Source: Selaginella moellendorffii
Taxonomy: Eukaryota > Plantae > Lycopodiophyta
DNA length: 64,000 nt
Assembly (NCBI RefSeq): GCF_000143415.4
Contig: NW_003314266.1
Location: forward strand, 3,009,964 to 3,073,963
Direction of reading: 5' to 3'
Shown: positions 1 through 64,000 of the stretch, piece after piece
Position numbering within the stretch: the stretch's first letter is position 1
Layout: the number at the start of each line of letters is the position of its first letter
The notes under the pieces: model-generated
What the model saw: the letters and a program-made list of their open reading frames with translations, nothing else
Told to the model about the DNA's origin: nothing
Database searches by the model: none
Made by a program: the position numbers and the translations under genes

Positions 1-1205
1 GGTATCCTTGTTGAGCTCCACGGACCGCTTCCTCATCTGGTCGAGAACAAAGAGAACAGAGGCGCTCGACATGTTTCCATACTGTGCTAGCACGTCGCGA
101 GTGGCCTGCATCCGGTCCTTGTCGAGCTTGAGCTTGGCCTCTACCTGATCGAGAATCGCGGGACCTCCGGGATGGACCACCCAGAACAAGTCAGTGTAGG
201 CCGGGCTCGCCTCGTCCACGCTCTTGACATAGTCGAGAGGCTCTGCCAGCAGCTTCTCGATGTTCTTGGAGATGATGCCGGGGACGTCCTTGAGGAGGTG
301 GAAGACGAGGCCGGCCTCGCGCAGGTGTCCCAGGATTGCTCCATCACTGTCGGGAAGAACGCACTGTCCGCTCCAGTGGACTTCAAACAGTGGCTTCTCA
401 ACGGGAGTGGGACTGGAGCCGATGATGAGAGCCGCGGCGCCATCGCCAAACAGAGCCGAGCCGACCAGTCCGTCGAGGTGCGTCTCGGACGGAGCCCGGA
501 AGGTGACCGCCGTGACTTCGCTGCATGCAACGAGGACTCGAGCTCCGGGGTTGTTCTCGGCCAGATCCTTGGCGACTCTGGTGACGGTGGCACCGGCGAA
601 GCAGCCCTGCTGGTAGAGCATGACGCGCTTGACGTTCGGGCGGAGGCCGAGGAGCTTGAGGAGCTGGAAGTCGGCCCCAGGCATGTCGACCCCGCTGGTG
701 GTGCCGAAGACCAAGTGCGTGATTCTCGACTTTGGCTGCCCCCACTCCTTGATCGCCTTGAGGGCCGCCTCCTTGGCCAGCTTTGGAACCTCCCGCACCG
801 CGATGTCCTGCCTCACGTCCAGCGACGCCTCCATGTACGTGCACATCCCCGGGTTGGCCTTGAGGATCTCCTCGTCCAGGTAAAAATGTCTCTTTTTTAT
901 GCCTGACCTGTCACCTGCAATGCGCAGAAACGAAATCCAGGGACGACGTGATCAGAAGCGAGAAGCTTTGCTACGAAGAAACGAGATTTTTCTACGTGAG
1001 CGGGGAATGCCGGGACCGGGCATCCGAGGGTGGAGGACTTACAGATGCGCTGGAACTTGCCCTTGAGCTCCACCTTTTCATTGCAATTGGTGACGTTGAA
1101 GAAGAAGTCGGGGTACGTGCTCTGGTCGAACTCTTTTGGCGGAACCGCGGTGCCGACGGCCAGGACTGTGGCCTTTCCACTGCTCTGGAAATCCTGGATC
1201 GTCAT
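1..1205 (-). CDS. CHS: Type III polyketide synthase, chalcone synthase-like (3' end runs off the window)
   Basis: ATG at 1205 ([22 protein letters not shown]). A GT-AG intron at 1042-915 splits a Cys codon, the conserved CHS intron position. Exon 2 translates to ...[12 protein letters not shown]...[10 protein letters not shown]...ALFGDG...[10 protein letters not shown]...YGNMSSASV, so the Cys/His/Asn triad is intact. Confidence 0.92.
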
Positions 1206-2252
1206 GATCGTCTTTCCTGTTCGACCGAGTCGAGTTAGCGAGGAAAGAAGGAACGAACGAACGAACGAACCAGCAACGAAGAGCTCGCAAACTCTCGGAA
1301 GCAAGCAGCGCAGGCGCTAGAGCTTTGGTTTTTCTTCTTCCTTTTGGTTCTCAAGTTGTGAGTTTGAGAAGAGGAGAGAAAAGCGCAGAAGAGGAAGAAA
1401 AAACCACTGTGATCTTGCCGAGAGTAAACGACCCCTCTCTTTATAGCGACGAAACGTTGTGTATCTCGGATCAGTATTACAGGCAAAGTTGTCTTTGCCT
1501 ATAATCAACGACTAAATCAACGACTAACAAAAAGGAGATAGGTGAGACGGCATTTTCAAGCCTACTCGTAGGCATCTTGTCCACTGCTCGAGACTCTGGT
1601 GAAAACGAAACCCAAGCTAAAGAAACCTTGCTTGCTCGCCAAAGCAAATCCTCAACCTGTCAGTCAGCCAAAAGGTTGACAAAATCCAATCTCTCTCTCT
1701 CTCTCTCGGGAAAATGGTGTTTGGCAGAGAGGCACGCCCATGCGATCCTCTCTTTTTGCGTGTTCGCGGTCCATAAAAGCGCCCAGGCCCCCACTTTGTG
1801 TTGCAAAGGGCCGCTTGTCACTCCCGGAGGGCCTGCCTTGAACTCCCTTCCTTCCCCTCTCGCCGCCAGTGACGCACGTAAGTATGTGAGCAAGAGTGAA
1901 AGCGCACTGCTTCGACGCGGACGCTTGTGGCTCGCAGAGTTCCAGAGTTTCTATTCGCGCTTGGGCTGGTGTGTCTCACGCTGGATCAGCTGAGGAGCGA
2001 GTGAAACAGACGAAAGCAACGTATCCGACTTTGCTAGCACTGAAGGTGGAAGCTCTCCTCCGGACGATCCAGAAGGGGGAGAGAGAGAGAGAGAGATTCA
2101 AGAGCTTGACTTGCAGAGGTGACCCGCTCACTCTCATGACACTTTGACTGGAGGGACAAATCACAAAAACAGTGGCAAAGAAACTTAGGACAAAAGAACA
2201 AGCCTTTGAGAAGGAAAGGAAAACGGAAAGAAGGAAAGTCCCGAGCAAGTAT

Positions 2253-3659
2253 TTAGTTGTGCATGAGGCCCTTGATTTTGATGATCTGGTTGGCGGGGCT
2301 CAGGCTCTTGGGGCACGCGTTCTCGCAGTTTCGGATTGTGTGGCAGCGGTAGAGCTTGTAATCGCCTTCGACCGACTGGAGCCTTTCGTTCCGGTATTCG
2401 TCTCGGCTGTCGGCGATCCACCTGTAGAGACGGGGTTATGCCAGGTCAGAGGATGATAATAGAGAAAGAAAAGCGAATAAATACGGAGAATACGGAGAGC
2501 AGGAGCACTTTGTTCTCCGGCAGCAAGAACAAAGAACAAAAAGCCAAACTGCAATTACCAATCAAGCCGGAAGATTGGAGAAGGAATGTAGACAAACAAA
2601 ATTGCGAAATCTACATGGACGGAAGATCTTGAACAAGATGATCTTAGAAAAACTTCGACTCACGACAAAGGAAAAAATATTATAAAAAAAAAAAAGTGTG
2701 AGAAGATTTCCTATGCAGCTCGACCAAGAAACTCCACCAAAAGCTAAACACAAAGCCACAACTCGGTAAAAAGTCTAATACAACGCTCCGTACTGACACA
2801 CCAAAGAAAAAAAAAACCTGCACGTCGAGAAGAAGAAAAAAAAGACAAAGAATGTATCAATGATCTCAAGAGACCCAGACATAAGTCCAAAGCAAAGAAG
2901 GAAAACTCTTCCAAGTCTCCAAGCCAAGCAGCGAAAACAGAAGAAAAGTAAGCGATCGTACCTGTGAGCGTGTAGCAAAGCAGCCGGGCCGAGGAACCTC
3001 TCCGGATTCCACCAGTAGCTCGGGCACGACGAGCTGCAGCACGCGCAAAGTATACACTCGTACATGCCATCCAGCTTCTCCCGATCGCGCTTGCTCTGGA
3101 GGAGCTCCCTCGTCCCGGCCGGCGGCGGGCTCTTCTTCTTGAGCCACGGCTCCACGCTCTTGTACTGCTGGTAAAAGTTGGTCATGTCCACCACCAAGTC
3201 CTTCATCACGTAGAAATGCGGCAGCGGGGTGATGGTGGTCTCCTCCCCCGCGTCGACGATCATCTTGGTGAGACAGGCCAGCCCGTTCTTGCCATTGATG
3301 TTCATGGCGCAGGAGCCGCAGATCCCCTCGCGGCAGGAGCGGCGGAAGGTGAGAGTGGGATCCATCTCGTTCTTGATCTTGATGAGCGCGTCCAGCACCA
3401 TGGGGCCGCAATCGTTGGTGTTGAGCGAGTAGACCTGGAGCGATGGCTTCTTGCCCGTGTTGTCGGGGTCCCAGCGGTAGATCGCCAAGCTCTTCATGTT
3501 GGGCGGCTTGGGGACGTGCTTGAGGGACTCGAGCTCGGCGGCGGGGCGGGCTTCTCGGAGCTTGGGCATGGCGGCGGGGAGAGTGGAGGCGACTGGGCGC
3601 CTGCTGTGTGGGGCGATCTTGGGGATGAGACCGGCCTTCCTCGCGAAGAACATCGCCAT
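2253..3659 (-). CDS. SDH2: Mitochondrial succinate dehydrogenase iron-sulfur subunit (2 exons: 3659-2962, 2421-2253)
   Basis: Fe-S motifs [31 protein letters not shown] and, after splicing, WIADSRDE...[15 protein letters not shown]. Basic N-terminal presequence; GT-AG intron 2961-2422. Confidence 0.95.
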
Positions 3660-3702
3660 GGAGCCTTTGCTTTGCCCTAAAACATAACACCCCTACATTG
3701 AC

Positions 3703-3712
3703 GCCACGTGTC
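3703..3712. promoter_or_regulatory. G-box/ABRE-type element GCCACGTGTC upstream of SDH2
   Basis: Exact motif 43 nt upstream of the SDH2 ATG. The same 10-mer recurs upstream of Pol lambda (32911) and TRAPPC12 (63896). Confidence 0.45.
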
Positions 3713-3739
3713 AAATGTATGTTTAAAACTCATTTCTAG

Positions 3740-6700
3740 GAGATCAAGGGCAACGCTATTCTGGACTTTATAAACTCAACGCCACCATGGTTGTTCCAGA
3801 CAAGCAGCCAGATCGAGCGCTCTCAACTCGAGCGAGTAATCTCCAGTTGTGGCATGAGCGTCTAGGCCATGTGCATGAAGATACAGCTCCAGATAGTCCT
3901 GCTCAAAATGGAGTTGCTGAAAGAATGAACTGGACTCTTATGGAGAGTGCACGTAGCATGCTTATTCACGCAGGAATGCCACTATCGTTCTGGGCCAAGG
4001 CAATTAATACAGCCACATATATTTGCAATCGAGTGCCTACCCAGCCTCTTGCAGATATTCCTTATCATCTTTGAACCAGGAAGCAAGCCAGCTTGAGACA
4101 TCTACGAGTTTTTGGATGCATAGCTTATGAGAAAGTTTCTAACAGTCATTGCAGAAAATTGGAGCCGAAGAGCATCATGGTTGGCTATTGTCTCGAGACT
4201 AATAGCCAGATCAGTTCTTATCAGCAGAGATGTCAAGTTTGATGAGAAATCTCTTTACAAGCATAGACTCCATATTATGTTTTATTTTATGATGAAGAGG
4301 ACGTTTCTAGAGCATCTGGGCCGCAGCCCCAAGTGCACGGCCAGCAGCAGCCGCGAGTTCAGCAGCCTCAGCCTCAGCAGCAGGTCGAAGCAGAGCAGCA
4401 GCTTCCTGCCCAGTCCTGTCACGATGAAGCAGTTGATGAACCAGAGGAGGAGTCGTCTCCTCCAGGGCAGCTGCCTAGTACTCCCGTGGCTGCAAGATCT
4501 CAGCAAGAAGCCGATCCAATTATTCTGGGGCTGTGACACACAGTGGGAGAGTTAGCTATTTATCGCAAGCAGCTCGTGATGCTCAAGACTCAGCCTCAAA
4601 TTGCTGTCAATTTGAACCATGCACAGTTTGTGGAGCTCTCCAATCACCAGAAGCAGGACAGTGGAAGGCCGCTATGCAGGAGGAGTACAACTCTTTGATA
4701 TGTAACAACGTTTGGGAGCTTGTTTCTCTCCCACCAGGCAGGAAAATCGTTAGAATCAAGTGGATATTCAAGCGCAAATTGGATGCCACTGGAGCAGTGA
4801 CTTGACATCTAGCTCGCTTTGTAGCGAGAGGATTTAGTCAAGTACCTGGAGTGGATTTTCTGAGACTTTTTCACCAGTGGCTAAAATGTCTTCTATTCTG
4901 TCTTGCAGCATATTCTTGATATCAAGACGGTGTTTTTATATGGTGAGCTTAAGGAGGAGACAGGCAGATGGATTCATCATCCCAGGATAGGAGCAGAAGG
5001 TATGTCAACTTAAGCGTGCACTATATGGCTTGAAGTAGTCTCCTAGAGCATGGTACGAGCACATGAACAGGTTTCTTTCCTCCATCCCAGGACAGGAGCA
5101 GAAGGTATGTCAACTTAGGCGTGGACTATATGGCTTGAAGTAGTCTCCTAGAGCATGGTACGAGCACATGAACAGGTTTCTTTCCTCCATCCCAGGACAG
5201 GAGCAGAAGGTATGTCAACTTAAGCGTGGACTATATGACTTGAAGTAGTTTCTTAGAGCATGGTACGAGCACATGAACAGGTTTCTTTCCTCCATCCCAG
5301 GGCAGGAGAAGAAGGTATGTCAACTTAAGCGTGGACTATATGGCTTGAAGTAGTCTCCTAGAGCATGGTAACAGGTTTCTTTCCTCCATCCCAGGACAGG
5401 AGCAGAAGGTATGTCAACTTAAGCGTGCACTATATGGTTTGAAGTAGTCTCCTAGAGCATGGTACGAGCACATGAACAGGTTTCTTTCCTCCATCCCAGG
5501 ACAGGAGCAGAAGGTATGTCAACTTAAGCGTGCACTATATGGCTTGAAGTAGTCTCCTAGAGCATACATGAACAGGTTTCTTTCCTCCATTGGCTTTAAG
5601 TAGATTTTTGCAGATACCAATGTGTATATTTTATCTTTGGAGATGCATTTTCTATTCTAGCTCTATATGTCAACGATAATATTATGGCAGCGCATCTGCC
5701 AACAATCGTCAGCTATTTTGAGCGACAGTTCTTATCCCAATTTTAGATTTCAGCGACTAAATGTCTTTCTTATTGCCTTGGGATCCAGGTGCTTTGGGAC
5801 AGAGAAGCAGCAGTCATCGAGCTCTCTCAAGCACATTATGTTGAAGAAATCTTGCACAAGTTCAACATGGAAGATTGCAAGCCTGTGGCGACGCCAATGG
5901 ATCCAGGTCTTGTGCTGTCTATTGAGCAAACTCCCAACTCCGAGGAGGAGAAAGCAGTGATGGCGAGAGTTCCGTATTGACAAGGAGTTGGACGCCTTAT
6001 TTATCTAGCCATCAGTACCAGACTAGACTTGGGATTTGCAGTTGGAGCAGTTTTAAGATTTCTTGAGAATCCAGGAGAAGTTCATTGGAGTGCTGTTAAA
6101 CGAATTTTTAAATATTTGCGAGGTACAGTGGGATATCAGTTGAGCTACAACAGAGTGTCTAGCAGTAGTGGGAGCTCCAGGAGTATGCAACTTGTCAGCT
6201 TTACAGACTCAAATTGGGCTGGTGACAAGGACACAAGAAGATCAACCTCAGGATATCTATTTTTCCTAGGTGGTGGACTTGTCAGCTGGAGCAGCAAGCG
6301 ACAAGCAATCACAGCACTTTCATCCACCGAGGCCAAATATATTAGTGCAACAACAGTAGCTCAAGAAGTGAGGTGGCTTACAGATTTTCTGGAGCAGATT
6401 GGTGTTCCAGTGCAGCAGCCAGTGACTTTGTTTTGTGACAATCGAAGCGCGATCGAGTTGTTGAAGAATCTGAAGTTCCACGGCCGCACCAAACACTTCG
6501 AGATAAATGTACATTTATTCAACAGAGTGCAGCTGAGATATGTTTTGACGAAGCAAATGACAGCAGACATTATGACAAAAGCTTTGAGCAAAGACAAGTT
6601 TCAACAACATTGTGAAGATACGAGCATTATAGACTCTCACAGCTGAGTGGGAGTGTAGATAGCCAGCCTGGAGTCTAATCCAAGGTGGCAAGAGATTCAT

Positions 6701-6744
6701 GTGGACGCTGAAATGAGCGGACACAAGACTTATATATATTTACA
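3740..6744 (+). mobile_element. Decayed, 5'-truncated Ty1/Copia LTR retrotransposon
   Basis: Order is GAG-pre-integrase (LWHERLGH), integrase C-part (PAQNGVAERMN), RT (WKAAMQEE...KWIFKRK, LYGLK*SPRAW) and RNase H (FTDSNWAGD...SSTEAKY...CDNRSAI...ADIMTK). Many stops and frameshifts. PPT-like GAGTGGGAG at 6645-6653 is followed by a candidate short LTR TGTA...TACA (6654-6744). Confidence 0.88.
4981..5590 (+). repeat. Six tandem copies of a 105-bp unit inside the Copia RT
   Basis: Unit starts CCCAGG at 4981, 5086, 5191, 5296, 5390 and 5495. Copy 4 has an 11-nt deletion and copy 6 a 9-nt deletion. Confidence 0.95.
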
Positions 6745-7517
6745 TGGAGAAAATGACAAAGTGGTAGTTAGGGGAAACAGTCGTTTAACTAGAAAACTAA
6801 CAGGTTCCAGTCCTCCTATACCAGCTGCAAATCCGCGAGCTTGGAGTGGAGGCCCTGGCAGCAGTTGGCGTGCATGGTGCAAACTCTTTCCACATGTCAC
6901 TGGCTGGCCCGCAAAACCACTGAAATCATCCGTTTGCATGAACCGATCTTGGCTCCTATGGCCTGGGTGGAGCTTGATCCTGTCGAAGACTAACCTCAGT
7001 TCTTGAAGAGCTCAATCGTCCGGTTATTTCACCAACCCGTGTTTGCCATTGAAAAGTAGCTCCACATAGAGAGAATTGATGGTTGAACTAGACAAGTTAA
7101 TGCGAGAGATTCCAAATGTTAAAGGTGGCAAGGAAAAGAGCTTGGAAATTTTACCGAGACTAATCTGTAGAACAACGCTCAGGAACGATATCTTCTTCCT
7201 CATTATTTTCAAGTAGTCTCAGGTCATGGTACATGCCATTGCTTCTGAGGAGGATGAGCTTCTAGTCATCTCTCATGCGCAGATGGATCCAACATGAATA
7301 ATATGTACGTACCTTGGATTGGGATCACTGACCGGATCATATTGTGGACTTTGCATGTGGTCGTAAGCGTGAGAGGGCCGATCGTTCGACATCTGGCTCT
7401 GCGCATATACAAGAACAGTGGTTGTAGTTAATCGGCCAACTTGATCATGACCTTCGTGGAACGTGTGGTCGTATGGCCCAGGAAACTGGTGTAGCCATAC
7501 GTCGTATCCTCCTGCAA

Positions 7518-7658
7518 GGATGTTGAATTTGGGTTTTTCACATCTTCGATTGGATTAATTCCAAAAATGTGGCTGGCTGTTCTTGTTCTTCTGCTTCTAA
7601 TTATCGCCGCCTCATTCTTCGGAAAATCGCAAGCTAAACACGATCGGCTTCCACCAGG
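7518..7658 (+). pseudogene. Inverted 5' fragment (5' UTR plus membrane anchor) of a P450 paralogous to the adjacent CYP
   Basis: MWLAVLVLLLLIIAASFFGKSQAKHDRLPPG versus MCLAFVVLLLLIMIASSFLGKLQAQHGRLPPG. By hand count, 7558-7658 matches the reverse complement of 9232-9335 with about 11 mismatches and one 3-nt gap. Confidence 0.9.
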
Positions 7659-7775
7659 AAGGTACCATAGATTAGATTGGTTCAAATCCCAGAACCAAAG
7701 GAATATTGGTGCCAGTGGCTCCGGAAAACGATTGGCATTCACAATCAAAGTCAAAGATTGGGGCAGTTGAATTCC

Positions 7776-9326
7776 TCATTCATACAGAGATTTGCAGCTC
7801 AACCGGGGACTTGCAACAGCTGTTAGCTCTGAAGCCAGCTTGCTTGCGATTGTACCACCCTTCTCCATCAGGTCGACCGAGTTTTGATCCGGTGGAAGGC
7901 TCCAATCAAAGGCATGAATCAGGCTGGCAACTGCAAAGGGGATGAAACGAACAGCAACTGGATGCCCCGGGCACATCCTGCGTCCAGCAGAGAATGGGAT
8001 CATCTCCAGCTGCGCTTCTTGTCCGACCACCTTGATCTCGGTTCCTTGAAAGCGTTCGGGACGGAAGTCTTCTGGGTCAAGCCAGTGTTTTGGATCTCGT
8101 CCAATTGCCCAGATATTGATGAGCACAGTGGACCCTTTCGGAATCCTGTAGCCAGCTAGAACAGCTTCCGTGGGATTAAAATGAGGGACTCCAAGTGGGC
8201 CTGTTGGATGAAGTCGCAACACCTCTTTCAGGATTGCGTGCATGTAAGGCAAGCCGGGGACATCTGAAAGCCTTAGGAGGCGCTCGGTCCCGATTGCGTC
8301 TTGGATTTCTTCCTGCGCTTTTTGCATGACAGGGGGGTTCTGAATCACTTCTGCCATCGCCCACTCTACAGCTCCCTTCATGTTGTCAATTCCCGCTGCA
8401 ACCAGATCCTGAAACAAACATCCGACATAGCCATGAAGAACTTTGCGGATACTTACAGTGAGGAGGGCCATAATTGATATGTCTGAGAGATTATTATCAG
8501 CAGCGTCTTGGAGAGACAGAAGCACATCCGTCCAGTCCTTGGGAATGAATTCCTGGCCCGAGGATTCAATGTCGAGTTTGCACTGTTTGTGTTCTTGGAT
8601 AATATTAGCAAGAAGAGACTCCAACTTTGGCATCAGATCATCCCTCATTCTCCGGTTCACTCCATGGAGATCAAGACAATCAAGTGGCCGTATGAACTTC
8701 CCGACATTGATGCTCAGGGTCTGCTTCTCAATCAGGCTGATCAAGTCCACAACCGGCACATCTCTCTTTCCAAACAGAACCTGGCAAAACGCACCAGAGA
8801 CAAACTTATCAATGAAATGTTTGAGATTGATGACTTTGGAGGCGGTGGCAAGACGTCCAACATCTTTGACCACGAGCGCCATTTCAGATTCTTGGTAAGC
8901 AGCAGCAGCATCCAGCCTACTGGGACTCAGCAAGTGTTGAGCCGTGATCATCTTCAGGTTCTTCCAGGACTCTCCGTAAGGAGCAAGCACAACATCTTTC
9001 CATCTGAAGCTGAAGTACTCTCCAAATTTTGAAAGAGGCCTGTAAGCAAACTCCACATCATGAGCTCTCAGGACCTCCCTGGCCATCTCAGAGCTGTTCA
9101 CAACTATGCAAGACACAAGCCCGAGCTTGATGTGGATTATGGGTCCATTGATCTTTGTGAGGCTTGCAAAGTGACGATGCAGTGGATTCCTGAGAGAAAG
9201 AAGTGATCCTAAAACTGGGAGAGGCATAGGACCTGGTGGAAGCCGACCATGTTGAGCTTGCAATTTTCCGAGGAATGAGGAGGCGATCATGATTAGAAGC
9301 AGAAGAACAACAAAAGCCAGGCACAT
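7776..9326 (-). CDS. Cytochrome P450, CYP71 clan (A-type), with a 48-nt intron at 8456-8409
   Basis: Signal anchor plus PPGP hinge, EVLR (ExxR), PERF and heme motif PFSAGRRMCPG. The GTAAGT...TTTCAG intron sits just before the I-helix, the usual A-type intron position. Confidence 0.93.
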   Translation of the reverse strand: MCLAFVVLLLLIMIASSFLGKLQAQHGRLPPGPMPLPVLGSLLSLRNPLHRHFASLTKINGPIIHIKLGLVSCIVVNSSEMAREVLRAHDVEFAYRPLSKFGEYFSFRWKDVVLAPYGESWKNLKMITAQHLLSPSRLDAAAAYQESEMALVVKDVGRLATASKVINLKHFIDKFVSGAFCQVLFGKRDVPVVDLISLIEKQTLSINVGKFIRPLDCLDLHGVNRRMRDDLMPKLESLLANIIQEHKQCKLDIESSGQEFIPKDWTDVLLSLQDAADNNLSDISIMALLTVSIRKVLHGYVGCLFQDLVAAGIDNMKGAVEWAMAEVIQNPPVMQKAQEEIQDAIGTERLLRLSDVPGLPYMHAILKEVLRLHPTGPLGVPHFNPTEAVLAGYRIPKGSTVLINIWAIGRDPKHWLDPEDFRPERFQGTEIKVVGQEAQLEMIPFSAGRRMCPGHPVAVRFIPFAVASLIHAFDWSLPPDQNSVDLMEKGGTIASKLASELTAVASPRLSCKSLYE

Positions 9327-10357
9327 TTTCGGAATCAAGCTTCATTCAGCTTGAAGATTGTGAAAAACCTAAATCCAGCATCTGATTTTATAGCGAGCCA
9401 AGTCAAGTCCAAAGGTATGAGTGCTATCTGTATTTTGCATAGGATGGAGTGAACACACCAAACCATCATGAAATATTCCTCCAAATATTCCTGGTGGAGC
9501 AGGCATGGCTCATGTCAAAACCACAAGCGTCTGCTACAAATGCCTCACAATCTTTTAGCCATAGCTAAAAGAGCAAGAATGCAGTAGAGATGCAATAGAA
9601 TAGCCTAAATTTGCTACAGATGAATCACTTTAGGATTCTGTTATGAATGCAGGTTGATGTGCACTTGATGCCATGGGAATGTGGCTCACCATATGTACAG
9701 TTGGTACTGATCAATTCTAATGTCCATGCCTCGTACCATCTGTATCTGTTGGATTAAAAATGTTATAGTCAAGAATAGCTCTTTACCTATTGTTCTTGAG
9801 AACATGTACCAGAACATCGGCCACATGTCTTAACCACTCAGGCACAGCCCCATGAAGGTCACATGCACACTTGTTAACTGCCAGAATAGCAGGTTGCCCA
9901 TTCTCGACAGTAATAGGCTAGTTGTTAGTCACTATTATATCCAAATTTATTCTCTTGCATATGCCCAATTCTGGCTTTGGGTAACCCACATCAAACATCA
10001 AATAAAATACAAACCATAAAGGCTGTGTTATTCATAAAATTGGTGTTCATACATCTGCCTCACAAGCACACATGCAATCCTGGCAGATCCTGATTGGCTT
10101 GGTTTTCACTTTTGGACACCTTAGCATATTCCATTAAGCCTTTGGCAGAATGACTGAGAATCCAATACCCATTCCGTGGATTCTATGAGTTTATATTATA
10201 GCCATGCCTATCTTCCATGCCCATCTATTATGATATTCTTTATATATCTGGGGTTACATGTTATTGAGTTTGAATAGTATTGGGCTAAATGACCTTTTGA
10301 GAAATTTAAATTCAAAAGCTTACATATATAAAAGTTTATATAATGAAGTATCAATAG

Positions 10358-10572
10358 AATTATTATCCACACTCATAAATTATTCACTATAATGGAACTT
10401 TACATCAATGGTCTTGGAATTATTATCCAAGAGAATCCATTTATGAGTTATTGACTATAATGGAACCATCTTTGAATCCATTTATGAGTTATTCACTTTA
10501 ATGGAACTCTACAATAAGAATTATTATTTAAGAGAATCCACTTATGAGTTATTCACTATAATGGAACCATCC
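10358..10572. repeat. Degenerate AT-rich direct repeats (core TTATTCACTATAATGGAAC x4)
   Basis: The core recurs near 10380, 10448, 10488 and 10549, with related GAATTATTAT / GAATCCA(T/C)TTATGAG segments between copies. Confidence 0.7.
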
Positions 10573-13500
10573 TTTTGCAGCATAATGAGGAATATTATGA
10601 GCTTAGCAAATGTAGATATGTAATAAGGCATAGTCCCTACCAAATAAAAAAGGCCATCCTCAAAGTAATATTAAGAATGAAAATATTGAAATGTTAAGTC
10701 ATTAGTAAACTATATAGGATTTTCAAAAACATCATGAAGCCCTTAAATCCACAGTTCAACTTTTTGAGCCTCTTAAACATCATTTATAAAAAGAAAATCT
10801 AACTTTGCATATTGTGACATTGAATATTGAGCATAACAACTACTAACAGCATGAAATACTCATTTAGAAAATCCACTAACACTAAAACAATAAGCTTCTT
10901 AAAAACAAAAAAAGAGAAAGAAAAAGGGAGAGTGTCGCAAATGTGATTTTATGTATCAAAAGTTAATTGTTAATGAGTATTTTCAAATATTTTTCTTTTA
11001 CTGCCACAACAACAAAAGGTTGATATCTCTAGACCCTTTATCAATCTTTATCCAAGTTAATTGAGAAACTAATTAGCATATGTACACTTAGATCGAAAGG
11101 GCATTAAGGAAGGAAATTCTAAATTATTATTTAGTCAACCATATTTGACATAGTGATGAAAAATTATGTTGTTTATTTGCATTTGCTAGTATTAAGAACC
11201 CCTACAACATTAAGCAAAGTCTCCTAATATTTGTTAAATGATAGTATTGTGTCAACCAATGCATTTTCACGAATGTATTAATCTTATTTTAATTTAATCA
11301 GTTATTTATGGAAAGTGCCTAGATTTGCCAATTGGACATATTTATAAAATGTAGAGATTATATTGAATATGATGGTGTTGGTCTCATCTTTAAATTCATA
11401 ATCTAACATTATTCCATATTTAGTAAGTTTTTAAGCTTGTTATAAAAACTCTTGGGACTAGAGTGAAAGCCTAAAGTGTGCTTTTATATAGGGAGGGGGT
11501 ATATAGGGATTTTAAATGTATAATAAGGAAAGTGGGTAAAGCGAGCATAGCTAATCAACTTGAAACATCGTTTGATTTTCTATTATGCGTGTTTGTTCTT
11601 GTTTTGCATCTAACTTAGTCTAAGTCTAAACTCCATACCATGTTAGTTGGTGAAGTATTTATATCCTCACTTTAAACCACTCATATGCTAAAATAACATT
11701 AAATTTTATTTGGCTTTGTTTTGAGTGTTTATTTTGGCATTAAAATGTTAGAAACTCTAAAACTATTTCAATATTGCTCTATGTTTTTTTTTCTTTCACT
11801 CTTTAACTATATCCTCTAAAGTTTGCTTCCATCCTTTTGTTTGGCCCAAGGCTCTAAAACTCAAGCCCCACTCCATTGGCTTTAGCATGCATATCTAAGG
11901 GTTAAGGTTCTTTATCCCATGGTAATTTATTATAGTACTATCTAGTGAGATTGGGTAATTAGTCTTGTTGCATACAAGGAGATGAAAATGGTAATTTGAA
12001 TGGGTATACATGTGGTTGCTAGGGTATTAGATGCATTCCTTAGGTAAAGATTTTCATTATTATTTTGAACTATATTGTATGAGAGCTCATAAGATAGATT
12101 TCAGATGTACCATTTGTATAAATTTATGCTTGGGCAAATGAGTGAGATATATTAGCAACATAAAATTATACTTTAAGCTGGTAGGATTAATGTTAGCCTT
12201 TTAATGGTTACCATAAGTTGCTATTATGAATTGCTACTATGAATTATTACTATCTTACCAGCTGCTGATAATCTCCATCGCTGGAGCAATGGAAGCTCTT
12301 GCTTGCGACCTATAGTGCATCCATCGATCGATCGATCGAGAATGCTCCCCTGGAGTCAATCAAGAAAGATGCGAGAGAGGGAGAGAAGATGGATCAATCG
12401 CATTATCGTCGGCGTCCATAAGGGAATCCGCCATTTTGATGAGACTAGAGGATTAAAAGGGCAAGAGTAAAGTAACAAGGGTAAAAGAAAGAGAAAATAT
12501 TCCGTTAGACAGCGCCGTCAGTGGTCCGTACAGGAAACAAGCGCAGTTTTTTAACCGCGCCGTCACTGCAGATAAAAGAAAAACGCAAGAGGTCCTACTG
12601 CCGTACTCTGTGTACGGCACGCTAACATCGCTGTTTGGAAGCTGATAGTTCAATGTTGGAGGTGTCTATCACTCAATGGATCAATCAAAGCTATCAGTGA
12701 GGTTTCGAAAGCTACGAGAGCTCTTTTGATCTTTTCCTTTACTTTATCTTAGGTAAAAGTAAACCTTCATTAGGTTTGCTATAAGTGGTATGATTTATAG
12801 CTACTAGTAGATCCTTCCTAGGTAAAATTATAAATGGATTAATCAAGACTATAGGGATTAATCTATCAATTCTAGTAGTTATTGTTGTTCTTTTTTATAC
12901 TCTTTTCTTAGATTGAACTAAAGGTAGTGCAAATGTAAATTAAAGATTTAGTCAAGTTGAATCCAAAAAGAGTGTCATCATAGAAAGGATTAAACATGTG
13001 AATCATCTTTTGTTCTCTAAAATATAATTTGTAATAAAGTATGATTTTATTACTTATGTTCATATCATGCAATCAAGAATCTATACATTGATACATATTG
13101 GTTATAGTGGTCTTTAAATGGTGTGCCATGAGATGGAAAGTAATGAAGTGTTAAACCATTTTGATGAGGCTTGCCATTAAAAGGCTTTTTCCAAGGAACT
13201 TCATTATTGCTCTTTAAATAGCTTGGTGTTAGATTAATTTTAAGTTTAGTTAAAAAGTGAATGGCATAAGATTATTTATATTGTGAATGAAGTTGGTGGT
13301 GTTAAATGTTATAAATCTCTTTCAATAGAGTATGGCATTTATGTTATATTTTATGATTACATTGGCACTTGATATTAGTGTAAACCTTTGTGGTAGTAGC
13401 ATAGACTTAGTTTGTGATATCACTTGATTGATGACCAAGTCATTATATTTTTTATATCATATCCTTGTGATTATGAGCAATGTGTTTATGAAGTTTTTTG

Positions 13501-14236
13501 TTAAACGATGATCAACCCCAAAATGGTTGATAGTGACACTAGTCTATTTGCAATTAGTAGCATTATAATAGATTTAACTTCTTAAAAGTGATCCATTATG
13601 ATAAGTTAGTATTGATATCTTATTTCCTTAAGAACTTTCTCATTGAAAGTTAAAAAGGTTGTAACATTCACTTACTATAGCTTGTTAGTTAATCTCTTGG
13701 TACTTATAATAAGTTGTTAAATAGAGAAAGTGAGATATTGATATTGTTAGCACTTGTATTAGTAAAAGTGGTATTATTAAATCAAGTAATAAAGAGTTCT
13801 GATGAAGAGGTAAATGTTTTGACTTGTATATCTTCCCAAGTAGAGTAGAATAAGGACGCTTAAGCAAAATGGAGTTATGCTTAAGCTTAGGCATCCAAAG
13901 AAAAAAGACTGAACCTAAGCAACACTCGTTATAGACAAATATAAAGCCCACCTTTATAAAATAATTTGCTATATAACTTTTATATTTAAGCATACCTCTA
14001 GCCTTATAAAGATTTCTACTACTATTTAACAATAGTTATCTAAATTCATTACCTTTCTTGGAATATTTTATAATATCAACAAAATATAAAATATGATATG
14101 ATGATTATAAAAGGAGTCATTTTATACAAAACATTGGAGCGTTAAGTTTGGAGTGATTTTAGTCTAAGTTTTCTCTTTTAGTTTTATAATATATTTTATT
14201 TAAGTTTTATGTAAGTTTTGACTTCTTGGGAGGCTA

Positions 14237-14445
14237 TTTAGCCTAGTACTATTCAAACTCAAGGATGCTTAAGCCGAAATATCCTAAAATTTTACTAATT
14301 AGAAAAGGGGTACACTTTTATTAATACGTGTAAACTCTTGAATTTGGACTTCTCAGAAGGTCATTTAGTCCAGTATTATTCAAACTCAAGGCCTAAATAT
14401 CCCAAGATCTTTAACCAATTAGAAAAAAGGGTGCATTTTTATTCA
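14237..14445. repeat. Direct duplication (about 127-bp period) in the DNA flanking the MULE
   Basis: ATTTAG..AGTA.TATTCAAACTCAAGG...AATATCC...AATTAGAAAA.GGGT occurs twice. Confidence 0.7.
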
Positions 14446-14491
14446 TGGGCTTTTTCCCTTTATATTTAAACCCATATGGATCGTCACTCAA

Positions 14492-17400
14492 GCCTCCCAT
14501 TAAACACCATCTTAATTCATTCTCTCTCTACTTACCTAATGATGATGTGGCATCGGCCCTTCTTTTTGTTTTATCTCCAGCGCACTCCCATCTCCCGTCC
14601 GTCGCCGCTGTGCACTCCCGCCCGCAACTATCGCCCGCGTGCAGCTCCCACTTGCCCACTCACCCTCACGGCTCCCGCCCGCACTCCCACCCGCCCCCGC
14701 ACATTTAAAATTACTTCCACGTGGCCAGAGCCCCAACACTTGCCAAATTTCAATCAGCACGCCCTAGTCCACCCATTCACACCGGATGGTTGCCCCATAA
14801 GTGACTAAAAATGTTTCTGTTTTTTTTATGATCAAGCATGGCAGCAGCACATCAATTTCTAGAGGTAAACAATCAATTCAACTTCATATTGATTTAAGAA
14901 AATCATTTAGGATCCCCCATGGCTTGATGAGGTGCAAGAATTCCATGAAAGGGATTATTTTTGTGCAGATGATTTAGATTGGAATTTGTCTAAATCTAAT
15001 GAAACTATAGCTCCTATTGTGTATATATTACAAAATAATGTGAACAAGTTTTCAGATGGTGAGAGGAGAAGGGGTGATAAAGTGGATTTTTGGCAATTTT
15101 CTAACAAAAATCGTGATCTTGGAGATTTGAAACAACCCAAAAACGCAAGCTTTTTTATCATTAATCAGGTATATTTTTTTAACAAAATATAATTACTAAC
15201 TTCTTGATACAGGTATTGGTGTGAATATGGAAAACAAGATGCTCGTGAAACATCCTCTATTATGATTGCTGAATCTACACCAAAGTTAGAACCTGGAAGT
15301 AGACTAAGTCAAAATTCTAATAAGCGGGGCTGCCTTTTGCAATTTTTTGGTCAAATAGTTTTACAAATGGCCTGATTATGTGCAAATTACATATTATCAT
15401 AGAGAGCATTGCGATAAGAATAAGATTCCTTGTCATGGTCAACTTGATTTGACTGGAGGAAAGTCATTATTTCCTCAGAAGCTTTCAGCAAATATTTGGC
15501 ATTGGGTGATTCATATGATTCAGTAGGATTTCACATCAAATCAGATTTATGATGAGTATATACAGATTGTGGGAAGGAACAAGTCAGCTGGTGAACCTCC
15601 TCATTGAGATGATTTTCTAACTATGCGGGATATCAACAATTTGCATAGGAAGTATTCACTTCCAACTTATCGATTACATAAAAATGATGCACAGAGTGTA
15701 CGTATTTGGAAGAACACAAATCCCGAGAAAATATTTTTCTATCAAGAAGGTGATTGAGGTAAAGATTGTTTTACTATTGGGATTTAGACAACTTGGCAAC
15801 TACAAAAGATGGTGGACTTTTCAAATAATAATTTATTGAGTCTTGATGCAACTTTTGGAATTAATCGCTACAAGGTAAAATTTTCATTAATTTTTAAGTG
15901 AATAATATTTAATAATTTACAATTCCCATTATACACCATGCTTGCTTTTGATTATCATGGAAATGATATTCCAATTGTATGGGTTTTAACTTCTAGTGAG
16001 AAAGGAGAACATATGAAGAATTGGATGATAGCTCTTAAAAAATAAGTTTTAGAACACATGCCAAATTAGAAACCACAGGCGATAATGATTAATGATGCTG
16101 AAGCAAAGATTAATGCTATAAGGTAATTAATTTGATATAAAATAATTTAATTGTTTTCTTCTATATAGAGCTACATTTGATTGTCAAATATTATTATATA
16201 TTTGGCATGTAAGGAGGAATTGGCTTAAACATATTATTTGTAAAGTGAAATCTTGGGATATTAGGATGGAAATATGGAAACGTTTTAGAGATATTATGTA
16301 TTATTCAATTCATGCAACTTTTCATGATGATAATATTATGTGAGCTGAAATTAAACAACTTATTGAACATTTTGAGGTGGATTTTCAAAATGAAGTAGCC
16401 TTTATCAAGTATTTTTAAGATGAATGGAAGGATAAAGTTGGTAAGTGAATTAATATTTTAATTTTTATAATTTATTTTAATTTATATTTGATAGATATGT
16501 GGGTTGTTACTGCTTGAAATTTCCCTCATGCTAACAAGGAAACAAATAGTTCGATTGAGGCATTCCATACAAATATGAAAGCTATACTCTTGTTTGAAAA
16601 AAAATATGCTCACAATCAAAGGATGGATTGGGCAATTCATCAACTTACTACTAAGGTTCATGCAAGGTACTGGTTTACTAGTTATTGCAAAAATCATGGT
16701 TTTGTCCGAAACCATATATATGAAAAACTAATCGATGGTGTGATTGTTAAAGCAAGAAATATTAACGACTCTCAAGTAAAATTCGATAAGGACAATACTC
16801 ACAAATCCTATGTACAATTCTCTTCAAATCTAGCTATATGGTATCTTGTTGTCGGAGGTGAAGGCCACAGTGATTGGGCTTTTTCAACTTAGTGTAATTG
16901 TCCAACCAAAGAAAACTTTTGCAAGCATCAAGCAAAAGTTATTATGTTAAAACAAAGAGAAAAAACCGATTGGACTACAACTAGTTATGAAGTTCAACCA
17001 TCACAATCACATGCAATTTTAGAACTTGGGTTGGATGACTTATTTTATCGTTATCAAGATTTTGAAGCACTTGACTTGGAAGCTATGACAGAGGTAATTC
17101 ACTTATTAATGAAAATTTTGAAATACTTATAAAAATTTGAGCAGGAAGAAAACATTTATCAAAATGTTTATCATGAGTAAGAAATTCAATTGGAGACTAC
17201 ATTAGAGGTAAACTAGCATATTTTATATACTAATATATATGAATATTGAGCAGGAAGATATCCATCAAAATATACAGCATCAACAAGAGATTCAGCTAAG
17301 GACTACTATAGAGGTAATTTACACTAAGTAAATTTTAAATATTGATATGAACTTTGAGCAGGAAGATATCACTCCATCAAAAGTTACAAAAGCGATATTA

Positions 17401-18148
17401 CAGCAAAAGATGATAGATATCTTACAAGATCTTTTTGATGAAGAAGCTTTTTTATCTATGGTTGATGAAGATTTAGAAATAATACAGTAGAAGGTTGCAA
17501 CTTTTAAAGCTAGGCCAAATGATCTTATTCATCCTACAACAGAATTTCAACAGCGTGTTGATAGTTATGGTACATCCTTGAAACGAGCAAAACCTTTGGT
17601 GGAAAGAATTACAGGTAAAAGAAAAACTTCTAGTAGTCTAGAAGCAACTTCTTTTACTAGGCAGAGGAAGACAAGAAAGAAAAGCTCTTTAAACGAAAAA
17701 CTCAATCTTAGCAAATAATAAATAAAAAAACAAACTCTTTACATACTTACATTGCATATATTCAAATTAGTGAGAAGATTTCATAAGTTTACCACTCCTA
17801 ATGGTCATCCATGACACTCATTGGCCACGTAAAGCACGTAGAAAGGCATCCACACGTGTGCTGATTGAAATTTGGCTAAGTGTTGGGGCTGTGGCCACGT
17901 GGAAGTAATTTTAGGGCGCATGCTGGGCGTGGGTGGATGTGCGGGGGCAGGTGGGAGTGTGGGCAAGAGCTGTGAGGGCGAGTGGGTGGGTGGGAGCTGT
18001 GTATAGACGATAGCCGCGGGTGGGAGTGCGCAGCAGCAACAGACGGGAGAGAGAGTGCGTTGGAGATAAAACAAAAAGAAGGGCTGATGCCATGTCATTG
18101 CCAGGTAAGCGGAGAAAGAATGAATCAGGATGGTGTTTAACAGGAAGT
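14492..18148 (+). mobile_element. Mutator-like DNA transposon (MULE) with both ends present
   Basis: Long inverted termini at 14492-14760 and 17858-18148. 9-bp TSD GTCACTCAA (14483-14491) / GTCACTTAA (18149-18157). Internal MULE transposase remnant. Confidence 0.92.
14838..17718 (+). pseudogene. Intron-containing MULE transposase with SWIM zinc finger, inactivated by stops and frameshifts
   Basis: Motifs SLDATFGINRYK|FPLYTMLAFD, MINDAEAKINAI, IWHVRRNW, TNSSIEAFHTNMK and SWIM CNCPTKENFCKH. Several in-frame TGA/TAA/TAG. End coordinates approximate. Confidence 0.82.
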
Positions 18149-18299
18149 GTCACTTAAGTCATTCCCTTTAATTGCTTATAATATATTTTTTCCCTTTATA
18201 TTTAAACCCCTATAGTCTTTTGAGTTGTTCCTTTTAATTGTTTATAATCTAAGTTCACGCTCTTATGAAAGAAAGTTAATAGCCACAACTCTCTTGAGA

Positions 18300-18700
18300 G
18301 CCCCACTCTCTTGACACTCTACCCCTCAAAACCAAATGTTAATCTCAATATGTGGTGTAATCCCTTAATTAATAAATAAAGTCAGACCCATCTTTTAACA
18401 TCCTACCCCTTAAGATCAAATGTTAATCTCAAAATATAATATGATTCTTCTAACCAACTAACAAAATTAGATTTGTCTCTTGACACCCTACCTTTTAGGA
18501 CCAAATGTTAATCTCAACATGTGGTATGATTTCTTTAGCCAATTAACAAAGTGGGACTTGAAACTAACTTTACCCTTTAAAATTAAATGTCAATTTCAAT
18601 ATATGGTGTGAATCCCCTAACCAATTAATAAAGTTGGACATAAAACCCCACTCTAATACCAAATGTTTTAAACCTATCTACCTTAACCAATTAAAAAAGA
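18300..18700. repeat. Degenerate tandem array, about 75-85 bp period, about 5 copies
   Basis: (C/T)AAATGT(T/C)AAT(C/T)TCAA recurs near 18333, 18417, 18502 and 18585, with a partial copy near 18660, each followed by a CCAATTAA-like block. Confidence 0.75.
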
Positions 18701-20199
18701 AAATGTATTTTTGTTCATGGGCCCTTTTTTCTATATTTGAACCTCTATAGATCATTTCTCAAATTGTTCCCTTTGGTTGTTTACATTTATTTCTTTAAAA
18801 AATATAAAAATTAGAAATTCCTCTCTTTTTCTCTCAAAACACAAGGCATGATGTGATATTAGCCACCAATTTTAAACACAATGATGTTATGATAATATGA
18901 AGAGAGGTTGAAGAATCAATAGGATCATTGTTAACTCTTTTATCAAAAGATATATTCTCAATCACATCATTGCTCCTCAAAATTCTTCTAAAGAACCGCA
19001 CTATAAGGATTTCCACAAGTGAAAATACATTTATATTCACCGCACAAAAAATGACAAGAGAGGAAATAGAATACTAAACTTCATATTTCTAATGTAAAAC
19101 TTCAAATGATCTCTTCCATGATTTATGTTTTATACTTTACTAAGTTGCTTTATAAGATTCATTGATGCTTGCTGCATGATCATTAAGCATCATTAATTTC
19201 TTTTTTTCTTTTCTCCTATACCTTTCCTTTTCTACATTCTTGATGGAAGTCATGAAAAATGAGTGGTTGAGCAAAGTTTAATGAAGGTGTTATTCTAATC
19301 TATTGTTCCTCATTAGATGATAGCTTGTGATTAAGTTTCTTTCATCTTCATGAAAAACTAAAAATGAGAGTTCTTTATTGAGAGCAAAAAGTCCTCATTT
19401 TAGAATAATTCCAATTCTAACTTTATCGAAGACTCTCCTTATTCTTTCAAAAAAATTTAATAAAGAAAGGAGTTATTAAGAAAGTGCTCTTAGATACTTT
19501 TAGAGGGATGAAACTTACATAGTTTACAAGTGGATGCAATATTAGTAGTGGGGATTAGAGTTTTATGCTTATAAAGAAGATATTCAAAACAATAATAGAT
19601 TAAGAGATATCTTCATTGCAAATGTAGAATGGATATATGAGTGATAGTGATGAGCAATTTTGGAATAAATTGCTTTGGCTTATCAAAATTATATATTAAA
19701 GTCTTGTTTCCAAGATTCTCACCACTTTGCATTTGATAATTCAATTGTTGTCATTTAAAATTAAGAATTTCTCTTAGCCATTTCCAACATTCTTATAAAG
19801 CATTATGAAGTGAAAAAAATTTGGTTACAAATTGACACCTTTATGATGGAGTTACATTTGAGGATGCATACCACTATAGCAACTTGCCTTATAGCAATCC
19901 AAAAGAAAATATAAAAAAGGTCTCTAAACCCAAATATACATACAACCCCTAAACTCTATTGGTTAGCTCTTGCAGATTTGGATGAGCACAAGGTTTTGAT
20001 GGTTAGGGAGTATCGCATCCTGACACACTAGGGATTATACCAAGTCAAAGGAGAAGCAATGCTTTGCAAAGCACACATAGAGTTTGGCAGCTAGACGAAC
20101 GAATATCGGCAAACAAAACGAAGTTATAATCTAGGGATTTGCAGGCTTTGAACCAAAGAAGCAAGGAAAAACGGAGTACGACAAAAACTCTTCACTGCC

Positions 20200-20710
20200 A
20201 TTTGGTCTCATCTTGCCAATGGAGCCACCCGAGCAGCACATCCAGCAGCTTCCCGTTGATAAAATCACCGTGGCTGAGGAGTCATCGAGTTCTTCTGGCT
20301 CAGAGCTCGTCCTCTACAAGTAAGTTTCTCTCGTACATAGAAAAGAGAAGTTTGTCAATGACTTAGCCAACTCGCTCTTCACTTTTTCTTTCTCAGGAGA
20401 ATCACGGAAGTTAAAGAACAGCGCCAGAAGGTGGTCGTGGAATTGATCTGTACTCTCTAGTCGTCCAAAAGTTCCTCGACCCGAGGCTGGCCTGGTGAGA
20501 TCCTGAGCCTCACAGTGAACGAGAAGGTGGACGGCAACTGTCAATCCGTGCACGGCAACATGTAAAATCCATGGATCCAAGGTTACCACGGATGATCCTT
20601 GGCTGCCGTTTTGACTGAAGATTGTCAGCACCATGTTCTAAACACGGCAGTGTAAGTGGCAAAATCATCAAGCTCTTGAGAGGAGTCGAGTTTTCCCGCG
20701 GCTGGGATGG
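20200..20710 (+). pseudogene. Inverted, internally deleted copy of the DUF760 gene at 22074-23503, intron retained
   Basis: GAGCAGCACATCCAGCAGCTT...GAGCTCGTCCTCTACAAGTAAGTTTCTCTC...TCAGGAGAATC.CGGAAGTTAAAGAACAG matches the reverse complement of about 23130-22800. GAGTTTTCCCGCGGCTGGGATGG matches about 22368-22391. Frameshifted. Confidence 0.88.
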
Positions 20711-20827
20711 ATTGACTTGTATTGGAGCATGAGAGTGGCTTTTGTCTTGACAATTAAATCCAAAACTAGCTTCCTGCCTTGGGAATGTTATTATTTACTA
20801 TTCATTTCCAGAAATTTTACTAAGAAC

Positions 20828-21232
20828 TTATGAACATTCATGAAATTCAACAGTATGTTTAGCATGTTCAAAACAACCTCTGAAGGACCACATATACCAA
20901 CCGCCCCAACCTGTAGTGGTATATTTTGCTGCACCAGTAAAAATTATTACATGATAAGTTTCATAACCCATGGAGAAGTCATCACTTTCTATTATTGGAT
21001 TTGGATCTGTTTTTTCCTTGAAGTCGTTCTCATTTGCTTGATTATATATAAAAATATTTACCTTATTTTCTTTGAGTTTTGAGTTGTAATAATCTAATTT
21101 ACACATCATAGAACTTTTCATATTTACAGGATTCCAACAATGGTCAAAAGTCTGAGCAATAGTAAAGATTATAGAACATGTAAATCCTAATACCAAAATA
21201 AGGATGAATGAACAAAACTTTACTAATCCCAT
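20828..21232 (-). CDS. Small secreted Trp/Cys-containing protein, copy A (134 aa, intronless)
   Basis: ATG at 21232, hydrophobic signal peptide. Clear paralog of 24184-24597 (shared HCWN, CKLDYY, NIFIYN, PNPI.E.DDF, AKYTTTGWGGW..WSF.GC..H..HTVEF.E). Confidence 0.82.
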   Translation of the reverse strand: MGLVKFCSFILILVLGFTCSIIFTIAQTFDHCWNPVNMKSSMMCKLDYYNSKLKENKVNIFIYNQANENDFKEKTDPNPIIESDDFSMGYETYHVIIFTGAAKYTTTGWGGWYMWSFRGCFEHAKHTVEFHECS

Positions 21233-22073
21233 ATTTGAAGAGAATTTTATATGTCTATTACACTCGTTGTTAAATGGAAATGGACTATGATTTAAATGAA
21301 GTTTCAACAATAAAGGACAAAAAAACATTGTTAACACTTTCTTAAGTCACTACACCAGCTGTCTCTTGTTTTTATTTTTCTGTTATTATTCTCTCTCTAT
21401 GTATGGTAATTGTATTGGATTTTTTTAAGCTTAGAAGAAAATTATTTCTCAAGAAATGCTAGTAAAATCAAAAAATGTATCAATATTTTTTGGCAATTTT
21501 GATATTTATACATATATAGCTAGAATAGTCTTAATTGTCATACCAAGACAACATGAACCATCCTTTGTATTATGAGTCTTGATAATCTTAATTTATCCCT
21601 CTCACTATGCTTTATGATTTTAAGAACAGTAATATATTACTACTTGGACAAAGTAAAAAAAGAATTACTAAATTTTTTATTAATATAGATTCAGTATTGA
21701 TGTGAATAAATCTAAAGCACTAAGATTTTAAGCAGATTTAAGAAAAATTGTGTAACTAAAAGTAGGTATTATTAATATATATGTAGTTAATGACTTTTTA
21801 AATCTTGAATTGAATTAGTAAAATACCATATCATGTTTTCTAAGGTATATTTAAATTTATATAATTGTCTACCTGTCTACTATTTGCCAGAAAATTCATT
21901 TTTAAAATTGCAAAATTAAATTCTAGATTTTTGCTAGAGTATATATATAAGGGCATTCCAAAGATGTAACTTGTTTTGCATTCAATCAACACAGTTTGAA
22001 AAAGAAGCTGGTGCTCGCAAGCTCCAATACAGATTACTACAAACTCCAAGTTCAAGGGAGTGTCACAGACATC

Positions 22074-23503
22074 TTAGCCAACCAAGTTGTAGTGAGAATC
22101 AACGTGAGCCTCGGCGTCCCACAAGAAGCTCCCAAACACCACCGCTTCCGTCACCAATCTCCTCAGCCCGGACAAGCTGATGGTAAACGAGTCACCGGCG
22201 AGCAAAACCACGGATCCATCCGGGGCGATCTCCGCCTCGGGCTTGCCAAACAGCGCCTGTGTCTGCCTCTCCACAACGTCCAAGCTCTCCTTGCAACGCA
22301 GCGTCGCAAACCTCTGCAAGCTCTCCGGGTCCAGCGACATGACATAGCTCTTGAGCTTGCTCGGCTTCCATCCCAGCTGCGGGAAAACTCCGGATCCTCC
22401 AAGCCCGCCTCGAGTGGTCGACGATTTTGCCGCTTGCATCGCTTGCACTGCCGCGTTTGCCTCGGCCGCCAGCTTCTCTCCCTCTGCGTCAGTCTTAAAG
22501 TCGAGCTCCTCGGACACTCCCGGCCCTGACTCCACTCCTTGTTCTTCGTCCTCGTGTTTGTCGCTGCTCAGAGCTTTCTTCATGCTCAGGTCGAGCTGAT
22601 ATCTCTGGTCGAGACGCCGGAGGAAGTAGCCAAACACCACCGTCGCCGCATAGAGATGGCCGATCTTCATCTTGCTGGCTTGGACCAGAGTGTATGGCTC
22701 TTGGTAGTGCGGCGAGGGGCGGCCGAGGATCATCCCGAGGTGGTCTCTCACGACCTCAAGAACCTCGGCCGAGTGGATCGATTCCATGTCGCCCAGCACG
22801 GATTGCCAGTTGCTGTCCACCTTTTGGTTCGCGGGGAGGCTCGGAATCTTGGGAACCAGAGCCAGCCTCGAGTCAAGGAACTTTTGGACGACTAGAGAAT
22901 AGATCACTTCCACGACCGCTTTCTGGCGCTCCTGTTCTTTAACTTCCGCGATTCTCCTGAGAAAGAAAAATAGAAGAGAGAGTTGGCTTACGTCTTTCCA
23001 TTGACAAACTTCTCTTTTCTACGTAAGAGAGAAACTTACTTGTAGAGGACGAGCTCTGAGTCGGAAGAATTGGTCGACTTCTCAGCCGCGGCGTTCTTAT
23101 CAGCGGCAAGCTGCTGGATGTGCTGCTCGGCTGCTTCTAGGAAGAGATGAGGATGGCTCTGGAGCAGCGAGACTAGGAACTGGCCGATGGGCGACTCGGG
23201 CTCCCAAGGACCGACCATGGAAGTGGCACTACTTCTTCCACTCTGAGCTTTGACAATGTGACACGGACCTCTTCCCGGCCTGGAAAACCCATTTTTTATC
23301 CTCAGCGAGTCCCTCTTCCCAAAGAAACTTGTGGAAGCCTGCGAAAGAGACGAGAGAGGAAGCTCAGATCTAGCCACATCTTGCCCAAATTTCCCTACCG
23401 TGAAGTGGATGCTGCGCTTGGCACCGACGCTGGATTGCTGCGCCCGGCACGAGCTGCTCGCAAATCCGCCGCTGCTGGAAGATCCCACTTGCACTGCCGC
23501 CAT
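22074..23503 (-). CDS. Plastid-targeted DUF760 / UV-B-induced-protein-like gene (exons 23503-23040, 22956-22074)
   Basis: Ser/Ala-rich transit-like N-terminus, ESPIGQFLVSLLQSHPHL, LYK|RIAEVKE, LYAATVVFGYFLRR, ERQTQALFG and EAVVFGSFLWDAE typical of DUF760. Confidence 0.85.
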
Positions 23504-24183
23504 CGCCGAGACCCGCTGAGACCGCCTCACGCTCTGACCTAAAAATGAAAATCTCACGCGACATTTTGACCCTTTGGTGTCGGAGGAATCCACGTGGCTG
23601 CTTCGCAATGTTCCACGTCGGTCAAAATTCTATGATCCACTAGTTCGTTCGGTGACTAGTTGTTAACATATGTAAAAGGAATATTGGGTGAGGAATCAAC
23701 TCCATATACGAAAGTGTTAAGTGGATTAATTTGTAGATGGATTGCTAGAGCACAAATGAATTTATTCCATTTGATTCGTTCGTCCCTTGCTAGATTTTAT
23801 GTCAAGTTTTGAGTATACTTGTAAGCACCAAGAATCTCCAGTTAGCTTTCTCCAAGTTTTCAATGATACTCCCAGCATCCAGCACTATCACTAAGTTTAG
23901 AGCTGCCTAGTCCTAAGAAAGACTTCACATTAACATTGGTCAATCTTTTCGTAATTGGATTTTAGTTGTTGGCGCTAGAAAACTTCTAAACACTGCAAGA
24001 TTTTATAATGTTTATTTGTATTAAAATCTGTTGTTCTAAACCTACTGAGAACCATAGGAGAAAGATTTTTACACGTGTCTATATAATTCATATACACTGT
24101 TTTTCATAAATGGTATATATGCTTTTGTTATTAGTTTAATATTTTTATTATATACAAATACAACTTATTCATGCTTTCCGCCC

Positions 24184-24597
24184 ATGGCATTTCCAAAGTT
24201 TTATTTATTTAGTTTTATTTCACTTTTACTATATACAAGTTTTATAATTGTTACTCTTTCTCAAGGATTTAATCACTGTTGGAATACTGATTGGAAAAAA
24301 ATAATGACTTGTAAATTAGATTATTACAGATCTAAACATAAAGGAAATGCTAATATATTTATATATAACAAATCAAAGTCTTTCAAAGAAGCAATAACTC
24401 CAAATCCAATAGAAGAAACAGATGATTTTCAAATAGACAGTGATGATTTGCAAGCAATAGTTTTTATTGGTACAGCAAAATACACCACTACTGGTTGGGG
24501 TGGCTGGGATTGGTGGTCTTTTACGGGTTGTTACAAACATGTCGATCATACTGTTGAATTTTACGAATATGGACCAAATAAGAATTGTGCAATTTAA
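24184..24597 (+). CDS. Small secreted Trp/Cys-containing protein, copy B (137 aa, intronless)
   Basis: Open ORF with signal peptide; conserved blocks shared with 20828-21232. Confidence 0.85.
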   Translation: MAFPKFYLFSFISLLLYTSFIIVTLSQGFNHCWNTDWKKIMTCKLDYYRSKHKGNANIFIYNKSKSFKEAITPNPIEETDDFQIDSDDLQAIVFIGTAKYTTTGWGGWDWWSFTGCYKHVDHTVEFYEYGPNKNCAI

Positions 24598-24983
24598 TAT
24601 GAATTCCTCTTGTACTTTATATTTTATAAAATAATTTGCTATTGCATGCATCAAGGCTTGTTAATTATTATTTAATAATTTAATTAATGAAATATGGTAA
24701 AATAAATCAGAATATACTAGAAAGTGTTTAAGAAAGTTTATAAATTATAAATACAAAATTAATCTAAATGAATAACAACTGTTAAATGGTAGAATATTCT
24801 AGAATATTTAAATAAATTTCATTAAGTCTAAGAGTAGAAAGACCAATTGATTTTATAACATTCTACTTGGTTTTTACTGCAATTGCCAATAATAATAGTA
24901 ATACTGTTTATACACTTCTCCCACTTCCAAGGGATCTCGCTAAAAAGGAAAAAAGAAGAAAAAAGAAAAAAAAAGGGAGAGTT

Positions 24984-27900
24984 TTAAGCAACTCCAGCAG
25001 GAGCTTCAATGCTCGAGCTCGATGCGGTTCCAGCAGTTCCGTTCAGCACCGTCACGTTTCCTTCAGAGTCCACATCTATGATCGCCGAATCGCCCTCTTT
25101 CACCTCCCCGGACAGCATCCTCTCGGCCATGCTATCCTCGAGAAGCCTCATGATCGCCCTTCGCAGCGGCCGAGCTCCATAGCTCGGGCTATATCCCTCG
25201 TCCACCACCCGGTCTCTAAACCTCTCCGTCACCTGGAGATCGATCTCCTTCTTCTTGAGCCGCTCAAACACCTCCTTGAGCATGATATCCGCAATCTCCT
25301 TCACCTCCGTCTTGGTCAGCTGCCTAAACACGATGATCTCGTCCAGACGGTTCAAGAACTCGGGCCTGAAGTACTGCTTGAGCTCCTCGTTCACCAGCGT
25401 CTTGATCCGGTTGTAGCTGCTGTCCTTCTCGCCGTAGTCGAGCTGGAAGCCAATGCCGCCGCCACCCTTCTCAATCACGCTGCTTCCCACGTTGGAGGTC
25501 ATGATCAGCAGTGTGTTCTTGAAGTCCACCGTTCGTCCCTTGCTGTCCGTGAGCCTCCCGTCCTCCAGGATCTGGAGCATCATGTTGAACACGTCCGGGT
25601 GAGCTTTCTCGATCTCGTCGAACAGCACCACGGTGTAAGGACGCCTCCTCACGGCCTCTGTGAGCTGGCCTCCCTCTGTGTAGCCAACGTATCCCGGAGG
25701 CGAGCCGATGAGCTTTGACACCGTGTGTCTCTCCATGAACTCGCTCATGTCGAGCCTGACCATGGCCTCCTCGGAGCCGAAGTAGTACGCCGCCAGGGCC
25801 TTTGCGAGCTCCGACTTTCCAACACCGGTAGGACCGGAGAAAATGAAGCTTGCAATGGGACGGTTCGGGTTCTTGAGGCCGACGCGAGCGCGGCGGATGG
25901 CTCGGCTGATCGCCTTCACTGCCTCGTCCTGTCCAATGACGCGCTGGTGGAGCGTCTCCTCCATTTTCATCAGCCTGTCCGACTCGTCGGTTGAGACTTT
26001 CTCCACGGGAATGCCTGTCCATGCTGACACAATCTGCTGGATATCGGCCTCTGTGACCAAGGGACCTGTTTCGCCAGCTTCGGTTTCTGCCTTAGACTTC
26101 TCTTTTCCTTTCTCGGTGATGGCTGAGATCTGTGCCTTGAGCTCCATCTCGCGATCTCTCAGCTCGCCAGCCTGCCAGAATAAAAATCAGTCAACTACCA
26201 TGTAAAATAAAATGGTCTAAGTAAAGACGACGGACCTTCTCAAAGTCTTGTCCACGCACAGCTTCGTTTTTCTCTTTGGTGATTTGCCTGAGTTCCTTGT
26301 CAAGATCTCTGGCTTCTTCAGGCAGCTACAGAAAGAAAGAAACAGAAAACGTGTGAGTTGCGATATCCAAGACTAAAAACAGCGTCACCTGTGCGTGTCT
26401 CAGTCGGACGCGAGAACCAGCTTCGTCGATAAGATCAATGGCCTTGTCCGGAAGGAAACGGTCGCTGATATACTGGTAAGACAGCTGAGCAGCGGCGACA
26501 AGCGCCTCATCTGTGTACCGTAGCTTGTGATGGATTTCATACCGCTCTCGCAGTCCTTTGAGAATTTGAATGGTTTCGTCGACGGTGGGCTCCGGCACAT
26601 TAACTGGCTGGAATCGTCTTTCCAGGGCGGGATCCTTCTCTATATGTTTCCTGTACTCGTCAATGGTCGTAGCACCAATGCACTAGCAAAGACTGGAATT
26701 AGCACAAGTTTCACGATACAAATATTTACCTGAAGTTCGCCACGAGCAAGAGCAGGCTTCAAAATATTGGCCGCATCGATGGCTCCTTCAGCAGCGCCAG
26801 CTCCAATCAAAGTATGCACCTCATCGATAACAAGAATAATGTCATCGGATTGCTTAATTTCTTCCATGAGTTTCTTCAGACGCTCTTCAAATTCTCCACG
26901 GTACTTTGTCCCGGCAACAAGCAGTCCCATGTCTAATGTAACGACCTGAAATATTCAAAGTCAATATGCAAGGAAATTTTTCAAAGAAATTGCATAGAAC
27001 CTTTTTCCCTTCAATAGTTTCAGGAACGTCTCCTGTCGCAATTCGCTGCGCAAGACCTTCAGCAATTGCAGTCTTTCCAACGCCAGGTTCTCCAATCAAA
27101 CAAGGGTTGTTCTTCGTCCGACGACCAAGAATTTGTGTAACACGCTCAATTTGTTGCTGCCTTCCCACCACGGGATCTAGTTTACCCTGTGCAAAAAATA
27201 AAAACTTGAGCTACTTGACAACTTTTCCAGACACGGCCACTTACTTCTTCTGCTAGTTTCGTCAAGTTCGTGCCATACTCCTCCAACGTTGGCATCTTGT
27301 TGCTACTGCTACCTCCGCCGACACTCGCACCAACAGCCTCTGTGCTCTCTCCGACCATTCGAATAACCTGAAAAACAACACGAATGTTTTTTCTTGTTAC
27401 TTCAATTAGCTAGGTTTACCTGCGTCCGAATGTTTCCAGGATCAGCTCCCAGGTTTTCAAGCACACGAGCTGCCACACCTTCTCCTTCTCGCAGAAGTCC
27501 AAGAAGCAAATGCTCCGACCCGATGTAATTGTGTCCTGTGAGACAAAAGACAAAAGAATAACACGTTGTGAGCTGCAAAAGCTTTCAAGCAAGACGACCA
27601 CTCACCCAGCTGGCGTGCTTCTTCGAGAGAAAGCTCCAATACACGCTTTGCGCGAGGAGTGAAAGGAATCTCCACGGCAACAAAACCACTTCCCCTTCCA
27701 ATAATCTTCTCAACCTCCACCCGAGCTTCCTTGAGATTAACTCCCATGGACTTCAAAACCTTGGCAGCGATACCGGTCCCTTCTCCGATAAGACCCAGAA
27801 GAATCTGTTCAGTGCCTACAAAATTGTGTCCCAGCCTGCGAGCCTCCTCCTGTGCCAACATGATAACTTTGATGGCTTTCTCGGTGAAGCGCTCGAACAT

Positions 27901-28206
27901 AGCGACAACCACACCACGAGAAGCACCTCTTCCCCCGCTGGTGGAAACACTTGAAACCACTGAGTTCCAATCCTTGCAAGTGCTCGTTGCTAGAGAATCC
28001 AAGGGACTTGGCTTTCGCATGCCGACATACGTTTGTAGCGTCCTCGTTCTCGTGATAAAGGCCGCTCGGACTTGGCCATGATTCGAGCCTCTTATCATAC
28101 TCACAGTACCTCTTCTTGTTCTACTGGATTTTTGTTGCCGGCTTGCGGGAACGCTGCGAATCCCAGCCGACAGGGCTGGAGACTGAGAAAGTGCTCCGGC
28201 TGCCAT
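24984..28206 (-). CDS. clpC: Chloroplast Hsp100 chaperone ClpC (multi-exon)
   Basis: Transit peptide then [36 protein letters not shown]; Walker A GEPGVGKT and GPTGVGKS; [26 protein letters not shown]; [10 protein letters not shown]. Confidence 0.97.
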
Positions 28207-28682
28207 GTTTCTCGACTTATTGGAAGATCTTGGTTTCTGCAAAACAAAAAATCTTGAGTTCGAGAAAAAAAATCGCAAAAGGAATCAAACCAGCAACCAA
28301 AAGCAGAGAAGAAATTTAGACTTTCAGCGAAGAAAGCAAACCAGAGAAAAAATATTAAGTCCAGCAAAGAAAAAAACACGAAAAAATCAATGCTCTGTGC
28401 AGGAAACCGTGCCACCACACAAATGCCTCGAGCAGGAAACGCCGCAATCCAAGCAGCGCACAGCAGCTGGAATTCACCGATTACTCACGCGCACAGCAAG
28501 CGGCCGCGAGAATCCAAAAACCCTAGAATCCGAAACGCACGAAATCTAACCAAAACCTCGTCGCCAATCCGCGAGAGCGCGGCCAGCGCAAGAGCTTTGG
28601 ATTGGCAGGCGAGCGCTTACCGGAGCCCTGGAGCCGCCTTCACCTCCTCCACACAAACACGCAAATTTTGGAGATATCCTGC

Positions 28683-30314
28683 TCAAAGCTTACGGCATTT
28701 AACGGTATATGCCGAGACGGTGGCGGAATAATCACCCGCGCTAGCGGAATATCCTTGGATGTTTCCAAACAGCACGCATCGCCACTCTACCGCCTCTGGG
28801 ACGTAGGGCATCGTCCGCGCGAGCTCTTGTGCGCCCTCCACGTGGCCGGCCCTAGACAGGAGATCTATCATAGCGCTATAATGTTGCTTAGATGGAGAGA
28901 TGCCAAAGTCTAAAACCATGGAAAGAAAGAAACTCCTTGCTATGGAGAGCTGTCCAATGTAGCTAGTGGAAATTAGCAGCAAAACAAAGCAAATAGAGTC
29001 CGGTGACACGTCGAAATTCATTAGAGTAAAAAGATAGCGTGCGTGGTAAAAATGCCCATTTTGGGCATATGCCGCCAGCAAGGCAGTCCACGTCACAAGG
29101 TCCCTTTGGGGCATTGCACGGAAGAGCATCTCGGCGTGGAAAACATGTCTGTTGTAGGTATATCCTAGTAGTACGGAGTTCCACGTCGGCATTGTCTTCT
29201 CTGGAGCTTCGTACAGTGTACGTTTTGCTAGATCCATTTGCCCATTGTGGGCATATGTCCAAGTTATTAAGTCGTACAATCTCGAGTCCCGGTAGGGCAT
29301 TCTTTCGTACAGGTCCACTGCGTAGTCGAGATTCCCATGTTGCGAATATGCTCCCATCATGCACGTGTACGACACAACGTCGTGGACTGGCATCTGGTCA
29401 AACGTACACTTGACGAGTTCTAGATTCCCTGTTTGGGAATATGCCGCGAGCATTGCGTTCCAGGCAATGGAATCCCTCTCTGGCATAGAGTTAAAAAGAT
29501 TCTCTGCCTCTTGAACTAAACCATCATTGGAATATAGCCCCAGTAGCGAAGTGAACGAAGACAAGCTTCTCTCTGGCATGGAATTAAAGATTCTTTCAGA
29601 TTCGAAAAGTTGCCCATTTGTGGCATTTGCAAGAAGAAGAACGTTCCATGCGATGATATCCCGCTCTTGCATTGCATTAAAAACAACCGCGATTTCATCA
29701 AAGCAGCCATGGTTAGCATAAACTCCCATGATAGCCGTACAAGAGACAATATCCACCTCCGGCATGGAGTCGTACACCAGCTTTGTGTGTAAGAGTTCGC
29801 CACCTTCGGCATTTGCCGAAAGCAAACACGTCCACGAGACTAAACTCCACTGCGGCATTCGATCGAACAAAACCTTCGCAGCGTCAGTATCGCCAAGTTT
29901 TGAGCGGATCGAGAGCATCGAATTCCATGACACTAAGTTCTTCTCGGGCATGGCGGAGAAGAACCTCGCCGCAAGCTCGAATTCCCCGTTAATAGCGTAC
30001 GCTGCGAGCATGGACGTCCACGAGACGATGTTTCGTCCGGGCATTTCCTCAAACAGTCGCTCAGCCTCGGGCAGCTCACCATTACGAGCGTTTGCAGTGA
30101 GCATCATGTTCCAGGCGACGAGAGTTTTGACGGGCATTTGCTCGAAGGTCTGCCTGGACTCTTTCAAGTTTTTGTTGCGGCAGTAGGCGTAGAGGAGAGT
30201 CTCCCACGAGAAAGAGTCTCTGGCATTGTCTTTGATGGAATCAAAGACTTCTCTGGCTCGCTTCAAGTCGCCGGTCCTGCCATACATTTCAACAAGTTTT
30301 ATCTGACAATTCAT
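28683..30314 (-). CDS. PLS-class pentatricopeptide repeat protein with E1 and a truncated C-terminus, no DYW
   Basis: Long run of about 31-aa repeats (MPERDSIAWNAMLAAYSQTG...) and QHYSAMIDLLSRAGHVEGA...MPYVP. Start uncertain; first in-frame ATG is at 30314. Confidence 0.85.
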   Translation of the reverse strand: MNCQIKLVEMYGRTGDLKRAREVFDSIKDNARDSFSWETLLYAYCRNKNLKESRQTFEQMPVKTLVAWNMMLTANARNGELPEAERLFEEMPGRNIVSWTSMLAAYAINGEFELAARFFSAMPEKNLVSWNSMLSIRSKLGDTDAAKVLFDRMPQWSLVSWTCLLSANAEGGELLHTKLVYDSMPEVDIVSCTAIMGVYANHGCFDEIAVVFNAMQERDIIAWNVLLLANATNGQLFESERIFNSMPERSLSSFTSLLGLYSNDGLVQEAENLFNSMPERDSIAWNAMLAAYSQTGNLELVKCTFDQMPVHDVVSYTCMMGAYSQHGNLDYAVDLYERMPYRDSRLYDLITWTYAHNGQMDLAKRTLYEAPEKTMPTWNSVLLGYTYNRHVFHAEMLFRAMPQRDLVTWTALLAAYAQNGHFYHARYLFTLMNFDVSPDSICFVLLLISTSYIGQLSIARSFFLSMVLDFGISPSKQHYSAMIDLLSRAGHVEGAQELARTMPYVPEAVEWRCVLFGNIQGYSASAGDYSATVSAYTVKCRKL

Positions 30315-30346
30315 AACAACGAAAAAGGTCACCTCTGGAAGATTTT

Positions 30347-32505
30347 TCAAAGGTTCCTCTCGTTGGGCTCCAACCAAGGATGACCTACGAACTCAAAGAC
30401 TTCTTTCTCGTTCTTGCAGATGACTCGAGCACCTTTGCTATCAACCTGAAGATAGGAGAAGCTTGTTTCCATAGAGAAGCATGTAAACAGTTTACTAACC
30501 TTGTGACGCTTGTGCTTCTCATACAAAATTGTTCTATACAAGCCAGTATCATCTAGTTTGTATCCTTTTTCATTTGCTAGAATTCGCAGCCTGTGAAACA
30601 ACAAAAGTCGCAATGCTATTTCTCATCGTTAACGCTACGTATGTACCTTCTGTTTAGAACATCGTTGCCAGTCCAAGCAATGAGACCAAATGGATATTGC
30701 TCCCAAGAGTACACCTGAGTAGAATCTGTGATAATCAAAAGATCGTTTGAAACACAAACCTTAAAATCAATACGATGCCGCTGCTCTCTTCCCGGATACT
30801 TGCATAACCCAAAGTAAGTATCCACAGCGTCATCGTTCAGTTCCTGCAATGTTGTTCATCTCATTAGCACAGGGAAGTGTTATTTCTACCTCGTGGTAAC
30901 CAATCAGCAAGTCTTCGGTGAGAAAATCAATGTCTTTCAGTCGTTGGACTAAGCGCCTCAGAAATCCCTTGTGACTGCAGAAAACTTTCAGTCAAAACTC
31001 ATAACAACGTAAGCAGACCTTGTGCCATCCGAGTGAGTGACAATCATGTCCATATCCCCTACCAGCGACTTCCCACGTCTATAAGAACCTCCACAAACAA
31101 CGGATATCTACAACGCAAGGATAAGCCGAGTGAAAAAACATATACCCCGGGTTGAATAGCACTAGCAATTTCTTGCACCAGATTTTCCACGTAGTTCGCC
31201 TAGAACGAAATGTCACTCGGGAGAACAAATCTCTAAATTGGATACCTCGCTGCGTGGAATTTTTGCGTTGATATCCTCGAAATATTGCAGCCCAAGCCGT
31301 TGGGTACGTGTAAGTGACTCGTCATGCCTTAAGTCCTCCAGGGAACGATGACCTTTCTCGTAATATTTCAAAGCGTTCGATGGCCCAATCCCCCACACTG
31401 AACCGAAAAGAGAAACAGTTTTCACCTGTAAATCTCAGGATGTCAAGTCTTCAGAATTACAGCTTTTACAAACGCACCTTTTCATCGTCTCTAAAATGCT
31501 CCAGTTTTGAAAGTTTCCCAGTGGATAGAATTTCCTGGATCTGTGAACCGACAACATGAAACACGAAAAAGAAGTAAATACGTACGTGATTCTGTAGCGA
31601 CTTTCCGATTGATGGAGCATTCTTCACTTGATCTACACTCGTAACTTGATATGGTAGCTTTTCCAGATAGGATATCGCCTTGTGATAGCTATAAGATCTT
31701 CTGTTGTCTCCAAGACCTGAAAAAAGTTCATGAACGTTTTGATGTACTCTTGCCAACAGAAATGCTCACCGTTTTTGTATATGTCCCGGAGTTCTCCAAA
31801 AGGGCCTGTAATATTTTGGTTGAGGTTTGGAGGAGCATAAATCTGTTACACAATCTAGATATCAAACACGAGACCAATAAAAAGAGCCGCTTACCTCATT
31901 TTGCCCCGTGGAATCATCAGGTTCCTTTGGGAATACGAGTGCAGACCTCCATTCTTCACGTTTAGTATCACTGATGGCAGCATCAGTGTCTGAGTTTAAG
32001 GATTCAGTAGCACTCTCGTCAGTCGCGGTGCAATCAGTTCCAGTGCCAGCGGATTCTTCAGCTGAGGCACCATGATAATCCTGAAACAAATTGTAAGACT
32101 CTGCAGGTAACCTTTGCCCTGCCTTGAGACAGTCTTCCAGCCAGTCGTATTTCAAAAATGACTGAAAAAGAGAATGTAAGAAACATATCCAGCAAGAAAT
32201 AAGGAACTCACCACTTTAAGCCGTTTCAGCCGTTTCAATCTCTTCCAATCTTTGCTCTGGTCCAAGTGCTGCGAAGAAACAGCAAAGACATGAGTCAGCT
32301 GTTTTGTTACGTGATCTTCTATCTTTCCTCCCAATGCAGCGAGCTTTGTCTTCCACACCTAGCAACGCAGCACACAATTCATATCGTAGAAAAAAATACC
32401 AAAACTCCCGGCTACCTGAAGACGAAGCTGGACCACACCAGCCTCCACAAAAAACCCAACAATCCCATCGAAAGAAAGCTTATCACTGGCGGTGGAAGTC
32501 GTCAT
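30347..32505 (-). CDS. POLL: DNA polymerase lambda (family X, BRCT domain), multi-exon
   Basis: BRCT (LRLQ|VWKTKLAALGG...THVFA...WLEDCL), lyase domain (RSYSYHKAI), HhH VWGIGP, GSYRRGK..GDMDMIVTH, RHRIDFK, AWTGND and C-terminal WLEPNERNL. Start approximate. Confidence 0.92.
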
Positions 32506-32890
32506 GCGAAGCGCTAAGCATCACCAAGAACAAAATGTGAGAGAAAGGGGCTAAGTATTAAGTATTACTAGCACGCTACGTGTCGACTCAACTAAAAACA
32601 AGTTTGAAAAAGTCCATTCTAAAATTCTCTCGACGATCATCCAAGGAAACAACTTACTGTGTATGATCTTTCCAGTAGCCGAAGGACAAATCCCTCCAAC
32701 CAAGCCGCATCCTTGATACCAAATCCTCGCCGCCGAGCCTGAGAAACGAAATTTGGTCAATCGAAGCAAAGATTTCGCGAAATTTCTCACCGGAGATTCC
32801 GACATTGATCGAAATCCACGGCAAAATCCGCCAAGAACTGCATCGCCGTGGAATCAAGCGCCTCGAGGGAGAAGAAATCCCGCCTCGCTT

Positions 32891-32920
32891 AAACCCTAAA
32901 ACTCTACAACGCCACGTGTC
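32891..32920. promoter_or_regulatory. Telo-box AAACCCTAA plus G-box GCCACGTGTC upstream of Pol lambda
   Basis: Exact motifs at 32891 and 32911, between the LOG2-like stop codon and the Pol lambda leader. Confidence 0.45.
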
Positions 32921-32981
32921 GAAAACCAATTGTCAAGCTCTTTATTTACATTACATACACGAAAGACAAAACCTCTCTTTC

Positions 32982-34388
32982 TCAAACTTTGATGTGTAGA
33001 AGTTCTTCAACCGGGCATCTGCAAATCGGGCATAAATTTGTTTGGTGTCTCAACACATTGGCACAATCGCTACACATACACTGAGAAAAAAAAAAAAAAA
33101 AACGAATCAAAGTTAGAACCAAAGTAGAACAAACCAATCGAAGAACTTACCATATGCCTGCACGGCAAGACAGTCGTGTCCTTGGGCTCGGACAAGCAAA
33201 TCACGCATTCTTTCCCAGAAGAATCGCTGCTGTTGTTGCTCGCTTCACTGCCACCAATCCCGAAAATCTCCTGGAGCTCGTAGCGAACGCCATCCACCCA
33301 GATGATCTGCTTAACAACTCGAACTTGGAGCTCACCCTCGTCCCCGTCTCTTTCAATCTTTCGTATCACGGCATACGTCTGTTGACAGTGGATCCACTTC
33401 TTGAGTGCTCCACCCACGGGCTCGGGGGATTCGGCAGCGTCGGGTGGTGGATTCTTTGGAGTCGTCTCGATCCGGATGATGAGAGGGTAGACGTTGTCCG
33501 TGCCGAGCTGCGAGAGATCTTGCTCGTCGATGAGAGAAAAGTCGAGGCCAGATTCCTGCTTAAACTTCTGGCCCAGTCCACTCTTGAAGTGGTGCCTGGT
33601 AGGCGCTGGAAACATCTTACTGAGAGATACCACGCTACCATTGGAAGTTTCCTTTGACAGGAAGAACACAGTGATACTGTAACAAAAAAAAAAAAACGTT
33701 AGAAAAACGGAGGAGTTGTCTTGCGAAACTCTAGAAAACGAATACAGGCCACCGACCAAGAAATCTAATCTAATCAGTAGAGCCAAGATAAGAACTCGCA
33801 TGAATCCATGAGCCCAGGCAACCAAACCATGAATCCAGGCAAGATAAGAACTCCCAGGCAAGTTCTAGCTATGCAAGAAGGGAAAAAATTGATGTTTGCA
33901 TACCTTCCAGAAGTGGTGGCATCGAACGAGAATGCTACGACATGATTGCCAGGCATGGCCTCGTCTCTCTCGAGCCGCAGCGTTCCTTTGTTGAGATTTA
34001 CCTCGTTCCTGACCGTGTTGGCGGTCTGGTACTCTGGAACGGGCACTGGAGCTGGAGCTGGAGCTGACGAGCTTGGAACAATGGCAGTAGATCCATTCCA
34101 AGGCAGGGGAGTCCGCGGCGCTGGCAGGAAGAGCTGGGGAGGAGGAGCGGGAAGCCTTGGCGGAGGAGGCGGTGGCGCTGGAGGCCCGTAATATCCTTGC
34201 TGCTGCTGGAAGAAATAGCTCCCGGGGCGAGGAGGACGATAGTAGTATGGTGAGACCATATGGGGGCAAGGAGCGACCTCGGTGTGATAGCCGGGCGGAG
34301 GAGGAGGGAGCGGGGGATAGATCGGACCTGGCGGATGCTGCTGGTGGTGGTGGTGGCGTCGTCTTCTTCTGCTGCTACTGTTGCCCAT
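32982..34388 (-). CDS. LOG2/LUL (Mahogunin-like) RING E3 ubiquitin ligase
   Basis: MGNSSS myristoylation start, Pro-rich region, [50 protein letters not shown], and [23 protein letters not shown]|CMCSDCA...CPICR. Confidence 0.92.
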
Positions 34389-34975
34389 GAATTTGGATCC
34401 CTGGCTCCGGATTGAAAGCGCGTTCTTCCTAAGAACCCTAGCCAATAAGAAATCAAAACTGAGCATATGCAAAACGAATATACTTAAGCATACTCACCAG
34501 AATATGCTTTAGAAGGGCCTCGTGTTGAGTAGTTCACCAGGTTGTGCTAGAAGATGGGCTCTTCCATTGCTTCATACATGGCATTCAAAACTAGTGTGCC
34601 TCTGTCTAGAAGTAAACTTAGTAGCATCACTAACTACACAGTTGACCAAAGTATAACATAAATATTTTTGTATGGGGTTTCCAATTCTTGTCCATTTGAG
34701 GGTGTTATTTCTTTTTCTCCAGTGTGTCCAGCCACAACATCAAGCATGACACCATCTTCTAGGATTTAGTATGGTTTGAGTTTTCATTTTCTAAAGTCTA
34801 AAGAAAATATTCCAAGAATTGTTTTTGCATATAAAGCCATGCAAAATATTCTTTCATTTATATATTAGATACATGGTCACACAGTGCCCACTATGAACGT
34901 GAGATCAAGAGATTTAAAAGTGTCATTTTGAAGAAGATTATAATTATAATACTTCCTACTCTTGATCAATGCCCC

Positions 34976-37924
34976 TATTGGAACATAGTCATCACCATGA
35001 CTTATAAAGGGAGTACATAAGGATTATATCCCTTTGATTAATACATATGTGTGTCAGCTGTATATTCTTGGTATTAAAAAAGTAAAATTAGAAAGAATAT
35101 TTTTTTAAGCCAGTGTTGTAAGTGGTGAGGAGGTTGCCAAGGGGCTATTAGAACAAGGGATACTAATTTGTAAATAATGGGAAAATCTAGTGGATTTGAG
35201 GGATTAAAACTTCTTTTATCCCATAAAAATGATTTTAAATATTTTTTAATTGTTGTTGAAAGGAAGAAAAGTTTTAAGTTAGCCATTGGAAAGGAGTGGC
35301 CACTATTAAAATGGAAATAAAGCAAAGTTTAAGAAGTGGTCCTTAAAGCAAACAATAAGATATGAAAAGTGTAGAGGATTTCAAAGATGTTGACAACACC
35401 ACAAGAATAATCTTGATTAAATGAGTCAAATATGAATATTTTAAAAGTAAAAAATGCCACCACTTCAGCTGAGGCATAACAAGTGTTTCATTAAATTTAT
35501 TGTGACTAGTTATTAGCATTAAAAATAAACACATTTTGACAAATGATAAATTATAAAAAGTAATGAAGAAAGCTTCAAAGTATATTAAGAAAATGACCAC
35601 TCTTAGAGGACAAATTACATAGTATAAAGTCTAACTTTGCAAATATTATAAGGGCATTTTTTATTTTAGAGCTTTAATCAAGACAACAACATTTAGGATT
35701 ACAAATCCAGCACTATATAAATTTCATTGACATTTATGAGGGTAATTTGGAGAATTCACAAAAGAGAACTCTTTAGAAAAGTTTGTAGCAATGATTGCAG
35801 CTCAATTATTAGAAAAAGGGTCTTTCAAGCCATCAAAGGTGGTACACTCAATTAAGCAGGTAAGAAAAAAGGCCATGTGTGTTTTGTGCCTAAATTTAGT
35901 ATTGGTTTAAAAATGCGTTAGAAGGGCAACTTTTGGATTTAATGTATTATATGATAGCAAATAAGGCTTTCTTACAAAAAATAATATATAGAAATTTTTC
36001 AGTAGATGTAAGCATGGCTAATGGTGAGTCTTTACATATTATTGTTTATGAATTTGTCTATAGAGGTGTTTTGTTTATACCTAGCTTAATTTAAAATTTG
36101 CTATTAGTTTCTCAACTTATAAGTCAAAGTGTTTATTCTTGTTTTCACTGCAATAGTGTTGATTTCAAGTTCCTAAGATTTACAATTGCTAAAAAGGACT
36201 TTACTATCTCTCTTCACAACTTTAAGTATTAGTAAATATAACAAATATCACTGATGCTTCTATTTTTCATCTATGGCATGCTTGCTTTACACATGCTAGA
36301 TGGTATTAAGTTAAGGAAGTCAATTCTTTAATATATAAAGTTCCCTCCCTCAATAGAGTGACAATGGACAATTATGAAGCATGTATATGGGGTAAAATGA
36401 AGAAGAAATCCCTCTCCTAAAATGCCAAGACTCAAGGTACTTTAATTCTAGATTGAGCTTCACTAAGTAAATCTTGAATGAAAATTTTTATCATTTTCTA
36501 ATTACTAATGATTTTTATTGTTTCTTAAAAATGATTTTCATAAACTAAAAGATCAATAAGTTTCATAATTAGATTAATTATGTGGAGCACAAGTTTGCTT
36601 GCACCTTACATACTTTTTGAGTGGACAGAGTACGAAAATTAATCTCTAGAGAATTCCAACTCATCTTGCACTAAGATGGTTTTCATACATTTGGTTCTTG
36701 CAATTACTATTTAGTTGTAGAGTAGAAAAGAATGATTTTTTAAATGGAGAATTTGAGCAATTAATATACATTTAATAACCTCATACTTTTGAAGTGGAAG
36801 GCAAAGAGACTTATATGTTTAATTTAAAATAATCCATCTATAGTTTTAAACAATCCTTGTAAATTTAGTATACTACTTTAAATAGATTTTTTCCAATGTT
36901 GGGTTTGTGCACATTGGAACATTTATATTTGTCACAAAAACATTTTGGTTAGAGTATACATTGATGATTTAATTATGATAGAAAAAACACTCTCTCTATA
37001 TTAGTTTAAGGAATAACTTGTGAAATGGTTGAAAATGAAAGATCTTGGTAAGTTTTGCTTAGATTCTTGTAACAAAAAGGCATGAACACTTTCAATCCAG
37101 TATATTAAAAAGTTTTTAAGTGAATATTAGCAATTTTTCACTCAATCATATACTCATATTCCATCATTGCAAGTTCATAAAATCTCTCAAGATGATGAAT
37201 CTTGTACTGAAGTGGAGAAAAGGTAGATGCAAATTCTTTCATATCAAAATATTATAGGAGTGATGATATCTTTAGTAACAGTAAGTTGTTTAGATATTAC
37301 AACAGAACAAATATCCACTCTCAACTTGGAGTTTCAATGCACAAAGATTGAAGATATTAGTATGGATTCTCAAAAATGATATAAGATGGTGAATGTGGAT
37401 TTAGTAAGGGACTTTAACAATCAAAGATCAATAATAAAGTACAATTTCAAATTTTTTAACATTATTGTTTTTTGGTGTAGTTAAAAATAAAGAAAAGTTG
37501 CACTTTCCATCTATTAAATTGAGTATAGTATTGTGACTAAAATAGTTAAGGAATCATTGTGAATGTGAAGATTTTACTTAGACAAAAATTTTGATATTCA
37601 TAGAACACATGGAATGCAATCCTCAACCCTATTCATCAACATACACTTCAAAATATTTTGCTATTTTATATGTGAAAGGATTTAAATGAGAGAAATTCAG
37701 TTGCTCACATATCCACAACCAACTTGATAGTAAATTTATTGACAAAGACATCCTTGCTAGTGGCTCAATTTGAATGTTTATAAATCAAACTTAGGTTTAA
37801 GGGTTGAGGTTAAGTTAAGTTATAGCATATTCACTAGTGTAATTTATGAAGGTAAGAAGTATGTAAGTATTGTATCCCTTTGATTAATAAATATATATGT
37901 TTGCCTATATATTTTGTCTCAACA
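34976..37924 (+). mobile_element. Ancient, heavily decayed Ty1/Copia element with both short LTRs
   Basis: Shared LTR core TATCCCTTTGATTAATA near 35026 and 37874; termini T(A)TTG...CAACA; TSD-like GCCCC/ACCCC; PBS-like TGGTATT at 35069. Eroded motifs HLWHA, FLNGE, SIYSFKQS, YIDDLI and LLTK occur in Copia order. Confidence 0.72.
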
Positions 37925-39721
37925 ACCCCTACTTCATACAATGTTGTGAAGGGTGATGGTGTCTTAGTTGATAACAGTCATATGAAGAGTTGGAGTAGCA
38001 ATAATGGTAGTGGCATGAAATTTTGCTATAGTCATTTGGCATAATTGCCACTCTTAATCACTCTATGGGTGATTGATCAAAATGTAAGTTGTGATAAGGT
38101 GTTATGGCAATAGTGTGGTGGTGTCATAAAAGTTTGAATTTAGTAGTGTCATATGGTTGGTTGGAGCTGTGAGTAGAGAGTCGTTAGTGGTCATTATGAA
38201 AGGTTGCAATGGGGATGTGGCTATGAATTGAAATTATGGAGTTGTTGGTTGAAAGCTATGGCATCATATGTTTCTCTAAATTGTAGTTAAGTTTGAAAAC
38301 ATGTTGTATCATTTGCTTAGCATGGGGCACAAAACTAAGTTTGACATGAAATGGTCAAGATGCTTTACAAAACTAACCAATTATTTATGACCATTAAGTT
38401 ATGGTAAATGTAAGCTAGGTTGTTTTTCCACTCATAATTATTTTATTCTACAGGGTTTAGGATGATTAGTTAGGCATTACCATATTGTGTATAGGCTTGG
38501 GGGGTGAGTGTGTTGTGTTGTCTATAAACTATATTTCTTAGCTGGAGGATCACTCATGGGGGGGTTTGCTATATTGTTAACAAGCCAATAGTTGTAAAGT
38601 AGAGTTGGGAGCTAATATAATGCATGTATAAATGGCTAGTTTAGGAATATAAGTTTAGCTAGTATTTTTTATTTTTATTATTAAAATTTAACACCATTTC
38701 ACACAGTTTTAAATTCTTATAGTTCACTGTAACATTAGTTAAGTCTGAACTATATATTCTAAATAAATATTATTTCAAAATAAATAATTTTTAATTTTAA
38801 GTTATATTGTATTAAATAATCCTTGTAAAATTCACAGCTATTAAGAGTATTTACCATTAAATAAATGCCGTATGACTATTAAGGAAATAGCCACTAAATA
38901 AAGCTTCATGAGTTAGCAAAATATATGATTAAATTTATATTTAGTTTTAAAGTTCATTCATGCTAATTATTAAAAATTGAATAAATTATTTTTGAAGTAT
39001 TTTTAGCTTGAACAAGAACCTTCATTCTCTTTACTTAACATAATAATATACCTTATTGACAATTATTCATGCTTGATTATGCTATTGATTTTAAGGTTAT
39101 TCATTCAAAAGCCACACACACTATTGACATGAACTATTTTATATTTTAATTGTTTTTACAAATTTTACATTTCATAATAGTGTTTTTATACTAACATTAT
39201 TATGTTTTTTAATTCTTACTCATGCAATGTGGCATTACCCAATTTAATTTGTCTTCAAAGAAACATAAAGAATTTTAAATAAAAATGTTCTCAAGATATT
39301 TTCTAATATTGCAATTTGCATAACTATAATTTTCAAGCATATTATATTTGTGTTCACTTATAGTTATTTCCCAATTTGCAATTCAAAGCAACACTTGTTA
39401 GTTAGAGGCTTGGAACAATATATCTACTAAGGCTTGTTACCCTTAGTAGTGCCTGTAGATTTGGCAAGTGAGTGGTAGTAGAGTGTTCCTGCTATTGATC
39501 AAAGTACCAATTTGCTAGAGCTGTTGAAGCTCAATCTGCGTTGCTGCTTGCCCTGATGGATGAGAACCAGTACGGTTCACGCAGCACTCATGGACGTTTA
39601 TAAGACGTGGTTTATGCTAAAGTATTTTCCGTCCATTAAATAGGTTCTACAGCATATTCTGGTAGTCCTTAGTACTTATTCAACTTTCTTCCTAAACGGG
39701 CTCTAGTGATCATCGTTGGAT

Positions 39722-40070
39722 CTATGGGCCGCCACCGGACGCTGTCCGAATGATCTGTAGCAACGCTGCGCAGAGCATACAAATCGGAGTCAGGATCTAC
39801 ACTCTAGAACCGCAAAATCGATCGATCGACAAGCACTCGATGGATTACCTGAGCCGATGACCACGAAAATGAAGAACCCTAGAACAATTGGGCCAACTGG
39901 GTACGCGTTGCCCTTTTTGATGCTCGATTCGGGCACCGCGCCCCGCTTGAAGATGTTCTTCTGGAATTTCTGGATCTTCTTGTCGGCCAGTCGCTTGGAT
40001 GTCGTCTGCAAAGCCCAGGAATCCAAGATTTAGTCGAAGAAAAGAGAGAGAAAGAGGAAGAGCTCACCAT
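39722..40070 (-). CDS. RAMP4: Stress-associated ER protein RAMP4/SERP1 (3 coding exons, first is ATG only)
   Basis: M|TTSKRLADKKIQKFQKNIFKRGAVPE...YPVGPIVLGFFIFVVIGS|ALLQIIRTA. Confidence 0.92.
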
Positions 40071-40158
40071 TCTCTTGCCAAATTGGCTCCGCGACTTCCC
40101 CCAAACACCCAAAACCTAAATCTGTGAAGGAGAAAAATGTCAAAGAAAAAGGACTCCC

Positions 40159-40267
40159 ACGCGGACTCTGACCTGGCACAAGACGCGGCAATGACTCGGC
40201 AGGATTGCTGACGCGGACATGACCTGGCCCACGACGCGGCGATGACTCGGCAGGGATGCTGACGTGG
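40159..40267. promoter_or_regulatory. 51-52 bp tandem duplication in the RAMP4/PPR bidirectional promoter, ending in UPRE-like TGACGTGG
   Basis: Units begin ACGCGGAC at 40159 and 40211; a third begins ACGTGG at 40262. Each full unit has ATGACTCGGC. Confidence 0.6.
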
Positions 40268-40281
40268 TCTTCTTCTTCTCC

Positions 40282-41919
40282 ATGGTCGTAGCGCGCGCCC
40301 CAAATCTCGGTGGAATCGAGAGCCCGGACGAGAAGTTTGCCCCGGCACACTATGCCAAGCTTATCAAATCGTGCGCTATCTCCAGGGATCTGCTCGAGGC
40401 ACGGCGGATCCACTCGCTGGTGATCCACAGCGCGCATCGCAACAATCGCTTCCTGAAAAACCTCCTAATTGAAATGTATGGCAAGTGCCACAGCATCGAG
40501 GACGCCCGGATTGTCCTGGATCAAATTCACGAGCCCAATTGCTACACCTGGAACATCGCTCTCGCGGCATTTGCCGAGAACGGGCATCTGGAGAAAGCGC
40601 GGAAGATCTTCGAGGGGATTCCACAACCCAACAGCGTGGCTTGGAACTCTATCATCACCGCTTACGCCAAACATGAGAATCTCCAGGAAGCGAGAAGGAT
40701 TTTTGAGAAGATGCCAGATCCCAACGTGGTGACGTGGACGGCAATGATAACAGCATATGCTCAGCAGCGGCATCTTGGCGAGGCGAGAGATCTCTTTGAC
40801 CGGATGCCGGTCAAGGACGTGGTGGCGTGGACCAGCATGTTGACCGCATATGCCGAAAACGGGGATCTTGAGCAATCAACGAATCTGTTCGAAACGATGC
40901 CCCATAAAGATATCGTTGCCTGGAATGCGATGCTCGCGGCGTATTATCGGCTAGGTAATTTGGATCAAACAAAAGAACTTTTTGATACCATGCCTCGAAA
41001 AGATTCTGCGTCCTGGAATCTTATGATACTAGCATATGCCGAAGTTGGGAATATTGCCGAAGCACAAAAACTTCTTGAACTAAGTCCTTGTCGTGATGTC
41101 ACGGCTTTTACTATCCTAATCACTGCTTTTTCCCAGCACAAGAAAGTAGAGGAAGCTTTTAAATTGTTTAGGGAAATGCCTCGTCGCGACATTGTGGCAT
41201 GGAACGCTATGCTAGCGGGGTATGCCCATAACGGGCATCTTGAGGAGGCGAAACTTATGTTTGACCACATGCCTCAAAGAGATTCGATCTCTTGGACCAC
41301 CTTGGTAGCAGCATATGCCTGGAATGGGCATCTTGGAGACGCTAGAGCTATGTTTGAAAAGATGCCAAACCAAGACTACGTGACAGTGCCAACTTTGATA
41401 GTTGCGTATGCACAGCACGGGCATATTATACAAGCAAAGAATTTGTTCTCAAGAACTTCTCAAGGAGAGGTAATGTCGTGGAATGCAATGCTCACATCCT
41501 ACATTTTAGGTGGCGAGCTGCAAAGTGGTCTAGATCTTCTTTTTGATATGGCTGTGGAGGGCCTCGGTCCCGACGAGATCACGTTTCTTTGCATTCTCTC
41601 GGGCTGTGGTCACTTGGGACTCTTGGAAGAATGTAGAAAGCACTTCAAGAGGATGAGATGCGAGTATAACTTAGCTCCAGGGATCGAGCACTTTGTGTGT
41701 CTCGTTGATATTCTCGGTCGATGCGGTCAGCTCGCAAAGGCCGAGGAGCTCATCAAGACGATGCCTTTCGTTCCAAATCGTGTTTCGTGGTCCACTTTTC
41801 TGAACGCTTGCAAGATCCAGAAAAGCTCGAATCATTCCGCAGTGGAAGTCGTCAAGACGAGCCCCGATAAAAAAGACGCTGCCCCGTTTGTGATGCTCTC
41901 AAATCTCGTCACTCCTTGA
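40282..41919 (+). CDS. PLS-class PPR protein with E domain, no DYW
   Basis: Intronless, about 31-aa repeats; EHFVCLVDILGRCGQL...MPFVP..VSWSTFLNAC...APFVMLSN. Confidence 0.92.
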   Translation: MVVARAPNLGGIESPDEKFAPAHYAKLIKSCAISRDLLEARRIHSLVIHSAHRNNRFLKNLLIEMYGKCHSIEDARIVLDQIHEPNCYTWNIALAAFAENGHLEKARKIFEGIPQPNSVAWNSIITAYAKHENLQEARRIFEKMPDPNVVTWTAMITAYAQQRHLGEARDLFDRMPVKDVVAWTSMLTAYAENGDLEQSTNLFETMPHKDIVAWNAMLAAYYRLGNLDQTKELFDTMPRKDSASWNLMILAYAEVGNIAEAQKLLELSPCRDVTAFTILITAFSQHKKVEEAFKLFREMPRRDIVAWNAMLAGYAHNGHLEEAKLMFDHMPQRDSISWTTLVAAYAWNGHLGDARAMFEKMPNQDYVTVPTLIVAYAQHGHIIQAKNLFSRTSQGEVMSWNAMLTSYILGGELQSGLDLLFDMAVEGLGPDEITFLCILSGCGHLGLLEECRKHFKRMRCEYNLAPGIEHFVCLVDILGRCGQLAKAEELIKTMPFVPNRVSWSTFLNACKIQKSSNHSAVEVVKTSPDKKDAAPFVMLSNLVTP

Positions 41920-41978
41920 TCCGGAAGTTCTCGCTCAAACTTTGCTAAGTTTTTCATCACTGGACGGACGAATCGTGT

Positions 41979-44012
41979 CTAGTCCACTGCTACGATGTTG
42001 GACAGGAGAATGTACGAGGAAGTATCTTGCGAGTCGAGTGAGTGTAAGCTCTCGGCAGCTCGAGCTCCGCGAGATCTCTCTCCGTGAACTTTGGAGGCCG
42101 CGAGGAAACCCGACCAGGCAACGTTGTCGGGCGACATGGGCATGCTCTCGAGAAGCTCATTGGCTCTTTGGAGCTGGCCGGCCCTCGAGAGGCAGTCAAC
42201 TATACAGGAGTAGTGTTCCTTGCCGGGGGACAAGCCATGGTCAAGCACCATCAAACTAAAACAATGATGGCTGTCTTCGATCATTCCTAGGTGGCTCAAA
42301 CCGGTTAAGATCACAAGGAACGCTATGTGACCGGGTTTAAATCCTTCGCACTCCATCACTCTCAAAAACTCGAGTGACTTTAACACTGTGGCTTTGTTTC
42401 CTCCAAACGCAAAGGCCGTGATCACGGCAGTCCAGGAGACGATGTTTTGTAGAGGCATTTCATCAAAGAGTTTGAGCGTGGTCTCGATCTTCGCGTTCTT
42501 AGCGTAAGCAGCAAGCATTGTGTTCCAGGAGGCGGTGTCTCGCTGCGGAAGATCGTCAAAAACTCTCTTGGTTTGATCGATGTGGCCGTTTTGAGCATAA
42601 GCTCCAAGAAGTGTGTTCCAGGAGACGATGTCTTTCGCGGGGGTTAAGCTGTGGAGCTCTTGAGCTTCGCGGAGATGGCCAGCTTCTCCATAAGCTGCTG
42701 CTAGAGCGTTCCAGGAAACGGTGTCTCGCTCAGGCATCTCATCGAAACATTTTTTAGCTTCTTCTAGCTTGGAGTTTCGAGCGAGGGCGATGGTCATCAC
42801 GTTCCAGCTCGAGAGATCTCTCCGTGGACTCGACTCAAACATCTCTCGAGCGATCTGGAGGCGTCCATCCCTGGCGAGCACGGAGATCATCAAGTTCCAG
42901 ATCACGAGATCACATTCTGGAGTTCCGTCGAAAAGCTCAGTGGCTTTCCTCAAACTTCCAACTTGAGACAATGCGGTGATCATCGTAGTGTAGGAAACTA
43001 GTGACCTTTGCGGCATAATGTCGAAAGTTCTTTGGCACTCTTCAATATGCCCGGCTTCGGCATATGCAAAAAGCTGGATATTCCAAGACATGAGATTTCT
43101 TTCTGGAATTTCCAGGAATATCATTTTCGTTTCAAATGCATGTCCAGCTTGGGCATAGGCCGACATTATAATATTCCAGGAAAGAATATTCCTCAAGGGC
43201 ATAGTGTTAAAAAGCATTCTAGCGTCGCCAAGATACCCTTTTTCGGCATATGCTGTTATCAAGGCATTCCAAGTAGAAACATCTCGATCTTCCATTATAT
43301 GGAAAAGATTATTTGCCGCGTCAAGGTTTCCATGCTGTGCACACGCTGTTATCATGGCATTACAGGATATTACATCCTTCTCGGGCATTTGATCGAAAAG
43401 ATCCTTTGCCTGGTCAAGATACCCTCTTTTGGCATATGCTGAGATCATAGCCGTGGTTGAAATTACGGTCTTTCTCGGCATTCGATCAAAAAGACGCTTT
43501 GCATCCTCAACTCTATCGTAGATAATGTAGCAATTTATAAGGATATTCCAAGAGATATCGCTGTCCTTGGGAGATTCCTTGAAGATTTCCACCGCCTCCT
43601 GAAGATGCCCACCCTGGGCATATGCCGCGAGCATCGAGTTCCAGGCCACATCGTTCTTCGCGGGCATCGCGTCGAATATTCGCTTGGCGCCATGGAGCTC
43701 GCCGTTTAGGGCGTAGGCGTTGAGGAGGATGCTCCACGAGTAGATGTTGGGATCAACGATGCGATCGAAGACAATGCGCGCCTCCGCGACGCTGCCGAGC
43801 TTGCCATACATCTCCACCAGCAGATTGGCCAGGTATCGGCTATGGCGCTCCGGCGATCGCTGGATTTGCTCGTGGATCGCCCGCGCCTCCGCCAGATTGC
43901 GCGTGTTCCCGCACCGCCGGATGGATTGCGCTAGCATCTCGACCGGATCGAGGTAATCTCGCCGGAGAATTGGTGCATTGCGGTGCCCGGATTGAGCTGA
44001 TGCTTGCAGCAT
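41979..44012 (-). CDS. PLS-class PPR protein with E domain, no DYW
   Basis: Intronless 677-aa ORF of about 31-aa repeats; [16 protein letters not shown]...[12 protein letters not shown]...SYILLSN. Confidence 0.92.
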
Positions 44013-44051
44013 TTTTCATCCCTCCCAAGAACCCTAATTAGGGCTTTAGCG

Positions 44052-46315
44052 ATGGGGAGGAGAGGAAGGGCGACCGTTGTCGTGCTTGGCGATTTTGGAA
44101 GGAGCCCCAGAATGCAGTACCACGCCTTGTCTTTGTCGAGCCAGGTAAATCTTCCAGCTCAAACATCTCTTGCTCCAAAATCTCTCGATTTCTCTCGCCT
44201 AGGCTGGCATGGACGTGGATGTCATTGCTTTCGCAGGTAAATCTAGAGCTTTTCTTTGTTCTTTTCGATCTTATTACTATGATAGGAGCTCAACCACACC
44301 GAGCTGTGCTAGAAGATCCCAAGATTTCTCTTTATCTCATGGTAAGCTCGCTTTTTTGCTCTCTCTTTTCTCGTAACTCTCGTCCTTTTTGTAGAGCGTG
44401 CCAAGCTTTCAAAGACTTCCGCGACTGTTCTATCTACTGGCACTACCTTTTAAAATCCTTCTTCAGCTATTACACCTCTTGTGGCTTCTCCTTGTTAAAG
44501 TGCCATCCTCGGACGTTGTTCTTGTCCAAGTAAGCTAAACCATGGTTTTTTCTAGTATCACTTTGTTCTTATTTGTGACTTTCTAGAATCCACCCTCAGT
44601 GCCAGTCCTGGCAGTGGTAAAGTGGACGTGTGTTATAAGAAAGTCCTCGTTCGTAATCGACTGGCACAACTTTGGCTATACTTTATTCGGTCTTAGATTG
44701 AATCCAAGCCATATTCTCGTCAAACTCTACTTCTGGTACTACTTACTTGTAAAGTCGTATTCTCGGACGCTTATTATCGCTGCAGGTTTGAAAAGCGTTA
44801 TGGTAAAATGGCCGACGGCCATCTATGCGTCACGAAAGCGATGCAACACGAGCTTGCAGAGAACTGGGGGATCAGGTCAGGCATTCAACGTTTCTCGCAA
44901 AACACTGGCTTAACTCTTTTCATGTTCTGCAGGGCAACCGTTGTCTACGATAGATCACCCGAGTTTTTCCAACCCGCTACCTTGGAGGAAAAGCACGAGG
45001 TAAGCTAAAGTTGAGCTGTTTTTTAAATTGCTAGCGGAAACTGATGCATTTTCTTACAGCTGTTTTTAAGGCTGGATGGCTTGTTTAGGCAGCCACTGGG
45101 TGAATGGGATTGTTGTTCTGTAAGACCGGAGGAAGATGAGAACGTTCGGTTAGCATCCAGGCAGTATGTTGCTGGTCGAAGCGATTCGACTAATGTTGCT
45201 AGCTCCTCCTGGACCCTCTTCACTTGTCGGAAGTCCGCAGTGGAGGACCCGAGAAAAGAAATCCAGGAGGGCGACCAGTACTTCTATCTGAAAGAAAGGC
45301 CAGCGCTTATTGTGAGCAGTACTAGCTGGTAAGCGTGCCTCCAAACTTGTATCTCGTGTTCTGACCGTTGCAACAAATCGCAGGACTCCAGATGAGGACT
45401 TTGAGATACTGTTGGAGGCTGCTGTTATGTATGACCGGCGTGTGGCGGCATCGCTGGGAGAGCACATAGACAGTGCTTCGGGTGATAGGCGACCCATGAA
45501 GAATTCTAGATGCGTTTTCCCTCGTCTTCTCATCGTTGTTACTGGTATGATATTTCGCCTTTTCTCTCTAGTTCAGCCGGTAATTCTTTTTTTCTGTTTC
45601 TTATTCAAGGCAAAGGTCCCCTGCGACAAGAGTACGAAGAAAGGATAAGCAGGCTACGTTTACATCATGTTGCATTTCGAACGATGTGGCTCGCTGCTGA
45701 GGATTATCCTCGTTTGCTTGGTAAAATGGGTTCTAGCTTTAGGTTTCACCTGACGTGCTGGTTTTTCTTTCTTTTTAAGGATCGGCTGATCTCGGCGTTA
45801 GCTTGCATACTTCCTCGTCCGGTCTTGATTTGCCTATGAAGGTGTGAGGAAAACTTTTTATTTTTCTGACTATCTACATTCCAATGCAGGTTGTGGACAT
45901 GTTTGGATGCGGATTACCTGTGACGGCCGTTTCTTATTCATGGTAATTAGCTCGCAGCTTTTGGTTTGTTTCTTCAGCGATTATTTTCCTGTGCAGTATT
46001 GACGAGCTGGTCAAAGATCACCAGAATGGGCTGCTTTTTTCGTCTGCTTCAGAACTTGCAGACCAGTTTATGGTACGAATGTTTGTCTGTCTGCCATGAA
46101 GGAGTGACACTTCTTATGCCGCAGGATCTATTTCAAGGTTTTCCAGACAACTGCGAACGCTTGAAGCACTTGAGAGACGGAGCCTTGGCATCGGGTTCGT
46201 GTGCGAGATGGGATGACGAGTGGGAGAAGCAAGTTCTTCCGCTTATTTCCAGGTTTTTGCGACATTCTTTCATTTCTCGATGCTAACTTTCGTTTCGTTT
46301 CGGTGCAGATATTAG
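44052..46315 (+). CDS. ALG1: Chitobiosyldiphosphodolichol beta-1,4-mannosyltransferase (multi-exon)
   Basis: [47 protein letters not shown]|[34 protein letters not shown]. End assumes splicing at the 46308 acceptor. Confidence 0.93.
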
Positions 46316-46497
46316 ACTCGAGGCAATGTACATACACCCGAGAGACTGGTTTAACGAACTTTCGTTGGTAGAGCAGTGTTTTGAACCTCGGAATTTAATT
46401 GAACGAACAAGATCTTGCAAGCTTGGACGGCGTCGATGGCTTTGCTCCGAGATGGTTTCGCACCCTAGGGTTCGCAGGAAATGCAAAGTGGACCACG

Positions 46498-48428
46498 ATG
46501 AGCGAGGACGTCGACAAGCACGTCTTGCGGAAGTACCACGTTTGCCAAAAGCTCGGCAAGGGTGTAAGTTGACGGCTCAAAAAGAGTTTTTTATTTGTTG
46601 GTGTTATAACTGCTTTGTTTTACTGTTTGCAGGCTTATGGAATCGTTTGGAAAGCGTTTGATAGGAAGACCAACGATGTTGTTGCTCTCAAAAAGATATT
46701 TGACGCGTTTCAAAACTCGACTGATGCTCAGGTTTGTGGTTCTTTGTCAAAAGTTCCATCTTGCTGACTTGCTGGTTCCAACGTAGAGGACCTTTCGCGA
46801 GGTGATGTTTCTTCAGGAGATCAACGATCATGAGAACGTCATCAAGTTAGTTTCCGCACCTCTTAAGACTGCTGGCAGTTACATTAATGAACTCGCAGGT
46901 TGACAAACGTTCTCAAAGCGGAAAATGACCGTGACTTGTACCTAGTGTTTGAGTACATGGGTAAGTTTGCAGGAAAAACTGTAAGCTTATCGATCCATTC
47001 CGCAATTTTTCTCTGCGCAGAAACGGATTTGCATGCTGTTATAAGAGCCAATATTCTCGAGGATGTACATAAACAAGTAAGTTCTTCCGGCTTTTATGTT
47101 TGGCTAAATCCGAGGTGTTTGCAGTACATCATGTATCAACTCTTTAAATCTTTGAAGTATTTGCACAGCGCAGGACTGCTGCATCGAGATATCAAGGTGA
47201 CTTTGTTCAGCCATTGTAAAGAACTGGTGAAAGTATTAATGCTTTGAACTTTCAGCCAAGCAATCTACTTTTGGATTCGGATTGCCGATGCAAGCTTGCA
47301 GATTTTGGTTTGGCACGATCGGTATGAGAACGCTTTACAATTCTTGTATGAGCCTTTTCTTTTTTGAGTGAAGGTTGCCCAATTGAAAGATGACATGGGA
47401 CAAGCGCAAGTGCTAACAGACTATGTTGCTACTCGATGGTACTCCAATTAGAAGCATCTTCACATCATGGATTTTACAAAATGTGGTTTATCAAACAGGT
47501 ATAGAGCACCCGAGATTCTTCTTGGTTCCACAAAGTAAGCAGGTGAGACTTTTATGGTAACCGTTTGTGAATTAACAATCTCGCTTAACAGCTACACCTT
47601 TGGAGTGGACATGTGGTCGAGTGGCTGCATTCTTGGCGAGTTGTTGAACGGGAAGCCTGTTTTTCCAGGTGAGTCTGTGATAAACACGGTTAAAATCTCT
47701 GAATCTCTGCACGTACAGGGGCATCGACTATGAACCAGATTGAAAAAGTTCTGGATCTAATAGGAAAACCGGCATCGGTATGTGACGCGCTGATTTTTTC
47801 AGCCGGACTGACACTGTTCTGATTGGAGACAAAGTGAAGGAGGACATAGCAGCTTTCGAATCGCCATTTGCTGCAGCTATGATTGAGAACATGGCTATAA
47901 CTGGCCCCAGGTGGGAAAGAATAAGAGTTTTAAGATTGATTGAGTGTTTCACTCTGAGCAGATCATTTAGAAAAGCTTTCCCCAGCGCCACGCCTGAAGC
48001 TGCGGACTTACTACGCAAATTGCTACACTTTAATCCTCAGAAGAGGCTTACAGCGGAGGTAACTTTGCAACTTCTTTTGCTATAATCTTCCTGACTTGTG
48101 TGTGTGTGTGTGCTGCAGCAAGCATTGCAACATCCATACGTAGCTCAATTTCACAACCCTCGTGAGGAGCCATCGTGCAATCGATTGATCAGGATTCCCA
48201 TTGACGACAATCATAAGTAAGAGCTGGGCTTTTTCTGTCGCTCTGACTTATCCCCTTTTGCTTTCAAACAGATTCACGATCCACGAGTATCGGGAAAGGC
48301 TATACGCCGAAATCATCAGCCGGAAGAAAGAGATCAGGAAGAAGGCTCGAGAGCGAGAACGGAGCCTCCACAGAGAGATGTCAAGAATGCAATCGAGACG
48401 CTCGTCTTACCATCCCAGAGCAAGTTAG
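46498..48428 (+). CDS. MAPK15: ERK7/ERK8 (MAPK15)-type MAP kinase with TDY activation motif, many tiny introns
   Basis: [13 protein letters not shown]...[12 protein letters not shown]...[22 protein letters not shown]...[34 protein letters not shown]...[19 protein letters not shown], diagnostic of the ERK7/8 subfamily. Confidence 0.9.
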
Positions 48429-48689
48429 AAGTGAGCTTTCTTGCTCTCCTGTTCTGTAGACTTATTCGAGATCTCTCTCTTCCAGCTTCGCGAAACTTAC
48501 ACCAAGTGCCTGTCGCGGAGGAACCCCACTCCTTACTTCATCGAGAATGGAAAGAGTGGATCAATCGCTCGAAGTAGAGAGTGGGGTTCTGTCCGTGACA
48601 GAAACTTGGTATGTCACGCATTGCTTGCCACTGAGATCTGCGCAGAAAAGCACGCAAAGAGTTAAAGAGATCTTTCGTTAGCTCCAAAT

Positions 48690-48789
48690 GTCCTCACCAT
48701 ATAACATGGAGCACGCGAGCCAAAGGTCCTCACCATATAAAATGGACCACGCGAGTCAATGATATTCAAAGGTCCAGCACGTGAGTCAA
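48690..48789. repeat. 36-bp direct repeat x2 plus a partial third copy
   Basis: GTCCTCACCATATAA.ATGGA.CACGCGAG.CAA at 48690 and 48726; CAAAGGTCC.GCACGTGAGTCAA follows. Confidence 0.75.
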
Positions 48790-48941
48790 CGAAGTTTTGC
48801 TCAACATTCGTGCCTAGTCAAAGGTCGACGAAGTTTTGGTCAACTTTAGGACCCGGCACATTGTTAATGCTTTTATTACAGTAAAAAGCTTGCTTTCACT
48901 ACAGTAAACAGAGTTCTTCCTAGGAAGAATGAAAGAAGCGT

Positions 48942-50189
48942 TCACTGTTCGAGGGGAGAATTTGCTACTGCTTGATCCAATTCCCACTCGTAAACACCCT
49001 GGCATTCCTCTGCGAGGCTCGTGGAGCACGCCCGGACTATCCATCGCAAGGCGAAGAGATTCGCCTCCACGCCCTCGAGATCCATCTCCCGGAACAATCC
49101 CAGCGCCTGGCGATCCAGCCCGCGATGCGCACACGCCCACAGCATCGTGTTCCACGACACCGCATCTCTCTCGCGCATTCCCCGGAAGAAATACCAGGCC
49201 CTCTCCATCCCGCCGCACCTCGCAAAGAGATTTAGCACCGAGTTCTCCACGCCAAGGTCCAAATCCTCCGTGCTCTCGCGGATCGAGACCCCTAGCTCGA
49301 GCCTTCCCTGTACGGCACACGCGAGGATCGCGGACCGCCGCGCGTGAGAGCTTGGCCGTACGCCCCGGGACACCATAGCTTCGTAGAGGTCAAGAGCCTC
49401 GTCAAAATGCCCGTGTTGGGCATATGCTGAAATCATCGCGTTTGCCACCATAGCATCTCTTGGAGCGAATTCTTCGAACCACGCTCTTGCGCAATCGATG
49501 CATTCGCAGCTCACATACATTTCCAAGATGCTGATTTGGAGAGCTTTGAGGAGTTCTTGGCCGGTGGCAGCGATCCTCGCGTGAACAGAGATGCCATCTC
49601 TGGGCATCTTGAGCGATCCACACGCCTCGAGCGCGGCCGCGAAGATCGCCGCATTGGGCTCGATCTCCGCCTGGAACAACAGCCTCCGGTAGAGATCGAT
49701 CGCCTTGCGGTGCTGCCCATTGCGCGAGTACCCCTCGATCATCGCGCTCCACGACGCGGCGTCCTTGATCTTGATCCTCGCAAACGCCACGCGCGCGTCC
49801 TTCGTCCCGCCCAATCGCGCCATCGCCTGGACGAGAAGATTGCCCACTTGGGCATCCTCCGCGGCCCCAGGCAAGTTCGCGAAGATCCGGGCCTGGATCG
49901 CACGCGCCTCTTCTAGCGACTGGGCGCCCGCGAGCGACGATTCGATCCATCGCCAGTGGGAGGAGAGAGGGGACCGGCGATCCGAGAGGTGCTGCTGTGC
50001 CAAGTCCGCCCATGGATCGCCGGGGAGATTGGCGACCATCCACGAGAGATAAGAATTGGAAACGCTGCTTAGGCGCTTCCCCTTGTGCCTTCCAAAGCTA
50101 AGAACGATCGAGTTGCGAGCGCTCTCATCGGTTTTCTCTCCAGAGCACAGCGCGAGAATTCTCACTCCCACTCCCACCGATTGGATCAT
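48942..50189 (-). CDS. PPR protein with an N-terminal FGxHKG...YLxW (DUF3820/QSregVF_b-like) domain
   Basis: Single 415-aa ORF. Residues about 23-70 read ARNSIVLSFGRHKGKRLSSVSNSYLSWMVANLPGDPWADLA, followed by PLS repeats (SWSAMIEGYSRNG, ANAMISAYAQHG, SWNTMLWACAHRG). Confidence 0.82.
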   Translation of the reverse strand: MIQSVGVGVRILALCSGEKTDESARNSIVLSFGRHKGKRLSSVSNSYLSWMVANLPGDPWADLAQQHLSDRRSPLSSHWRWIESSLAGAQSLEEARAIQARIFANLPGAAEDAQVGNLLVQAMARLGGTKDARVAFARIKIKDAASWSAMIEGYSRNGQHRKAIDLYRRLLFQAEIEPNAAIFAAALEACGSLKMPRDGISVHARIAATGQELLKALQISILEMYVSCECIDCARAWFEEFAPRDAMVANAMISAYAQHGHFDEALDLYEAMVSRGVRPSSHARRSAILACAVQGRLELGVSIRESTEDLDLGVENSVLNLFARCGGMERAWYFFRGMRERDAVSWNTMLWACAHRGLDRQALGLFREMDLEGVEANLFALRWIVRACSTSLAEECQGVYEWELDQAVANSPLEQ

Positions 50190-50323
50190 CGATACAAATC
50201 TTTAGTTGACAAAGCTAAAACAAATCAACACCGCTTTCTTCTAGGCCGGATGGATCTCTCAAGCCATCCAACTCGAGGATGCCTCTGTTTCAAAAGCTTG
50301 TGTTAATTAAGAAATTGTAATTT

Positions 50324-50395
50324 CGCCGTTGCCGGGGATTGAACCCGGGTCGTCCGCGTGACAGGCGGAAATACTCACCACTATACTACAACGAC
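50324..50395 (-). tRNA. tRNA-Asp (GUC)
   Basis: GTCGTTGTAGTATAGTGGTGAGTATTTCCGCCTGTCACGCGGACGACCCGGGTTCAATCCCCGGCAACGGCG folds as a cloverleaf with anticodon GTC; plant cytosolic type. Confidence 0.96.
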
Positions 50396-50963
50396 ATTAG
50401 ATACTTTAAAGGATAAAAGGCAATTAGAAAAACCACATTTACCTCCACCTATTGTATGTGATGATATCTGAGCACATTTATACAATATCTACGATGCTTC
50501 TGCTTGTTTATAACAAGTCCAAAAGCTTTACTAGCTTGTGTTGCCTGGCTAGAAACTCTCCCAACAGCTTGAGAGATTTTGTGATGCTATCTGATTTAGT
50601 CCTTTGTTGAAAGGTCTGTTTTCCTTTATTCAGGATTTACAAGCTTTCCACCTGAGAAGGCATGATGCACAACATTCTTTTCTACTTTTATCTCTGATAG
50701 ATTTTTTTGTTAGCATGAAGAAGCATCTCTTCTTGAGCAGAAGAGTGTTCTAGCTCGATCTGGCGCCTTGTAGAGCCGATCCCGGGTTCGAACCCACCCG
50801 AAGAAGAGGGACCCAATTTTTTTAGACATGCTGGGGCAGAGATTCGAACGTGTCACGTCTTAGTACTTCGACAAATTTTGGAGGTCCTATAATCTATAAA
50901 ACCTTTTTCAACATTATCAAGTTAGTGTCTTAGTGATCCAAGGTTCTTTCTTTCAACTCGAAG

Positions 50964-53240
50964 CTAGATCTTTCCACTTCGCGGCGGATCAAACACGAGA
51001 GGGAGAGAGTCCCGGTCTCCTCTCTTCACGTGTTCTTGCAGCTTCGCTCTTCCCTGCGATGGCCGACAGCGTTTAGAACTTATGGCGACAGAAAACCAGA
51101 GATTTCCACCTGAATTCGAGCGTAAGTTATCTGGCAGATCTTCCTCGAGTTGTGTGCTTCCCATTGCAGGTTGTGGAACGCTTTGTAAAACCTCCCGCAG
51201 GCCGCGACCGAGACGAAGTTGACAAATGCGTAACCAAGGTTACACTGGTTCCTGGGAAAGCAAGCTCTAGACCGCGTACATAGTAAAAGAACACTCGACG
51301 ATGGTCACCTGGGATCGATCGGAAGGTACAAGAAATCGTACGCGGAAACATCCTCAGAACTGTCGATATGCGCATTGCATTGAGCGCAATGACCATCTAT
51401 CTTGTCCATGAGCTTCTCCTGACTGCGAAGAGCACAAAAACAAGAATGAGAAGCGATCGATGCATAAGAAAAGAGAAACTTCTACCTGTATTTGTTGGGA
51501 AGATTCTTGATCATGAGAGTCGTCCTCTCGTCCTTCAACTCCTCGTCGAATTTGTACGAGCAATCCTCGAGCATTCTTCTCCTTTCCTTCGGATTCCCAC
51601 GAGCACCGGAGAAACTCCACAAAGGAGCTTGCCAGGCTTGGTACGTGCTTATAGCCGGAGGAACGCCGGCGTAGAAACCAGGCGGAGTAAAGAGCGGCGC
51701 CGCTGCTGGAGGAGGAGGGGCCTTCCACTCCACCGCGCGCTGGAAGCTCTCAAACGCCACCGCCGGGTACAAGTCGAGGATGGAATGGTGCTCGCTGTGC
51801 CTCTGGAGCATCCCACCGGGGCGACTAAACTCGATCTTGACAGTGCTGCCGAGAATGTCCTCGCCATCCAGCGCCTCTTTCGCTCGAGCGGCGTCGCGCA
51901 CGTCGAAGAACTCGACGAACTTGTGCGTTCGCTTGATCGGAGTCTCTCGGATCTCCTTCACATCACCTGGCCGGCAAGGCAAATTCCAGAGAAGAGTTAG
52001 AATCTCACAAGCTGGAAGTTGGCGGACACCATAAAAGCCGAGAAAATAAAATCTAGCGAATCTAGTGCTTCTAGATTTGCTATTTAATGCGTGTTGGCTA
52101 TAGCGCAAGTGGAAAGAACTCTAGAGCTTAGCTCGCAAATCTCAAGAAAGAACCAGTCCCACGCAAGACAATGATAGAACACTCACAGAACACAATGCCA
52201 AAGAGCAAGCGATCTTCGAGAAAGAAAGAGCTACCTAGAGATGAAGAGAAAAACCCATTCTTACCGTATTTCTTGAAGACACTGTTGATGGTCTCGATGG
52301 AGATCGCGACATCCAGGTTGAAGACGACGAGCGTGCCTTGATTCTCCATCTCTGGAAACTCCTCCTTCTCGCTCACGCAGCAGCACAGCGGCACGAATTT
52401 GGCCCACAGCGCGGCGCCGCAAACGAGGCCCCGCTCGCGGCGCAGCTTCTCGCCGGCGGCGCGCAGTGCCGCCCGCGTCACCTCGATCTGGCGCCGCGCG
52501 GCGCTCTTGGCGTCCTCTCGGGCAGCGTGACGCCAGGCCCTCTGGAAGTGATCCATCCGGCGGAGCAGCAGGAATTTGTGCTGCTGGATGAGGTGCTGCG
52601 CGTGGATGTCCTTGAGCGCCTGGGCGGCGTGGCGGACGTCGCAGTAGTGGGCGATCACAATGCCGCGCTCCGCCATGGCGGCGAAGGAGATGTAGCGCAG
52701 CGCGCCCCACTGCTCGAGCTGGGACTGGAGCTGGCCGGGATCGATCGGATAGGGGATATTGCCGAGGATGAGCGAGCGGGAGGAGTGCTCGCGAGCGATG
52801 GAGGATGGGGCGATGTGGCGGACGTTGGAGATCGAATCGAAGATCGGCGAGGGATAGAAGAAATACTGTGCCATGCCTTCTTCTTCTTCTTCTCCTCCTC
52901 GATCGCAATCTTCTTGAGCCGATGTCTCGGATTCCTCTCCACTTTCTTGCTGCTCGAGGCGATTCTCATCCTCGTCGGAGGATTCTTGCACGAGACTAAA
53001 CTCGTGCCGACGATGCGGAGGAGCAAGAGGAGAAGAGAATGCCGGGAGAGGAGCGATCGATTCTTCCAGCGGCTGAAACTCCCGAGCATCGGGATTGAGC
53101 TTGGACAAGATCGGCGCGGGGAGGAAGCGCGGGAAGATTTTGATCCATTGAGCCGGAGCAGGATCAACGATCGGCGGAGCGAAGATCATCATTCTGCCCG
53201 CCCAAAATGCCAAGAACCCTAAATTATACCCCTGTTCCAT
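50964..53240 (-). CDS. TERMINAL EAR1-like / Mei2-like RNA-binding protein (3 RRMs), multi-exon
   Basis: RRM1 ([10 protein letters not shown]...HYCDVRHA), RRM2 ([11 protein letters not shown]...[22 protein letters not shown]) and RRM3 ([45 protein letters not shown]). Start may be 53240 or 53192. Confidence 0.9.
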
Positions 53241-53745
53241 CCCCCATCCAACGGCTCGCACGGCGGGACATCCGACGGCTGTAGACACACTGTACGGTCT
53301 TGGAAGCGCTTAAAGGCCAAAATCTTTCACAAATCACCTCTCGTGTCACTCTCGCTTAACTTCCCACCGTACGGCCTTCCGAGAGTGATGGAGGGCGGCT
53401 CGAGCACAAGCAAGCCGGGACAAGAATATTCTTATTCCTCGATTCCCAGGCTCCAAACCGGATCGCAATCATTACACCTTTCTATCGTTTTCTATGTAGG
53501 GTAGCCCTACCACCCTATCCCCACAACACACATTTTTCTCTATCTTACGTACTCGACGCCCGCCATGCACAAAAGAAATTTTGCGGAAGATTTTCTAATT
53601 AAGGCTGGATCCGTACGGATAAAGTATTTAACGGGACAGTTAAATACGAGACTATTAACTATCTATCTTCCCCTAAACGAAAATAGTATAATTTTCATTA
53701 ATCTAAAACTTGATAGACTTTAAATTAGAAAAAGGTGGTGGAGAT

Positions 53746-54804
53746 CTAAGTGGGAGTGATCCCGGCATTTGCTATTCGAGATAAAAGAGAGACAAGACAT
53801 ATACACAGGAGGATTGCCTGGAGCAACGCCAGGAACCCACGCCGGAGAACTAAACCTTTGCTTTCCTCTACATCCAGCCAGTGGCTTTGGATGGTCTCCA
53901 GCTCCATCACCCTCTTCTTGAGCTCTTCCACGCCATCGTCTTGGCTCGCAGCAGGGGAAAAAGATCTGGCAGCCACTTCGTTGCGATCGCGATGGAGATC
54001 TCGATGGCCATCCATCGAACTCTTCAAAGTGTGCGAGTCTTTCAAGTTGTTTTCCACCATGTTGTTGAGAAGCCCCTCTTGGAGCTGGACCACTCCGATC
54101 AACTCGTCGACGAATGTGACCAGGTGTTCCTTGACAAGTTCTTGAGATTCGTGAAGAGAGCTCGAGGATCTTGGCTGCGACTGCGGTGCCTCCTGGAAAA
54201 CAGAAGAATTCATCGTCTCTGCATGCTGCTGCCTCTCTAACGACGAGCATTGATCTAGAAAAACTTTTGCGGGATCTAGAAAAAAAAACCAAACCGAAAA
54301 GGGAAAAAAATGAAAGAGGACCAGCCTATACCTCGAATCGCATCGATGGAGTCCAAGCTCGGACTCACAGTCATCGGCAACAGCTTTGGAGTTGCTGCCT
54401 CGGATGGATCTGTCCAAAGAATGGAGTCTCAAACCAAAAAAATAGAATCCTTCTTTTCTGGGACACCCGGCACTACCTTTCGATGGCGAGCTCGAGGAAG
54501 AATCACTGGAGCACGACGATGAAGAAGAAGAGAAGGGCCGGCAACTGGATCTGGAAGAGCTGCCGGAGGAGAAATTTCCATCGACGATCTGCCAGGAGAG
54601 AGATTTCTTGAGCGATTGCTCCATCCGCAAAATCTCGAGCAACTGCTGCTCCTCCCGGCGCCGATGCGTGGCCGGCATCGCCAATCTTGCCCTGGGACTG
54701 TATGCGCGATGAAAAGCCGCGACGATCTTGTCGATCGGGGGCTCGTCGAGCGCGTCGTCGATGTAGAGCCTGAGCCGCCTAAGATCTGACACTAGGGCCT
54801 CCAT
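53746..54804 (-). CDS. Tail-anchored coiled-coil protein, plant KASH/WIP-like candidate (probably one intron near 54331-54255)
   Basis: Ser-rich N-part, coiled coil (VEELKKRVMELETIQ), C-terminal TM (GFLALLQAILLCICLVSLL) and short tail ending ITPT. Confidence 0.6.
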   Translation of the reverse strand: MEALVSDLRRLRLYIDDALDEPPIDKIVAAFHRAYSPRARLAMPATHRRREEQQLLEILRMEQSLKKSLSWQIVDGNFSSGSSSRSSCRPFSSSSSSCSSDSSSSSPSKGSAGCPRKEGFYFFGLRLHSLDRSIRGSNSKAVADDCESELGLHRCDSRYRLVLFHFFPFSVWFFFLDPAKVFLDQCSSLERQQHAETMNSSVFQEAPQSQPRSSSSLHESQELVKEHLVTFVDELIGVVQLQEGLLNNMVENNLKDSHTLKSSMDGHRDLHRDRNEVAARSFSPAASQDDGVEELKKRVMELETIQSHWLDVEESKGLVLRRGFLALLQAILLCICLVSLLSRIANAGITPT

Positions 54805-55256
54805 CCATCCGCAAGAACCATAAAAATCCCTCCCTCGATCCCAGGTTCTTGCATGCGATGCTTTTCTTATTTAGGGTATAACCACGACAGCGTGGCATAC
54901 ACGTGTCCGCCACGTCGGAAGAGCCCTAAAGCCCCGGACGCCGGGGCCGGAATTAAATAGGGCTGACTGTTGTGACTATTGCGTCTTCATCGTTCTCCAT
55001 TTTCCTCCAAATTCTCTCCCTCGTCTAGACCTAAATATCGCCTCCCAGATCGCCGTGTTCTTCGCCACATTCTCTTCTCCACTGCAATCGGCTTGGCGGC
55101 GCTCTAGGCGCCGTGTGCTCGAGGTGAGAATCGCTGCTTCTTTCTTCTCTTTCGCTCGCCAGCGCCTCGATTTCTAGAACTAGGGCTCTTGATTTGGAGC
55201 TCTCGCGTTTCTTTTCACGCGGATTTCGACTGATTGCTGGATTGGCAGTGGCAGGA

Positions 55257-56389
55257 ATGGGGAAGGGGCCGGGGATGTTTGGCGATATCGGCAAGCGCAC
55301 CAAAGGTAGGCTCTGGTCGCTCAGGATTAGGGTTTTGGGTCTAACCTAGTGGCTGCCACTCCAGACCTCCTGACCAGGGATTTTACAAGTGATCAGAAGT
55401 TCACCGTGACATCGTCCACGAGCTCGGGCATTGTATGGACTTCTCTTTCTTCTTTTTCTCTTCAAGAGCTAATTAATTCCCTTCTTTTATAGACTTTCAC
55501 ATCGTTCGGAAACAAAAAGGGGGAGCAATTTGCTGGGAATGTCAACACCCAGTTCAAGACGAACAACATGACTGTGAATGTCAAAGTCGACACGGAGTCC
55601 AATGTGAGCTTCCAACTTGGTCTGATCATCGCATTGAGCTAAAGAACTGGTGTTCTAGATTCACGGAGTCATCACTGCCGATGAGATTGCGAAGGGTGCT
55701 AAGACGGTGTTCACGTTCACCATCCCTGACAATAAGTGTGGCAAGGTACGCAAGCTCTAGAGCTGCTTTTGTTTAGTTCCGGCTTGACTTTGGGTTTTCC
55801 CAGATCAAATTTCAGTACGTCCATGATCTGTTCGGCTTGGCCACCAGTATTGGCTTGACTTCATCTCCTGTTGCTGACTTAAGCGCAGCTCTTGGAAATG
55901 ATGTGGTGGCTGTAGGTGGTGAGCTCTCGTTCGACACGGCCAGCGGGAAGCTCTCGAGATACAGCGGTGGGATTGGACTGACAAAGCCGGACTACAGTGC
56001 TGCCTTGATCACGTAAGCTTCCTTATCTTTTCGAGCGTTTTGTTTTGTGGGAACTTAAGAGGCGATACTCTTTTGTTTCCAGCGCCGACAAGGGTGACAC
56101 GCTCAAAGCCTCTTACTGTCACACGGTGAACGCCAACACCAAGACGACCGTCGGTGCCGAGGTCTCGCACAGCATTTCGAAGAAACAAAACACCTTCACC
56201 ATCGGTGCGTTGTACGTGTTGGATCCTCTCACGGCCGTAAAGGCCAGGCTCAACAACCATGGCCAAGTTGGGGCTCTCCTGCAACACGAGTGGCGGCCAA
56301 AGTCGACGGTCACGCTGTGTGGAGAGGTCGACACAAAAGCGCTAAACAGCCGTCCCAAGATCGGGTTGGCCGTGGCTCTCAAGCCGTGA
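55257..56389 (+). CDS. VDAC: Mitochondrial outer-membrane porin (multi-exon)
   Basis: MGKGPGMFGDIGKRTK|DLLTRDF...; last exon DKGDTLKASY...LDPLTAVKARLNNHG...QHEWRPKS...KIGLAVALKP. Confidence 0.95.
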
Positions 56390-56701
56390 GGAGGATCAAA
56401 CTCAAGAGAGAGCTCGCGACGAATCGATCGAGCGAGTGAGCGACTATGGCGATGGTCTCTTGGTTTGGAAGGAAGTTTGCGGAAGAAAGGATTTGGGGGG
56501 AGTTTTGATAAGATTGTTGCTGCAACAACATTGTCGTGAGGAGAAAGTATACCGTGTTTTTCATGTGTAGAAACATTCTTTTCTATACGAAGGAGACTTG
56601 ACAGAATATGCTCTTAACGAGAAAGAATATATCCTAGCTGAATATTCTTTGTAAGAGCCCTAAAAAGTTTTTGGAGTTTAGGGTTCTTGCTTCTTGCAGC
56701 T

Positions 56702-58942
56702 ATGGCGCTGATGCAGCCGTCGTATGGGATCCAGTCCATGCTCAAGGATGGCCACCGCATCTTCTCCGGCCTCGAGGAAGCGGTGCTCAAGAATGTGGAT
56801 GCCTGCAAGCAGCTGTCGCAGATCACTCGGACGTCCCTCGGCCCCAACGGTGAGTGAATCGAGCTCTTTGTTTGTGCCTGAGTGTGAGATTCCTGGCTCA
56901 GGCATGAACAAGATGGTGATCAATCACCTGGACAAGCTGTTTGTGACGAATGACGCGGGGACCATCATCGGTGAGCTAGAAGTCCAGCATCCCGCGGCGA
57001 AGCTGCTGGTCCTCGCGAGCAAAGCGCAGCAGGAGGAGATCGGAGACGGCGCTAATCTGGTGGTGACATTTGCGGGAGAGATCTTGCAAGGCGCCGAGGA
57101 GCTCATTCGCATTGGCTTGCATCCCAGTGAGATCGTCGGAGGCTACACGAAAGCCAGCCAGAAGGTAAGTTCTCAGTTCTTATTTAGTTCTTAGAGATTG
57201 AGATGAAGCTCTTCCTTGTTTCTTTCATCTAGGCACTGGAGATCATCGAACAGCTTGCCGAGCCCGGGTCGGAGACTATGGATTGTCGCAACAAAGAGCA
57301 AGTTGTTTTGAGGATGAAAGCCGCTGTTGCCAGTAAACAGTATGGCCAGGAGGATTTTCTGTGTCCTCTTATTGCTGAGGTTAGTCTCGGGTTGAAAGAG
57401 TTCTTTTATGAACTGATGGAAAAAAAAAACTTTTTTTTTTCAGGCTTGCATTCAGGTTTGCCCCAGGAATCCAGAGAATTTCAATGTCGATAATGTTCGA
57501 GTTGCGAAGCTGCTTGGCGGTGGTCTTCGGGATTCTTGTGTCGTAAGGGGCATGGTGTTGAAGGTCGAGCCTCTTGGGACTGTGAAAAGTGCGACCAAAG
57601 CGAAGGTCTGGACGCTTTTTTTATTTATCCGCCCTCAGTTTCCTTTATGTTCTAGATTGCTGTTTTTGGAGGGGGTGTCGACACTTCAGCTACCGAAACC
57701 AAAGGAACAGTTCTCATTCATTCCGCTGAGCAGCTTGAGAACTACGCCAAGGGCGAAGAAGCCAAGATCGAAGAGCTCATTAAAAGTGTAGCAGAGTCTG
57801 GTGCTAAAGTTATTGTTAGCGGTGGTGCTGTCGGTGAAATGGCGCAGCATTTTTGTGATCGATATGGGTAAGCACGATCTGTGATGATATTATATGTCTC
57901 ACTTTTATTTTCTGGCAGCCTTATGGTTATAAAAATCATCTCCAAGTTTGAGTTGCGACGGTTCTGTAGGACTACTGGTTCCGTGTCGCTGGTATGAGTT
58001 TTGCATGTCTGTCTTTGACGCACTGAATTTTCTTTTATGCAGGTTAAGCTGTCGAGGCCAAGATTTGACGAACTGGGTTACGTCGATAATATAACATCTG
58101 AAGAAATTGGTGGCGCGAGAGTAAGATTTGATCTTTGTATTATTTTCCGGTTTCAAATTTATCTCCGTTTGTCCAGGTGGTCGTAGTGAGGAATGAATCG
58201 GGCGGAAATTCGATTTCAACTCTCGTAATTCGAGGAAGCACCGACAGTGTTTTGGACGATGTAGAGCGTGCAGTTGACGATGGCGTGAATTGCTACAAGG
58301 TTTAAAGCTTTGCTTTTCCTTTTCCTATGAAACTGTTTTTCTTTTTGTTGTGTAGGCTATGTGCAAGGATAGCCGTACAGTTCCTGGTGCGGGTGCAACG
58401 GAGATTGAGTTAGCCAAACAGTTAAATGACATTGCTTCCAAGGAGACAGGGTACTGTGTAGCGTTGTGCTGACATTTCCTATCTAACTTTCTTCTTTGCA
58501 GCTTGGACCAGTACGCGATAAGAAAGTTTGCTCAGAGCTTCGAAGTTGTGCCTCGAACTCTGGCTGAAAATGCGGGTCTAAACTCTACTGATGTGATCTC
58601 GGCTCTCTACGCTGCGCATGCGGGTGGAAATCCCAAGATAGGCGTCGATATTGAGCAGGGATTGTCCGCGCCAGTGGAGACGAGGGATCTGCTTGTAACA
58701 AAGTAAGTTCGTTTGAGGCTTAGTAGGACCTTGCTGACATTTGAAACTTGTGTCAAGGTACTGGGCGATTAAGTTGGCATCGAGAGCCGCCACTACCGTG
58801 CTCAAGATAGATCAGGTAAACATTTCCTCTCTTTTTTTATACGCTTTGTTGTTGACGCTATGCCTTTTGGCAGATTATCATGGCCAAACCGGCTGGAGGC
58901 CCAAAGAAGAATCCCGGAGCAGATGGTGGTGACGAAGACTAG
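56702..58942 (+). CDS. CCT8: Cytosolic chaperonin TCP-1 subunit theta (multi-exon)
   Basis: YGIQSMLKDGH..FSGLEEAVLKN...TRTSLGPNGMNKMVINHLDKLFVTNDA...QEEIGDGAN; FNVDNVRVAK; DQIIMAKPAGGP. Confidence 0.96.
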
Positions 58943-60789
58943 GTAGATTTGCTAACAGTAAGCTGTATCTTTGTAGCGTGTGCTGCATTTTGGGCAGGAT
59001 TTTTAGTAGAGAGGCTCGCGAAGAGCAGCTGACGAGAAAAGTGCACAGTTTTGGATAGTAAGCTTTCTTTGAATAGACAGAAAAAGGGATGTCTGCGTAG
59101 GATTGCGGCATAAAGTATTTAACCAGCTTGCGATCCAATACAGCATAACCACAATCCATTATTTCATCATTTTCTATGATTGATCGCTTTGATTCAAACT
59201 CAAAGTTCTCGCATTAAAATCTTAGCGTTTTAACGAAAAGTGGGTTTGTACGTACCCAGGGCTCTTGGTTTGCTCCAGTTTGCGGAGAAGACTCTTCTAG
59301 ATGATTGAAACAAAAGACTTTTATCTTTTCCATCTTTTATTTTATCTTTGCATAATAATAATAATTAAGGGGAAACACATGCTTCTAGATTGGCGAGCCT
59401 GATGCGTTTCTGCGTCATTTAAGCCGCTGTGCCAAAACACGCCTAACTTGCTCGTGTTCATGGGGTCAAAGTCGCTGGCGTTAAATGTCCAGATAGTTCT
59501 TGAAAGTTTGGATGGACTTGAAATATGCTTGGATTCTAGCATCTGGCTTTTTAATTTCTTCTTTATCTCTAATTTTTTTCATTATTTTTATATGGATGCA
59601 TGCTGGAATATTTGGCGGTGATGGTTATTATATTACGGTTGCATCATATAGTATTAACGTAATTATTTTGAATAAAAATATAAAGACAGATAAATAAAAA
59701 ACTATGAACAAAAATTTTCTCATATCAAAATGCAAAAAAAAAAAACACTTCTCCACCCATGATCATAGTCATTAGAATTTTCGTTCGCAAAACCGTGACA
59801 GCCAAAGAGAAAAAAAAAACAGTTAAGGTCTCTCTTGGCTCAAGACCAAAACCAGAGTGCACGAAAGCAAATCTCAAAACATTCTACGTTGCGGATCTTC
59901 ATAAATCTTTAGGAAAGGAATCTTGCAACCCAAATGCAAAGTCCTTGATCAAAATGGCATGAGAATGTCGACAAACTCAAACGAATTGGATGGATGCTTA
60001 CAACGAGAGAGTTTTCTTGTACCTTGCAGAAGTGATACTTCGTTTTGGAGAGAACAGGAGATTCTTTTCATTTGTGTCAAGACCTCACACCAAACTCAGT
60101 AATGAGTGCTGAAGTACACAAAGAAGAAGAGAGGAAAGGAGATTCTCTTCATTTGCATCAAGAGCTATGCCGCACCGCAAGGTAATGCAGCACGTCGGTA
60201 TTGGCTGATATCACAGCGATGTCAAAACCGCCATGAGGACAAAGCAGGCTCAAGAAATAGATCTCCACCTGCACAAAGGAGTACATGAGGCTTGAACTCA
60301 CCGATCGCTGCATCCACAGCTATCAGATGTGAATGCTTTTCTTAGGGAAAGAAAGAAAAACAAGGCTGGGAAACGCAGTGTCCGAGAGGAGTTTTTATGT
60401 CTCTTCGGGGACACCAGATACAATTGGAACGATACAGAGAAGATTAGCATGGCCCTGCGCAAGGATGACACGCACAAATCGAGAAATGGTCCGAGAGGAG
60501 TTTTTTATTAGTGATAAATAAAAATCCACTATATAATCGTTTTGTGTATCCAAAGTCAAGACCACCTAGCTGCTCAAACGCGCCCCGGAGCTCGCCCGGG
60601 ATTTCACTGCCTAGATTGTGCACTTCTCCTCCACCTTGTGCTGCTTCTTGTGCTGGTTGCTCCAACTCCAGCACTCCCAGTTTGCATTCCACCACCCCCA
60701 CCATTAATCACACCTCGGGTTTGGAGCTACCACTGCTTGTACCCCAGCCATGGGCTCAGGCGCTGGAGGATTTGCCACAGCCAGTCTTG

Positions 60790-61060
60790 CACCATCTCTA
60801 GCACCACCAGCATTTGGTGCATCCAAACCACCTCTAACACCACTAGGCTGAGGTCTTACACCATTGCATCTCCACTACCACCAGCATTTGGTGCATCCAA
60901 ACAACCTCTAACACCACCAGGCTGAGGTCTCACACCATTGCATCTCCACTACCACCAGCATTTGGTGCATCCAAACCCATCTCTAACACCACCAAGCTGA
61001 GGTCTTACACCATTGGCCACAAGAACATCTCCAATACCACCAGCATCTGGCGCATCCACG
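60790..61060. repeat. 74-bp tandem repeat, 3 copies plus a diverged fourth
   Basis: CCAGCAT(T/C)TGG(T/C)GCATCCA at 60807, 60881, 60955 and 61040. Confidence 0.9.
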
Positions 61061-61075
61061 GGCCCATCCATGAGC

Positions 61076-61440
61076 TCAGGTTTGGGACTCAAGTTTTACA
61101 CCATTGTTAGCGTCCCTCCCTCGCCTAGAGTTGCCTTGTTTTCTCCCAAAAGCTGGGCCGCTGCAATCATGATGATGATCCCTACCTACCACTTGTGCAG
61201 GTGCAGGTGCAGGTGCAGGTGCCGGAGTTCCTTGTGCTTCTGCTCCTGCTTCGGTTCCGATCTCGGATTCAGTAGGCGGCTCGTGGAAGTGTTTGTTGCA
61301 TCCGCACGCGGCACAAAAGCCCCAGTCGCCGTCCAAGTTTACCTCATGCATCCGTCCTTCAAGGCCTGCGCCAGGACGAAATCGTCCGTCCCCACGGCAT
61401 CGAACAGCCCTGTGTTCTGTTGCATGCGCCCCACACCTTC
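61076..61440 (-). pseudogene. ZF-HD/mini-zinc-finger-like remnant, frameshifted
   Basis: CAACGCNKHFH resembles the ZF-HD motif CAACGCHRNFH. The upstream DGC and ACNR pieces fall in two other frames. Confidence 0.4.
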
Positions 61441-61890
61441 GTTACAAGTTTCACTTAATTAATCAACATTGCTCTACGTTAACTACTAATAAAGGTTGGT
61501 TTTACTCAACTATAAAATAATCCTATGTAAGAATCACTTTACGTGACGACGTGGTAAAGTGTTTAAAGACATTCTTGTCTCTAACTTTTCGATCTAGAAC
61601 AACGCGGATTCAAGTCTGAATGGAAGTGCTACACAAATGTTTTGGAACCGTTGTTTTTCCGAGACTGACGGCTTTGTCCGCCACGTTTGCTTTCAAAGTC
61701 AGGAAAATATGACTCACACGCAAATAAATAGTTTACCAGTTTGTTTAGAGGTTTGCCGAGAGGAGGACGCTCCTTTATCGTTCTTTCCAGTCTTCTCCCC
61801 CAATTCCCCGATCTGTTCTCGAGGATCTCTCCTCTTCGCTACAACGCCCCGATTTTCTTTCGCTACAACGCTTCCTCCCATCTTCTCAGG

Positions 61891-62430
61891 ATGAAGACGA
61901 TCATCGCCATGGCGCTGCTGGGTCTGTTCTTGAGCTTGGCAGCAGCACAAGCGCCGCAGGACTGCACCGCTCTTGCTACTCGTCTCGCAAGCTGCCTCTC
62001 CTTCCTCCAGGGCCAGGCCCCCGCCCCGGATGCCCTTTGCTGCTCCAACTTGGTAGCCATCAACAACATCAACGCTTCGTGCCTGTGCAGCTTCGCCTCC
62101 ATGACCGGCTCGGCTTCCGGCCTCAACATCAACACCACCCGAGCGCTCGAGCTCCCGTCTCGCTGTAACATCCCAAACGTCACTTGCGAAGGCACTACGA
62201 GTAAGTCTGGCTGACCCCGACGCTTGTCTCTGTGTCCCTGTCTAATGTTTCTTGCTTTCCTGTTCCATCCAGTTCCAGCTCCAGGTCCTACTGGTGAGAA
62301 TGCCCCTCCCCCGCAATCCGGTGCCAATCCACCACCCGGTAGCTCCGCAGCAAAATCTCTATCGTCGTCGTCTTGGCTCGTGCTTGGAGCTGCCATCGTC
62401 GGGTACCTCTCTCTAGCCTCGCTTCAGTGA
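61891..62430 (+). CDS. GPI-anchored non-specific lipid transfer protein (LTPG/xylogen-like), intron 62201-62272
   Basis: Signal peptide, 8-Cys motif (C..C..CC..CLC..C..C), Pro-rich linker and hydrophobic C-terminal GPI signal. Confidence 0.92.
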
Positions 62431-62592
62431 GTGAGAAGTTTTGCGGTTTCTCCTCGGTAGCTTATCGTGTGACCCATTTGTTGTGAAATAAAATCTTTTT
62501 GCATTTTTTTTTCCCTTGTGTGAACTCCGACTACCTGTGTAAGTCGCAATATCAAGAGGAGAAAAGGCGGAGGAAAAGGACTTGTCACTTAC

Positions 62593-63774
62593 TTACAAGC
62601 GAGTGCAAGTAAGATCGAAGTCATCCGGCGCGACTTGGAGTATCCAGGAGCTCAACTTGCGCTTGGATTCGTTGCTGTTGATGGCGGCGAGCTCGTACAT
62701 GCTACACAGGTTGAGCACCAGCGTCTCGTTGAGCGCCGCCTCGGTGTGCTTCTGGAGCACGTCTTCCAGCACCTGCGTCGCCCGGATCAAGTCCCTCGAG
62801 TACATGAGGCACAGCGCCTTGTTGTTGGCAGCCAAAGCATCCCCGGGAGAGATCTCGAGCACCGCGTTGTAAGCTTTCACCGCTGCCGCGTACTGCTTCT
62901 CCACAAAAGCCACCAGTCCCTTGTTCCTTCCCACAAGGCACAGAAGCGAGCTATCGACCTCGCCACCCTTTGCACGCTCGTCCACCAGAGCTTCCACCTT
63001 TGCGAAACTGAGCTTGGCACCATCCACGTCCCCGAGCTGGAGCTGGACGTGCGCAAACTTGGACCAGAGCTCGACGTTCTCTGGATCTCGGGCCAGTGTC
63101 TCGTTCACAAAACGTAGAGCAACGATGTAATCCTTCTGCCCGAGATGGAGATTGATGATCGCAAAGTTGACGATCTCTTTGCGTCGCTTCCACCTCCTGG
63201 CCAGAGCGTTGCTTCGCTGCTCCTCGTCTAGAACACCACCGTCTAGCCGGAACGACGAGAAGATCTCATCGATCTCCTCGCTTTTTCCATCCGCGGCCAA
63301 GGCTTTCTCCTCCTTCTGTGAGCAGTAGTCGAGCAAGCTATACATGCGTTCCATGCTCGTCGAGGCCTGTCCAATCCGGTATGGAATCGCTGCGTGGAGC
63401 CACCGGAGGCTAAACGGGACCATCGAGCCGGAGATCCCTGGATAGACGTCTGGATGATCTTCGTAGAAGAAGCTCGCGTTCTGCAAATCCCCGAGAGCCG
63501 CTAGCTCCTCGGCCGCGCTCGTGTAGTTCCCGAGCTTGGCCAGAGCCAAAATATGATACGTCGTGTGGATGATCCTCTCCTCGGGGCTAAACACCGCCGC
63601 GATCTTGCGCGCTTCCTTGACATTCTCCAGCAGCAAACGCCACGATCCCTTCCTGGCCTGCTCCTGCATGTTCCTGGTGTCGAATCTGGGAGCATTCTTC
63701 TTCTTAAGCGAGGCGGTGCGATTCAGATCCACGGCGGCATTGCTCCTGTCGCCGACGCTATCATCTATCCCCAT
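62593..63774 (-). CDS. TRAPPC12: Trafficking protein particle complex subunit 12 (TTC15)-like TPR protein, intronless
   Basis: GSMVPFSLRWLHA, TPR-like helices, NNKALCLMY, LVLNLCSMYEL and C-terminal DDFDLTCTRL. Confidence 0.85.
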   Translation of the reverse strand: MGIDDSVGDRSNAAVDLNRTASLKKKNAPRFDTRNMQEQARKGSWRLLLENVKEARKIAAVFSPEERIIHTTYHILALAKLGNYTSAAEELAALGDLQNASFFYEDHPDVYPGISGSMVPFSLRWLHAAIPYRIGQASTSMERMYSLLDYCSQKEEKALAADGKSEEIDEIFSSFRLDGGVLDEEQRSNALARRWKRRKEIVNFAIINLHLGQKDYIVALRFVNETLARDPENVELWSKFAHVQLQLGDVDGAKLSFAKVEALVDERAKGGEVDSSLLCLVGRNKGLVAFVEKQYAAAVKAYNAVLEISPGDALAANNKALCLMYSRDLIRATQVLEDVLQKHTEAALNETLVLNLCSMYELAAINSNESKRKLSSWILQVAPDDFDLTCTRL

Positions 63775-63832
63775 CGATCGATCCTGGATCTATCTCATAC
63801 CTCGACGCGCGCTCGCTCGCTCGCTCGCCATA

Positions 63833-63905
63833 AACCCTAAATTTCGAGCAATCACAAGGGCGGCATCCAACGGCCCAGATCTCCTTGGTCATGGCGCCAC
63901 GTGTC
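63833..63905. promoter_or_regulatory. TRAPPC12 promoter motifs: telo-box AAACCCTAA, MSA-like TCCAACGGCC, G-box GCCACGTGTC
   Basis: Motifs at about 63833, 63866 and 63896. Confidence 0.45.
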
Positions 63906-64000
63906 TCTATTTCCGTTGTGGCCTTCTATCTTTAGACCGTCGGATTGGCGTCGCCTTGTGGAAAGTGTGCGTGCTGGTCTTGTGGGAAGGAGAAACGTGT

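Follow-up and report, generated by a model that had tools for sequence, protein, structure and literature searches.

Results

Two AT-rich, intronless genes in a GC-rich neighborhood

The locus lies in a 64-kb stretch of the Selaginella moellendorffii genome (the window) and holds two intronless genes for YvgO-like proteins that are predicted to be secreted. ORF1 encodes a protein of 134 residues on the minus strand (positions 20828–21232, stop included, with the start ATG at 21232), and ORF2 one of 137 residues on the plus strand (24184–24597, stop included). A sequence-only reading of the locus had described two diverged but intact reading frames here, and both are indeed intact; their products are paralogues with 54% identity (BLASTP, E 4e-47). 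An in-frame upstream ATG or GTG could extend ORF1 to 166 or 169 residues, respectively, but similarity to ORF2 begins at the ATG at 21232. At the DNA level the likeness runs from exactly both ATGs to near the stops, and the flanks show no mutual similarity (600 nt upstream and 400 nt downstream compared).

Residues 1–26 of each protein form a predicted signal peptide (21155–21232 on the minus strand for ORF1; 24184–24261 on the plus strand for ORF2), with cleavage placed by eye after ..FTIA and ..VTLS, respectively. The mean Kyte-Doolittle hydropathy of residues 6–25 is 2.54 for ORF1 and 2.08 for ORF2, small residues occupy positions −3 and −1, and in the structural model of ORF1 this segment is a low-confidence N-terminal helix. 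The signal peptides proposed in the sequence-only reading are thus matched by hydrophobic N-termini, and both proteins are probably secreted; removal of the predicted peptide would leave mature proteins of about 108–111 residues. Also as proposed there, four cysteines follow the hydrophobic stretch at aligned positions (32/44/120/133 in ORF1 and 32/43/116/135 in ORF2), and both ORFs carry the quoted motif of the type NIFIYN...GWGGW..WSF.GC...HTVEF. The cysteines are specific to Selaginella and probably form two disulfides. The YvgO-like domain spans residues 55–132 of ORF1 (20837–21070, minus strand), with the motifs NIFIYN and GWGGWYMWSFRG..HTVEF, alignment to positions 106–178 of the 180-position bacterial profile described below, and a pLDDT of 85–93. 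In ORF2 it spans residues 47–128 (24322–24567, plus strand), aligned to profile positions 102–178.

Both genes are AT-rich among GC-rich genes, as had been noted. Their GC contents are 0.31 (ORF1) and 0.29 (ORF2), with third-position values (GC3) of 0.24 and 0.17, versus 0.57–0.60 and 0.72–0.76 in four neighboring genes. A fifth ORF nearby (41979–44012) has a GC content of 0.51 and a GC3 of 0.57, and the spacers flanking ORF1 and ORF2 are 19–34% GC. The pair are the longest ATG-initiated ORFs below 36% GC in the window, the next encoding 105 and 102 residues. Their proteins are absent from a collection of 15 billion proteins, and they are therefore regarded as unannotated; apparently they were missed in the reference annotation because their composition resembles that of intergenic DNA.

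Between ORF1 and ORF2 lies an expressed, spliced and GC-rich DUF760 gene that is not a member of the family (21950–23545, minus strand; introns 22956–23038 and 23338–23397). It is covered by RNA contigs and matches PF05542 with an E value of 7.7e-23 in a search made one exon at a time with the exons unjoined. A partial inverted copy of this gene, 81–96% identical in pieces, abuts the 3′ end of ORF1 (20226–20711, plus strand). This fragment is much younger than the ORF pair, whose nucleotide identity is about 72%. Given this age difference, and an order and orientation that do not fit, it was rejected that the DUF760 gene and an ORF had been copied together in one simple inverted duplication. 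The neighboring genes match S. moellendorffii RefSeq proteins exactly or at 90% identity or more, and ORF1 and ORF2 each lie approximately 0.3–0.7 kb from expressed Selaginella genes on the same contig, which places them within the host genome. Contamination was ruled out by these expressed flanking genes and by the splicing of the fern homologues described below. An origin from a transposon or other repeat was likewise ruled out: the AT-rich DNA flanking each ORF occurs only once in the window, and the flanks of one copy are unrelated to those of the other.

Both frames are maintained by selection

The sequence-only reading took the intact frames as a sign of selection, as opposed to a neutral dN/dS of about 1 between the copies, and the estimates bear this out. 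On a codon alignment rebuilt from the aligned protein strings, the NG86 method gives an omega of 0.46 (95% of bootstrap values within 0.24–0.80), and none of 300 replicates reaches 1; YN00 and maximum likelihood give 0.25–0.33. When neutral drift was simulated with substitutions only at the observed 28% nucleotide divergence, a frame stayed open in 0.1% of the runs (n = 20,000). Chance preservation of both frames is excluded, and ORF1 and ORF2 are real genes under purifying selection. Expression, for which the sequence-only reading had proposed a check, gave a negative outcome: no RNA-type contig was seen over either ORF in four runs, in which the adjacent DUF760 and ClpC genes were covered. 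At most 0.31 of the sampled words from the 4-kb stretch were present in any of the runs listed.

The mature proteins resemble the bacterial YvgO family

The motif GGWINWAF, part of a pattern that the sequence-only reading ascribed to small secreted proteins of bacteria and fungi, was found at 76 bacterial loci, among them loci of Bacillus, Streptomyces and cyanobacteria. The proteins translated from these loci make up a single family, whose members are named YvgO or stress protein at NCBI, those of Bacillus "stress response protein YvgO". The family extends over Bacillota, Actinomycetota and Cyanobacteriota plus a Melainabacteria bin in this sample, which is biased by having been drawn with one motif. 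A profile of the family scored the six plant proteins (ORF1, ORF2 and the fern-type relatives described below) at 34.3, 23.8, 20.0, 17.0, 16.9 and 15.6 bits over the whole sequence, while the maximum for 3000 shuffles was 7.9 bits. The best single domains scored 15.5–34.3 bits (34.3 for ORF1 and 19.6 for ORF2) and always covered the C-terminal domain in register. Alignment of the plant and bacterial alignments with hhalign gave a probability of 97.0% and an E value of 1e-10 over 84 columns, and ORF1 as the lone query matched 63 of 63 bacterial proteins with up to 29.5 bits. Eight residues (F98, G108, G111, W112, W115, F117, G119 and F130) do not vary across the 45 sequences of the alignment, and V128 is kept in every plant protein and in 38 of the 39 bacterial ones. 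Five others (I60, G100, A102, T106 and W109) are common to the six plant proteins, and none of the 39 bacterial sequences in the alignment has them. By these comparisons ORF1 and ORF2 are homologous to the bacterial YvgO stress protein family; the homology is significant, and the bacterial pattern of the sequence-only reading proved to be real.

Like the plant pair, members of the YvgO family (Bacillus, Streptomyces, Nostocales, Shimazuella, Paenibacillus) are small and begin with a signal peptide, which in the plants is predicted. Common to both is a C-terminal domain of about 80 residues with the arrangement N-[VI]-x-[VI]-x-N ... F ... G-x-G-G-W-x-x-W-x-F-x-G ... and a terminal V-x-F. Identity between the plant and bacterial proteins is only 17–30%, however, and one of the five plant-only states is a W where the bacterial proteins have an invariant D beside GGW. 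In addition, the four Selaginella cysteines lack a counterpart in the bacterial C-terminal regions compared, the plant N-terminal region ahead of the helix is shorter, and the plant genes, unlike those of bacteria, have a eukaryotic nuclear setting. No Pfam model (E up to 10) or NCBIfam model matches any plant member. Three of four bacterial YvgO-like proteins scanned match PF25411 (DUF7888) at the GGW motif, but with about 13 bits; the gathering cut-off is 27 bits, so neither the plant proteins nor the named YvgO proteins are members by the Pfam rule. On balance, the mature part of ORF1 and ORF2 is probably a very divergent member of the YvgO family, which is related to DUF7888.

An AlphaFold model of the plant protein reached a pLDDT of 79 and a pTM of 0.70; a model made from the two paralogues alone had a pLDDT of 49 and was discarded as poor. 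The predicted fold would consist of one helix on an antiparallel beta sheet, followed by the aromatic hairpin G-x-G-G-W-x-x-W-x-F-x-G and the terminal V-x-F strand. Among the Atlas clusters, the closest to it is a bacterial one labeled "putative Stress protein" (94% DUF7888; TM 0.67 over 108 residues, 2.4 Å), a match that is not independent because bacterial family members were in the alignment from which the model was built. Foldseek returned no matching solved structure from the PDB (best E 0.44), a sequence search of the PDB gave a chance match only (E 0.25), and a wide VIA-align search with the model reached a best Z of 4.9, which is within noise.

Relatives in ferns

The family is wider among plants than Selaginella. 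An exhaustive HMMER search of 1.84 billion representatives with a profile of the pair returned a single relative, the fern cluster P0003 (E 6.6e-5, with 39 bits between Selaginella and fern), and hhalign joined the pair to this cluster with a probability of 96.4%. Long multi-stretch matches in the same search (P0001, P0002 and P0004) were set aside as presumed low-complexity. No seed-plant relative was found with this weak two-sequence profile, in keeping with the earlier remark that no seed-plant family was recognizable. The profile missed even the bacterial family at an E value of 0.001, and it is therefore a weak basis for calling the family absent from seed plants, bryophytes, algae and fungi. 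A word-based protein search with ORF2 found no match and a protein-atlas feature search, run twice, found nothing; a first scan of metagenomes likewise gave none, and a further one yielded one contig, which was fern-like. A set of 5.8 billion proteins contained five plant-type proteins only, and the carriers of the fern-type gene are Ceratopteris, two Adiantum species and plant-like metagenome contigs.

The closest relatives found are three fern proteins annotated as hypothetical: KP509_15G045600 of Ceratopteris richardii, GOP47_0001366 of Adiantum capillus-veneris and L7F22_006840 of A. nelumboides, which are 27–29% identical to ORF2. Like the Selaginella pair, they have a T-x-G-W-x-G-W motif, a putative signal peptide and a domain of secreted size. 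Whereas the Selaginella genes are intronless and AT-rich, those of ferns bear introns (non-coding DNA lies within the gene range, and metagenome contig L077 requires a spliced upstream exon) and have the usual base composition of coding sequence, with a GC content of about 50% in L077. The fern domain also has one cysteine instead of four.

Discussion

Origin of the plant genes

The tree has three long branches (8.3, 6.0 and 2.6 changes per column), one each for Selaginella, ferns and bacteria, and a split supported at 87/76 sets the bacteria apart. With the motif-biased bacterial sampling, no nesting of the plants within bacteria was seen. The sequence-only reading had proposed a horizontally acquired and duplicated family; duplication and bacterial homology hold, the expected nesting does not, and for that reason transfer is inferred rather than demonstrated. 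The distribution sets three bacterial phyla and the Melainabacteria bin against one lycophyte and ferns, as seen with a plant profile of low sensitivity, and its most economical reading is horizontal transfer. A bacterial origin is the most likely one because, in plants, the YvgO family is otherwise seen in a few ferns only. We consider it probable that these two unannotated Selaginella genes for YvgO-like, predicted secreted proteins go back to an old transfer from a bacterium to a plant, followed by duplication. A single transfer, probably before the lycophyte-fern split, would have been followed by loss or non-detection in other plants, and the pair would have arisen when the Selaginella gene was duplicated locally.

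The tree alone would also accommodate two independent acquisitions, in which Selaginella and ferns each obtained the gene from a different unsampled donor, bacterial or otherwise microbial. Each plant group has a long branch to itself, with no supported branch joining the two, Selaginella is about equally far from ferns (39 bits) and from bacteria (34 bits), and gene structure differs between the two groups. Such a history is nonetheless unlikely, since it would have to account for the five plant-only states, including the W in place of the bacterial D, and for the position of all bacteria on one side of a supported branch; the shared states argue for a single plant origin. Could the family instead be old in plants, through vertical descent or from the cyanobacterial ancestor of plastids, and have been lost or diverged beyond detection in most lineages? 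Cyanobacteria (Nostocales, Microseira) do have members, very long plant branches are what an old gene would give, and the search was too insensitive to rule out divergent relatives elsewhere. The cyanobacterial members, however, sit among Bacillota on short branches away from the plants, and the best scores of the plant proteins show no consistent preference for cyanobacteria. Only one plant cluster turned up among the 1.84 billion representatives and only five proteins in the larger set, and we regard great age in plants as quite improbable.

Two further readings concern what the genes are rather than where they came from. That ORF1 and ORF2 are silent relics, once functional but now unused and kept by chance or until recently, would agree with the lack of RNA contigs in the four runs, with the lack of a gene model in any public annotation, and with a base composition that is the same as that of the surrounding spacer DNA. 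Against this, both frames are intact at a divergence that a single frame survives neutrally in about 0.1% of simulations, omega stays under 1 in each bootstrap replicate, conservation ends at the ORF borders, and both copies retain the residues that are invariant throughout the family; relics are thus very unlikely. Least credible of all is that the pair are plant S-protein homologues (self-incompatibility S1, PF05938). The UniRef name of an Adiantum relative (P0005) is "S-protein homolog", and both families comprise small secreted plant proteins, but neither ORF nor any fern relative has a Pfam match to that family at E values up to 10, and the plant sequences fit the YvgO profile instead.

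Possible function and significance

Purification of YvgO as an antifungal protein has been reported for Bacillus thuringiensis SF361 (Manns 2012, 2015, cited in PMC8985968, PMC8703302 and PMC9755354), and antifungal activity within the family is known for this one strain's protein only (PMC8703302, PMC8985968). YvgO carries a Sec signal peptide (PMC5142396), is present in culture supernatant (PMC12020853) and appears in a list of SigB regulon members (PMC7824861). Plant homologues are not treated in the YvgO literature searched. By analogy with the SF361 protein, the plant pair would most likely be extracellular, defense-type proteins that act on fungi. The defensive role suggested as a possibility in the sequence-only reading thus fits the family's one functional report.

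The pair add a plant branch to a bacterial family with one reported activity and no solved structure, and they provide a further candidate for bacterium-to-plant transfer in early vascular plants, common to lycophytes and ferns. They are also two genes under purifying selection that a reference plant genome lacks in its annotation. Because the proteins are small and easily made, their antifungal activity and structure are directly testable. More tentatively, and with more doubt than confidence, we suggest that they may represent an unrecognized class of apoplastic defense proteins, derived from bacterial YvgO and present in lycophytes and ferns, whose Selaginella copies have escaped annotation through their spacer-like composition and are silent in ordinary tissues. 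If this is true, the class would have a fold without a solved relative, and its genes would be expressed only under attack or in particular organs. It would also mean that gene finding based on GC content overlooks a hidden layer of selected, AT-rich and inducible Selaginella genes, with a GC3 of about 0.2 as against about 0.75.

The ORF1–ORF2 locus

Both of the AT-rich, intronless frames singled out by the sequence-only reading were found as described: ORF1 (20828–21232, minus strand, ATG at 21232) encodes 134 amino acids and ORF2 (24184–24597, plus strand) encodes 137. They are divergently oriented, pointing away from each other, and between them lies a GC-rich, expressed and spliced gene for a DUF760-domain protein (∼21950–23545, minus strand; introns 22956–23038 and 23338–23397). 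The 3′ end of a ClpC-type gene lies to the right of ORF2, from ∼24859. A partial inverted copy of the DUF760 gene (20226–20711, plus strand, versus 22367–23133, minus strand) adjoins the 3′ end of ORF1 and consists of seven collinear pieces, 77–96% identical, with deletions. This copy arose much later than the duplication that gave ORF1 and ORF2, and it is at odds with the duplication of a simple unit of gene plus ORF. Each ORF also carries an opposite-strand open frame of 80–93 codons (20840–21082, plus; 24373–24654, minus); these rank among the longest AT-rich ORFs of the window and are probably a by-product of codon bias. Elsewhere in the window are a cluster of four intronless PPR genes (28683–30377, 40264–41919, 41979–44012 and 48942–50189) and a cytochrome P450 ORF (7776–9338).

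Evidence that ORF1 and ORF2 are genes

The two proteins are 54% identical (E 4e-47), and similarity of the DNA begins exactly at both ATGs and fades at the stops, with none beyond chance in the 600 nt upstream and 400 nt downstream that were compared. The claim that the intact frames reflect selection was borne out by a dN/dS of 0.46 (Nei-Gojobori; bootstrap 95% range 0.24–0.80, with none of 300 replicates at 1) or 0.25–0.33 (YN00 and maximum likelihood). When neutral evolution was simulated with substitutions only, at 28% nucleotide divergence and the same base composition, the frame stayed open in 0.1% of cases. ORF1 and ORF2 are the two longest ATG-initiated ORFs of the window with a GC content below 36%, and because their AT-rich flanks are unique within the window, an origin from a repeat family was ruled out. 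We conclude that both are, or were until recently, under purifying selection as protein-coding genes. They are missing from public annotation, since neither sequence is present in a collection of 15 billion proteins that does hold their annotated neighbors; two intronless genes of the window fall in clusters of that collection (at least 90% identity) whose named members are Selaginella moellendorffii RefSeq proteins, in line with that origin of the window.

A rival reading, to which we assign a low level of credence, is that the pair are silent relics. Contigs from four RNA-type public runs, belonging to four studies, include the ClpC gene and the DUF760 gene, the latter with its two introns removed, yet ORF1 and ORF2 are not covered at a single base; because such contigs drop rare transcripts, this is absence of evidence. 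Among the 20 run holders listed, the largest fraction of words sampled from the 4-kb stretch was 0.31, about the DUF760 gene's own share.

The base composition of the pair (GC 0.29–0.31, GC3 0.17–0.24) matches that of their own spacers (19–34% GC); GC3 is 0.72–0.76 in four other genes or exons of the window (ClpC exon, DUF760 exon, PPR gene and TRAPPC12 gene). A fresh donor signature was rejected as the source of the AT-richness, because both copies are old (dS ∼0.65–1.2) and both are AT-rich. Two long AT-rich blocks (28–38% GC) lie at 10000–20000 and 35000–39000, and their two longest AT-rich ORFs (16575–16892, plus; 13685–13993, minus) had no Pfam match.

A bacterial family related to ORF1 and ORF2

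The sequence-only reading had pointed to a microbial motif ending GDGGWINWAF. To look for bacterial relatives, GGWINWAF was back-translated and scanned over one genome per bacterial and archaeal species, which yielded 76 loci against the ∼3 that we estimate by chance. All but two translate to a single family of 115–276 amino acids with the C-terminal pattern ...YNVMVFN...YGIWVFE.G.FTN.GDGGWINWAFRGWFDR.G..V.F, found in Bacillus, Paenibacillus, Shimazuella, Streptomyces and other actinomycetes, as well as in Nostocales and Microseira cyanobacteria and a Melainabacteria bin. NCBI names its members "stress response protein YvgO" in the Bacillus subtilis group and "stress protein" in others.

The motif of the sequence-only reading thus belongs to a real bacterial family, and its resemblance to the plant proteins is now statistically supported. 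Against a profile of 63 non-redundant bacterial proteins, best-domain scores were 34.3 bits for ORF1, 23.7 for the Ceratopteris richardii relative, 19.6 for ORF2 and 15.5–16.8 for the other three fern-type proteins, all over the C-terminal domain in the same register; the top score among 3000 shuffled plant sequences was 7.9 bits. Alignment of the plant and bacterial families with hhalign gave 97.0% probability (E 1e-10) over 84 columns, a span that takes in the helix before the sheet (WKDAM..AL versus VK.LM..AF), and phmmer with ORF1 alone matched 63 of 63 bacterial proteins at up to 29.5 bits. There is mild circularity in that the bacterial set was picked by a motif resembling the plant one, but a six-residue motif cannot yield 34 bits or agreement over ∼80 columns outside the motif.

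An AlphaFold model built from a 45-sequence alignment that included bacterial members (pLDDT 79, 85–93 over the mature part; pTM 0.70) has a long helix (residues 38–52) followed by an antiparallel sheet. No relative was found in the PDB with Foldseek (best E 0.44), and the top Z of an exhaustive VIA-align search, 4.9, was background. In the ESM Atlas one cluster came out nearest by a wide margin, a bacterial "putative Stress protein" cluster (TM 0.67, 108 residues, 2.4 Å) with PF25411 (DUF7888) on 94% of its members; with bacterial members in the folding alignment, this match is not independent evidence. In a PF25411 scan, three of four bacterial YvgO-like proteins were sub-threshold (∼13 bits versus a cut-off of 27) and no plant member matched; bacterial proteins named YvgO or stress protein (L005, L007 and L013) stand at ∼13 bits. 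The PF25411 model apparently captures just a part of the superfamily. We place the plant proteins in the YvgO/DUF7888 superfamily by profile and predicted fold, not in DUF7888 by the Pfam rule.

Plant relatives

When 1.84 billion cluster representatives were searched exhaustively with HMMER, a two-sequence ORF1/ORF2 profile gave four matches, at a library-wide threshold where even the bacterial family was missed and divergent plant, algal or fungal relatives could escape. One is a 111-residue Ceratopteris richardii protein (E 6.6e-5), matched in a single stretch reaching its C-terminus (hhalign, 96.4%); the other three are long proteins matched in many short stretches, which we took for low-complexity matches. 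The Ceratopteris protein has relatives of its own among hypothetical proteins from Adiantum capillus-veneris and A. nelumboides and on short metagenome contigs; at full length, the Ceratopteris and Adiantum proteins begin with N-termini that look like signal peptides. Gene structure in the ferns is eukaryotic: in Adiantum 153 residues are encoded over 733 nt, and the Ceratopteris gene covers 1908 nt and has four isoforms. On the plant-like metagenome contig L077, a stop just upstream closes the domain-coding frame, which has an AG before it, and an upstream hydrophobic frame terminates at a GT-type donor. The L077 gene has an ordinary coding composition (∼50% GC, flanks 36–39%). By eye, positions 1740–1880 of this contig resemble a Cys-rich, transposase-associated plant motif. 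UniRef names the A. capillus-veneris protein (KAI5081623.1) "S-protein homolog"; no Pfam family, PF05938 included, matched it or any other plant member at E up to 10, and the label is probably a misleading automatic name.

Evolutionary history

A maximum-likelihood tree (70 rows, 169 columns) has three long branches (8.3 changes per column for ferns, 6.0 for Selaginella and 2.6 for all bacteria), with bacteria forming one side of a branch with 87/76 support. No bacterial phylum was consistently closest to the plant proteins in best-match comparisons, and cyanobacterial members were placed among Bacillota, not next to plants. The cyanobacterial and Melainabacteria proteins (L001, L014, L016, L034, L047, L070 and L024) sit on short branches at two places inside the Bacillota part, which suggests transfers among bacteria.

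At five columns (I60, G100, A102, T106 and W109), a state common to all six plant proteins occurs in none of 39 bacterial ones, W109 standing in place of an invariant bacterial Asp. These alignment states favor a single origin for the genes of Selaginella and ferns. Because the family is widespread in bacteria and, within the reach of the searches, seen among eukaryotes only in a lycophyte and a few ferns, we infer that one old bacterium-to-plant transfer, which would have given rise to the genes of both lineages, is the most economical history, albeit one with real gaps. Horizontal acquisition is thus the preferred reading, but is not proven, since the plant proteins are not nested among the sampled bacteria in the tree. 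The plant proteins are a new, very divergent branch of a known bacterial family.

Secretion and possible function

Both proteins have a hydrophobic N-terminus, and cleavage is likely after residue 26, where positions −3 and −1 are small residues; they would accordingly enter the secretory pathway. ORF1 and ORF2 share four cysteines in the mature part. These are absent from the bacterial C-terminal regions compared, and there is one Cys in the fern domain, a pattern that suggests two disulfides may have been gained to suit the apoplast. According to the reviews PMC8703302 and PMC9755354, YvgO was purified from Bacillus thuringiensis SF361 as an antifungal active against Byssochlamys fulva (primary work cited in PMC8985968); no mechanism is given for it, the table in PMC9755354 reading NA. 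In B. subtilis, yvgO is counted in the SigB general-stress regulon (PMC7824861), its signal peptide belongs to a Sec library (PMC5142396), and YvgO is present in culture supernatant (PMC12020853). The likeliest role of the plant proteins, at somewhat less than even chances, would be an extracellular one, antifungal or in binding to walls or membranes, centered on the Trp/Phe-rich hairpin. Among the papers searched that mention YvgO, we found no account of plant homologues; the plant branch adds unannotated members to a poorly understood bacterial family.

What the first reader, a model, noticed from the sequence alone, without database searches (positions are those of the whole stretch)
48942..50189. 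PPR protein fused to an FGxHKG...YLxW (DUF3820/QSregVF_b-like) domain
Seen: one uninterrupted ORF places ARNSIVLSFGRHKGKRLSSVSNSYLSWMVANL...WADLAQQHL ahead of a short PLS array with no E or DYW domain. From memory, FGK(H/Y)KG-x-L-x-P-x-YLxW is a small bacterial/phage domain also appended to some nucleases and helicases, and it occurs in a stand-alone plant protein with a similar 'ARDR.IDFGK.KG.MLG.LPS.YLKW...WA.LA' context. PPR accessory domains I know of are E/DYW, SMR, NYN, LAGLIDADG, RRM and a few others, mostly C-terminal; I know no PPR with this one. Inference: a new PPR architecture pairing sequence-specific RNA binding with a small nucleic-acid or partner-binding module.
Basis: partly seen in the sequence, partly recalled or inferred. 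Interest (0 to 1): 0.78.

Follow-up and report, generated by a model that had tools for sequence, protein, structure and literature searches.

The report
Short PPR protein with DUF3820 head
A transcribed spikemoss (Selaginella moellendorffii) gene really does join a small bacterial/phage-type accessory domain (DUF3820/QSregVF_b) to a short organelle-type RNA-binding repeat array; I found no paper on this combination, it recurs in this genome, and this copy lacks the editing enzyme that its longer relatives carry.

Summary
Window 48942-50189 (-) is one 415-codon ORF. It is present in NCBI and intact in both S. moellendorffii haplotypes.

Residues ~24-71 are a real member of the FG(K/R)HKG...YLxW family (Pfam QSregVF_b/DUF3820 and ExoX-like_C):
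- The direct Pfam scores fall below the curated cut-offs.
- An exhaustive HMMER search gave 107 relatives, with E-values down to 5e-13.
- 45 of the 54 aligned domain pieces match PF12843.
- The AlphaFold model superposes on Atlas models of that family (TM 0.72).

Residues 78-415 form ten PLS-type PPR motifs. There is no E or DYW domain, and no remnant of one lies downstream.

RNA contigs span the junction between domain and array. Stranded RNA reads are sense-strand, and both alleles are expressed at low level. The in-frame intron in the older gene model is not spliced.

The architecture is not unique. A second S. moellendorffii gene (XP_024516766, with its allele) and a transcript from another, unidentified plant carry the same N-terminal domain on full PLS-E-DYW editing factors. 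This scan has already noted six other such loci in this genome and followed one up. I found no paper describing the fusion.

Function is inferred only. Most likely this is a non-catalytic, sequence-specific RNA binder whose N-terminal module docks a partner or nucleic acid. A decaying truncated paralogue remains a serious rival.

The parts
48942..50189 (-). Complete 415-codon ORF plus stop codon: PPR protein with an N-terminal DUF3820-type domain. Equals the NCBI 415-aa protein P0153. The older model SELMODRAFT_439165 lacks residues 226-294.
   Evidence: The other haplotype (GL377598.1, L001:3001-4248) has the same intact ORF with 32 substitutions and no indel.
50121..50189 (-). Residues 1-23: short leader ahead of the domain, predicted disordered. 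A possible but unproven targeting sequence.
   Evidence: AlphaFold pLDDT is below 50 for residues 1-20. No targeting predictor was available.
49977..50120 (-). Residues 24-71: DUF3820/QSregVF_b/ExoX-like_C-type domain, a beta-hairpin carrying FGRHKGKR followed by two helices with YLSWMVANL and PWADLAQQHL.
   Evidence: Pfam ExoX-like_C E 2.4e-4 to 3.3e-4 (20.4-20.9 bits, cut-off 26.5) and QSregVF_b E 5.5e-3 (17 bits, cut-off 22). phmmer gave 107 relatives. Alignment A1 shows the invariant G and Y and the near-invariant F, G and W all present. Domain model pLDDT 83. Atlas fold match to a PF12843 cluster: TM 0.72, rmsd 2.2 A over 52 residues.
48945..49958 (-). Residues 78-415: ten PLS-class PPR motifs (L-S-P-L-S-P-L-S-P-L). 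The last is an atypical L-like tail. There is no P2/L2/S2, E1/E2 or DYW.
   Evidence: helix pairs at pLDDT >90. The array is colinear with residues 212-525 of the PLS-E-DYW protein P0051.
49308..49514 (-). 207-nt in-frame GT..AG 'intron' of the older gene model (removes residues 226-294). It is not spliced in the RNA contigs.
   Evidence: P0001 against the ORF; contig X1 record 1 runs 48884-50263 without a gap, and X2 records 10 and 11 cross both borders.
50190..50263 (-). Probable 5' UTR. RNA contigs end at 50236 and 50263, between the tRNA-Asp gene and the ATG. The only upstream in-frame ATG (50267) lies beyond the contig ends and is closed by an in-frame TAG (50243-50241).
   Evidence: Transcript ends taken from contigs are only indicative.

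Best explanation
SHOWN. This is a nuclear, intronless, weakly transcribed S. moellendorffii gene. Its product has four parts in order:
- a ~20-residue disordered leader;
- one DUF3820/QSregVF_b-type domain, a basic FGRHKGKR hairpin plus two helices;
- no long linker;
- ten PLS-type PPR motifs.
It belongs to a small group of plant PLS proteins with this N-terminal domain. The full-length members of that group end in E and DYW (cytidine deaminase) domains. This copy has neither.

INFERRED.
- The PPR tract binds a specific stretch of about 9-10 nucleotides of an organellar transcript. Five of the six P and S motifs keep canonical code pairs: N/D, S/N, N/S, N/D and N/N.
- Without a deaminase, the protein cannot edit on its own. 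It would act as a non-catalytic RNA binder or specificity/helper factor.
- The N-terminal module is predicted to pack directly against the first PPR helix. It would serve as a docking surface, for a partner protein or for nucleic acid. In bacteria and phages the same module is appended to exonucleases, helicases, HD, RNase H and ERF proteins.
For: - ORF and domains.
- Family membership of the head domain: hits P0047-P0050 pass the Pfam cut-offs; 45 of 54 pieces match PF12843.
- Same architecture with E-DYW: P0049/P0155 (one intronless ORF, L005:3001-5256) and P0051. Colinear alignment of this protein with P0051, from the domain through the array, has E 1e-57.
- Expression: stranded RNA reads lie only in the sense orientation over 48886-49371 and 49777-50424. 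Contigs span the domain-PPR junction. Letters of both haplotypes are seen in RNA.
- The ORF is intact in both haplotypes, with omega 0.67 overall. The DYW-bearing paralogue pair gives a similar 0.58.
- The full-length model has mean pLDDT 89 and pTM 0.75, with the domain contiguous to the array.
- Partner enzymes of the domain elsewhere.
Against: - No experiment or solved structure shows what the domain does (searches found nothing informative).
- Direct Pfam scores are below the gathering cut-offs, and the usual 'VP' before YLxW reads 'VS' here.
- The array is short, its third L motif is shortened, and it ends in an atypical tail.
- Between haplotypes the PPR part has 21 non-synonymous against 7 synonymous changes (omega 0.91). 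That fits weak or absent constraint.
- Expression is low.
- Organelle targeting is untested, and the leader is short and holds two acidic residues.
Confidence: 0.55

Rival explanations
1. This is a decaying truncated paralogue. It would be a former DUF3820-PLS-E-DYW editing-factor gene that lost its 3' half. It is still transcribed and still open by chance, but has no function of its own.
For: - There is no E/DYW and no remnant downstream.
- Omega is 0.91 in the PPR part between haplotypes.
- One L motif is shortened and the C-terminal tail is atypical.
- RNA depth is low.
- S. moellendorffii is reported to have thousands of PPR gene models (PMC13386178), so relics are to be expected.
Against: - Both haplotype ORFs are intact over 415 codons despite 32 substitutions.
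- Omega is no higher than in the complete DYW-bearing paralogue pair (0.67 against 0.58).
- The head domain has 3 synonymous and 1 non-synonymous change.
- Code positions in 5 of the 6 P/S motifs are canonical.
- Both alleles are transcribed.
- The whole protein models confidently.
Confidence: 0.3
2. The N-terminal domain is a passenger. On this reading, a PPR gene captured the 5' end of the stand-alone plant DUF3820 gene mainly for its promoter or targeting leader, and the domain adds nothing to PPR function.
For: - The stand-alone plant proteins start with an L/R/S-rich leader followed by 'ARDRVVDFGRHRG...'. This matches 'ARNSIVLSFGRHKG...' here.
- The domain always sits at the extreme N-terminus of the PPR proteins.
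Against: - The domain's key residues are kept in three diverged PPR lineages, which share only 25-30% identity in their arrays.
- P0049 has two full copies scoring above the Pfam cut-offs and almost no leader.
- The domain shows 3 synonymous to 1 non-synonymous change here.
Confidence: 0.1
3. The head is an artefact: a chance motif, a chimeric gene model or a misassembly, and not a real domain fusion.
For: Direct Pfam scores are sub-threshold. The older annotation of this gene contains a false intron, and the other haplotype is annotated as two fragments.
Against: - E-values reach 5e-13 in a 1.84-billion-protein search.
- The same continuous ORF occurs on two haplotype scaffolds.
- RNA contigs cross the junction.
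- The fold matches the family.
Confidence: 0.02

Closest known systems
S. moellendorffii PLS-E-DYW proteins XP_024516766.1 / XP_024536929.1 (P0049/P0155), and the 783-aa transcript product P0051 from an unidentified plant
   Same: They have an N-terminal FGKHKG...YLxW domain directly ahead of a PLS array. The alignment with P0051 is colinear from the domain through nine motifs.
   Different: These proteins have two domain copies (the first is degenerate in P0051), longer arrays and complete E plus DYW deaminase domains. This gene has one copy, ten motifs and no catalytic end. Identity in the arrays is only 25-30%, and composition differs (GC3 0.72 here against 0.46 in P0049).
Pfam PF12843 QSregVF_b (DUF3820) and PF20600 ExoX-like_C: small domains of bacteria and phages, stand-alone or appended to DnaQ/RNase_T exonucleases, SNF2/DEAD helicases, HD, RNase H, ERF and DnaJ proteins
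   Same: Shared signature residues, predicted fold and size.
   Different: The host protein here is a eukaryotic RNA-binding PPR array. The domain is N-terminal rather than C-terminal. The scores lie below Pfam's cut-offs, and 'VP' has become 'VS'. No function of the domain is established in any context I could find.
Stand-alone Streptophyta DUF3820 proteins (for example pineapple LOC109714250, P0159/P0136/P0126)
   Same: The plant-type sequence context is shared: AR..V.FGRH.G.RL.S...SYL.W and then PWA.LA. These proteins are a likely source of the module.
   Different: They have no PPR repeats, and about 200 further residues of low-complexity sequence. They are uncharacterised.
PPR proteins with other accessory domains: PPR-SMR, PRORP (PPR-NYN), PPR-LAGLIDADG, and PPR-TGM of bacterial origin (PMC4029402, listed)
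   Same: The principle is the same: a sequence-specific PPR tract joined to a small module of bacterial ancestry.
   Different: Those modules are C-terminal, and most are enzymes with known activity. This one is N-terminal, non-enzymatic by its appearance, and of unknown function. (The list of fusions rests on general knowledge, apart from the cited title.)

Membership tests
DUF3820 / QSregVF_b (PF12843) / ExoX-like_C (PF20600) | Score at or above Pfam's gathering cut-off | tested here: not met
   ExoX-like_C scores 20.4-20.9 bits against 26.5. QSregVF_b scores 17 bits against 22, with the piece scanned alone. In the whole protein the scores are 15.2 and 13.3 bits.
DUF3820 / QSregVF_b (PF12843) / ExoX-like_C (PF20600) | Significant similarity to proteins that themselves pass the cut-offs | tested here: met
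   phmmer E-values are 5.2e-13 (P0047), 1.7e-12 (P0048), 4.2e-11 (P0049) and 1.2e-10 (P0050) in 1.84 billion proteins. All four score 42-72 bits on PF12843. 45 of the 54 aligned pieces match PF12843 at E<=1e-3.
DUF3820 / QSregVF_b (PF12843) / ExoX-like_C (PF20600) | Signature L.FGKHKGK.L..VP..YL.W | tested here: met
   The invariant G and Y and the near-invariant F, G and W of alignment A1 are all present. The only departure is S for the usual P.
DUF3820 / QSregVF_b (PF12843) / ExoX-like_C (PF20600) | Same fold as family members | tested here: met
   The model (pLDDT 83) matches Atlas models of PF12843/PF20600 clusters at TM 0.63-0.72 and rmsd 1.9-2.7 A over 49-56 residues. Both sides are predictions, and the model used family members as its alignment. 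No solved structure was found.
PLS-class PPR protein | PPR repeats above the Pfam/TIGRFAM cut-offs | tested here: met
   PPR_2 98.5 bits, PPR 95.3 bits, TIGR00756 88.5 bits.
PLS-class PPR protein | Alternating P (35), L (35-36) and S (31) motifs | tested here: met
   Manual segmentation gives L-S-P-L-S-P-L-S-P-L with one shortened L. Helix pairs in the model agree. No dedicated PPR motif caller was available.
PPR-E/DYW RNA editing factor | E1/E2 motifs and a DYW cytidine deaminase domain | tested here: not met
   There is no PF20431, PF20430 or PF14432 hit and no tblastn trace downstream. The relatives P0049 and P0051 have them.
Organellar PPR protein | N-terminal mitochondrial or plastid targeting peptide | not testable with these tools
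   Only a 23-residue disordered leader precedes the domain. No targeting predictor and no localisation data were available.

The most novel reading that the evidence does not exclude
The DUF3820 module may be a pairing or recruitment handle that defines a lycophyte-specific class of editing complexes. Many family members carry the module in two to seven tandem copies, so it may self-associate. On this reading, deaminase-less copies such as this one supply RNA specificity and recruit DYW-bearing DUF3820 paralogues, or a shared organellar partner, through the module. This would parallel the way angiosperm E+ PPR proteins borrow a DYW domain in trans.
Probability: 0.1. Interest if true: 0.75.

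Novelty: new variant of a known kind. Interest (0 to 1): 0.5.

Why it matters
PPR editing factors are being engineered as programmable RNA tools, and their known accessory parts sit at the C-terminus. A conserved N-terminal module borrowed from bacterial and phage DNA-metabolism proteins would be a new kind of PPR accessory. It is present on both complete DYW editing factors and this deaminase-less copy, in one of the most heavily RNA-edited plant lineages. It would also give a first experimental handle on DUF3820 itself, a widespread domain with no known function. This particular copy is the least informative member of the group, because it may be a relic.

Tried and rejected
- **Word-index searches.** I searched with the N-terminal regions of P0051 and P0049. 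Each returned only the query itself. They give no count of further fusions, and their blanks mean little.
- **PDB searches.** The sequence searches, Foldseek and VIA-align wide (best Z 5.0) gave no informative match. The fold has no solved representative that I could detect.
- **PHROGs.** It gave one weak hit to a family of unknown function.
- **Literature.** DUF3820 appears in four papers, none on plants. QSregVF/PF12843/PF20600 appear in three unrelated papers. A search for the motif strings and three PPR searches and readings found nothing on this fusion.
- **ExoX C-terminal domain.** Two papers mentioning ExoX say nothing on the role of its C-terminal domain. My recollection that it contacts MutL is unverified and is not used.
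- **Selection test.** I tested whether the head domain is more constrained than the array. The trend is 3 synonymous to 1 non-synonymous against 7 to 21, which is not significant (Fisher p = 0.08).
- **Source organism of P0051.** It could not be determined with the tools at hand.

Full report
**The sequence.** Window 48942-50189 on the minus strand is a single ATG-initiated ORF of 415 codons.

The window is Selaginella moellendorffii.
- The older JGI model SELMODRAFT_439165 (P0001, 346 aa) is identical to the ORF except that it lacks residues 226-294.
- A 415-aa protein with exactly this sequence is also held by NCBI (P0153).
- The missing piece corresponds to window 49308-49514. This is an in-frame 207-nt stretch that happens to start with GT and end with AG.

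**The second haplotype.** The gene is also on scaffold GL377598.1. RefSeq splits it there into 191-aa and 169-aa fragments. The DNA nevertheless carries the same uninterrupted 415-codon ORF, with 32 substitutions and no indel.

**Expression.** One read-laying run (2,401 letters) gave the following.
- In two stranded RNA-seq runs, every read over 48886-49371 and 49777-50424 has its first mate on the plus strand.
- Reads that splice a GT..AG intron of the convergent plus-strand neighbour (48430/48486) have the opposite orientation.
- The reads over the ORF therefore come from minus-strand RNA, the sense strand of this gene.
- Depth is low: one to three reads per position, with about 12% of each run read.
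- Contigs from two further runs cover nothing between 50425 and 50748, which is why I take them for RNA. They cover the ORF without a gap. X1 record 1 runs 48884-50263, and X2 records 10 and 11 cross both borders of the supposed intron.
- The domain-PPR junction is therefore on one transcript, and the 207-nt 'intron' is retained.
- The contigs end at 50236 and 50263, upstream of the ATG. The only upstream in-frame ATG (50267) lies beyond them and is closed by a TAG.
- Letters of both haplotypes appear in RNA. Compare the differences at 49038, 49042 and 49064, and those in X2 record 11.

**The head domain.**
- Pfam scores are sub-threshold. Scanned alone, the piece gives ExoX-like_C 20.4-20.9 bits (cut-off 26.5) and QSregVF_b 17 bits (cut-off 22).
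- An exhaustive phmmer search of residues 15-80 against 1.84 billion proteins gave 107 hits at E<=1e-3.
- The best four hits, after the gene's own other allele, have E-values from 5e-13 to 1e-10. All four pass Pfam's cut-offs for PF12843.
- In a 54-sequence alignment the consensus is L.FGKHKGK.L..VP..YL.W. All invariant and near-invariant residues are present here, except that S replaces the usual P.
- 45 of the 54 pieces match PF12843 at E<=1e-3.
- An AlphaFold model (pLDDT 83) shows a short hairpin carrying the basic loop, followed by two helices.
- Its nearest Atlas models are PF12843/PF20600 clusters, at TM 0.63-0.72 and rmsd about 2 A over 50-56 residues.
- No solved structure was found.
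- Elsewhere the domain stands alone or is appended to RNase_T-type exonucleases, helicases, HD, RNase H, ERF and DnaJ proteins of bacteria and phages. It also occurs in multiple copies in fungal proteins.
- A stand-alone Streptophyta family exists, for example pineapple LOC109714250. Its sequence context is close to the one here.

**The PPR array.**
- Residues 78-415 divide into L-S-P-L-S-P-L-S-P-L motifs.
- Five of the six P and S motifs have canonical fifth/last residue pairs: N/D, S/N, N/S, N/D and N/N.
- There are no E or DYW hits, and no trace of such sequence downstream.
- The full-length model has mean pLDDT 89 and pTM 0.75.
- Residues 1-20 are disordered. The head domain runs straight into the first PPR helix without a long linker.

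**Is the architecture unique? No.**
- Among the 107 hits, the PPR proteins apart from this gene's own alleles are P0049/P0155 and P0051.
- P0049/P0155 are S. moellendorffii XP_024516766.1 and XP_024536929.1, an allelic pair of 751 aa. They have two N-terminal domain copies above the Pfam cut-offs, then PLS, E and DYW. P0049 is encoded by a single intronless ORF.
- P0051 (783 aa) comes from transcript contigs of three 2025 runs of an unidentified plant. It has a degenerate copy plus a good copy of the domain, then PLS, E, E+ and DYW.
- This window's protein aligns colinearly with P0051 from the domain through nine motifs (E 1e-57).
- This scan's notebook lists six other loci in this genome read as PPR plus DUF3820, one of them followed up. 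One note of 2,256 letters is the length of the P0049/P0155 coding sequence. I did not test the others.
- I found no paper describing the fusion.

**Constraint.**
- Between haplotypes, Nei-Gojobori omega is 0.67 for the whole gene.
- It is about 0.1 for residues 1-80 (3 synonymous, 1 non-synonymous change) and 0.91 for the array (7 synonymous, 21 non-synonymous).
- The contrast between the two parts is not significant (p = 0.08).
- The complete DYW-bearing pair P0049/P0155 gives 0.58.
- These data therefore do not separate a working gene from a relic.

**Reading.** What is shown is a real, transcribed fusion of a DUF3820-type domain to a short PLS array. It is one member of a small plant group whose other known members are complete editing factors. 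What is inferred is that it binds a specific organellar RNA without editing it, and that the head acts as a docking module. The main rival, at about 0.3, is that this copy is a truncated relic. The origin of the module, from the stand-alone plant gene or otherwise, is suggested by shared sequence context but not resolved.

Noticed in passing
window 50323-50396 (-): A tRNA-Asp (GTC) gene lies 134 nt upstream of the PPR start codon on the same strand. It confines the PPR gene's promoter and 5' UTR to a very short interval. Contigs of the tRNA run on into unrelated sequence, as expected for a multi-copy gene.
   Followed up: partly
window 49308-49514 (-), and L001:3001-4248: Both public annotations of this gene are faulty. 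The JGI model removes an in-frame 207-nt 'intron' that RNA contigs retain. On the other haplotype, RefSeq splits an intact 415-codon ORF into 191-aa and 169-aa proteins.
   Followed up: yes
window 48720-48884: The 3' flank of the gene differs structurally between haplotypes and strains. The X1 contig has 82 other letters in place of 132, and the haplotype alignment breaks down here. This explains the zero read depth at 48724-48885.
   Followed up: partly
window about 47800-48720 (+): A convergent protein-kinase gene (Pkinase on the other haplotype's annotation) ends here. Minus-strand RNA reads also cover 48400-48642, so the two genes' 3' ends may overlap as antisense transcripts. The annotated range of the kinase gene on the other haplotype encloses the PPR gene.
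   Followed up: no
window about 29000-30400 (-), 40345-41900 (+), 42000-44030 (-): Three further PPR coding regions lie in the window. None has the DUF3820 head. Two of them show E-motif-like similarity to the C-terminal parts of P0049 and P0051.
   Followed up: no
window 10000-22000 and 34000-40000: Long AT-rich blocks (GC 0.28-0.35) sit between gene-rich stretches of GC 0.45-0.56. The PPR ORF itself has GC3 of 0.72, against 0.46 in its DYW-bearing relative P0049.
   Followed up: no
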